The notes under the pieces: generated by a model
Told to the model about the DNA's origin: nothing
Databases searched by the model: none
The model's input: the letters and a program-made list of their open reading frames with translations, nothing else
Source: Candidatus Thorarchaeota archaeon
GTDB taxonomy: Archaea > Asgardarchaeota > Thorarchaeia > Thorarchaeales > Thorarchaeaceae
NCBI GenBank assembly: GCA_046758445.1
Contig: JBHIAE010000037.1
Coordinates: 1-27,458 of the forward strand
Direction: 5' to 3'
Length of the DNA stretch: 27,458 bases
Shown here: in pieces, positions 1 through 27,458 of the stretch
Layout of the letters: every line of letters begins with the position of its first letter
Position numbering within the stretch: position 1 is the stretch's first letter
Program-made: the position numbers and the translations under genes

Positions 1-38
1 GGACGGTTCTCAAGAATGATAGTCAGATCAGTTGTCAT
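1..38 (-). CDS. 5' end of a probable ACT-domain protein (runs off the window)
   Basis: Manual translation from ATG at 38 gives MTTDLTIILENR(P), resembling the ACT-domain start 'hhhENRPG'. An AGGAGAGG RBS lies at 44-51 on the minus strand. Only 12 codons are visible. Confidence 0.5.
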   Translation of the reverse strand, partial: MTTDLTIILENR

Positions 39-330
39 GTTTTCCTCTCCTTCTTTCAAAACTCACATCTGAAACCAGAATCTAGAGTTTCCGAATACAT
101 GTGTTGAGTTTGTTTAAGGCAATTTCGATGAAGTGAAAGGATGGGCATTTTGGACATCTGCTGCAAATGTTGGATTCTATGCCAGCTCGGCGGAGTCTAA
201 GTCGTAGTTCTCTCATGAACGAAAAGGCGAAGAAAAGTACTACGAATAAGCCATTTATCTAAACAAACGGCCAATATAGCAAAGAAGGGAACGCGCTCTC
301 TCCTGAGTGTCCACCCGTTTCCTGAAATTC

Positions 331-370
331 ATTGGCCTCAGGAATAGCCCCAGATTCCTCCGGGGCCAAT
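331..370 (-). terminator. Strong hairpin ~40-80 nt downstream of the giant surface gene (possible terminator or 3'UTR structure)
   Basis: Plus strand reads ATTGGCCTC-AGGAAT-[AGCCCCAG]-ATTCCT-CC-GGGGCCAAT: about 15 bp of pairing with one mismatch or wobble and a 2-nt bulge. Confidence 0.45.
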
Positions 371-408
371 TCCAATATGGACTAGGGCGGCCGACGGTAT
401 CCGCTCAA

Positions 409-3400
409 TCAACCCTTGATTCTACTAATCCTCTGCTTGACAACAACTATCACAACGACCGTAGCAAAGCCACCCAACATGATACCGGCCGACAACACCA
501 AAAGCACATTGAACCCGACATAAGTTCCTGTGCCCTCTTCAGAGGGCGGATCGATGTGGAACTGAATCATGTCAACGGCCTGCAGATCATCCAGTGTTGC
601 TGTGCAGTAAACCAAGTATATGCCCTTCTCTAGCCCCAGCTCATGCATGGTCTGCTCAGTAGTGAATATGTAGACACCCGAACCGGACTCCTCCTCGACC
701 AAGGTAACAGTCATGATGAATTGCTCAGAACCACCACCATTGTCATCGTCGTCATTGTCGTCATTGGGTGCAGGACCGTATATGGTTGCTGTGACATTCG
801 CGCCAGACACAGGATTGCCTGTGGCTGCGTCTGTCAAGAGGGCCGCCAGCTGAAGGTGGATTTTCTCCTTCAACAGGAAATCGAAGCTGCCACTCAGTTC
901 AAGATCCAGCACCTCCACAAGGCTCCAAGCCCCGAGGACAGTGACCTTGAAGACACCCCATTGCACATTACCGAGAGTGTCGTTCACCCATACCTTCAGT
1001 CCATAGACACCTTCAGAGAGTGGTGTCACCTCAGTGACAAGACCATAGATATCAACTTGGAAGTGGGCGGTGTCATTCAGCCACCAACTATCAAGACCAG
1101 ATAGGTCTGACGCAACAAGCTGGTAGCTCAGACTTTCGCCGTATTCTAGCGTCTGATCTAGGAGTGAAGCGCCCCACTCAGGCGGCGTCGTGTCAACCAC
1201 AGTCACTGTGATCCTCGCAGAGAGTGTGTTGCCGTAGATGTCCGAAACATGGATGGTCACACCATAGTTCCCTGGTGTCAGCACGCGGACGGTTCTGAGA
1301 CGCCCGGCCCAGTCTATAGCGAAGAGCCCATTCTCAACTGACCAGCGACCTAGTTCAGAAAGATCCGAGGCCTCGAGCTCGTAGAGAAAGTCCTCGCCAA
1401 ACTCGCTTGTTTGATCAGTGGGCACCACAATCCAGCTGGGAGGCGTAGTGTCCTGTACAATGATTCTGAAGGTAGCGCTGGCGTAGTTGTCGTAGGGATC
1501 GATTGCGCGAACCTCTATCCAGTATTCTCCGACCTCGAGACGTGTAGCGTTTACAATGACCCCATTACCGTCGATGAAGAATCTGATGGTGTCATTGATC
1601 CACCATTGGTGTATGCCAGACAGGTCGTATGCAAACAGCTCATAGCTGAAGGTATCGCCAAACTCTACTGTCCTATCTGATGGAGTCTGGATCCAGACAG
1701 GATCAGTGGTATCTACAACCAAGACACGGAACTCAGCGGACCTGTAGTTGCCATAGATGTCATACACACGCACCTCCAGTGAATAGACTCCAACGGCATG
1801 AAATGTGGAGTTCGTGATGACGCCGTCTTCGTCAATCACAAACCCTTCAGTTACGTTGAGCCACCAGTAGTCTACGCCAGAGAGTTCTGTCGCGTCCAGA
1901 TCATATGCGAAACTGGTTCCAAACTCTACTGTCTGTGTGACTGGCATTTCCACCCACGATGGAGGAGTTGTATCTATCACAGTGATAGTGAACTCTCCGC
2001 TCAATACGGCTCCACGCGTGTCATTTACTGACACGTTCAGCCCGTACGATCCCACAGGCACCAATCCAATACTGGTAATGACTCCGTTGCTGTCGATGCT
2101 GAAGTAGGTCGTGTCATTCAGCCACCAAGCATCCAAGTTCCAGAAGTATTGGACCTCAGTTTTGTAGCGGAAAATGTCACCAAACTCCAGTATCTGGTCA
2201 GCAGGAGGAGTCAGCCAGCGGGGCATCATGAGAGGGTGGGGATCCTGGTTGTTGTAGAAGGTGTGAGGAGTATCGCCAAAGCTATCCCCGTCGGCATCTA
2301 TTCCGGTGTAGTCCGAATAGAAGTTATAGTCGAAGGTGTTGTAGCTTCCGCGACTATCGTAGGCATTGGTCGTGCTATTTCCAAATACATTCCAGGTCAC
2401 ACTGTTGCGGTCTGAATAATAGAGATAGATTCCATAATCGCGGTTGTTGATACAGGTGTTGTTGGTCAGAGAACTGTAGTGGCTACGATAGAAGTAGATT
2501 CCGTATCGACTGTTTTCAGTACAGGTGTTGTTTCTTAGGATGTTGTGTGATCCATAGGAAGAAATGATTCCATAATCACGGTTCTGTGAACAGTCATTGT
2601 CTTCAATGACAATACTAGTGCACCGGTACATCCGGATACCGGCGTTAGTATTCCCTGTTAATACATTGTTTCTTGCGACAATGTCCGAGCATGTGGTCAG
2701 TAGAATTCCATAACGGTTCTGTGTGCATGTATTATCTTCTATGACAATGTCCGAGGATACGTACAGGTCAATTCCAGAAGAGTAACTACTTGTACAGTTG
2801 TTCCCGCTGATGAGTATAGAACTGGACCCATAGAGCCGAATGCCGTATTCATTCGAGGCACAAGTGTTGTTGATGAGTTGGCCGTTTGCGACCCCATCCA
2901 AGTAGATTCCTACGTAACTGTCATGCAGCAAACAGTCACGGATGATGAAGTTCACGCTCGTTGCTCGGACATAGATGCAGTAGTAGTATGATCCAGCGCT
3001 GATATCGAGGTACTCTATGCGGTAGGGATCAGTCGGAGTCCCGGAGCCCGGCCATCCCTGGTTCGCAAAGGACGCATCGCCAACCAGATAGATGCGACCG
3101 TGAGGGATGTACATGTCCACCGCCACCACAAAAGCTGCTGTTGCGACATTCCCAAGAGTATCATTTACTGACACCTGAATGTCATAGAGACCCTTGATCA
3201 GCGGCTTCACGTTGGTGATCACACCGTCTTGGTCTATCGTGAAGTTCTCATAGTTGCTCAACCACCAAAGTTCGATTCCTGACGGGTCATACGCATCTAG
3301 GTCGTAGTACAGGTCCTCTCCAAGCTCTAGACGCTGATTCCCTGGTGACAATACCCATTCGGGTGGTAGATTGTCCTGTACCGTGATGCTGAACTCGGCA

Positions 3401-6015
3401 GTTATGACATGTCCAGCTGTGTCATTTGCGTATACCGTTAGACCATAGCTCGAGCCAAAGGGTAGGAATGTGGAATTGGTGATCATTCCGTATTGGTCGA
3501 CCATAAAGTGCGCAGTATCATTGACCCACCACTCGTCGATTCCGGGGTAATAGGCAGTAGCGTCGACATCGTAGGCGAATACATAACCGTAATCAGCTAC
3601 CTGATCAGTGGGATACACCAACCACAACGGAAGTGCGCCAGGCGGCAGCATCATAGGATGGTAGTCCACTGGACGACTTCCATATCCGGGAATCGCATAT
3701 GGAGTGTCTCCGATGCCATTATTGTCTTCATCTGTGGTTCCAGTGTATTGGGAGTAGTAGTTGTGGCTGAAGACGCTACCATAGGTGCGATAGGCAAATG
3801 CGTCCTGAGTGTTGTTGGCAAACACGTTCCACACGACTACGTGTTGACCCTCTGCACTAGAATAGTCGTAGATGTAGATTCCATATCTGTTTCCGATGCA
3901 TGTAGTGTTGGCTATCGTGACGTTAAATGATCCCGTCAAGTAGATACCCCACTCGACATGATTGTTGAAAGTGTTGTTGGCCACCATGCAGTGACTTGAT
4001 CTATACATGTATAGTCCATAGAAGGTGGAGCCTGAGCAATTGTTGTTGATTATCACATTGAAGCTGGAGTATGAGGAGGAGATATAGCCTCCCGTACAGT
4101 CGTTGTCGCTTATTCTATTGTATGAGGCACTGCTAAGACCGATTCCTAGAACAGTATTGTTGCTGATAGTGTAGAAATGCGAGTATGACAAATAGATGGA
4201 CGTTGCACTGTTGTTAGTGACTGTGCCTGAATCAGATCGATAGAATCTCAAACTGCCTCCAATGTCGTTCTGTCTGACTGTGCTAGAACCGGAATAGTGG
4301 AACTCAACGTTCGCAGTGCAGTTGTTACGAACGACACTAACATGACTCGAGTACCTAATCGAGATGCTATAGTACCCTCCGGACACTGTGTTGTTGTATA
4401 TTGTATTATTAGCTGCATAGTAGAAGCGGATTCCATCGTTCGTGCCGGAAGCTAGGAGATTGTGCGAAACAATGTTGAACTGGCTTACATCAGAGAAATA
4501 GAAGCCAATCGTAAAGCCAGTGCAGTTGTTGCTGGTGATGATACTGTGGCTCGTGTTTGAGAAGTGGATTCCGTAAAAGTTGCCGATGAGTGTGTTGTCT
4601 GAGATGACAGCGTTGGACACATTGTGGAGGTATATGGCCGCATGCGGATATGTAGTGGCCCCACCAAGCGTACAATTGCGAATCTCGAAATGAACGCGGG
4701 TATGCGTAATGTAGATGCAGTAACCTCCAGTCCCGTACAAGTTGATGATCTGGTCTTCAATGATGAAGGGATCACCTTCAGTCCCGGTACCAGGCCATCC
4801 CTGCGTTTCAAAGTCTTCGTCAGATTCGATGACTATTGGAGGGTTGGGACAGAATTTCACATCCACGGTGAAACTGGCTTCTAGTATGTTGTTGTAAGTG
4901 TCATTCACAAAGACTCGAATACCGTATAACCCTCCGTAAAGGAAGGTTGCGTTTGTGATTACACCGTCGCCATCGATGGCAAAGTTGACCGTGTCATTGA
5001 TCCACCAGGTATCCAAGCCGGAGAGGTCCTGGGCGTTTAAGTCATATGTGAAATTCCTCCAGGACAATACCCTCCTATTGCTTGGAATGCCAACCCAGCT
5101 TGGAGGAGTTGTATCATGAACAGTCACCGTGAACGTTGACATCTGAGTGAGACCTAGTGTGTCATTGACCCAGACTTTGAGACCGTACTTGCCCACAGGC
5201 AGAAGTACCACATCTGTAATAACACCGTCCACATCAATGGCAAACCTCGCGGTGTCATTGAGCCACCACCTGTCAAGACCTGACAAGTCAGTTGCATTGA
5301 GGTCATAGTAGAAAGAGTCACCAAACTCGACAGTCTGATCAGTGGGCTCTTCTACCCACTCTGGTGGTGCTAGGGCATCGACGTCAATCCTTATTGTCGC
5401 AGTACAATAGTTGTGTGAAGGGTCGTAGGCCCTTATCTCGAGCCAATATACGTCCGGCGTTAAGTATGTAGCGTTTGTGATGAGTCCATTGATGTCGACA
5501 GAGAAGTGCGTGTCATTCACCCAGTAGTGATCAATACCTGCCAAATCGGTCGCGTTCACATCATAGACAAAGGGTATACTTTCCTCAAAGTGGTGATCGC
5601 CAGGGACCTCGTCCCAAGTGGGGCTAGTCGTGTCTTGGACTGTCACTCGAAATGTCGCACTGCAGTAGTTGTCGTATATGTCATAGGCCCTCAGTTCGAG
5701 CCAATAGATACCCACAGTCAGGTCGGTCGCATTTGTGATCAGACCGTCACCATCAATGCTGAACTGAGTATCATTGACCCAATAGTAGTCGATTCCAGAA
5801 ACATCCGAGGCCCCAATATCATAGCTGAATGCATCTCCGAACTCCACGATCTGGTCAACGGGCTGGAAGTCCCAAGTGGGCGGAGTGACATCAATGGAGA
5901 AACTCCAGACAGATGAGAAATCACTCAAATCGCCCTGAGAATCGTTGGCGAGGACCCGCCAGTACCATATGCCCTCCGCCAACGGTGACGAAGGAGTGTA
6001 GGTCGTGGCACCCAC
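409..6015 (-). CDS. C-terminal part of the giant surface protein: 11 Ig/cadherin-like repeats, two right-handed beta-helix (NosD/CASH-like) domains, C-terminal domain and TM anchor
   Basis: Repeated ~86-aa 'DTTPPxW..P.DQ..EFG..F.YDL.A.D.SGID.WW.NDT..F.ID..G.ITN...L..G.Y' units, 'NN.C..N.YGI.L..S' beta-helix repeats, and a hydrophobic C-terminus with a basic tail (KQRISRIKG). Confidence 0.85.
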   Translation of the reverse strand: MGATTYTPSSPLAEGIWYWRVLANDSQGDLSDFSSVWSFSIDVTPPTWDFQPVDQIVEFGDAFSYDIGASDVSGIDYYWVNDTQFSIDGDGLITNATDLTVGIYWLELRAYDIYDNYCSATFRVTVQDTTSPTWDEVPGDHHFEESIPFVYDVNATDLAGIDHYWVNDTHFSVDINGLITNATYLTPDVYWLEIRAYDPSHNYCTATIRIDVDALAPPEWVEEPTDQTVEFGDSFYYDLNATDLSGLDRWWLNDTARFAIDVDGVITDVVLLPVGKYGLKVWVNDTLGLTQMSTFTVTVHDTTPPSWVGIPSNRRVLSWRNFTYDLNAQDLSGLDTWWINDTVNFAIDGDGVITNATFLYGGLYGIRVFVNDTYNNILEASFTVDVKFCPNPPIVIESDEDFETQGWPGTGTEGDPFIIEDQIINLYGTGGYCIYITHTRVHFEIRNCTLGGATTYPHAAIYLHNVSNAVISDNTLIGNFYGIHFSNTSHSIITSNNCTGFTIGFYFSDVSQFNIVSHNLLASGTNDGIRFYYAANNTIYNNTVSGGYYSISIRYSSHVSVVRNNCTANVEFHYSGSSTVRQNDIGGSLRFYRSDSGTVTNNSATSIYLSYSHFYTISNNTVLGIGLSSASYNRISDNDCTGGYISSSYSSFNVIINNNCSGSTFYGLYMYRSSHCMVANNTFNNHVEWGIYLTGSFNVTIANTTCIGNRYGIYIYDYSSAEGQHVVVWNVFANNTQDAFAYRTYGSVFSHNYYSQYTGTTDEDNNGIGDTPYAIPGYGSRPVDYHPMMLPPGALPLWLVYPTDQVADYGYVFAYDVDATAYYPGIDEWWVNDTAHFMVDQYGMITNSTFLPFGSSYGLTVYANDTAGHVITAEFSITVQDNLPPEWVLSPGNQRLELGEDLYYDLDAYDPSGIELWWLSNYENFTIDQDGVITNVKPLIKGLYDIQVSVNDTLGNVATAAFVVAVDMYIPHGRIYLVGDASFANQGWPGSGTPTDPYRIEYLDISAGSYYYCIYVRATSVNFIIRDCLLHDSYVGIYLDGVANGQLINNTCASNEYGIRLYGSSSILISGNNCTSSYSSGIDLYVSSDIVIEDNTCTQNRYGILLTTCSDIVARNNVLTGNTNAGIRMYRCTSIVIEDNDCSQNRDYGIISSYGSHNILRNNTCTENSRYGIYFYRSHYSSLTNNTCINNRDYGIYLYYSDRNSVTWNVFGNSTTNAYDSRGSYNTFDYNFYSDYTGIDADGDSFGDTPHTFYNNQDPHPLMMPRWLTPPADQILEFGDIFRYKTEVQYFWNLDAWWLNDTTYFSIDSNGVITSIGLVPVGSYGLNVSVNDTRGAVLSGEFTITVIDTTPPSWVEMPVTQTVEFGTSFAYDLDATELSGVDYWWLNVTEGFVIDEDGVITNSTFHAVGVYSLEVRVYDIYGNYRSAEFRVLVVDTTDPVWIQTPSDRTVEFGDTFSYELFAYDLSGIHQWWINDTIRFFIDGNGVIVNATRLEVGEYWIEVRAIDPYDNYASATFRIIVQDTTPPSWIVVPTDQTSEFGEDFLYELEASDLSELGRWSVENGLFAIDWAGRLRTVRVLTPGNYGVTIHVSDIYGNTLSARITVTVVDTTPPEWGASLLDQTLEYGESLSYQLVASDLSGLDSWWLNDTAHFQVDIYGLVTEVTPLSEGVYGLKVWVNDTLGNVQWGVFKVTVLGAWSLVEVLDLELSGSFDFLLKEKIHLQLAALLTDAATGNPVSGANVTATIYGPAPNDDNDDDDNGGGSEQFIMTVTLVEEESGSGVYIFTTEQTMHELGLEKGIYLVYCTATLDDLQAVDMIQFHIDPPSEEGTGTYVGFNVLLVLSAGIMLGGFATVVVIVVVKQRISRIKG

Positions 6016-6102
6016 GACCGTGACGTTGACTAGTCCAGAAGAATCAAAGGTCGATACGTTGTCAAGCTGAAGGAGGTACTGGTCCGCACCGTGAATTTCA
6101 GA

Positions 6103-8439
6103 TCATTCGAACGTGGGCGTATTGTCGTTGAGCATTGCCCCGTCAACGGGTGAGTTGAGAGAAGGCGGGTCCAGTTGAGCGTAGTAGGAGAGAGAGAGCA
6201 TGGAGAGTATTGGTGTATTGCTCCAATTCGATGTCTGAAGTTTGGCACGCCACATCAACTGATGGCCAACCTGACCGAAGCTGTGCTCAACACCCGGTGT
6301 CACCGATTCCCAGTGTGTTCCGCCATCTGCTGAGAGGTAGTAGAAGATCCCGGTATCTGAAGGTGTTGCATCTGAGCAAGTCAGTGTGGCCCGCTCGACC
6401 GTGGCGGTTGGCGAGTCAAAGACTGCTAGAGATTGCCCAAGGGCCAGAGACTCATACTGTCGCCATCTGTTATGTCTAATCTCTATGATTTGTAGACCAT
6501 CCCGTATTGCGGCGACGTAAGCATAGTCGCCAGATACGAATACATCCTCATCGTCACCGGGGAATGTACATTGCCAGGCCACCGATGGGTGCAACGGATC
6601 CTCGATGTCGATTATCTGGAGATTACCTATTTGCGTAGTAAGATACGCATAGTTGCCTGAAACGAACACATCAATGGTACCTCCTGGCAAGTCAAGATGG
6701 CTGACCAACGTAGGATGAGCCGGATCAGATATGTTAACCACTGCTAGCCCGTTCATATGGATAGCTACATAGACGAAGTTCCCTTCAACAAATACAGCCA
6801 AGGCGCCGACACTACCAATGCCTCTAGGAACATCACACATCGCTAGTAGAGTCGGCTGTGTCGGATCTGTTACATTGAAGACTTTGAAACTACCCTCTGC
6901 ATCAGCAACGTAGGCATAGTCACCCTCCACATCCACATCGAACACCCTACCTGGAGTGTTGTAACTACCAACTATCCTTGGACTTCTTGGATCTGTGACG
7001 TTGACAACCTGTAGACCCGAGTAACGGTCGGCCATGTAAGCGTAATTGCCCTCAATGTCCAGATTCATAGAGCATTCGGGTGTGTCAACCCCGCCCGCCC
7101 TTGTCAGATGAGTCGGATCAGTGGCGTTGATTATCTGAAGTCCGGAGTTGCCGTTGGCAACGTATATGTAGTCACCAACTACCTTCATACCTTGGGACTC
7201 ACGTGGTGTTCTATATGATCCGAGCATGACAGGGTTGGTAGGATTTGAGATATTCAGAACTCGCACGCCGCTGTGCCATTCATTAGTATAGGCGTAGTCA
7301 CCACTTACGAATATACCACGAGTCATCTCAAGAGTATCAATGTGGCCGACCCACCTCGGAGCGACGGGATCAGATATCCTGATGACCTGCAATCCTGATT
7401 CCCCATCCGCTATATATGCAAAGTTGCCTGCGATTACAACATCTTTCACTGTTCCGTCTGTGTCACAGGCACCCGCCCACTCTGGGTGAAATGGAGAGGT
7501 GACATTCAAAGCTATTAGACCCGCAAGTCCGTTGGCTAGGTAGACGTAGTCGCCTTCGACCGCAACTGTCCAAGCATTGTCAGCCGTGTCATATGCACCG
7601 ACGAAAGTCGGATTCTTGGGGTCCGTAATATTGAGTATTTGCAACCCATGTTCCCCATCTGCAACATAGGCGTGATCGCCAGCAATCCAAACGCCTGAAG
7701 CCTGCTGAGGAATGCCACATGTTCCCGCCAGTACCGGACTTGCCGGATTCGTTACGTCAATTACTGCCAGTCCGGAGGCATTGTCAGCGATATATGCAAA
7801 GTTCCCCTCCACGTAGAGATTCATTGCATTCCCTGGAGTCGTGCAAGCCCCGGCCCACGTCGGTGATGTGGGAATGCTGATATTCACGGCCACCAGTCCT
7901 GTAGGATAGTCAACCAAGTACACGATGTCCCCTGTCACCCATAGATTGACCGCCGAACCGGGAGTGTCAATGGACGCCTCTAAGGTTGGGAGTGTGGGAT
8001 TGCTGATGTTGACTACCTGCAGTCCCGTTGTGCCAGCGGCCACATATGCGAAATCTCCCCAGATTGACACTGCCGAAGCATCACCTGATGTTTCACAGTT
8101 CCCGGCCAGAGTTGGGTGAGCAAGGTCTGTAATGTTGACCACCTGCAGCCCTGCTGATCCATCGGCAACATAGGCGAAGTCCCCCGCTATTGCGACTCCC
8201 ATGGCATCACCACCTGTGTCGTAGCCACCCACTAGTAGAGGATTACTGCGTGGGAGTCTTAACTCCCCTGTTCCCCAGCCTGTGGCATTTGTGACTGCGG
8301 CATCCTCAAAGGTCGTAGTCGTAAAGTCTTCAGTGTAATGAAGAGTTGCCGCTTCTACTGGACTAGGTCCCAGAAGTGCAAGAATCAACAGACCAGCTAG
8401 AAACGCTAGAATCATTCTTTCATGCAGGTTCAGAACCAT
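6103..8439 (-). CDS. N-terminal part of the giant surface protein: signal peptide plus 14 LVIVD repeats (probably two 7-bladed beta-propellers)
   Basis: Signal peptide MILAFLAGLLILALLG...VEA, followed by 14 copies of 'G.YAYVADG..GLQVVNI..P..P..(VG)..DT'. Confidence 0.85.
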   Translation of the reverse strand: MVLNLHERMILAFLAGLLILALLGPSPVEAATLHYTEDFTTTTFEDAAVTNATGWGTGELRLPRSNPLLVGGYDTGGDAMGVAIAGDFAYVADGSAGLQVVNITDLAHPTLAGNCETSGDASAVSIWGDFAYVAAGTTGLQVVNISNPTLPTLEASIDTPGSAVNLWVTGDIVYLVDYPTGLVAVNISIPTSPTWAGACTTPGNAMNLYVEGNFAYIADNASGLAVIDVTNPASPVLAGTCGIPQQASGVWIAGDHAYVADGEHGLQILNITDPKNPTFVGAYDTADNAWTVAVEGDYVYLANGLAGLIALNVTSPFHPEWAGACDTDGTVKDVVIAGNFAYIADGESGLQVIRISDPVAPRWVGHIDTLEMTRGIFVSGDYAYTNEWHSGVRVLNISNPTNPVMLGSYRTPRESQGMKVVGDYIYVANGNSGLQIINATDPTHLTRAGGVDTPECSMNLDIEGNYAYMADRYSGLQVVNVTDPRSPRIVGSYNTPGRVFDVDVEGDYAYVADAEGSFKVFNVTDPTQPTLLAMCDVPRGIGSVGALAVFVEGNFVYVAIHMNGLAVVNISDPAHPTLVSHLDLPGGTIDVFVSGNYAYLTTQIGNLQIIDIEDPLHPSVAWQCTFPGDDEDVFVSGDYAYVAAIRDGLQIIEIRHNRWRQYESLALGQSLAVFDSPTATVERATLTCSDATPSDTGIFYYLSADGGTHWESVTPGVEHSFGQVGHQLMWRAKLQTSNWSNTPILSMLSLSYYAQLDPPSLNSPVDGAMLNDNTPTFE

Positions 8440-8893
8440 CTTCCATTTTCTCCTTGACTGCTAAGGAGAGAACCTAGATACTGGTGCTCTCAGACTACCT
8501 TGTGGAACTCTATTTGCTCTCGCTTCTCTCATTGGCACACCTACCCGTGTATTGGGGCCAAGCAATGATTCTGACCCCTTCAAAGAGGAGCACTTTGACA
8601 AGAACCTTTGATTTCAGGTGTGGACTCTATGGAATCCACGTGAATGCTTCAAGAACACCAAAGTAGTACAAATCGGACTGGAATCTGAAACGATGCTCTC
8701 CCGTATACCACGCAAAATCTGACCACCATGCTTCCGCATGGATTCATTCCTCTCCTCGTGATGTAGGATATGGTTTGCTTGGCTATTGAATGCTTTGCCT
8801 CAGAGTATATCGAAGACATGCATGGTTTTTCGAATTCCGAGTCCAGAAAAGAGAAGATGGTTCCACATGCCTTCCAGCGGTTGTTGCTAAGAA

Positions 8894-8916
8894 AGCTACT
8901 CTTATTGCGAGTAGCT
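8894..8916. promoter_or_regulatory. Perfect 8-bp inverted repeat in the promoter region of the M1 peptidase gene (candidate operator)
   Basis: AGCTACTC-TTATTGC-GAGTAGCT ends 10 nt before the GTG at 8927. The spacer TTAT lies ~25 nt upstream of the start, in an archaeal TATA position. Confidence 0.4.
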
Positions 8917-8926
8917 GGACTCTTGG

Positions 8927-10957
8927 GTGAGAAACCTGGTGGTGAAGGTAGTGAGGTCCGCCTACGCAATGCCCCTGATCATGATGCTGCTCTTCATGAG
9001 TTTCGCTCCTGGTGCTTCAGAGGTCCTCCCTTTGCATCTTCAGAACGCCCACGAAACACAGGACAAAGAATTGACTCTCGGTCAGTCAGGACTCGAGGAC
9101 TACGAAGAGTTCTCCAAGGGGAACTTCACCGGAGTGGAGATGTCGAATATCAGCCTGTCTGTCATTCTGGATGACGTACGCTCAACCGTTGAAGGGAACT
9201 TGACGTTAGACTACTACAATGGTGACTCCGTCCCTTTCTCAACCATACCCTTTCATCTCTATCCTGTTGGGATGAGATACACAGACAGGCAGGGAGGAAT
9301 TCAGATTCTGAGCGTGACCACGACTGGACCATCACCAGTTGTGTTGTCGCACAACATAGAACCGCATGGCCAGATCATGTGGGTGGACCTCCCAGCACCG
9401 CTTGTACCAGGGAACAGGGTCTCTTTCCAGATACTGTTCCTAACCACACTGCCGGATGAATTGGACCGGGCAAACTCGTTCGGCTTTGACTCAATTCAGT
9501 CAAGGATCTACACATTCTCCAGCTCTTATCCTATGCCCTGCGTCTACGATGAGGCAGATGGTTGGAATACAGATCTCTATGTCGACTATGGTGATCCCTT
9601 CTACCACGACATGGCATTCTACGACTTCTTCATTGAGGCGCCGGATGACATAGTCGTTGCTGCAACGGGCGAACTGATTGACAGTCAGAGTGATGGTGTG
9701 AACACCACCTATCATTACAACGCGGGTCTGCCCGTGCGAGAAGTGACCTTCTCAGCATCAAGATACTACGAGGTAGACTCCATCATAGTGAGTGGCGTCA
9801 ATATCACAAGCTACTTCTTGCCCAACTCTCGACCAGAATGGGAGAATGACTTTGTGCAGTGGGCCAATCTGACCCTGATATTGCTCAACGACACTTACGG
9901 AATCTATCCCTATACAACCCTAAACGTAGTAGAGCAGCATGGATTCTATGGCGGAATGGAGTACCCGTGCCAAGTCTATGTGACGAATCTGGCCCTTCAG
10001 TTGCTGAGAAACGGAGAACGTCCCCCATGGTACCTCAGGCTACTGGTTGTTCACGAGGTGGCTCATGAGTGGTGGTCCCAACTCGTGGGCACAGACGCAA
10101 TTGACTGGGGGTACATTGACGAGGGACTCACGTGCTGGTCTCACTCATACTATGGAGAGGTGTATCACGGAAACTGGGAGTACTTCCAGTATTATCGTTA
10201 TACCGACACGACAAGAACGTTCTATCACACAAACGGAATCGACACTGCTCTAAACCTGTCGAACTATGACAGGACAGAACTTGTCGGTTATGTTGACTAC
10301 ACGAAGACACCATTGATCCTGGAGAAGCTTCGATTGGAAATCGGTCACGACGACTTCATTGCGGGACTAAGCCATTTCTTCAAGAAGAGCTATTTCAAGT
10401 TCGGTACTCTTCGAGGCCTTCAAGAGTCCCTAGAACTGGTTGTGGGAAGGTCTCTGGACTGGTTCTTCTTGCCATACTTCGATAATCCTCGTCTGCCAGA
10501 CTATACCTTCACAAGTGCGGTCTACGACTCCAGCGACTCCACTCTGACTGCGACGATCGAGGATGCAAACGAAGATGTGAACCCATATCAGTACTCACAA
10601 AGAGTGAGAATCGAAGTCTTGGGCTCTGTGTATCTGCCTCCTAGGAACGACCTTGACTTGGACGCCGTTCCTGTACGTATCTCTGGACTGAATCTCACTG
10701 AAGAAAGAGTCTGGATAAACGGCACAACTACTCTGACCTATGCGCTGTCAGGTGTTCCCGATGAGGTCAGATTAATCTATGAGGACTATCTCATGGTCGA
10801 ACTGGCAGACTTAGACACTGAGTATCTGGTAACGCAAGGCATCCAAGTGTTGAGAAGAATCGACATTGTCCTTCTATATGATGGAGCCCTTGCGCTTGTG
10901 ATTGTTGTCATAGCGTATGTTGCTATCCAAGACTTCCGCCGGCGCCGAAAGACCTGA
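8927..10957 (+). CDS. Secreted, C-terminally membrane-anchored M1 family (gluzincin) aminopeptidase
   Basis: GGMEYP (GxMEN-like) exopeptidase motif, HEVAHEW...IDEGL (HExxH-x18-E zinc site), downstream Tyr (VDYTK), signal peptide and C-terminal TM helix with RRRRK. Confidence 0.9.
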   Translation: MRNLVVKVVRSAYAMPLIMMLLFMSFAPGASEVLPLHLQNAHETQDKELTLGQSGLEDYEEFSKGNFTGVEMSNISLSVILDDVRSTVEGNLTLDYYNGDSVPFSTIPFHLYPVGMRYTDRQGGIQILSVTTTGPSPVVLSHNIEPHGQIMWVDLPAPLVPGNRVSFQILFLTTLPDELDRANSFGFDSIQSRIYTFSSSYPMPCVYDEADGWNTDLYVDYGDPFYHDMAFYDFFIEAPDDIVVAATGELIDSQSDGVNTTYHYNAGLPVREVTFSASRYYEVDSIIVSGVNITSYFLPNSRPEWENDFVQWANLTLILLNDTYGIYPYTTLNVVEQHGFYGGMEYPCQVYVTNLALQLLRNGERPPWYLRLLVVHEVAHEWWSQLVGTDAIDWGYIDEGLTCWSHSYYGEVYHGNWEYFQYYRYTDTTRTFYHTNGIDTALNLSNYDRTELVGYVDYTKTPLILEKLRLEIGHDDFIAGLSHFFKKSYFKFGTLRGLQESLELVVGRSLDWFFLPYFDNPRLPDYTFTSAVYDSSDSTLTATIEDANEDVNPYQYSQRVRIEVLGSVYLPPRNDLDLDAVPVRISGLNLTEERVWINGTTTLTYALSGVPDEVRLIYEDYLMVELADLDTEYLVTQGIQVLRRIDIVLLYDGALALVIVVIAYVAIQDFRRRRKT

Positions 10958-10991
10958 CTCGAAATAGCGCAATAGGATGCATGATCGGTTG

Positions 10992-11735
10992 TCAAGCTGA
11001 TTTCCCAACAGGACAGACAGCCATGCATCTTGAGCACTCGATATAGGAGTTGGGAGTAGGTCTAGGAGAGAGTTTCTTCTCCATCTCTCTTACATGCGGC
11101 GGGACATCATCCGTGCAGGGACTCTCCAAGGAGTAGACCATGCAGTGCTCAATATTCAGTCTATAGGGTTCAAGGGCCTTTGTGGGACAGGCAGTCAAAC
11201 ACCTCCTACAGTCACCGCATAGATCCGTCTCAAAGGGCTCGTCTATCTCCAATTCAGCATCAGTGAGTACGCCGACCAGACCTATTCTCGGCCCAAGTGT
11301 CGGAGTGACCAGGAGTGTATTCTTGCCTTGACTGCCTAGACCACACTTGACCGCAGCTGTCTTCAAGGGGATATTGAGAGTCGCCGTCGCCTCGTAGCCT
11401 CTTCTCCTAAGAAAGTCCACAATCTCCCAGGCCTTGTTCTTCATTATCACAGAGCCAAAGAAGTAGCTATCGAACTTCTCGTCAGGAGAATGGAGACCGT
11501 AGCCACGCCATTCAGGTGCGTCCAGTGTCATATGGAATGCGTCGTCCCAGACATGGAACACGTTGACTATTACAGACTTGACCGTCGGGAGCTCATCTGA
11601 TGGTCTGACTAGCTCTTTGATCTTGCGCACAGGCCCATAGGGCAAGTCGTGCAACATGCTTGGGTTCGATATCCCAGCTGCCACAAACCCGACTTCAAGT
11701 GCCTTCTGTTTCACTTCTTGTGTGAGAGATTTCAT
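10992..11735 (-). CDS. Epoxyqueuosine reductase (QueG)/reductive-dehalogenase-like 4Fe-4S protein
   Basis: 'KTAAVKCGLGSQGKNTLLVTPTLGPRI', CGDCRRCLTACP and C...CSRCMAVCPVG motifs. The start was moved from 11840 to ATG 11735 (MKSLTQEVKQKALEVGF) because a GGAGA RBS precedes it and this is the typical N-terminus. Confidence 0.8.
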   Translation of the reverse strand: MKSLTQEVKQKALEVGFVAAGISNPSMLHDLPYGPVRKIKELVRPSDELPTVKSVIVNVFHVWDDAFHMTLDAPEWRGYGLHSPDEKFDSYFFGSVIMKNKAWEIVDFLRRRGYEATATLNIPLKTAAVKCGLGSQGKNTLLVTPTLGPRIGLVGVLTDAELEIDEPFETDLCGDCRRCLTACPTKALEPYRLNIEHCMVYSLESPCTDDVPPHVREMEKKLSPRPTPNSYIECSRCMAVCPVGKSA

Positions 11736-11926
11736 CCCAAGATCTCCGTTTTTCATCATTGGTTTAGTAGAGGGCTTGTGATTTGGCTCTACAGCCGTCA
11801 TACGTCGGTTGTCTAGATCTCTGCATCTCGACAGTGTCACAGAATTTGACCATTAGATTCTGGCTTTGAACATCACATTAATACAATCGGTTTCCAAGTG
11901 TATCGAACTAATAGAAGGGAGATGAC

Positions 11927-13195
11927 ATGCGAAGGAAAGTCCTCCGGAATCGTATCCACGCAGTTCCCGTAGTAGTTTTGATTCTAATGTTACCGCTGGT
12001 TGGATTTGGAAGTGGTGAAGGATTATTGATTCAGGGATTCACCCATTCCTCTGAGAGGGGTGTTCCTGCTAGTGCGATGTCGAGGGACTATTGGCCGACA
12101 ACAGGATGGAGAGAGTCAACCCCGTATCTGCAGGGCATGAGTGAGGTAAGGCTCAACTCCATGTCTGACTACATCGCGGCCGAGGACTACAGCATAAACA
12201 GCATGGTGATAGTTCGACACGGATACATCGTTCTGGAAGAATATCTGAACCCGCAATACGATATGACCACCCGCTTCCAGATCTACTCCTGCACGAAGAG
12301 CTTCATCTCGGCGCTCGTTGGGGCGGCAATCGAAGAGGGCCTCATTGCAGGCGTCGACCAGAAGGTCGTCAGCTTCTTCCCAAACAGGACATTTGACAAC
12401 ATGGACTCAAGAAAGGAGAACATCACGCTTGGAGACCTGTTGACGATGACTCCCGGCCTCGAATGGCATGAGCTCGATATCTCTTACTCCAATGGCAGCA
12501 ACAGTTTCAACCTCATGTACAATTCTCCGGATTGGGTTCAGTATATACTCGACAGGCCTGTAGTACAGGAACCTGGTGAAGTATGGAACTACAACTCAGG
12601 CGCATCTCACATTTTGTCAGTTATTCTACAGAACCTCAGTAGTGGCTCCCCAGGGGAGTATCTTGACTGGGTCATATCAAACATCTACGATCCGCTTGGA
12701 ATCGGCCACCTCACTTGGTATGATGATCCTCAGGGCAACTACTTTGGTGGGAGTGGGATGCAGCTTACACCGCGCGAGATGGCGAAGTTTGGGTATCTCT
12801 TCCTCAACAATGGCACTTGGGATGGTGAACAGATCCTCTCTGAGGAGTGGATAGAGGTGTCCACCAGAAGCCACGCGCAACTCTCTGGCACCACTCACTA
12901 CGGGTATCAGTGGTGGGTCTACCCAGGCATAGGAATGTATGCCGCGCACGGGTACAGAGGACAGAACATCATAATCGTCCCTGAACATGACATAGTAGTG
13001 GTCTTCACATCAAGCCTAGCGGAAGACCAGTGGCCGTTTCCTTACATGGTATCTGAATACATAATCCCTTCAGCGCTAGACGGCCCAGTCTCGGCATCGC
13101 CACCCATATTGCCGTATCTGCTCGGGGGGGTAGGTGTGATTGGAGTAGTTGCAGTCGTTGCCGTGGTTGCACGTAGCCGACTCAGAAGTGGCTAG
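11927..13195 (+). CDS. Beta-lactamase-related serine hydrolase, secreted and C-terminally anchored
   Basis: S-x-x-K (YSCTKS), 'LLTMTPG', 'PGEVWNYNS', 'MAKFGYLFLNNGTWDGEQIL' and AHGYRGQ, plus N-terminal and C-terminal hydrophobic segments. Confidence 0.9.
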   Translation: MRRKVLRNRIHAVPVVVLILMLPLVGFGSGEGLLIQGFTHSSERGVPASAMSRDYWPTTGWRESTPYLQGMSEVRLNSMSDYIAAEDYSINSMVIVRHGYIVLEEYLNPQYDMTTRFQIYSCTKSFISALVGAAIEEGLIAGVDQKVVSFFPNRTFDNMDSRKENITLGDLLTMTPGLEWHELDISYSNGSNSFNLMYNSPDWVQYILDRPVVQEPGEVWNYNSGASHILSVILQNLSSGSPGEYLDWVISNIYDPLGIGHLTWYDDPQGNYFGGSGMQLTPREMAKFGYLFLNNGTWDGEQILSEEWIEVSTRSHAQLSGTTHYGYQWWVYPGIGMYAAHGYRGQNIIIVPEHDIVVVFTSSLAEDQWPFPYMVSEYIIPSALDGPVSASPPILPYLLGGVGVIGVVAVVAVVARSRLRSG

Positions 13196-13225
13196 AGATT
13201 CTGACCCCTTACATCGCGCTACAAC

Positions 13226-13585
13226 TCATCCGAATCTATCCTGATACATGGGCTCAGACTCGGCTCTTGCTAAGCGCCGCGCAGTTCTATATTCAAGGAC
13301 AGTCATGTACACAAGACCCACAAGAACGAGAATCCCAAGCAGGAACAGTGGCAGTCCCGACGGCTCAATGGTCAATGTACCCTCCATTGTCGATTGCACA
13401 ATGGCCACAATTCCAAATACTGGAACGATGCCCTCGAGGCACGTCATCGCCAAGTAATGATGACGCATATCGGCTGCATTACACTCCTTCGAACAATACT
13501 TCTTGCGTCCGCTCGACCACCTGCTTAGCTCATTCTTCCCGCAGTAGTCACAACAGCGAGTTGATTCATGACCAGCATCTGCCAC
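13226..13585 (-). CDS. Small membrane protein with an N-terminal zinc finger (CxxC...YCSxxC) and 2 TM helices
   Basis: CCDYCG...KKYCSKEC followed by two hydrophobic segments. Confidence 0.65.
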   Translation of the reverse strand: MADAGHESTRCCDYCGKNELSRWSSGRKKYCSKECNAADMRHHYLAMTCLEGIVPVFGIVAIVQSTMEGTLTIEPSGLPLFLLGILVLVGLVYMTVLEYRTARRLARAESEPMYQDRFG

Positions 13586-13870
13586 GCCTAGTTACACGCC
13601 CCAGCCAAGTGCCAAACCAAATACAGGAAGAGGCCGCATAAGAGGTCTCTTCTCGAAGGCAATTGTCCTTTCTGACCTTTGACTGTTCATAAGTGGGAAC
13701 TAGTGGAGGTCGACTCCCCATGTGATCTCGTTCTGTCCCTCACGACGAAACTCTCTTTCTCGTTCTGACCCCACTCTCAAAGTCGACCTGAAGACGCGAC
13801 CACTTCAAACAACACGTTTTAAGAAGAACTGTAGAATGTTATATGGGGATGCAAGGGAAGGGGAAAGAAG

Positions 13871-14302
13871 ATGACAAAAGAGAAGACCCAGATGTGGGCG
13901 GGCCTTATAGGCTGGCTCGTCGTAGGTTGGCTGCTCACTCTCGCTGTTGCATTCATGTGGCTTCTGACAGACACAGTCACAGCAGTGGTACTTGCGCTTG
14001 GCATCGGACTAGGGATAGGCATCGCTTTCATCATCATGATAAACGAAACCTTGATTCTGGCTGCACTCCAAGCACTACGGAGTGCAGGAGAGAGTGTAGT
14101 GCGTATGCTAAGTCTACGCAAATATATGAGAGCCGTGCTGGCGGTATGGATTCTAGGGTTGTTCACGCTTGTTGTAGTAATGACGGTGTTCAACCAGCTT
14201 GATCTAGACAGGTTCAATGCGATTCTAGGAGTACTGGGTAGCTTCGTTGCGTCCGTGATTGCTTACTACTTCGCTGCAGGAAGAGGTGAACCCTCACCCT
14301 GA
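13871..14302 (+). CDS. Hypothetical 4-TM membrane protein
   Basis: Four hydrophobic helices and a purine-rich RBS region before the ATG. The last helix 'ILGVLGSFVASVIAYYFA' resembles small membrane proteins. Confidence 0.7.
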   Translation: MTKEKTQMWAGLIGWLVVGWLLTLAVAFMWLLTDTVTAVVLALGIGLGIGIAFIIMINETLILAALQALRSAGESVVRMLSLRKYMRAVLAVWILGLFTLVVVMTVFNQLDLDRFNAILGVLGSFVASVIAYYFAAGRGEPSP

Positions 14303-14397
14303 ATTGAAAATCGACACCCAAGTTGTTTCAGACCCGTCATGGTACGGCACAAGAATGAAATTGCATAGGCGACAGTTACAGTCGGGTCGATTGATTC

Positions 14398-15132
14398 ATG
14401 GGAACGCAGAGTGAGGACCCAGAGGAGTTCAACAGGTCGACTGCTGAGGCTTTTGCCGAGCTCTCGACTCCTTTGGTGGCCGACGCATGTGTAAGGTTAA
14501 AGGTGCCACTTCGAATCGCTCCGCCTGGCATTCGACCACTCGAGCCTGGAATGAAGATCGCTGGGAAGGCACTCCCAGTGAGGCACTACGGGAGCGTTGA
14601 CATCTTCCTTGAAGCAGTGCGCAGTTCCAACAAGGGGGACATCATGGTCATAGACAATGGGGGCAAAATGGACGAGGGGCCTGTTGGAGACCTCACTGTA
14701 CTCGAGATGAGAGCAGCGGGCATTTCTGGTGCAATTGTGTGGGGCGCACATAGAGATGGGCTAGAGCTCGACAAGATTGGCCTGCCGCTCTTCTCCTATG
14801 GCAGCTATCCTGCAGGACCCACAGTGCTTCGCGCTCGACCGACTGAAGCCTTGGAGTCTGCCCTGTTCGGAGAGGAATTGGTGACCCGGCAGGATGTGGT
14901 ATTCGGCGACAGCGACGGTGTGCTCTTCGTGGCCTCTGACAGAGTTTCCTATGTTCTTGAATCAGCGCATTCAATCATGGAAACCGAGCGCAGGCAAGTC
15001 CTGGCGATTCAGGAAGGGAAGACACTAAGCGAACAGCTGAGATTCGATGAATACCTCAAGAAGCGAGAACAGGATCCCTCCTATACTTTCCGACAACATC
15101 TCCGCTCAATCGGAGGAGCCATTGAGGAATAG
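14398..15132 (+). CDS. RraA family protein (HMG/CHA aldolase-like, MenG-like)
   Basis: 'STPLVADA', 'GDIMVIDNGG', 'VGDL', 'GAIVWGAHRD' and 'DVVFGDSDGVLFV' motifs. Confidence 0.88.
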   Translation: MGTQSEDPEEFNRSTAEAFAELSTPLVADACVRLKVPLRIAPPGIRPLEPGMKIAGKALPVRHYGSVDIFLEAVRSSNKGDIMVIDNGGKMDEGPVGDLTVLEMRAAGISGAIVWGAHRDGLELDKIGLPLFSYGSYPAGPTVLRARPTEALESALFGEELVTRQDVVFGDSDGVLFVASDRVSYVLESAHSIMETERRQVLAIQEGKTLSEQLRFDEYLKKREQDPSYTFRQHLRSIGGAIEE

Positions 15133-15334
15133 TTGCCTCACGATGGCCCCAATGGCTGTAGTATCGCCGCGCAAAACTCGACTGCACACCTAGGTTACTA
15201 CCCACAACTTCATCCCGACATTCTAGAACAGTGCGGTAATAGGGCTTATAGGAGCACACAATGACTGAGGTCCTGCAGTAAATCAAACTCGGCGAAACGA
15301 CAGCGAGTCAGGAGAGATCTGCAGGAGTTCAACA

Positions 15335-16006
15335 GTGCTGGGCCGCTATGAGCTAATGGTTACTTTTCTGGGGGCATGGCTCTTGTCGGCGATTATCTCT
15401 GCGATCCTGAAGAGGAGGAGCAGGGAAAGACTGCCTGCTGGTGCCATTCCCGCGGACACATTTCCGCCAGATTTCAAAGATCAACTCCCGGGAAGTGCTT
15501 GGTCAAGACTAGGGGTCACAGTCGGGATGGGCATGAACTCATTCCTCACACTTCTCATCTTCTTCGTCATCATTTTTGACCTCTGGGAGATTACTGCCAC
15601 GCTCATTGCATTCAATCTCACGTTGCCAGTGAACTGGGTCGGGATACTAGGAATCTGGATAACGTATGCTTGGGCAGTCGCAGTGATGTACTACAACGTC
15701 AACTATATTCCAGTCACCAGACCTATGCAAGGAGAAAGAGCTCTCTACACGTCTGATCGAGAAGAATATGCCCTGGCAACAGGAGGGCCGTACAGGTGGG
15801 TTCGCCATCCCATGTACGTGAGCAAGATGTTCTTTGGTCTGTTTCTCTTCCTGGCTACGGGCATATGGCTCACAGTTATCACACTAGTCGCCGCTGCATC
15901 CGTTCCAGCTCAAGTAAGGGGAGAAGAGGAAATGCTTCACGAGCTATTTGGTGATGTCTACGATGACTATGCTGCGAGAACGGGTAGATTCTTTCCTAAG
16001 GTCTGA
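15335..16006 (+). CDS. Isoprenylcysteine carboxyl methyltransferase (ICMT/PEMT) family membrane protein
   Basis: 'LATGGPYRWVRHPMY' and 'EEEML...FGDVYDDYAARTGRFFP' signatures, multiple TM helices and an AGGAG RBS. Confidence 0.85.
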   Translation: MLGRYELMVTFLGAWLLSAIISAILKRRSRERLPAGAIPADTFPPDFKDQLPGSAWSRLGVTVGMGMNSFLTLLIFFVIIFDLWEITATLIAFNLTLPVNWVGILGIWITYAWAVAVMYYNVNYIPVTRPMQGERALYTSDREEYALATGGPYRWVRHPMYVSKMFFGLFLFLATGIWLTVITLVAAASVPAQVRGEEEMLHELFGDVYDDYAARTGRFFPKV

Positions 16007-16303
16007 CTTCTAGTAGGTTCTCAGCCCGTCATGACAACCAGAGAATCATGGACACAGAACGAACCCTCCTCTCCAACAGCAGGACTGACTGGCCAATCTT
16101 GCTCTGGAATCCAGAGGCTTGGAGGGATTTCAACTAGCTCTCTAACCTGCAACAATTCACGTATGTGCACTGGGTTCTCGACACAAAGAGGGAAAGCACT
16201 AGGAAGAGGCGCATTCAGGAAGTTGTCGAGCGTTCATCAAGAAACGAGAAGCCGGGAGAGTAGTCGGACCTAGCTTCCTAGAACGGAATCCGTCGTGCGA
16301 TGG

Positions 16304-16858
16304 CTATAATATCGCCGCGCAGTTCTTGCATCGCATGCTCACAGATGTATTGTTGAACCCGCAATACTCGCACTCCACAGTCTGACCAATTCGATGGAAT
16401 GCCCTCGTCGAAGTGGCATCAAGGTTCTTTAGATCAAAGACCTCATCAGACTTTGGATCATGCACTCTTATCGTGTAGACAGGGCTCTCGTTAACGTAGT
16501 GTGTCACCTTGGACGATATGAACTGTTCAAGCGGCCGTCCTGAAAAGTGCTCCAGAGGGACCTCTTTCATTAGGACGTCCCCTCTGGTCCTGACAATCCT
16601 GTCTGTGGTCAGGTAGTACCTGATTCTTCTCTCACGAAGGGCCGCTATCACTATGCTCACGAAGAGAATGAACAACAGAAAGAAGAGCGCCCCAACGAAG
16701 CCCCATCCGTAGAGATTGTACGACCCGACAAGAAGAACTGGCGAAGTCATGAAGAACAGGAAGCCGGAGACAATGATCTTACCGCTCATTCCGGCTCTTC
16801 TTGTCCAGACAATGCTCTCGCCGGGCTGTAGGCCTTCTCTTGGAGGATCAAAGCGCAA
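16304..16858 (-). CDS. Membrane protein with 2 TM helices, a bacterial PH-like domain and a C-terminal zinc ribbon
   Basis: 'LQPGESIVW' start, two TMs, 'YYLTTDRIV' (bPH-like) and CEYCG...CKNC. Confidence 0.75.
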   Translation of the reverse strand: MRFDPPREGLQPGESIVWTRRAGMSGKIIVSGFLFFMTSPVLLVGSYNLYGWGFVGALFFLLFILFVSIVIAALRERRIRYYLTTDRIVRTRGDVLMKEVPLEHFSGRPLEQFISSKVTHYVNESPVYTIRVHDPKSDEVFDLKNLDATSTRAFHRIGQTVECEYCGFNNTSVSMRCKNCAAIL

Positions 16859-16926
16859 CTGTTAACCTCACGAAAGAGGTGAGCATTTGCCAATTTTAGC
16901 ATTCTTCGTCTGAGTGCCACGTACTG

Positions 16927-17181
16927 TTATTCAGAACGCTTGTCTTGCGACATGATACACTTCAGGAATATGGCAAGCAGTATGAAGACAGGCAGCGTAA
17001 GCGAGAGTGTCAAGACGGGAAAGAACCCCGGCGGGAAGACTATTGCAAGGAGGGTCAGTATCTGAATAAGACCAAAGACTACGACCAAGACAATCAGACA
17101 TTGGACTTGGAGCTTCAGACTTTGAAGTTGATTCAACACTCCGCCTCTACCTGTTGTCCCTTCCGACCCTTCATCAGACAC
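16927..17181 (-). CDS. Small 2-TM hypothetical membrane protein
   Basis: 84-aa ORF with two hydrophobic helices and a GGAGG RBS upstream. Confidence 0.6.
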   Translation of the reverse strand: MSDEGSEGTTGRGGVLNQLQSLKLQVQCLIVLVVVFGLIQILTLLAIVFPPGFFPVLTLSLTLPVFILLAIFLKCIMSQDKRSE

Positions 17182-17300
17182 GAGTCATTCCCTCCAGCTA
17201 CGGACGTTCAGTAATCGCTATTCAATTCTTGCTCCCACACTCCTGCAGGGAAAGGCTTGGCGAAGAAGAGCGCAAGATCACCACTGATGAACAGAGCTGT

Positions 17301-17408
17301 CTAGCTTACGGAAGAGTTCCGAAGAATCTTGAAGGCCGTGACCTCCGCCCAGACCAAAGGAAAGGCCACTGCTAAACGCTGGAGCAAACCCGTAAATGCC
17401 TCTAGACT
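17301..17408 (-). pseudogene. 3' fragment of a DUF998-family membrane protein gene
   Basis: Not in the ORF track. Manual translation gives SLEAFTGLLQRLAVAFPLVWAEVTAFKILRNSSVS*, matching the 'GLxQR...W' last helix of DUF998 proteins. It has no start codon and an upstream in-frame TAA at 17418-17420. Confidence 0.7.
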
Positions 17409-17463
17409 CTCGCTTCCTTATCAAGGAGAGCCTACTGTCTGCTCCCATGCTAGCTAAAGAAGG

Positions 17464-20400
17464 CTACTGTTCATAGAACGTGACACCTTTCTCCTCAAGG
17501 GCCTGCTTGACCTCCTCTCTTATCACACTGAGTAAGTCTTCATCAATGCCATATGGTGTGAGACTAGCATTCACCTCAGTATCAACATGTTCTGAGTCGA
17601 TGGCCCCAGCAAACTGGGAGTCATTGAGACATCCGTTGACATCACTCACCACGTATACATGCGGACTATCCCCGTCATCTGACTCCAAGAATACAACGAC
17701 CACCGTACGAGGTCGCTCCTTCCTGACCTCAAGTCCCTTGTACCTGAAGACGAGCGTTTCATCGTACAATGGAATGACCTCATCCAAGGACGACTTGAAC
17801 TCCTCATATCTCTCAAGGAGAGTCACTCTGTGGACTCCCAGTTCATTATCGAGATTGCTAAGATGAGAGAGAGGAGCAATCGCCTCGACCTCCTGACGGA
17901 ATACCTCTAACTCTTTGTCAGGCGGGGTACCCGGGGTCAGTATGAACGTGAATGTCCTGTTCCTCCACGGTCTGCCCGTGGTCCCGGAGATGATGGTCCA
18001 GAACAACTCGTTGCCTATAATCCTAGTCGATAGAAGCCATGTATCTCTTGACCAATCGAACTCGCTTACATCGGCTTCCCGAACTGCTTCCTCAAGCCGT
18101 GGGTAGTCGTGGAGCTTGCCGAAACTCACGTCCATGATGGCATTGACGTTGAGAATGAACGGATGCCACATTCTACTATCAGGGTCGAAGAGCTCCCTGC
18201 ACTCGGCTAGCAGTCCAAGAGCATGGACATCGAATCCAACCTCCTCCAGTCCTCTCAGGGAAGAGTCCTGTGGCAGGTCCTCTAGTTCGATCCTAAAGTT
18301 ACTATCTTCCTGACGGATGACCATGGTGATCTCATTCCCAGCGGTCGAAGCGAGCAGCTCCTTACACGTCCTTGGGTAATGAAACTCATCAGGATAGAAC
18401 CAACTTCGATGGACCAGAGGTTTCAGGAAGAAGAGGGAGTCGCCGCCATAGTCGATATCCCTCTTGTGATCCCAAGTGAGTGTGTTTCCCTGTGACCGAT
18501 GTCCCCCTCCTAGACGGACTGGCAACCTGAGGAATCGTACAAGTTCTCCAGTCCTTGAGAACTCAAGTCGTTCTTTGATAGAGTTTCCATGAAGCTCGAC
18601 CTCGTAGACCTTCTTGTCATTGTTGACACTGACCATCAGCTCCACGGGTATCGTCCTGTGCCTGACTCGTGCGAGCCTCCTGAGCGCCTCAGCGACGGAG
18701 TCTGGAACTGCGGGCACACTACCAGGGGAAGCAAGAGGGACTGTTGTTTCTAGTTTTAGCCAAGGAACTCTATTCCATCGTCCACTGGGTTTGCCATGCA
18801 CCAGAGAGAATGAAACCCATTGGAGATCGTCGTCATACTCGGTCAATACTGGTACCCAGAGGACCTTGGTTTTCAGGACCGTGGTCATGACAAGAGGAGT
18901 TGCATCGGTGGACAGTAGAGCCTCTTCTGCGAATCTCTTCATGTCCTGAGGGGCCGTCGCGCAGGCATGCCACTTTGGTGGGATCCATCTATCTCCGAGG
19001 CCCTTGACTAAACCTGTTAGAAATCCATCCTCATAGGGTATGAGGAGCAGAGCATCGAACCCGAACTCGGACTCCCTCCAGACGACAGCACCGACCTGTT
19101 CTTGTTCAATAGCCCTCTCAGGGAGATCGAGCTGCACAAGCGTCCTAGCACGTGTCCTGAGGTTGGAGAGGATTGCCTGAAAGCTATAGACCGACCTTGA
19201 TTCGCCGTCCTGGATGTTCATCCCGAGCTGGTAGAGTGTCCACTCGGCCACGGAGGACCAGAGATGTTCAGCAATGGATAGATTCCTGCCCTCAAGGGCG
19301 GCCAAGACAGCAAGGAACAGGTTGTTGCCATACAGGAGGAGGACGTCAGGGGTCATCTCCATGACATCCTCCATGGCCAGTCTGTTCTCTGAGTTCAAGA
19401 GGTCGAGAAGCCCCTGCCTGAGTGGAACGAGGTTCCTCCAGACTTCTACTCTCTTGGGGTCCTCAAGAATGGTCTTCCGAATCTTCCTGAGTGCATCAAG
19501 GAAGAACTCTGGTGTCTTCATAGAGGGGTCTTCTTGGATGATGGCGAACTGCTTTGCACAGAACCGTTCTATCCTCCTACAGCAGTCCCTCAGGCTCTTT
19601 GTGAGGTGACTCCGGTCGCTCAGATGCCGTGTCGCATAGTAGAGCCGCCTGAGTTCTAGTTCACGGGTTTCGATTGTGTCTATCTCTCCTGCCCCTGTGT
19701 CCCCCACCACTGGGGGATAGGAAGACACAGCATGTGCATCCTCATCTTCTTGAAACTGCTTTGGTGTCCGTTCATAGAACCAACGTCTGGTAATGCTGTT
19801 TTCAGAGTCGGTGAAAACATCAGTGTATCTCTTCTCTCCTCTTCTTGGAGTCGGTGGAGGTCTCTTGACATCGAGGACCATTCTATCACCCATTGTTGAC
19901 CCGCCATCTGAACTCACAGTCTGAATGACTGACTGCCAAGGAAGTCCTTCTGAGGGTGGCTCTTTCCCCACCTCCTCTTCAGAAGACGCAGGAACTCTAC
20001 ATCTTAGGACACTTGGTGCCAGAGTCAGTGCATCCTCTAGGACCTTGGAGAATGAGTCGTACGAGAGTCTACCAGTAGATGCATAGATCTCAGAGAGGGT
20101 CACTCCTCTTCCATGCATGGATGTGATGTGAGTGGTGTATGATACCATTACATCAGGAACGACGATCTTATCCCGCTTGGCAAGCCCTCTGAACTTCTCT
20201 GCAAATCCCACCAGCTGTGGCACATGGATTGCGACGCTCCAGGGGTCTGCCTTGGCAGGAGTGTCCTGCACGATGATTCGGACATCTTCCGCCTGTGGAG
20301 TCAACCATCCAAATCTCGAAGGCATTGTAGGGATGTTATAGATGATCTCGTCGAGGTGGGTCCTGCGGGGTGAGTCATGCCTGACAGGACTGACACCCCT

Positions 20401-23037
20401 CCGTTGGTAGTGGCAGTTCATTCGAGTGTGCGACACACCGCTGTCAATCCAGATGATGTTGATATTGGACTGTGGCAGAGTGTCAAGCATTCGTTGCTCA
20501 AGGGCACGGACCAGGTTCTGTTGATATCTTGGAACCATATCTCGGAGTTCTGTCCACCCATCGAGAACTACGATACGTTCACCATTCTCCTTCTCAGGAA
20601 GGACGGTCTCGATGTGTCTGACTAGCCTATCAAGTGCCTCTGCTCCCTCTATGATGATTTCATTGATATCAGTACTCAGGTCCAAGAACCTGATGGACCT
20701 GAGGGTTGAAGTGAGCTGTCGATGAACTCTCTTGGGTATCATCTGCTCATGCAGCAGGGCATCAAGTCCGAACCGTCTTCTGACCAGTTCATCCGTCTTG
20801 TAGTCCCCCATGAGGTCCAACCACACGACCTCCTCTATGGGTGTAGGGGATGTTTCGATACACTCTTGGACATGATGAAGGAGATGCCAGTCCCGCGAGA
20901 ACCTTGCTGCAGTGATTCCCGAGGAGGTCGGAGAGGGAATGGACACATAGAGTGTGAGGACCCGGGCATCCGTTTCTCGATCAATGAAGGGGTCTTCCAC
21001 AGGCAGACTGCCTGGACTGACCATCTCTTGGAGGAGTTCAGTGGGTCCTCTTGAGGGAGCAACAAGCAAGGCCACTCTGGGAGCATCATCTCCGGAACTC
21101 AGGGGTCCTGGCACAACCGAGATAGGGGTGTCCTGTTCGACAATCTGATGGAGGAGTCCTGTCATCAGGTCTTCAAGGAGATAGTGAAAGGCGGGGAAGA
21201 CCTCAATCGGACTCTGGTCTGTGTCCAAAACAATGACTCCCTTCCAGAGTGATGTGGGAGGGGTTGGATCGTGTACGGCAATCCTCTTGTACTCGTCGAG
21301 GACCTCGAGTTCGTAGTCCCTAAGCTGCTCAAGAGCGCTCTTGTCTGGACCTGATGTGACGAGGGTCTTCCATTCGTCATCGCTCATTGCACGTTTCCAT
21401 GCATAGAAGGCAGGAACGACCGAGGTCTTCCATTTTCGCTTGATCCGCATACCATAGAGGTTGAAATCAAGGGCAGTCTTGGTCTTGATCTCCAGGACCA
21501 TCACTGGTGTCCACAGGATTCGTCCTGCAATCTCCCGCCTGATGAAGATGGTGAGGTCCACTTGTCCCGAGCGTCTTGCAACAGGTAGCTCAGCGACCAC
21601 AAGAACGGATGCTAGTGAGTCGAGCATCTTGTCCCCTAAGAATGCGACTTGTTTCAGGGACGCTGGATGATGGAGGTCTGAGAGGAGTATCCTGTGCCAT
21701 TCGTTGCCCTCTCGCTGGCTGAGAAACAGGACCTGTTCAACAAGCTTCTCTACATCCCGGTCCAATATGTATCCGGCGTTAATATCAAGATAGTCAAGGA
21801 GTTTCAGCCAACACTCTCGTACAGTCTGGTCACTTGTCCTCGTTAGCTGCTTGACAATCTTCTCTCGGACCTCCTGGAAGGCCGTCTTATCACTGTGGTC
21901 TTCTAGCGGCCAAGTATCAGTATAATCAAGCATCTTTTGCAGGGACTTGCGCTCGGTCGTGTTGGTTGTCCTTTCCAACCGCCTAGCGACTTTTCCTCGT
22001 ATCTGTTCGATTGTCTTCTTGACATCTTCGTCAGCAACTAGTCCCGTGTCAATGTAGTCGAGGAACTCTAGTAGAAACCTTTGCTCATCCAAATCAGTGG
22101 TGTTCGCTAGCTGCTTGATGACCATCTTGCGGACCCTTTCAAGGGATAGATTTATGGAATTCTCTCCATGTCTTTTGGAGATGCGTTGACGGGACCTGGT
22201 TCGCTTCTTGTATAGCGCCCGGATTTCAAGGACTATCTTCCTGAGCTCGTGGTCAGCATGAGGATTGAAGTTCGGTCGTCCCTCTTGTCCATCAGTGTAT
22301 ATCCAGTCAAGGAAGGGTCTTAGTCGATGGATGAGGAGTCTGATGTAACGATGTGCCTCGGTCAAAGGTACGTGATAGATGAAACATTGCCTACAGAGCT
22401 CGACGCAATGCGCCCTGATCATGTCCACAAAGTCTAGTCCAGGCAGGGTGGGATGAGCAAGAAATATGCGTGGACTCTTTCCCTCCCTCTCATAACCATA
22501 TCGCCAATAGACTTTGACTGCGGTATCATCCACAATCTTGTCAGCCTCTATCTTGGTGAGGGTCTTCTTGCTCCCGTCAGGATATTCCCGGATCTGAAAT
22601 GCCAGTGGTCGTGGAAAGGGGTATAGGATCATTGCAAGGTCACGGAGCCGTGCACCTGCGTAATTTAGTAACGCATTGAGTGGACCGACAGTGCCCTCCA
22701 ACCAGCTATAGACTCGCTTGAACTCTCTGTTGCCGTATCGCTTGGTGCTGGTCCACACAATCTTGAGAAACTGACCCCGCATGTTTGGTTCGGCATTCTG
22801 TACGGGAGAGAAGTCTGTCTGGCTCAAGCCCTTCTGTTCTTCAAGGGAATTCCGGACCGAGACCCAAATCTTCTTGATGCTCTGACAGTACCTGCGGGTC
22901 TTCCTGCTGACTCTGTTCCGGGCAAGTCGATTTAGTGCCACGAGACCCATGTAGATTGCGGTACTGAGGATACCAGGTGAGTTATTGATCTTTCCTTTTC
23001 TACCCCTCATCAGTGTCACATAGACAAGACCTGTCAA
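17464..23037 (-). CDS. Giant uncharacterised protein (~1850 aa) with helical repeats, a PD-(D/E)XK nuclease domain and a degenerate RecA/KaiC-like P-loop domain
   Basis: Motifs E483..GQVD494..LE516IK518..Q571LRDY, 'LYVSIPSPTSSGIT' (Walker A-like, K->I) and 'RIVVLD826G' (Walker B-like). Numbering is from 23037. The true start may be ATG 23010, about 30 nt below a TTATAT box. Confidence 0.8.
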   Translation of the reverse strand: MTGLVYVTLMRGRKGKINNSPGILSTAIYMGLVALNRLARNRVSRKTRRYCQSIKKIWVSVRNSLEEQKGLSQTDFSPVQNAEPNMRGQFLKIVWTSTKRYGNREFKRVYSWLEGTVGPLNALLNYAGARLRDLAMILYPFPRPLAFQIREYPDGSKKTLTKIEADKIVDDTAVKVYWRYGYEREGKSPRIFLAHPTLPGLDFVDMIRAHCVELCRQCFIYHVPLTEAHRYIRLLIHRLRPFLDWIYTDGQEGRPNFNPHADHELRKIVLEIRALYKKRTRSRQRISKRHGENSINLSLERVRKMVIKQLANTTDLDEQRFLLEFLDYIDTGLVADEDVKKTIEQIRGKVARRLERTTNTTERKSLQKMLDYTDTWPLEDHSDKTAFQEVREKIVKQLTRTSDQTVRECWLKLLDYLDINAGYILDRDVEKLVEQVLFLSQREGNEWHRILLSDLHHPASLKQVAFLGDKMLDSLASVLVVAELPVARRSGQVDLTIFIRREIAGRILWTPVMVLEIKTKTALDFNLYGMRIKRKWKTSVVPAFYAWKRAMSDDEWKTLVTSGPDKSALEQLRDYELEVLDEYKRIAVHDPTPPTSLWKGVIVLDTDQSPIEVFPAFHYLLEDLMTGLLHQIVEQDTPISVVPGPLSSGDDAPRVALLVAPSRGPTELLQEMVSPGSLPVEDPFIDRETDARVLTLYVSIPSPTSSGITAARFSRDWHLLHHVQECIETSPTPIEEVVWLDLMGDYKTDELVRRRFGLDALLHEQMIPKRVHRQLTSTLRSIRFLDLSTDINEIIIEGAEALDRLVRHIETVLPEKENGERIVVLDGWTELRDMVPRYQQNLVRALEQRMLDTLPQSNINIIWIDSGVSHTRMNCHYQRRGVSPVRHDSPRRTHLDEIIYNIPTMPSRFGWLTPQAEDVRIIVQDTPAKADPWSVAIHVPQLVGFAEKFRGLAKRDKIVVPDVMVSYTTHITSMHGRGVTLSEIYASTGRLSYDSFSKVLEDALTLAPSVLRCRVPASSEEEVGKEPPSEGLPWQSVIQTVSSDGGSTMGDRMVLDVKRPPPTPRRGEKRYTDVFTDSENSITRRWFYERTPKQFQEDEDAHAVSSYPPVVGDTGAGEIDTIETRELELRRLYYATRHLSDRSHLTKSLRDCCRRIERFCAKQFAIIQEDPSMKTPEFFLDALRKIRKTILEDPKRVEVWRNLVPLRQGLLDLLNSENRLAMEDVMEMTPDVLLLYGNNLFLAVLAALEGRNLSIAEHLWSSVAEWTLYQLGMNIQDGESRSVYSFQAILSNLRTRARTLVQLDLPERAIEQEQVGAVVWRESEFGFDALLLIPYEDGFLTGLVKGLGDRWIPPKWHACATAPQDMKRFAEEALLSTDATPLVMTTVLKTKVLWVPVLTEYDDDLQWVSFSLVHGKPSGRWNRVPWLKLETTVPLASPGSVPAVPDSVAEALRRLARVRHRTIPVELMVSVNNDKKVYEVELHGNSIKERLEFSRTGELVRFLRLPVRLGGGHRSQGNTLTWDHKRDIDYGGDSLFFLKPLVHRSWFYPDEFHYPRTCKELLASTAGNEITMVIRQEDSNFRIELEDLPQDSSLRGLEEVGFDVHALGLLAECRELFDPDSRMWHPFILNVNAIMDVSFGKLHDYPRLEEAVREADVSEFDWSRDTWLLSTRIIGNELFWTIISGTTGRPWRNRTFTFILTPGTPPDKELEVFRQEVEAIAPLSHLSNLDNELGVHRVTLLERYEEFKSSLDEVIPLYDETLVFRYKGLEVRKERPRTVVVVFLESDDGDSPHVYVVSDVNGCLNDSQFAGAIDSEHVDTEVNASLTPYGIDEDLLSVIREEVKQALEEKGVTFYEQ
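21742..22143 (-). repeat. Three tandem ~44-aa helical repeats inside the giant protein
   Basis: LERVRKMVIKQLANTTDLDEQRFLLEFLDYIDT / IEQIRGKVARRLERTTNTTERKSLQKMLDYTDT / FQEVREKIVKQLTRTSDQTVRECWLKLLDYLDI. Confidence 0.8.
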
Positions 23038-23259
23038 TTGATATAAGTACTTTCGTGGGTAATCTAAAATACTCTAAATCAAGATTAAAGCGCGTATATC
23101 ACTTTTTTGCGGGAAAAAAGCATGGATAGCAATTAATCTTAATAAATTTATATACAACTCTACTATACAATTGTACGAGTTCAAAACCCCTTTCTTGGAC
23201 AAGAAGAGGAGTGAATTCGACTGACTGAAACAGGTCAGGAATTTATATACAAAGGCGGG
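23038..23259. promoter_or_regulatory. AT-rich divergent promoter region with archaeal TATA boxes
   Basis: AATTTATATACAA occurs twice (23145-23157 and 23240-23252, + strand). GAAAGTACTTATAT lies on the minus strand ending at 23041. A CTTTTTT-GCGGG-AAAAAAG inverted repeat is at 23102-23120. Confidence 0.65.
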
Positions 23260-24936
23260 ATGGCGATGGCTCCTTCCACAGGTGTGACAATCGCGGTTAA
23301 GGTTCCCATCAACTGGGAAGTCATGACCACGAGGACTAGGCAGCGGCTTAGACAGACCGTTGGACGAGATACTCGAGTGATACACGCTTTCCTTGGAATA
23401 ATCGAACAGCATGAAGACGAATTGTTAACAGGCAGAAACAGGATTGATGACGGCAAGCTGGATCAGTTGACCATGACAGCGCTCAAGGTCAAGTCTGGCT
23501 ACGAGAAACGACCATGTGTTCCACATGACTTCAAAGTCCGATTTCCTCGGATCTCTCAGAACGAGATGACCGAGTGTCGACAAACTGCTGTCGCGCTCTA
23601 CGAGGGCTATCTCGGACTCAGGACGAAGACAGGGAGAAAGGTTTCACGCCCAGCATCGACCAATAGCAGCCGAAGGATACCTCGGTGGGTCTTTTCCCAG
23701 AGATTCAGACTCATTGAGAATGAAACCTCCGCCTCTCGATGGTGGCTTGACATCAGGGACTCTCTTGACTCTGTTCAGGAAGAACGAACACGCCATGACC
23801 GTTTGAGCATCCCCCTCAGAATGTCGCCCTTCCATCTGAACCAACTCAGACGTGGTGAAGTGAAAGCAGTGCAGCTCTTCACTGATAGAAGAAGGAAGTG
23901 GTGGGCAACGATTGCGGTCAGGGTTGATGTTGATGAATCTCCTAAGAACAACCTTCCTGTTTGCATCATTGGAGTTGACCTTGGTATCGAGAAAGCCGCC
24001 TGCTCGACCCTCCTCACTCCTGAGAAGACAAGAGAGACTCGATACTTTGTCCAGAGAGAGAAGGTCAAGTCTATCAAGAAGTACGATAGGCTTGTGGCAG
24101 ACCTACAGAGAGAGATGTACACTAGAAAGAACAACGGAGATCCCTACGATGAAGTAGCTAGGCGGCTCCGTCGACTGCGTTCCAAGAGAGAGAATGTTGC
24201 CCGAGAGTATGACAGGGTACTTGTGCGTCATATTCTTGACTATATCTCGGAACTGTCCAGGAGGTACACACTCTATGTCGCCATTGGTCGCCTGAAGAAC
24301 ATGCGAATGCGTGCGAAGCGAGGGAACTACAAGGGTCGAAGGTTCAGAGGAATGATCCATTCTTGGGCCTTTGCTCGGATTACCAACAGTCTGAAACATG
24401 GACTTGCTCAGCTTGGATGGAAGGTCGATGGAAAGGATGCCCGGTTCAGAGCTGTTCCTGAGGCGTGGACCTCCATCATCTGCTGGAAGTGTGGCTGCAA
24501 GGGTAGGAGACCCAGACAGAATTACTTCCACTGTCCATCGTGTGGACAGAAGACCAATGCTGACCGAAATGGTAGTATCAACATCGCCGCACGCATGCTC
24601 ACGCTCACAAAGTCATTGCACTCTGTGAGAGGACTAGGTCTGTGGACTAGAGCCTTAGATAAGGCTCGACGTGCGCGACTGAAAGCCCGAAGGAAGAGAA
24701 CTTCTCAAGGGAAGTCCTTACTCTCCAAGAGAGGACCTGCATCAAGTCCCGGAGAGTCCGCGGCCGTTCACTATGTCCAGTTGGACCTCTCCAGCTTTGG
24801 TGACGAGGCTGGAGTGAGTGATGATGACCCTGCCGTGGGAAGAACTGTGAAAGTTCTCACTGTCGCTGGGAGTGATGGCCCGGCATCAGGAAAGGAGAAG
24901 GAGGCCAGGTCTGGAGGAGGGATCCCGTCCCGATGA
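23260..24936 (+). CDS. tnpB: TnpB-family RNA-guided endonuclease (IS200/IS605/IS607 OrfB; Cas12/Fanzor relative) with rearranged RuvC-II
   Basis: RuvC-I IIGVD240LG, RuvC-II position VAIG343RL, alternative Glu VPE401AWTS, zinc finger C408xxC411...C425xxC428 and RuvC-III NAD435RNGSINIA. Confidence 0.92.
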   Translation: MAMAPSTGVTIAVKVPINWEVMTTRTRQRLRQTVGRDTRVIHAFLGIIEQHEDELLTGRNRIDDGKLDQLTMTALKVKSGYEKRPCVPHDFKVRFPRISQNEMTECRQTAVALYEGYLGLRTKTGRKVSRPASTNSSRRIPRWVFSQRFRLIENETSASRWWLDIRDSLDSVQEERTRHDRLSIPLRMSPFHLNQLRRGEVKAVQLFTDRRRKWWATIAVRVDVDESPKNNLPVCIIGVDLGIEKAACSTLLTPEKTRETRYFVQREKVKSIKKYDRLVADLQREMYTRKNNGDPYDEVARRLRRLRSKRENVAREYDRVLVRHILDYISELSRRYTLYVAIGRLKNMRMRAKRGNYKGRRFRGMIHSWAFARITNSLKHGLAQLGWKVDGKDARFRAVPEAWTSIICWKCGCKGRRPRQNYFHCPSCGQKTNADRNGSINIAARMLTLTKSLHSVRGLGLWTRALDKARRARLKARRKRTSQGKSLLSKRGPASSPGESAAVHYVQLDLSSFGDEAGVSDDDPAVGRTVKVLTVAGSDGPASGKEKEARSGGGIPSR

Positions 24937-25084
24937 TGACGGACAATGCTCTTGCTAATTCTGAAATCCTTTGGATTTCGGAAGGTGGTGACACTGGCAG
25001 GAGAGGGGCGGAACACAGGAGTTTCTTGCTGTCGTGGTTCACTCACCACGAAATGTAAGATATGGGTTATCTCGAACATGTAGA
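24860..25084 (+). ncRNA. Putative omegaRNA (reRNA) scaffold / right-end region
   Basis: A series of hairpins follows the tnpB 3' end: 24925-24942, 24959-24983 (11 bp), 24990-25033, 25032-25051 (7 bp perfect) and 25053-25079. The position matches known TnpB omegaRNAs. The 5' boundary is a guess. Confidence 0.55.
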
Positions 25085-25234
25085 AGACGCGTATGGTGCG
25101 TCGACGGCACCTAATTCGCTCATGGACTGACTGATGGGATCATACCCCGGCTCAAGTAACCCTAGGCCGACTAGGACTACCGCGTAGATTACTGGGCCTA
25201 CGATTCCTGCCATGACGAGTCTGGAGCGTTCCAT
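25067..25234 (-). pseudogene. 5' fragment of a DUF998-family membrane protein gene
   Basis: MERSRLVMAGIVGPVIYAVVLVGLGLLEPGYDPISQSMSELGAVDAPYA has the DUF998 'PGY....xSELG' signature. It then runs into unrelated sequence (SSTCSR*) after about 50 aa. Confidence 0.8.
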
Positions 25235-25346
25235 TGTATCTATCACGTCTGACTCCGCTGCATATATCTCTTTGACTTCATGGTAGTGGCCGGAACAGCA
25301 AATCAATTACCACAATCCTGTGTAGTGAGAGCATTGGGGAAGACGT

Positions 25347-25895
25347 ATGAGAGAGATAACATTCGAACCCCGGTTGGCCAAGCGCTTACAGAAACAGTAT
25401 CGGATGGAGAAGCCTCCAGCCAACCTGACTGAGCTCATCGAGTTTACCAAGGCACAGGTGTTGGCGACACCCGGAGGGCGGGAGCAGATCGCTTCCATCC
25501 GCGAGGGCAAAGTGACGATCGGGGAAACAGACTTAGACCGCGGGCAGTCCATCGTTTCGTCAGACGGACGCGAATTGAAGGTCATGTGCGGTTACGACTC
25601 CCTTGCGACAGCTCTGCTGCGCGGCGAGGGCCTTGTCAGGGCCACGTGCTTCCATTGCGGCGAGAAGATGGAGATAGAGATCAAGGACGGCGAACTTGTT
25701 CGCGCCTCCCACCCTTCGATTCGCTTTTGGTTTGGGGACGGCCCCAAGGGCATCTCCGTGTGCGACCACTACAACTTCTTCCCAGATCAAGAACACCTTG
25801 ATGGCTGGCTCGAAACGAACCCTGAGGAGCTTGGTGTCGCGCTCTCCCTTGACGAGGCCATAGAATTCATGGAGCTCTCCCACGAGGGATTGTGA
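25347..25895 (+). CDS. merB: Organomercurial (alkylmercury) lyase MerB-like protein
   Basis: MCGYD (catalytic Cys/Asp), 'ATCFHCGEKMEIEI' and 'VCDHYNFFPDQEHLDGW' match the MerB core motifs. Confidence 0.75.
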   Translation: MREITFEPRLAKRLQKQYRMEKPPANLTELIEFTKAQVLATPGGREQIASIREGKVTIGETDLDRGQSIVSSDGRELKVMCGYDSLATALLRGEGLVRATCFHCGEKMEIEIKDGELVRASHPSIRFWFGDGPKGISVCDHYNFFPDQEHLDGWLETNPEELGVALSLDEAIEFMELSHEGL

Positions 25896-26002
25896 GTCAG
25901 AGTTCTAAGCCCCAGATTTGAACGGTAAGGGATATCTTGGCATTTGGTTTCAATGCATAACTTTATTCCAGAATAAACTATAGTTAATGGATATGAGAGC
26001 CC

Positions 26003-27458
26003 GTGTTGGCGTTGATACTGTTGGTTGTTCTGGTCGTGGCTCCGCTAGCTGTGACGCCGCTGGCCGAATTTCAGTGGAATACAAGAATAGTTGATTCACC
26101 TGAGTCATTGCATGGTAATGAGCTGAGCAAAATGGTCTTCACACAATCACATTCTCAGGAGGATGCCATCAACGTTGCATACAGTACTTTTCTCGGCGAT
26201 ACAGAACTTGATATCAGCCAAGCCATAGCGGTTGAGGACGGAAACATCTATGTGACAGGAGCCACAATGTCCCCTGGTTTTCCTACATTCAATGCCAACG
26301 ACTCCACGTTCAACGGGGGTTGGGACGTATTCATAACGAAGCTCGCTCCTGACGGTCGGTCACTTCTGTACAGTACGTTCCTAGGAGGATCTGGAAATGA
26401 AGTTGCGTATGGCATTGCAGTGGAGAACGGGGAGGTGTACGTAACAGGCTACACAACGTCGGCCAACTTTCCTACTGTAAATGCTAATGACACCACTCAC
26501 AACGGTCAGCTTGACGCCTTTGTGACCAAGCTCTCTGCAGATGGGCAGACAATCATCTATAGCACCTTCCTTGGAGGTTCAGGGTTTGAGCAAGGCAATG
26601 CCATCGTTGTTGAGAATGGCTATGCCTATGTCGCAGGGTACACGCAATCGACCAACTTTGCGACAGCAAATGCCTATGACCCCACTCCTGGTGGGAGCGA
26701 TGATGGCTTTGTCACAAAGCTCTCCACTGATGGACAGACGCTGATCTACAGCACCTACCTTGGTGGGTCTTCATCTGACGAAGTAATGGGCATCGCAGTG
26801 GAGAACGGCTTTGCCTATGTGGGTGGAGACACCGCATCCGCCAACTTTCCAACCGTCAATGCATATGACTCAACGCTCAATGGTGCCACAACATGGGACG
26901 TCTTCATGACAAAGTTTGCTGCTGATGGCCAGTCACTGGTCTACAGCACGTTTGTGGGAGGGAGCAGCAATGACCACGTTTTCGCCATTGCATTGGAGAA
27001 CGGGAATGCCTACGTTACTGGGTACACGCCATCCACGGACTTTCCGACGGTCAATGCTTATGACTCGACATATAATGGTGGCATGTGGGATAGCATTGTG
27101 TTCGAGCTCGCTGGTGACGGTCAGTCGCTCGTCTATAGTACGTACTTGGGAGGGTCCGCCGAAGAGATTGCCCGGGGCATTGCAGTGGAGAATGGTCATG
27201 CCTATGTCTTTGGAGATGTACACTCATCCAACTTCCCGATAATTAGTGCCTCTCAATCAACAAAACGAGGCGGGTCTGATTACTACATCACCAAACTGAC
27301 CTCAGACGGGCAGTCGCTGGTCTATAGCACGTACCTCGGAGGATCCTTAGATGAAGATGCCAGAGGAATTGCAGTCGAGGACGGAGTCGCGTACGTCGCA
27401 GGATATACAGAGTCCACAGACATCCCAACGGTCGATGCATATGACCCCATATACGACG
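26003..27458 (+). CDS. Secreted SBBP-repeat (seven-bladed beta-propeller) surface protein, partial (runs off the window)
   Basis: Not in the ORF track. The frame is open from GTG 26003 to the end: VLALILLVVLVVAPLA, then 7 repeats of 'YST(F/Y)LGGS..(D/E).A..IAVENG.AYV.G.T.S.NFPT.NAYD....G..D.F.TKL..DG..L'. Confidence 0.88.
   Translation, partial: MLALILLVVLVVAPLAVTPLAEFQWNTRIVDSPESLHGNELSKMVFTQSHSQEDAINVAYSTFLGDTELDISQAIAVEDGNIYVTGATMSPGFPTFNANDSTFNGGWDVFITKLAPDGRSLLYSTFLGGSGNEVAYGIAVENGEVYVTGYTTSANFPTVNANDTTHNGQLDAFVTKLSADGQTIIYSTFLGGSGFEQGNAIVVENGYAYVAGYTQSTNFATANAYDPTPGGSDDGFVTKLSTDGQTLIYSTYLGGSSSDEVMGIAVENGFAYVGGDTASANFPTVNAYDSTLNGATTWDVFMTKFAADGQSLVYSTFVGGSSNDHVFAIALENGNAYVTGYTPSTDFPTVNAYDSTYNGGMWDSIVFELAGDGQSLVYSTYLGGSAEEIARGIAVENGHAYVFGDVHSSNFPIISASQSTKRGGSDYYITKLTSDGQSLVYSTYLGGSLDEDARGIAVEDGVAYVAGYTESTDIPTVDAYDPIYD

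Follow-up and report, generated by a model that had tools for sequence, protein, structure and literature searches.

Two groups of TnpB associated with a Cas1 homologue, aCas1, have been described in Asgard archaea (Cas1H-Asgard-1 and -2); aCas1 was put forward there as the transposase, and a GTTCACTCA motif was placed downstream of tnpB (Altae-Tran et al. 2023, PMC10691335). This cataloguing was computational, and no bench test of the aCas1-TnpB pairing was found in the literature searched. The window analyzed here, the whole 27,458-nt stretch of Thorarchaeota contig JBHIAE010000037.1, contains an element (Table 1) that resembles the published loci in its Asgard host, the Cas1 homologue beside tnpB, its multicopy and mobile character, the existence of two TnpB groups (here a 558-aa and a 719-aa clade), and the GTTCACTCA motif. 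Because aCas1-TnpB loci with this motif were reported in 2023 (PMC10691335), the element is not undescribed, as a preliminary description of the locus had supposed. The list of TnpB partners given there (Y1 transposase, serine recombinase, or none) is outdated for Asgard archaea, in which aCas1 is a partner, and nothing points toward the defence cassette it also considered. The published text, in its available sections, includes no domain map of the giant protein, ends, or insertion sites. Unlike the published loci, the window copy is left-truncated, lacks flanking repeats, and retains part of a serine recombinase gene. New details for this copy are its start within a recombinase gene, a separable cassette, and the replacement of ~324 bp of target by its sibling. 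We interpret positions 17412-25073 as a decayed copy of a Thorarchaeota aCas1-TnpB transposon with aCas1 as the favored mover, a reading to which we assign a probability of roughly 0.5.

Casposons, whose casposase is a Cas1 homologue (e.g., PDB 6opm), are likewise mobile elements with a Cas1-fold catalytic domain and its conserved E/H/D positions. However, the window element lacks the family B polymerase, the 14- to 15-bp target duplication, and the long terminal inverted repeats of casposons, and its giant protein, paired with TnpB at all loci examined, is five times larger than a casposase, lacks the Cas1 N-terminal beta domain, and has a fused nuclease and a RecA-like domain. With IS200/IS605 elements (Y1 TnpA plus TnpB) it shares a right-end TnpB and guide RNA, TnpB-only derivatives, and the lack of target duplication or long inverted repeats. 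Unlike in those elements, no Y1 transposase was found in this 92.7%-complete genome, nor was an intact serine recombinase, and of the 87 class genomes only 4 have Y1. Aloposons of Heimdallarchaeum, with tandem genes for 3,000 to 6,000 aa, a ParA-like ATPase, and integration into tRNA genes (Wu et al. 2022, PMC8813620), are also Asgard mobile elements with a giant gene; identity with them was rejected since gene sizes, the ParA-like ATPase, and tRNA integration differ, and TnpB is absent from the main text of that report (PMC8813620).

Table 1 Features of the inserted element and its flanks, in window coordinates
Feature	Position	Strand	Basis or detail
DUF998 C-terminal fragment, 36 codons + stop; left flank	17301..17411	-	Translation ESLEAFTGLLQRLAVAFPLVWAEVTAFKILRNSSVS*, frame ending at 17301
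Inserted element, 7,662 bp, left-truncated aCas1-TnpB transposon copy	17412..25073	.	Boundaries from G071:C313 empty site and sibling copy
IS607-type serine recombinase gene (tnpA) remnant, last 13 codons + stop	17412..17453	+	ASLSRRAYCLLPC; aligns with ..ASFSGRVYELR.. of intact recombinases
Putative aCas1 giant gene P0004, 1,848 aa, intact frame	17464..23010	-	Open reading frame; 41-sequence alignment
Predicted KaiC/RecA/DnaB-like ATPase fold, residues 680-990	20041..20973	-	Foldseek, VIA, Atlas clusters
Putative RecB/Cas4-type PD-(D/E)XK nuclease domain, residues ~415-620	21151..21768	-	Motif residues and their position in the model
Predicted Cas1-type integrase catalytic (alpha-helical) domain, residues 4-254	22249..23001	-	AF2 model, structural matches, hhalign, alignment
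TnpB + guide-RNA cassette, separable 1.94-kb unit	23137..25073	+	Left boundary recurs in solo copies and other pairs
tnpB, 558 aa	23260..24936	+	PF07282 E 5.5e-12, above curated cut-off
Guide-RNA (omegaRNA) scaffold + right end	24905..25073	+	19-locus alignment; end ...TGTAAGATATGGGTTATCTC
15 bp of DUF998 (GAACATGTAGAAGAC)	25074-25088	.	Right of element; directly after left flank ...CTAGACTCTC in G071:C313
DUF998 N-terminal fragment, 49 codons	25089..25234	-	Frame from 25234, translation MERSRLVMAGIVGPVIYAVVLVGLGLLEPGYDPISQSMSELGAVDAPYA

The preliminary description had proposed that a ~7.7-kb insert splits a DUF998 gene, with the peptide of 17301-17408 as its C-terminus, and had suggested looking for a relative with the gene intact. 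Such a gene, of ~200 codons, is present in a congener (contig G071:C313, locus L061), and both window fragments align to it on the same strand and in the correct order (window 17320-17412 with 95% identity to L061 818-910, window 25089-25282 with 87% identity to L061 1268-1461). The PF06197 (DUF998) profile matched the N-terminal fragment weakly (E 2.7e-5, profile positions 1-38, below the curated cut-off). Since the congener's gene is intact and the whole 7.66 kb is missing from it, the site was formerly empty. Relative to this empty site the insertion point is ...CTC|GAACATG, with a junction ambiguity of 4 nt (TCTC) and without target duplication; the ends of the element were found to carry neither inverted nor direct terminal repeats. 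The halves are not otherwise complete, as a plain separation would have left them; just 15 bp of target, presumably the start of the guide, are kept at the right end, followed by a deletion of 343 bp from the middle of DUF998 between 25088 and 25089. Nor does the insert hold only the giant gene and the divergent tnpB, both of which are there, as it also contains 13 recombinase codons at its left edge. A sibling copy in the same genome (G000), which is divided between contigs C102 and C36 and has 87-88% identity to the window copy, gives the same boundaries. It has empty sites of its own in G071:C333 and G061:C310 and shows no target-site duplication either. The congener's empty site, this second copy, and a divergent gene upstream of the giant gene at 43 of 43 loci show that both genes entered DUF998 as a single unit, as had been proposed.

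The giant protein is conserved over its entire length (41-sequence alignment) and comprises, besides ~850 residues without a confident fold, a predicted N-terminal Cas1-type integrase, a putative nuclease of the RecB/Cas4 type, and a KaiC/RecA-like domain that is degenerate. Its earlier designation as a PD-(D/E)XK protein fits the putative nuclease domain, but judging from the modeled Cas1-type integrase its identity is that of aCas1, the Asgard Cas1 homologue reportedly traced to Makarova et al. 2020 in CRISPR J. The top structural matches of residues 4-254 (AF2 model, pLDDT 80) are the Cas1 and casposase chains 8flj_A (Z 12.4), 4w8k, 4n06, 7kft, and 6opm_A (Z 10.8), and eleven such chains (VIA Z 12.4 to 10.3) were the sole matches confined to this region. 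The Pfam Cas1 model did not detect the giant protein, and an hhalign comparison with Cas1 gave a weak match (P 0.011, HHalign probability 3-4%) that coincides precisely with N-A-L-x-x-(Y/F)-G, the signature motif of Cas1. The Cas1 identity is thus limited by its basis in a predicted structure and a weak profile match. Candidate active-site residues are E74, H186, D193, and D196, with the motif GPLNALLNYAG. An extended alignment places E74, N112, H186, D193, and D196 opposite the E, N, H, D, and E positions of Cas1 (D/E at the last position). All of 46 sequences share N112, H186, and D196, and nearly all have E74 and D193. A second helical region (residues ~1108-1280) matches Cas1 at Z 6.5, suggesting either a duplicated Cas1 domain or that part of the Cas1 signal is generic helical packing. 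The putative nuclease has the motif residues D485, E507-x-K509, and Q562-x-x-x-Y566, all invariant (A1/A2) except the nearly invariant E507, and the model places D485 and E507/K509 on consecutive beta strands. The RecA-like domain matches RecA, DnaB, and RAD51 paralogues (Foldseek E ~4e-4; VIA Z 10-11) and clusters with the KaiC, AAA_25, and DnaB_C families in the Atlas; its Walker A motif is degenerate (SPTSSGxxAA) and lacks the lysine.

The tnpB product also matches PF01385 (E 2.8e-6, 28.0 bits, slightly below the 30.5-bit cut-off). D240, E401 (the relocated Glu), D435, and the zinc-finger cysteines are conserved, and the guide-RNA scaffold has compensatory changes in 10 of 17 predicted pairs. 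As D240, E401, and D435 are invariant in 27 clade members and the guide-RNA stems covary, TnpB looks active. The GTTCACTCA motif (25037-25045) is invariant across the aligned loci; an Rfam search of the guide-RNA region matched no family.

Giant homologues have a divergent gene directly upstream at all 43 loci examined (40 fetched loci plus 3 distant homologues), and 42 of these neighbors are confirmed members of the TnpB family. The 40 fetched loci divide between the 558-aa clade (25) and the 719-aa clade (15), so that the predicted linkage to tnpB is borne out, though not to a single clade. PF07282 was detected in two neighbors of the distant homologues; the third (P0165) is cut by a contig end and was unscanned. 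Orientation is fixed and spacing is mostly 230-260 bp. These linkage counts contradict a chance pairing, in which a TnpB insertion sequence landed beside a resident giant gene. Consistent with such a pairing, the TnpB block 23137-25073 forms a cassette of its own, with solo copies in C15, C4, and C70, and its left boundary (23137-23142) recurs both in the solo copies C15 and C70 and in pairs with only distantly related giants (L027, L041, L043, and L036). However, the entire 7.66 kb is absent from the congener's gene, both boundaries are shared by the second copy, and both flanks match one gene, which makes chance pairing, or junctions produced by misassembly, very improbable.

The window copy starts inside the final 13 recombinase codons, and therefore its left end and that transposase have been lost. 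The term "transposase-less" used earlier needs qualification in view of these codons and of the intact genes at three loci of the closest relatives (L024, L025, and L026). There, 204- to 206-aa recombinases (PF00239) ending in ..ASFSGRVYELR.. adjoin the giant gene and are convergent to it. Remnants occur in L021, L023, L056, C36, and the window, some of them larger than the window's; in the sibling (C36:2907-3142), codons 124-202 survive (tblastn E 1e-16 to 5e-20). Full-length relatives of this sub-lineage have the order left end, serine recombinase, aCas1 (convergent), tnpB (divergent from aCas1), guide RNA, and right end. As in IS607, tnpA precedes tnpB in one orientation, target duplication is absent, a short identical core (TC/CTC) is found at both junctions, such as serine recombinases leave, and TnpB and its guide RNA form the right end. 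A possible but less probable reading is thus an IS607-family transposon moved by a serine recombinase, in cis or in trans, with aCas1 as cargo or accessory, perhaps repairing TnpB-made breaks, and the window copy as a derivative that lost tnpA. Unlike IS607, the full-length relatives have a 5.5-kb Cas1-like gene between tnpA and tnpB, and tnpA is lacking altogether from most of the giant family. A recombinase trace adjoins the giant gene at just 6 of 40 loci, all of one sub-lineage. Resolvase matches are missing from 64 of the 87 class genomes (23 have one), whereas 52 of 87 have a giant match. Copies with 91% identity but different flanks are present in genome G074, in which neither Y1 nor resolvase was found. 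Cargo would also not be expected beside tnpB at every locus with its Cas1 motif residues conserved.

Under the favored reading, the Cas1-like giant would join the ends of the element to new DNA, and its RecB/Cas4-like nuclease and RecA-like domains may process DNA ends. Directed by a guide RNA read from the right end into the flank, TnpB would cut element-free copies of the occupied site, and repair would restore or spread the element; the TnpB-guide cassette may be a module exchanged between elements. The empty site, second copy, 43/43 linkage, Cas1 residues, published match, and active-looking TnpB argue for this reading, as do the lack of another transposase at hand and a left terminus conserved in family elements whether or not they have the recombinase gene. 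Insertion by casposases or Cas1 normally produces a target-site duplication. Its absence at both G000 copies argues against the reading, as do the IS607 recombinase gene or its remains in the window copy and closest relatives and the TC/CTC core. Both the giant gene and tnpB of the window copy have open frames and keep their catalytic residues; because the left end is missing, this copy is probably no longer able to move in cis. The aCas1 model does not explain why the element, whose left end is missing, still has a left junction flush with the empty site.

The junctions also bear on a mechanism without a transposase, in which TnpB cuts a guide-like site and the element is copied in by break repair from its right end, with aCas1 aiding end processing and a precise right but ragged left junction. 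The right junction is exact in both G000 copies and ~300 bp were lost on the left (the element's left arm in the window, 324 bp of target in the sibling). The 343-bp deletion begins 15 bp from the right end, close to the distance at which TnpB enzymes cut, as established for ISDra2 TnpB, and similarity between the two targets extends past a short motif (TCTCGAACATGTAG and CTCACACATGGTAG). However, these are two events only, and the targets may be similar by chance. Before insertion, the 15 bp now to the right of the element adjoined the left flank, an arrangement that simple cut-and-copy does not yield, and an ordinary alternative is that a dead gene acquired deletions secondarily; we consider this mechanism unlikely.

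The giant gene is present in multiple copies, often as fragments, and a first look at the 87 class genomes gave as many as 39 candidates in a single genome. Some relatives adjoin tRNA 3' ends (L045, L048, L046, L047, and L023), as casposons do.

The DUF998 gene of the window, which is contig C37 of a 3.25-Mb assembly (92.7% complete), is split by an insertion, as the preliminary description had proposed from the sequence alone. Both pieces align to one intact gene of about 200 codons on contig C313 of a congener (genome G071, locus L061), which bears out the split-gene observation and shows that the site used to be unoccupied. The upstream piece matches Pfam DUF998 weakly over profile positions 1-38 (E 2.7e-5, under the curated cut-off), and identity to L061 is 95% over window 17320-17412 and 87% over window 25089-25282. 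The foreign block begins at the left junction ...CTAGACTCTC, followed by GCTTCC, and ends at the right junction ...GGGTTATCTC, followed by GAACATG. In the congener, GAACATGTAGAAGAC comes straight after CTAGACTCTC; in the window the same 15 bp stand beyond the element's right end, and the DUF998 gene lacks the 343 bp that should come after them. Apart from a 4-nt ambiguity (TCTC), the window copy shows no target duplication, and no direct or inverted repeats, terminal ones included, were found at 17412 and 25073.

Congener synteny ends at window ~25283-25289, just upstream of the DUF998 start. The merB-like gene of G071 is on a different contig (C423) and C313 runs on into unrelated sequence; neither continuation encodes a giant protein or a TnpB. 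Next to the DUF998 stop, the window holds a segment of ~400 bp that is replaced in the congener contig by 38 bp. This difference is a separate insertion or deletion, and no other copy of the segment was found in the window's genome (G000).

Coordinates of features in the window (C37) and on other contigs of the same genome
Feature	Contig	Position	Strand	Remarks
Surface protein	C37	409-6015	-	1,868 aa; beta-helix and Ig-like repeats, C-terminal membrane anchor
778-aa ORF	C37	6103-8439	-	upstream of the surface protein, same orientation, adjacent
Segment missing in congener	C37	16918-17319
Membrane ORF in that segment	C37	16927-17181		84 aa
DUF998, downstream piece	C37	17411-17301	-	translates to ESLEAFTGLLQRLAVAFPLVWAEVTAFKILRNSSVS, then stop
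Element (foreign block)	C37	17412-25073		7,662 bp
tnpA remnant	C37	17412-17453		13 codons, ASLSRRAYCLLPC, then stop
Giant (aCas1)	C37	17464-23010	-	1,848 aa
Helical-repeat insertion in giant	C37	~21781-22050		residues 321-410
TnpB-guide cassette	C37	23137-25073		tnpB and its RNA
tnpB	C37	23260-24936	+	558 aa
Downstream motif	C37	25036-25046		GGTTCACTCAC
Guide	C37	25074-25093
DUF998, upstream piece	C37	25234-25089	-	49 residues
merB-like gene	C37	25347-25895
Sibling recombinase codons 124-202	C36	2907-3142
Decayed cluster	C38	145-1869
TnpB zinc-finger region in cluster	C38	145-378
Giant fragment in cluster	C38	922-1398		contains a stop
Serine recombinase in cluster	C38	1584-1869		N-terminal 100 codons
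Giant of further pair	C2	129387-134540
tnpB of further pair	C2	134674-136440

That the giant gene and tnpB arrived as one unit, also proposed at the outset, is borne out by a second copy and by linkage across loci. The sibling copy, 87-88% identical and divided between contigs C102 and C36 of G000, has both boundaries in common with the window copy; further, more distant giant and tnpB pairs lie on contigs C85 and C2. All 64 relatives of the giant in a set of 5.8 billion proteins come from Asgard bins, labelled Thorarchaeota, Lokiarchaeota or Promethearchaeia. A search among 1.84 billion representative proteins yielded 182 relatives, each either a giant like this one or a fragment, and no annotated distant relative. 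The gene was found in 52 of the 87 genomes of its class, frequently in many copies and fragments.

Linkage was counted at 43 loci (40 fetched from other genomes and three with more distant homologues), and a divergent gene lies upstream of the giant in every one, confirmed as TnpB family in 42. In 25 of the 40 loci this is a tnpB from the 558-aa clade to which the window's belongs, in most cases 230-260 bp upstream. The same divergent position is taken by a 719-aa TnpB-family gene (PF07282, E 3e-12 to 9e-14) in the other 15 (L021, L023-L026, L030-L033, L035, L038, L046, L047, L050, and L056). This clade, which adjoins giants of several sub-lineages, is ~27% identical to the window TnpB and alignable with it only over the C-terminal ~130 residues. 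The divergent gene is directly upstream of all three distant homologues; two match PF07282 and the third reaches the contig end.

Searches of Pfam, PDB sequences, and Atlas features with the giant protein returned no match. AlphaFold models were built from 41-sequence alignments (residues 1-1010, pLDDT 80, pTM 0.77; residues 1011-1848, pLDDT 83). In an exhaustive structural comparison, residues 4-254 match the catalytic alpha-helical domain of Cas1 and casposases, with 8flj_A as the best match (Z 12.4, 179 residues aligned, rmsd 4.5), followed by 4w8k_A (Z 11.6), 4n06_B (Z 11.5), 7kft_D (Z 11.1), and the casposase 6opm_A (Z 10.8), although the scores come from a predicted model and high values can arise by chance between helical domains. 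Also matched were 7mi4, 2yzs, 6qxf, and others, and no match confined to residues 4-254 came from any family other than Cas1 and casposases. A single planned profile-profile comparison against 11 Thorarchaeia Cas1 proteins gave one local match (hhalign P 0.011), statistically weak at an HHalign probability of 3-4%, which pairs GTVGPLNALLNYAGARLR with PPNNPVNALISFGNSLLY, the Cas1 signature (N-A-L-x-x-Y-G motif). In the extended alignment, E74, N112, H186, D193, and D196 of the giant stand opposite E167, N200, H231, D243, and E246 of Cas1; N112, H186, and D196 are invariant in the giant family, and E74 and D193 nearly so. The modelled helical catalytic fold and Glu/His/Asp-Glu positions are shared with the Cas1/casposase superfamily. 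With E values up to 10 allowed, Pfam Cas_Cas1 (PF01867) matched neither the giant nor any of 46 N-terminal domains, and a genome search with it gave no match at the giant locus. The N-terminal beta-sandwich of Cas1 is absent; the giant begins with the helical domain, and matches start at Cas1 residues ~87-123. Judging from the predicted structure and the weak profile match, residues 4-254 are very probably homologous to Cas1 (probability about 0.85).

Residues 415-620 have conserved D485, E507-x-K509, and Q562-x-x-x-Y566 with the strand order of RecB/Cas4-type nucleases, an assignment based on these motifs and the modelled strands, the structural hit lists being filled by other domains. Cas4 combines the motifs D, ExK, and QxxxY with four Fe-S cysteines; the giant's putative nuclease region has no conserved cysteines. 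Between the Cas1-like and nuclease domains lie three helical repeats (..LEFLDYIDTG.., ..KMLDYTDTW.., ..LKLLDYLDIN..), which form a ~90-residue insertion absent from most homologues. Residues 680-990 have a KaiC/RecA/DnaB-like fold (Foldseek E ~4e-4; VIA Z 10-11) and fall into Atlas clusters with the KaiC and DnaB_C families; Walker A is without its lysine, so NTP hydrolysis by the giant is doubtful. The C-terminal half (1011-1848) gave no confident fold match, only weak ones to polymerases (E 0.02-0.06) and the HIV RT connection subdomain (Z ~5). Its helical part at ~1108-1280, with the motif LLLYGNNLFL, has a second Cas1 match in the model (Z 6.5), which may reflect either another, degenerate Cas1-like domain or a generic helical similarity.

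Cas1 integrates spacers in CRISPR systems and TnpB is ancestral to Cas12; CRISPR adaptation and type V interference are believed to have arisen from these two mobile-element enzymes. Here, a Cas1-like enzyme and TnpB share a single natural element in the archaea nearest to eukaryotes. The Asgard Cas1 homologues (aCas1s) were reportedly named by Makarova et al. in 2020. Altae-Tran et al. 2023 (PMC10691335) place TnpBs associated with aCas1s in two Asgard-linked groups, report a conserved GTTCACTCA motif downstream of tnpB at aCas1 loci, and state that aCas1-TnpB loci are "often" flanked by repeats, which are therefore not obligatory. The element resembles these loci in having a Cas1 homologue beside a divergent tnpB (~250 bp) in an Asgard genome, with the published motif downstream; unlike many of them, the window copy is without flanking repeats, and the sibling has an 11-12-nt inverted match. 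The element is of the catalogued aCas1-TnpB kind, matched by the published description. The preliminary label "undescribed" therefore falls, since loci with the same motif already appear in that paper (PMC10691335). No experimental paper on aCas1-TnpB elements was found in the literature searched. The window falls short of establishing a new kind of system; it contributes exact ends, a pair of empty sites, a map of the giant's domains and candidate catalytic residues, a separable TnpB-guide cassette, and evidence of a giant sub-lineage tied to IS607 recombinases that decay repeatedly.

Casposons have 14-15-bp target duplications and terminal inverted repeats, not found here, and a family B polymerase, whereas here polymerases are matched weakly only. 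IS607 elements encode a serine recombinase TnpA (MerR-like HTH and resolvase domain), reduced in the window copy to a remnant. The Y1 HUH TnpA of IS200/IS605 (PF01797) has no match in G000 and matches in 4 of the 87 class genomes. The aloposon (PMC8813620) was rejected on its different architecture.

The window TnpB matches PF07282 above the curated cut-off (E 5.5e-12) and PF01385 slightly below its cut-off. D240, E401, D435, and the zinc-finger cysteines (CxxC...CxxC) are invariant among 27 clade members; G343 occupies the usual RuvC-II Glu position, indicating that the TnpB Glu is relocated. The stretch of 170 nt that runs from the tnpB end to 25073 is alignable across 19 loci, with compensatory changes in 10 of 17 predicted base pairs and an invariant CACTCA in the downstream motif. 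By sequence, TnpB belongs to the RuvC-type RNA-guided nuclease family and has a predicted guide RNA with covarying stems. An Rfam search with this RNA matched no family, and the guide has no other near match beside CTC in G000 at up to 4 mismatches.

The tnpB gene and its RNA behave as a separable cassette. Solo copies on C15 and C70 share the window's left boundary at 23137-23139, and a more diverged one on C4 aligns from 23260. The same boundary recurs in pairs with distant giants (L027, L041, L043, and L036; 68-77% identity), and L022 combines a giant close to the window's with a distant TnpB. Derivation of the TnpB-only copies by internal deletions that keep the far left end was rejected, since they start at 23137.

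The element had been called transposase-less, which holds insofar as no intact recombinase is present, but a remnant of an IS607-type tnpA remains. At L024, L025, and L026 the giant gene faces an intact convergent gene for a serine recombinase (PF00239, 204-206 aa, helix-turn-helix at the N terminus), and remnants of such genes lie beside the giant at L021, L023, and L056; all six loci belong to the giant sub-lineage nearest the window. The sibling copy retains part of the recombinase (E 1e-16 to 5e-20), and PF00239 has no match, nor is there an intact resolvase, in G000. The window copy starts at codon A of ...ASFSGRVY..., so the left end and nearly all of tnpA are lost. Despite this loss the left junction lines up exactly with the empty site, which fits none of the proposed models. 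The sibling's left terminus, AGTCATTTCTTACAGAATTCTAGATAATC, is homologous to the region that precedes the intact tnpA of L024 and to the left ends of L041 and L059, which have no tnpA; it also has the inverted match to the right end (TGTAAGAWATG). No conserved sequence was found just downstream of the giant stop across diverse loci.

The element arrived in one piece, both reading frames are intact with catalytic motifs, and the predicted guide RNA is structured. Movement by the serine recombinase instead of aCas1 would agree with the lack of a target duplication, the descent of the window's giant sub-lineage from IS607, and the short identical core at both junctions. We consider it less likely and favour aCas1 as the family-wide mobility enzyme, since no other enzyme apart from TnpB occurs in every case, elements that have tnpA and elements that lack it share the conserved left terminus, and genomes such as G074 have 91%-identical copies with different flanks and neither a Y1 nor a serine recombinase. 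In this reading aCas1 would move the element and TnpB, by analogy with studied TnpB systems, would cut element-free alleles, leading to element retention.

The sibling's target, a gene for a 147-aa membrane protein, has empty sites in G071:C333 and G061:C310; the insertion replaced 324 bp of it, a deletion anchored at the element's left end. Right of the element, the targets of the two G000 copies read TCTCGAACATGTAG and CTCACACATGGTAG. These look-alike targets, (T)CTC-NN-ACATG, the exact right and ragged left junctions, and a target deletion that starts 15 bp from the right end would suit another route, in which the TnpB guide RNA picks new sites and break repair copies the element in from its right end, with the giant processing the ends. 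If true, the element would be a natural RNA-guided "cut and copy-in" transposon, but the pattern is based on two events and we hold this route to be improbable; movement by aCas1 is preferred.

At 18 other loci, flanking direct repeats were limited to a 60-bp imperfect repeat at L045 and L048, made of a right-end remnant and a tRNA-Gly 3' half, and a 14-mer at L026, rejected as chance, without adjoining inverted repeats. The right end abuts a tRNA 3' end (Gly-TCC, Lys-CTT, or His-GTG) at L045 (G030:C22), L048 (G053:C27), L046, L047, and L023. A 45-nt copy of the tRNA 3' half lies just past the giant stop in L045 and L048, joined in L045 by a 30-nt degenerate remnant of the right end, so that the element is enclosed by an imperfect direct repeat of 46-60 bp. 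The merB-like gene next to the window's DUF998 gene has a 78%-identical paralogue in the region 124857-136440 of contig C2, preceded by ArsR-like and merA-like genes and 1.7 kb from the aCas1-TnpB pair of that contig.

Follow-up and report, generated by a model that had tools for sequence, protein, structure and literature searches.

The window, that is, the whole stretch of DNA analyzed here, comprises 27,458 nucleotides of contig JBHIAE010000037.1 of a Candidatus Thorarchaeota archaeon (GCA_046758445.1). It contained a very large gene on the reverse strand and, divergent from it and 250 bp apart, a gene encoding TnpB (Table 1). The open reading frame of the giant gene (17464 to 23037, minus strand) spans 1857 open codons. 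M10 (ATG at 23010) is the likely start, since homologues begin at this methionine and the protein is listed with 1848 aa in the database. A CRISPR array, tandem repeats, or an Rfam family were not found in the window. The adjacency of a neighboring 184-aa gene (16304-16858) to homologues of the giant gene was not conserved.

Table 1. Features of the aCas1-TnpB locus and its target gene, in window coordinates.
Feature	Position	Strand	Remarks
Mobile unit (giant aCas1 gene, divergent promoter region, tnpB, omegaRNA/right end)	17413..25070	.	7,658 bp; empty site in congener
3' fragment of the interrupted DUF998 target gene	17310..17412	-	
CTCG, left copy	17409..17412	.	single in the empty site; flanks the insertion on each side
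Probable last remnant of the IS607-type tnpA 3' end	17413..17463	+	~51 nt, homologous to a stretch of copy 2 that runs into a tnpA remnant; inferred, too short to score alone
aCas1 giant gene	17464..23010	-	1848 aa from M10; ORF open from TTG at 23037
Structured beta-rich C-terminal region	17467..19140	-	aa ~1300-1857
Second, degenerate Cas1-like helical domain, possible (weak)	19168..19710	-	aa ~1110-1290
Low-confidence linker, probably disordered	19738..20190	-	aa ~950-1100; pLDDT 36-50; low conservation
RecA/KaiC-like domain, degenerate Walker A (SPTSSGIT)	20209..20973	-	aa ~689-943
PD-(D/E)XK nuclease domain	21118..21720	-	aa ~440-640; E483, D494, E516-x-K518, Q571xxxY575
Helical linker with lineage-specific repeats	21778..22140	-	aa ~300-420; in <15% of homologues; helical in the model; 42-nt direct repeat D3
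Cas1-like catalytic (alpha-helical) domain	22243..22965	-	aa ~25-265; candidate metal-binding residues E83 (or E105), H195, D202, D205, with R208
Divergent intergenic region	23011..23259	.	TATA-like boxes 23147, 23241; inverted copy of the right-end 8-mer 23209-23216
TnpB, short type (class with the GTTCACTCA motif)	23260..24936	+	558 aa; PF07282 E 5.5e-12; NF040570 E 7.4e-27
omegaRNA-like structured 3' region and right end	24904..25070	+	GTTCACTCA motif at 25037-25045
CTCG, right copy	25071..25074	.	as for the left copy
5' fragment of the DUF998 target gene	25071..25234	-	~343 bp missing between 25088 and 25089

The whole giant protein had no match in Pfam, NCBIfam, PADLOC, or PDB sequences. 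A word-indexed search retrieved 64 homologues with 27-68% identity, the named ones being from MAGs of Thorarchaeota, Lokiarchaeota, or Promethearchaeia. When one genome of each species was scanned, 77 loci were detected, nearly all in Thorarchaeota and up to 8 per genome. A HMMER profile search of 1.84 billion representatives returned 125 clusters, all of them family members or fragments, and no bridge to canonical Cas1. Large helicase-Cas1 fusions in other Asgard genomes were also considered and proved unrelated to this family.

We conclude that the product of the giant gene is very probably the aCas1 of an Asgard aCas1-TnpB element. Altae-Tran et al. (2023), citing Makarova et al. (2020), described "Asgard Cas1s (aCas1s)" and two TnpB groups, Cas1H-Asgard-1/-2, in which aCas1 stands in place of the usual transposase; they suggested that aCas1 is a transposase and reported a GTTCACTCA motif downstream of tnpB (PMC10691335). 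The published loci resemble the window in the Thorarchaeota host, the Cas1-like gene head-to-head with tnpB, the two TnpB classes, the motif downstream of tnpB, and the presumed mobility. They are "often flanked with repeats", whereas the window copy shows no more than 3-4 bp. The Cas1-like gene, its pairing with TnpB, and the motif make the window locus one member of this already catalogued kind, which is known from computation only. The first-pass annotation, made from the window sequence, had called the protein novel, which is superseded by the publication of its pairing with TnpB; the functional tie to the adjoining TnpB that it had proposed is borne out, since TnpB is the head-to-head neighbor in 50 of the 51 aCas1 loci with enough upstream DNA. 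No experimental study of aCas1-TnpB elements was found in the literature searched. Beyond what was published, the present analysis offers a domain map derived from folds, element limits set precisely by an empty site, remnants of tnpA, and junctions that look one-ended. Map and junctions pose more sharply the question of whether aCas1 is a transposase or an accessory protein, and they name residues to mutate.

From the N- to the C-terminus, aCas1 consists of a Cas1-like domain, a helical linker, a PD-(D/E)XK domain, a RecA/KaiC-like pseudo-ATPase domain, a probably disordered linker, and ~750 structured residues. Residues 25-960 were modeled by AlphaFold2 with 61 family sequences (pLDDT 84.3, pTM 0.80). 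The N-terminal ~240-270 aa are the most conserved part of the family, and comparison of the predicted model with solved structures found the Cas1 catalytic-domain fold there. In the exhaustive structural comparison, this match began at residue ~25 and spanned only Cas1 residues ~100-345; the N-terminal beta domain of Cas1 is absent from aCas1. A hhalign comparison of 144 N-domains with 22 Asgard Cas1 proteins (local E 0.0053, global E 7e-4) paired E83 with the catalytic Glu of Cas1, GPLNALLNY with the DPVNALLS.GY motif, and LD202-x-x-D205-x-x-R208 with LD-x-x-E-x-x-R. Among the 64 family members, E83, H195, D202, and D205 show no or almost no variation. At the sequence level, the link to Cas1 is coherent, albeit weak, and PF01867 matched above threshold neither in the giant protein (Pfam, NCBIfam) nor in a genome-wide search of this genome. 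The Cas1-like catalytic domain occupies the N-terminal ~240 aa of a protein in which no integrase motifs had been recognized at first reading. Two other leads were discarded, namely the sole match of an N-domain HMM among PDB sequences (S14), which was spurious, and a tyrosine recombinase reading of an N-terminal R..R.H..H..Y pattern, which was dropped once the fold matched Cas1.

aCas1 shares with Cas1 and the casposases (PF01867; e.g., 8flj, 4n06, and 6opm) the fold of the catalytic alpha-helical domain and the E, NALL.Y, and H..D..[DE]..R motifs in the same order. Unlike them, it lacks the N-terminal beta domain, Cas2, a CRISPR array, PolB, inverted repeats, and a 14-15-bp duplication, and its domain lies below Pfam detection inside a 1,848-aa multidomain protein. 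Compared with a casposon, the unit in the window has two genes only, without PolB or inverted repeats, and its duplication is at most 4 bp instead of ~14-15 bp.

The residues that the first-pass annotation had singled out in the nuclease and P-loop-like regions (E483, D494, E516, K518, Q571, Y575, S702 to T709, and D826) were found in place, and the motif residues, apart from the Walker A lysine position discussed below, are invariant or nearly so in the 64 homologues, so that the motif set is real and far beyond chance. In the 64-member alignment, the counts were 62/62 for E483 and 63/63 each for D494, K518, Q571, and Y575, and position 516 was E in 61 and D in 2 sequences; the conservation check proposed for E483, D494, E516, and K518 therefore turned out positive. 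In this region of the model, helices and strands follow the alpha-beta-beta-beta...alpha-beta order, the motif residues sit on the strands where they would be expected, and the nearest named language-model clusters of the domain all belong to the PD-(D/E)XK clan; no structural hit was obtained with this domain by itself. The model, the invariant motif, and these neighbors support, if only indirectly, a PD-(D/E)XK fold for residues ~440-640. Of the RecB/AddB/Cas4-like motif set suggested earlier, the PD-(D/E)XK motifs hold, but membership in Cas4 does not: a conserved Cys cluster is lacking, and a hhalign comparison with 25 Asgard Cas4 proteins gave E 0.17. Likewise, aCas1 resembles Cas4-Cas1 fusions in joining a PD-(D/E)XK nuclease and a Cas1-type domain in one polypeptide, but the domain order is reversed, the four-Cys Fe-S cluster of Cas4 (PF01930) is missing, and the profile comparison was not significant (E 0.17).

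Structural comparison also found the RecA/KaiC core fold in the model, as confirmed by Foldseek (E 1e-4). In the Walker-A-like loop, S705 occurs in 63 of 64 and G707 in all 64 relatives, as do W739, D741, D826, G827, and W828. The position of the Walker A lysine (708) is occupied by N in 36, V in 8, K in 7, I in 5, and E in 3 of the 64, and by I in the window. Judged from its sequence, the domain is likely a dead or pseudo-ATPase that has lost the P-loop lysine, as the earlier reading of an inactivated P-loop domain anticipated. Its closest known counterparts are RecA-fold pseudo-ATPases and paralogues such as KaiC, RadB, Elp4/5/6, and the RAD51 paralogues; in aCas1, the domain sits inside a larger enzyme and the Walker A lysine is absent from the window protein and from 57 of the 64 relatives. 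The C-terminal ~900 aa had no significant match among solved structures, in agreement with the large unassigned C-terminus noted at the outset. Within its ~750 structured residues there is perhaps a second, dead Cas1-like domain.

The TnpB proteins at aCas1 loci fall into two size classes (~560-590 and ~720-735 aa) with ~18-20% identity between classes, and the class switches at least 6-8 times on the aCas1 tree. These repeated switches, with the pairing retained, indicate that the partner is exchangeable. The 3' region of tnpB forms a conserved structure in RNAalifold on 22 loci, with 29 predicted pairs; compensatory changes occur in 14 of these. The GTTCACTCA motif matches exactly in the window, and it lies ~100 nt past the tnpB stop in 30 of 31 short-type loci. 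A covarying hairpin around the motif was no better than in mismatched-partner controls (mean stem 5.9 bp vs 5.8 bp). aCas1-TnpB elements unite the presumed source families of CRISPR adaptation (Cas1) and of type V interference (TnpB, leading to Cas12) in one transposon. One may imagine a CRISPR-like adaptation module, in which aCas1 and a Cas4-like nuclease would renew a spacer-like guide beside the repeat-like GTTCACTCA of the TnpB RNA. Cas1-like and PD-(D/E)XK domains in one protein would suit such a module, as would the hypervariable stretch beside the repeat-like motif noted by Altae-Tran et al. (PMC10691335). However, the stretch before the motif is ~9-13 nt long and nearly the same in three copies of this genome whose overall identity is 84-87%, neither an array or tandem repeat nor Cas2 is present, and the nuclease is not Cas4-like in Cys cluster or profile. 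We consider this module very improbable.

The limits of the mobile unit were given by an empty site in a congener (G156, contig C313), in which the flanks are continuous as ...GACTCTCG|AACATGTAGAAGAC... inside an intact DUF998 gene (L137:808-1413; 201 aa; PF06197, E 2e-27). This site indicates that positions 17413-25070 entered the DUF998 gene as one unit. Neither terminal inverted repeats nor flanking direct repeats longer than the 3-4 bp of CTCG were found at the unit; the target duplication of this copy (copy 1) is at most 3-4 bp, and one or more leading bases of CTCG may be part of the element itself. Another copy in the genome (copy 2), split over contigs C36 and C102, is 87-89% identical across window positions 17412-25080 and has the same limits (17412 and ~25080). 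More distant paralogues of the unit lie on C85 and C2. Between copies 1 and 2, dN/dS was 0.21-0.28 for the giant gene and 0.21 for TnpB; purifying selection acts on the two genes in each copy (dN/dS 0.21-0.28, dS 0.28-0.40). Copies with tnpB only occur on C15, C4, and C70, with a common sequence from 23137 to ~25070, which implies that aCas1 is dispensable in cis.

The strict pairing, the common divergent promoter, the two conserved nuclease-type active sites seen in the sequence, and purifying selection without a transposase could also be expected of a domesticated host system for defense or regulation, in which TnpB-omegaRNA would find a nucleic-acid target and the giant protein would be recruited as the effector nuclease. 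The presence of several diverged copies in a genome (up to 8), the insertion polymorphism within a host gene, and a guide position that equals the flank, as in mobile TnpBs, speak against this, and PADLOC gave no match. A domesticated system thus seems improbable.

The transposase of the element was sought among 53 aCas1 loci with at least 800 nt of downstream sequence. Nine of them carry an IS607-type TnpA (MerR-HTH and Resolvase, ~206 aa) behind the giant gene, intact in three, frameshifted in two, and as remnants in four. This tnpA is convergent with the 3' end of the giant gene, lies on the tnpB strand, and occurs in scattered parts of the aCas1 tree. One of the four remnants (aa 124-202) is that in copy 2 of this genome. 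In the remaining 44 loci, no recombinase lies within 1 kb of the giant gene. In this 92.7%-complete assembly, with 13 TnpB loci, no match to Y1 transposase (PF01797) or serine recombinase (PF00239) was obtained, and a serine recombinase was present in one of four other sampled genomes of the genus. The remnants indicate that the window lineage descends from a three-gene IS607-like element, so that the ancestor of the window copy had another transposase. IS607 TnpA alone is sufficient for IS607 transposition (Chen et al. 2018; PMC6188088), and together with the tnpA ancestry this weakens the published guess that aCas1 is a transposase. Since the two copies stop at different points in the tnpA remnant, there is no defined aCas1-specific left end. 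The resemblance to the IS607 family (PMC6188088) comprises tnpB with omegaRNA at the right end, the absence of inverted repeats and, apparently, of a real target duplication, and a MerR-HTH/Resolvase TnpA in the IS607 position in aCas1 relatives. Unlike IS607 elements, there is a 5.5-kb antisense gene between tnpA and tnpB, most aCas1 copies, including that in the window, lack tnpA, and no GG core is evident at the ends.

The element may be an IS607-family transposon moved by TnpA, which would act in cis where a copy is complete, whereas the window copy would be moved in trans or no longer move. aCas1 would then be a conserved accessory for break processing; for example, it could resect or handle the break that TnpB leaves in the donor after excision, and thereby allow the element to be copied back there. 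This is a serious but, in our view, doubtful alternative. It accounts for the tnpA genes in all three states of preservation, on the tnpB strand past the giant gene and over the aCas1 tree, and for the IS607-like absence of inverted repeats and essentially of target duplication, and a RecB-type nuclease with a RecA-type fold fits break processing. However, 85% of the loci and this whole genome lack the recombinase while both genes are still under purifying selection, the P-loop lysine of the RecA-like domain is lost, and the need for an intact Cas1-type site in an accessory is unexplained. The junctions also tell against it: the left junction of copy 1 shows no target loss, as would hardly be expected if the left end and tnpA had been deleted secondarily, and the irregular end of a tnpB-only unit includes 700 nt of foreign DNA.

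These junctions could be compared for three insertions with empty sites in the congener. The right (TnpB-side) end was exact and the other side irregular in all three. The left junction of copy 1 is a cut within tnpA; copy 2 is cut elsewhere within tnpA, with 325 nt of target lost; and the tnpB unit on C15 has ~700 nt of unrelated host-like DNA at the irregular end, with 18 nt of target lost. Set against the 2-bp crossover core of the IS607 family, shared junction bases amount to the 3-4 nt CTCG in copy 1, none clear in copy 2, and possibly AT in the C15 unit. This pattern is not expected of a conservative two-ended serine-recombinase reaction, and the irregular left ends could reflect either one-ended insertion or three independent decays. 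One-ended transposition is known from replicative transposons of the Tn3 family and IS91-like elements. The insertions resemble its products in having one exact end and one variable junction, by truncation or carry-over of donor DNA, but there is no DDE or HUH enzyme here, and the likeness comes from three insertions only.

We tentatively favor the reading that the element encodes its own DNA breakage-and-joining enzyme in the giant aCas1, which would act mainly on the right end, without putting this reading above even chances. The PD-(D/E)XK domain would release a DNA end, a single active Cas1-like site would join the 3'-OH of the TnpB-side (right) end to the target, and the pseudo-ATPase and C-terminal domains might grip DNA or oligomerize. 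Only one end would be joined precisely, leaving the other junction to host repair, which would account for exact right and irregular left ends. TnpB-omegaRNA, with the right flank as its guide, would protect the insertion, as known for IS200/IS605 and IS607 TnpBs. This own-enzyme role is supported by the Cas1 fold and motifs, the earlier publication of such loci and their GTTCACTCA motif, the invariant nuclease motif, the constancy of the TnpB pairing (50/51), insertion as one unit, purifying selection on two copies without tnpA, the lack of PF01797 and PF00239 matches in the genome, the 44 of 53 loci without a recombinase, and the three one-ended-looking insertions. It is opposed by the intact, frameshifted, or remnant IS607-type TnpA in 9 of 53 loci, the absence of inverted repeats, a duplication of at most 3-4 bp, unlike those of casposons or CRISPR repeats, the weak sequence link to Cas1, the lack of a defined aCas1 left end, and the tnpB-only copies. 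Of the functions guessed at in the first-pass annotation, an atypical transposase and a processor of DNA together with TnpB both stay in play, but an effector recruited by the TnpB RNP found no support. The window copy is useful for such work because it is compact, exactly delimited, and intact, with an empty site, a second copy for comparison, and no detectable rival transposase in the genome.

A more far-reaching version, which we regard as unlikely, is TnpB-guided one-ended transposition, in which the guide (the old right flank) would pick a similar target, the single-site Cas1-like enzyme would attach the right end precisely at the margin of that target, and the opposite side would be left to host repair. 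If true, this would be natural TnpB-guided transposition with a Cas1-family integrase. Break-repair "homing" after a TnpB cut was also considered and set aside, because by our reasoning it would not alone put the element on the observed side of the target. The guided version is hinted at by the three exact right ends together with two observations on the targets: the right-flank targets at two independent insertions match at 8 of the first 10 positions (~4e-4 by our own binomial estimate), and the 343-bp target deletion at copy 1 begins 18 nt from the right end.

Two aCas1-TnpB insertions of this genome, namely the window element and a second copy split over two contigs, had similar target sequences on their right flanks (CTCGAACATG-TAGAAG versus CTCACACATGGTAGGC), and both sequences were already native at the respective empty sites. 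These resemblances hint that aCas1-TnpB insertion may involve a target preference spanning approximately 10-17 nt. The flanks differed in other lineages, and a tRNA-like sequence with T-arm motifs was found directly past the right end of several elements carrying the short type of TnpB (loci L046, L047, L049, and L043).

Compared with the intact DUF998 gene of the congener G156, approximately 343 bp were missing from the window at 25088/25089, a deletion beginning 18 nt rightward of the right end of the element. This offset roughly equals the cutting distance of TnpB-type nucleases. In addition, a tnpB-only unit on contig C15 (see also locus L183) had replaced 18 nt of its target and was inserted together with approximately 700 nt of unrelated DNA, which consisted of a PHP-like ORF fragment present elsewhere in G156. 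A degraded copy on contig C38 contained an N-terminal aCas1 fragment with a stop codon; immediately downstream of this fragment, on the same strand, followed the C-terminal portion of a TnpB of the long type.

In the family alignment, position 708 of the aCas1 giant protein, located in the Walker-A-like loop, was still a Lys in 7 of 64 relatives, which makes it plausible that the ancestor of the aCas1 family had an active ATPase. The consensus of 51 sequences of the TnpB class found in the window showed IGxL at the expected RuvC-II Glu site, as well as a conserved VPE.WTS ahead of the zinc finger, a pattern consistent with relocation of that Glu.

Other Asgard genomes encoded DEAD-helicase/Cas1 fusions of 1,323-1,363 aa. 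The two fusions listed in the table are probably members of the published ARAMP systems, and such fusions were considered as kin of the aCas1 giant family and judged to be unrelated to it.

Locations of features associated with aCas1-TnpB insertions and of other genes
Feature	Location	Strand	Remark
Right flank or site compared	window 25071-25087		
Right flank or site compared	L123 (C102) 1-31		
Right flank or site compared	L167 3030-3070		
tnpB-only unit	L125 (C15) 1503-3904		
Degraded copy	C38 97-1398 (L007, L012)		
TnpB gene	window 23260-24936	+	
DEAD-helicase/Cas1 fusion	L163 6035-10126	-	RAMP gene adjoins
DEAD-helicase/Cas1 fusion	L165 4970-8941	-	
MerB-like gene	window 25347-25895	+	adjoins element
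Giant surface-protein ORF	window 409-6015	-	
Giant surface-protein ORF	window 6103-8439	-	

The MerB-like (alkylmercury lyase) gene had a 78% identical copy on contig C2, approximately 2.6 kb from another aCas1 paralogue. Additionally, two giant surface-protein ORFs were adjacent in the window, less than 90 nt apart; one, judged from its translation, had abundant Asn-x-Ser/Thr sites and repeats resembling a beta-helix, and the other contained LVIVD repeats.

Follow-up and report, generated by a model that had tools for sequence, protein, structure and literature searches.

TnpB proteins in which the RuvC-II glutamate has left its canonical position have been described as TnpB2 (Jiang 2023, PMC10530073), as RuvC-II-rearranged (RIIr) clades (Altae-Tran 2023, PMC10691335) and under the term 'Ealt' (Yoon 2023, PMC10711439). 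The alternative Glu of ApmFNuc, ~45 residues further along the chain and six residues ahead of the zinc finger, is catalytic, the E467A mutant being dead (PMC10530073; PMC10711439), and TvTnpB of the archaeon Thermoplasma volcanium, which has the same arrangement, performs TAM-dependent cleavage (PMC10530073). According to Altae-Tran et al., two major clades and eight large branches acquired the rearrangement independently, some of these being almost only archaeal, and the largest rearranged clade, RIIr-5, has a Glu-to-Gly replacement (PMC10691335). Together with a D-P-G motif, Ealt defines the Fanzors and pro-Fanzors; the latter have been reported only in cyanobacterial IS607 elements, to which the Fanzors have been traced (PMC10711439). 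Asgard TnpBs associated with aCas1 were catalogued by Altae-Tran et al. as the groups Cas1H-Asgard-1 and Cas1H-Asgard-2, and the motif GTTCACTCA was named for aCas1-TnpB loci, with a hypervariable stretch described upstream of it, between a conserved T and the motif; for these two groups, the main text of that paper does not define the element ends, show an empty site or describe RNA structure and active site (PMC10691335).

Here, we analyzed a window of 27,458 nt (the whole stretch of DNA under study, from a Candidatus Thorarchaeota contig) and found a tnpB gene that, with a probability of roughly 80%, encodes an intact relocated-Glu (Ealt/TnpB2/RuvC-II-rearranged) endonuclease and constitutes one half of a 7.66-kb Thorarchaeota aCas1-TnpB transposon with an omegaRNA. 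The other half of this transposon would be a divergent 1857-aa protein opening with a Cas1-type integrase domain. The best named matches of the mobile genes and of a non-mobile M1 peptidase in the window are to Thorarchaeota/Promethearchaeota, in agreement with the Asgard host proposed in a preceding sequence-only reading of this DNA.

The tnpB ORF spans 23260..24936 on the forward strand and, by translation, is open throughout its 558 codons, rather than ending at 24600 as initially proposed. The likely start is the second ATG (ATGGCT, 23266), which is conserved in this role across 18 loci and yields a 556-aa protein; residue numbers here follow the 558-aa ORF, so that 2 has to be subtracted for the 556-aa TnpB. 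In the AF2 model (pLDDT 83.8), residues 1–484 comprise a folded core, and residues 485–558 form a disordered tail (pLDDT <50), the DNA of which doubles as omegaRNA-coding DNA. The assignment to TnpB is borne out by both family and fold matches. The Pfam profile Cas12f1-like_TNB (PF07282) scored 46.1 bits (cut-off 26.3), with NCBIfam guided_TnpB (NF040570) just below its cut-off (94.6 vs 100) and Pfam OrfB_IS605 at 28 vs 30.5, and the top Foldseek matches of the model were Cas12f and TnpB structures (AsCas12f, 5.8e-16; ISFba1 TnpB, 2.2e-12; ISDra2 TnpB, 2.7e-11). A family profile searched against the PDB matched AsCas12f at E=1e-32 and ISDra2 TnpB at 4e-8. The family is multi-copy, with 13 matches in the same genome and >570 homologs; no near-identical copy was found in the same genome, where the best match is 87%.

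Translation of the ORF placed the key residues D240, G343, E401 and D435 as anticipated from the letters alone. The RuvC-I aspartate, D240 (codon 23977..23979, forward strand, as for all codons below), lies in a G-V-D-L-G motif and is invariant in the family alignment A1. The canonical RuvC-II Glu position is occupied by G343 (24286..24288) in YVAIG343RL, at the end of strand 337–344, and the alternative RuvC-II Glu, E401 (24460..24462), is found in VPE401AWTS, directly after strand 396–400. Next follow a CCCC zinc finger (24481..24543; C408xxC411...C425xxC428, within the Pfam Cas12f1-like_TNB match), which is separated from E401 as E401-x6-C408 and is placed between RuvC-II and RuvC-III, and the RuvC-III aspartate, D435 (24562..24564), in an N-A-D-x-N motif (NAD435RNG) of the 'derived TnpB' type. 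The regular expression of Yoon et al., D{P}G-x(120,160)-E-x6-CxxC-x(12,18)-CxxC-x(4,8)-D, matches this arrangement with spacings of 158, 13 and 6. Both pairwise and family-profile alignments with AsCas12f pair G343 with the E of 'IQMEDL', in agreement with the proposed loss of the Glu from the canonical column, and pair E401 with the P of 'dpqyTS'.

Conservation of E401 in homologs, on which the relocated-Glu proposal hinged, was examined across 56 sequences, each representing a 50%-identity cluster, down to ~22% identity. The E401 column contains Glu in 54 of the 56, the canonical RuvC-II column contains Gly in 52 of 54, and D240, D435 and the four zinc-finger cysteines are essentially invariant. 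The sole representative with a canonical RuvC-II Glu, P0234, has Ala in the E401 column. D240, E401 and D435 are the only invariant acidic residues in alignment A1. In the AF2 model, D240, G343 and E401 each lie at the C-terminal end of a strand (234–241, 337–344 and 396–400, respectively), and D435 opens helix 434–449. These positions are consistent with E401 completing the catalytic triad in three dimensions: the RuvC site would consist of D240 at the end of beta-1, E401 at the end of beta-5 and D435 in the helix after the zinc finger, with E401 standing in for the usual beta-4 glutamate, here Gly343. The premise that such a site is both known and competent stands, given the three published descriptions and the archaeal example shown to cut DNA, and by analogy with those enzymes, this TnpB probably cuts DNA as an intact RNA-guided endonuclease.

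Head-to-head with tnpB, on the reverse strand, lies the gene for the giant 1857-aa protein (17464..23037), which is paired with tnpB in 15 loci. By sequence, this protein gave no Pfam match, with nine homologs included, and no match in a PDB profile search, so that its Cas1 identity is visible only via the predicted fold. Modeled by AF2 (pLDDT 87), the N-terminal region adopts a Cas1 fold in its first ~250 residues: in a fold search with this region, the top 48 entries were all Cas1 or casposase, at Z 8.4–13.8, and the next entry scored 5.1. The Cas1-like catalytic domain ('aCas1', residues ~10–260, 22258..23010 on the reverse strand), with conserved E105, H195, D202 and D205, has the alpha-helical catalytic fold, lacks an N-terminal beta-domain and continues as a fusion into another ~1600 residues; no Pfam match was found beyond the first ~250 residues. 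The term aCas1 reportedly stems from Makarova et al. 2020. In the present element, aCas1 would be the transposase.

The whole mobile element encompasses 7,657 bp (17413..25069) and contains the giant Cas1-fusion gene, a divergent promoter region, tnpB and the omegaRNA. Its left end was set from a close paralog and an empty site, as left ends shared across divergent loci were not alignable: homology to the paralogous copy stops at 17412, and in the empty site of the congeneric genome L039, 17412 and 25070 meet and overlap by 5 nt. Comparison of the junctions with the empty site indicates that this overlap, TCTCG, present at 17408..17412 and again at 25070..25074 but only once in the empty site (L039 906–910), is a candidate target-site duplication. 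No terminal inverted repeats between the element ends were found by eye. The host target was a DUF998 gene, an N-terminal fragment of which (Pfam DUF998 positions 1–38) remains at 25075..25306 on the reverse strand; the interrupted gene has an ortholog in genome G007 that is 83% identical. Some related copies of the element abut tRNA genes, and an intron-bearing tRNA missed by ARAGORN was read by eye beside three of them (L011, L013 and L023). By analogy with IS200/IS605, TnpB would serve the maintenance of the element.

The 3' portion of tnpB appears to encode an RNA in addition to protein. Conservation at third codon positions rises to 0.84–0.89 after codon 450, compared with 0.61–0.77 before it, and covariation supports an omegaRNA scaffold of ~420 nt (24625..25045, forward strand) that overlaps codons ~455–558 and a 3' untranslated stretch. 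Of its 107 predicted pairs, 38 show compensatory changes; pairing is maintained in 97.3% of cells, vs 41–47% when partners were slid, and the observed pairing and covariation were reached by none of 500 shuffles. No Rfam family matched within 23000–25400. The GTTCACTCA motif (25037..25045, forward strand) lies within the last scaffold hairpin, in its loop and 3' arm, and 100 nt past the tnpB stop; of the 23 loci inspected, most have it at 100–109 nt. In the alignments, the motif is followed by the right-end stretch of the element (25046..25069, forward strand), which is poorly conserved and closes with a conserved GGTYA(T), and conservation among copies stops at 25069/25070. TnpB would bind a ~420-nt omegaRNA transcribed from the last third of tnpB plus the next ~130 nt (24625–25069), and the guide would be read from the right-end flank, where the putative classical guide position is 25071..25088 (forward strand); the stretch 25070–25088 is identical to the empty site in the congeneric genome. 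The right-end stretch itself (25046–25069) was also considered as a guide against the intergenic region and was rejected, with own-locus matches of 9.0 vs cross-locus matches of 8.7–9.0 of 12; no other genomic target for it was found at ≤3 mismatches.

A second candidate guide is located at the opposite end of the gene. DNA homology among the family copies begins at 23137–23139, where the pentamer TTAAT (23139–23143) precedes the TATA-box-like copy A of a 13-nt repeat (23145–23157, AATTTATATACAA), the two together spanning 23139..23157 on the forward strand. Copy B (23240..23252, forward strand) ends 8 nt before the first ATG of tnpB and directly follows a 68-nt unit of two hairpins within the tnpB leader (23172..23239, forward strand). 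Single-sequence folds gave the same two-hairpin structure in 18 loci despite differing inner-stem sequences, and RNAalifold recovered the second hairpin only. Copies A and B match each other at 12.7/14 within a locus vs 9.3/14 across loci, and only 4 of 306 cross-locus comparisons reached ≥13. In Cas12 and Cas9, a short guide can allow an active enzyme to bind without cutting. We tentatively consider, as a model less probable than not in all its parts, that TnpB uses a second guide of 13–15 nt, at the end of the 68-nt leader unit, on the TTAAT-flanked site in its own promoter ~95 nt upstream, in a self-repressing manner, while the giant Cas1 protein integrates the element with a ~5-bp duplication. 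Such a guide would be too short for cutting, and the otherwise active nuclease would bind and shut off its own transcription. If true, this would amount to a natural self-repressing TnpB circuit and to the first Cas1-driven transposon carrying an RNA-guided nuclease. In the empty site, the right-end-flank match is preceded by ..TAGACT, unlike the TTAAT beside the internal 13-nt target, so that one or both of the proposed guide positions may be incorrect.

The repeat could instead act at the DNA level, for example by marking where a sub-element with tnpB alone has its left end, by serving for recombination or binding, or as a duplicated promoter homogenized by gene conversion, a possibility that we take seriously without favoring it. 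Homology of the tnpB-only copies starts exactly at copy A (23137–23139), copies A and B both resemble archaeal TATA boxes, and the 68-nt unit is far below the 420-nt scaffold in size, all of which fit this explanation. However, the co-variation of the two copies is locus-specific and reaches 4–6 nt past the TATA core, and the conserved TTAAT-like pentamer precedes copy A only, whereas the conserved structured unit precedes copy B only, as expected of a target and a guide, respectively.

The same promoter-matching repeat, as a hint at repressor-like activity, and the loss of the canonical RuvC-II Glu are what could be cited for a nuclease-dead, regulatory, TldR-like TnpB that only binds DNA. 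The sequence-only reading had deemed such a dead protein improbable, and the conservation data side with it: D240, E401 and D435 alone among the acidic positions are invariant across the family, which favors an Ealt active site and makes a TldR-like protein unlikely. These residues, together with the zinc finger, remain intact down to ~22% identity, the catalytically active ApmFNuc and TvTnpB share the arrangement, the element is mobile and multi-copy, and promoter binding is within reach of an otherwise active enzyme when the guide is short. The label 'Fanzor-type', taken in the evolutionary sense that this protein is an Asgard progenitor or close relative of the eukaryotic Fanzors, with a relocated Glu common by descent with Fanzor1/2, is very improbable: the identical Ealt position six residues before the zinc finger, the Asgard host and a significant fold match to Fanzor2 (9b0l, E 1.5e-9, at rank 23 only) are in its favor, but RuvC-I is D-L-G here and DLG/DFG, not D-P-G, across the family, the family profile that matched AsCas12f at 1e-32 retrieved no Fanzor from the PDB at E≤0.1 and single-sequence phmmer reached Fanzor2 only at E=0.37, the element pairs tnpB with aCas1 and the window showed no serine recombinase, Yoon et al. 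derive the Fanzors from cyanobacterial IS607 pro-Fanzors (PMC10711439), and RuvC-II was rearranged independently in the clades and branches counted by Altae-Tran et al. (PMC10691335).

The intact relocated-Glu endonuclease of an aCas1-TnpB transposon, our preferred reading, has a link to the eukaryotic Fanzors that is weak, and this TnpB does not bear on Fanzor origin. The novelty initially attached to an Asgard representative likewise falls away, because RuvC-II rearrangements arose repeatedly and aCas1-linked Asgard TnpBs are already catalogued (PMC10691335). Since the relocated-Glu site has been described before, with validation for an archaeal TnpB and for Fanzors, this copy is a further example and introduces no new principle. 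Its practical value is that of a well-delimited reference copy of an Asgard aCas1-TnpB transposon, offering exact ends and a sister-genome empty site, a covariation-supported ~420-nt omegaRNA, a defined triad and a candidate promoter-matching mini-guide, and making accessible at the bench the questions of the Cas1 homolog as transposase, the role of TnpB for the element, and the collateral activity of a Cas12f-like Ealt enzyme.

Among known systems, Fanzor2 and the pro-Fanzors (PMC10711439; ApmFz2, 9b0l) have the TnpB core fold and an Ealt Glu at the same distance of six residues from the zinc finger, but the present protein lacks DPG and an IS607 link, is only remotely related in sequence, and comes from Thorarchaeota, whereas the hosts of Fanzors and pro-Fanzors are eukaryotic, viral or cyanobacterial. 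Casposons also carry a Cas1-fold integrase within a mobile element (casposase 6opm, Z 11.9); unlike in casposons, a family-B polymerase and terminal inverted repeats were not found here, and the duplication is 3–5 bp rather than 14–15 bp. The Cas12f proteins (AsCas12f, 8j12/8dzj; OsCas12f, 9nzq) are the best profile and fold matches and resemble this TnpB in the NADxN RuvC-III motif and in size. In contrast to Cas12f, the canonical Glu is replaced here, and a transposon carries the gene together with a contiguous omegaRNA; the 27-kb window contains no CRISPR array, its repeats of interspaced or tandem type being limited to a coding repeat at 2419–2601, and no cas genes detectable by Pfam.

TvTnpB/TnpB2 (PMC10530073) likewise comes from an archaeon and has Gly in place of the canonical Glu, for which a conserved Glu immediately ahead of the zinc finger compensates, but is a ~400-aa IS605 protein accompanied by a Y1 TnpA, with a Gly-to-Glu spacing of ~45 residues, whereas the protein described here has 558 aa, a ~420-nt omegaRNA, an aCas1 partner and a spacing of 58. 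From the example of TvTnpB, cleavage by this TnpB is predicted to be TAM-dependent and possibly free of collateral activity. Cas1H-Asgard-1 and Cas1H-Asgard-2, as presented in the main text of Altae-Tran et al., differ from this locus in nothing essential: the variable stretch, worded there as lying 5' of GTTCACTCA (PMC10691335), is found in alignment A4 on the 3' side of the motif, ending at a conserved T, and the two groups and the present locus have in common the Asgard host, the adjoining diverged Cas1 homolog, the downstream motif and the bounded mobile unit.

The tnpB gene is a single open frame of 558 codons at 23260-24936 (+), which continues about 340 nt past the end at 24600 assigned to it by the sequence-only reading. 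All active-site residues that this reading named were found at their positions upon translation: D240 (motif GVDLG), G343 (YVAIGRL), E401 (VPEAWTS) and D435 (NADRNG), with a zinc finger formed by C408/C411/C425/C428. The second ATG, at 23266, is the start conserved across 18 related loci, so that numbering would be two lower in a 556-aa product. Among the Pfam models, the Cas12f1-like TNB zinc-ribbon domain scored over threshold and OrfB_IS605 slightly under it, and the NCBIfam guided_TnpB model reached 94.6 against a cut-off of 100. Both pairwise and family-profile alignments place G343 opposite the Glu of AsCas12f IQMEDL, and E401 opposite the Pro of AsCas12f 'dpqyTSqrC', identifying G343 as the canonical RuvC-II position.

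An exhaustive HMMER search with this TnpB yielded 920 cluster representatives at E<=0.001, and 56 sequences of at least 380 aa, drawn from the best 150 of these, were aligned. The canonical RuvC-II position is Gly in 52 of 54 aligned representatives, and E401, on whose conservation in homologs the sequence-only reading depended, is retained as Glu in 54/56; D240, D435 and the four Cys are essentially invariant. P0234 alone among the aligned sequences carries the canonical Glu, and its alternative position is Ala; such reciprocity would be expected if one Glu is required. D240, E401 and D435 are the sole invariant acidic residues in an alignment of 53 sequences with identity down to 22%.

An AlphaFold2 model built with the 53-sequence family alignment (mean pLDDT 83.8; at least 90 for 369 residues; disordered at 485-558) puts D240, G343 and E401 at or just past the C-terminal ends of strands 234-241, 337-344 and 396-400, and D435 at the start of helix 434-449. 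This predicted placement corresponds to the RNase-H arrangement in which the beta-5 Glu can stand in for the beta-4 Glu in these enzymes (Altae-Tran et al. 2023, PMC10691335). By fold, the nearest solved chains are Cas12f (AsCas12f, 5.8e-16; OsCas12f), followed by TnpB (ISFba1, ISDra2), with Mimivirus Fanzor2 only at rank 23.

The assignment to an Asgard host holds: more than 100 TnpB homologs (72-86% identity) bear the name Thorarchaeota, as do the MAGs behind nearly all of the 24 genomic loci, and an M1 peptidase of the window that is not mobile has its best named matches in Thorarchaeota/Promethearchaeota. One 2.5-kb contig (JAAOYH010000074.1) that carries this Thorarchaeota element (76% identity) has been assigned to a Woesearchaeota bin, probably by misbinning and not by transfer.

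The 3' part of tnpB appears to double as guide RNA. Across 13 loci, third-codon-position conservation is 0.61-0.77 for codons 1-450 and 0.84-0.89, equal to positions 1 and 2, for codons 451-558, implying constraint on nucleotides rather than protein, which matches the predicted disorder of the TnpB tail. An alignment of 21 RNA sequences (24597-25082) yielded a consensus structure with 107 pairs, of which 38 show compensatory double changes; sliding the partners by 1-3 columns lowers the paired cells from 97.3% to 41-47% and the double-change cells from 142 to 16-23, and none of 500 shuffles reached any observed measure. No Rfam family matched this region. These results define an omegaRNA scaffold of about 420 nt at 24625-25045; the right-end stretch after it is loosely conserved. 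The scaffold ends with GTTCACTCA (25037-25045), a motif found 100-109 nt past the tnpB stop in most of 23 related loci. If this TnpB works like others, its guide would come from the flank, from 25071 onward.

The leader of tnpB contains two copies of the 13-nt repeat AATTTATATACAA, the first (23145-23157) preceded by TTAAT, and the second (23240-23252) directly following a 68-nt unit (23172-23239) of two hairpins, a fold shared by 18 loci though the inner-stem sequences differ. The copies co-vary: they match at 12.7/14 within a locus versus 9.3/14 between loci, and a match of 13 was reached by only 4 of the 306 pairs taken across loci. One copy follows a TAM-like pentamer and the other a structured unit; this asymmetry agrees with a short guide that has its target on the element's own TATA-like promoter, a reading given somewhat less than even odds. 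Alternatively, the repeat could act at the DNA level, as an end or a recombination site. A literature search found no paper describing a promoter-matching 13-nt repeat of a tnpB leader.

The limits of the element were derived from three comparisons. On the left, homology to an 87%-identical paralogous copy ends at 17412; on the right, family conservation ends at 25069/25070; and a congeneric genome retains the uninterrupted site (L039), where window sequence up to 17412 corresponds to L039 up to 910 and that from 25070 to L039 from 906. The element, a composite transposon, thus spans 17413-25069 (7,657 bp), inserted in a DUF998 gene. TCTCG occurs once in L039 and at both junctions in the window, a duplication of 5 nt that shrinks to 3-4 nt if the element is taken to include the conserved terminal G and T. 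An earlier observation that the target gene lacks its middle part was borne out: 343 bp of the DUF998 gene (L039 925-1267) are absent directly after 25088, 18-19 nt past the right end. The gap starts about one guide length off the right end, near the expected TnpB cut site, a single case that may be coincidence.

The host genome contains 13 matches to this TnpB, including full copies with 47-87% identity and two 3' ends that stand alone. Isolated matches of about 340 nt covering only codons 446-558 (host contigs C3:26143-26463 and C40:12446-12751; loci L032 and L033) represent either solo omegaRNA/right-end remnants or miniature derivatives that lack tnpB. At five related loci (L011, L012, L013, L019, L023), the right end directly adjoins the 5' end of one tRNA gene in reverse complement; the gene was read by eye as intron-bearing and was missed by ARAGORN. 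In L011, this 5' end recurs as a 22-nt direct repeat at both ends (2167-2188, 9833-9854), and in L013, L019 and L023 the entire tRNA, oppositely oriented, lies at the other end, which suggests a tRNA hotspot for the element family.

Elsewhere in the window, a MerB-like (alkylmercury lyase) domain protein is encoded at 25347-25895 (+), just downstream of the broken DUF998 gene, and two large surface-type proteins at 409-6015 and 6103-8439 (-), one with NosD/beta-helix and Ig-like domains, the other with 14 LVIVD repeats. A single TGA was previously noted between these two, and a 69-nt coding repeat lies at 2419-2601.

Directly upstream of tnpB and divergently transcribed is a 1857-aa ORF (17464-23037, -), a homolog of which lies head-to-head with tnpB in 15 loci. 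It evolves considerably faster than TnpB (23-58% versus about 75% identity), has no Pfam match, and sequence methods found nothing as to its identity. When its N-terminal 350 residues are modelled with AlphaFold2 (pLDDT 87.2), they match the Cas1 catalytic alpha-helical domain: the best 48 fold matches are all Cas1/casposase (Z 8.4-13.8, about 150-190 aligned residues; next Z 5.1). E105, H195, D202 and D205 are conserved, with a spacing that we take to be like that of the Cas1 E-H-D/E catalytic residues. Residues ~440-900, taken in the sequence-only reading for a putative PD-(D/E)XK nuclease followed by a P-loop-like region, include invariant E483, D494, K518 and Q571..Y575 in nine homologs.

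In Fanzors and a TnpB subset ('TnpB2'), the RuvC-II Glu is replaced by Gly/Pro, with a conserved Glu about 45 residues downstream; mutation of this Glu in ApmFNuc (E467A) abolished activity, and archaeal TvTnpB, with the same arrangement, shows TAM-dependent DNA cleavage without collateral activity (Jiang et al. 2023, PMC10530073). RuvC-II rearrangements fall into two major clades and eight large branches, the largest E->G and several nearly archaea-only (Altae-Tran et al. 2023, PMC10691335). The Fanzor/pro-Fanzor signature combines the Glu six residues before the zinc finger with a D-P-G RuvC-I, pro-Fanzors being confined to cyanobacterial IS607 elements (Yoon et al. 2023, PMC10711439). The TnpB described here matches the second regular expression of that study (D{P}G ... 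E-x6-CxxC ...; spacings 158, 13, 6), but its RuvC-I is D-L-G, and its family profile matches AsCas12f (1e-32), TnpB 9nzp (1.5e-30) and ISDra2 TnpB (4e-8), with no Fanzor at E<=0.1. The proposed relevance to Fanzor evolution is not supported. Together with the recurrence in the literature, these features mark the relocated Glu as a known, recurrent solution, best read from sequence comparison as having arisen within Cas12f-like 'derived' (NADxN) TnpBs, not through Fanzor kinship.

The proposal of an active TnpB with a relocated Glu in an Asgard archaeon is supported: the conserved D240/E401/D435 and the TvTnpB precedent point to a probably competent nuclease, and the host belongs to Thorarchaeota. 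Its supposed novelty is not supported: the relocated Glu is published (PMC10530073, PMC10691335, PMC10711439) and the family pairing TnpB with a Cas1-like neighbor (aCas1) is already catalogued, making this TnpB a further example of a family whose activity is predicted only. The Cas1H-Asgard-1 and Cas1H-Asgard-2 TnpB groups have an Asgard host, an aCas1 neighbor and the GTTCACTCA motif (Altae-Tran et al. 2023, PMC10691335), exactly the host, neighbor and motif of the locus described here.
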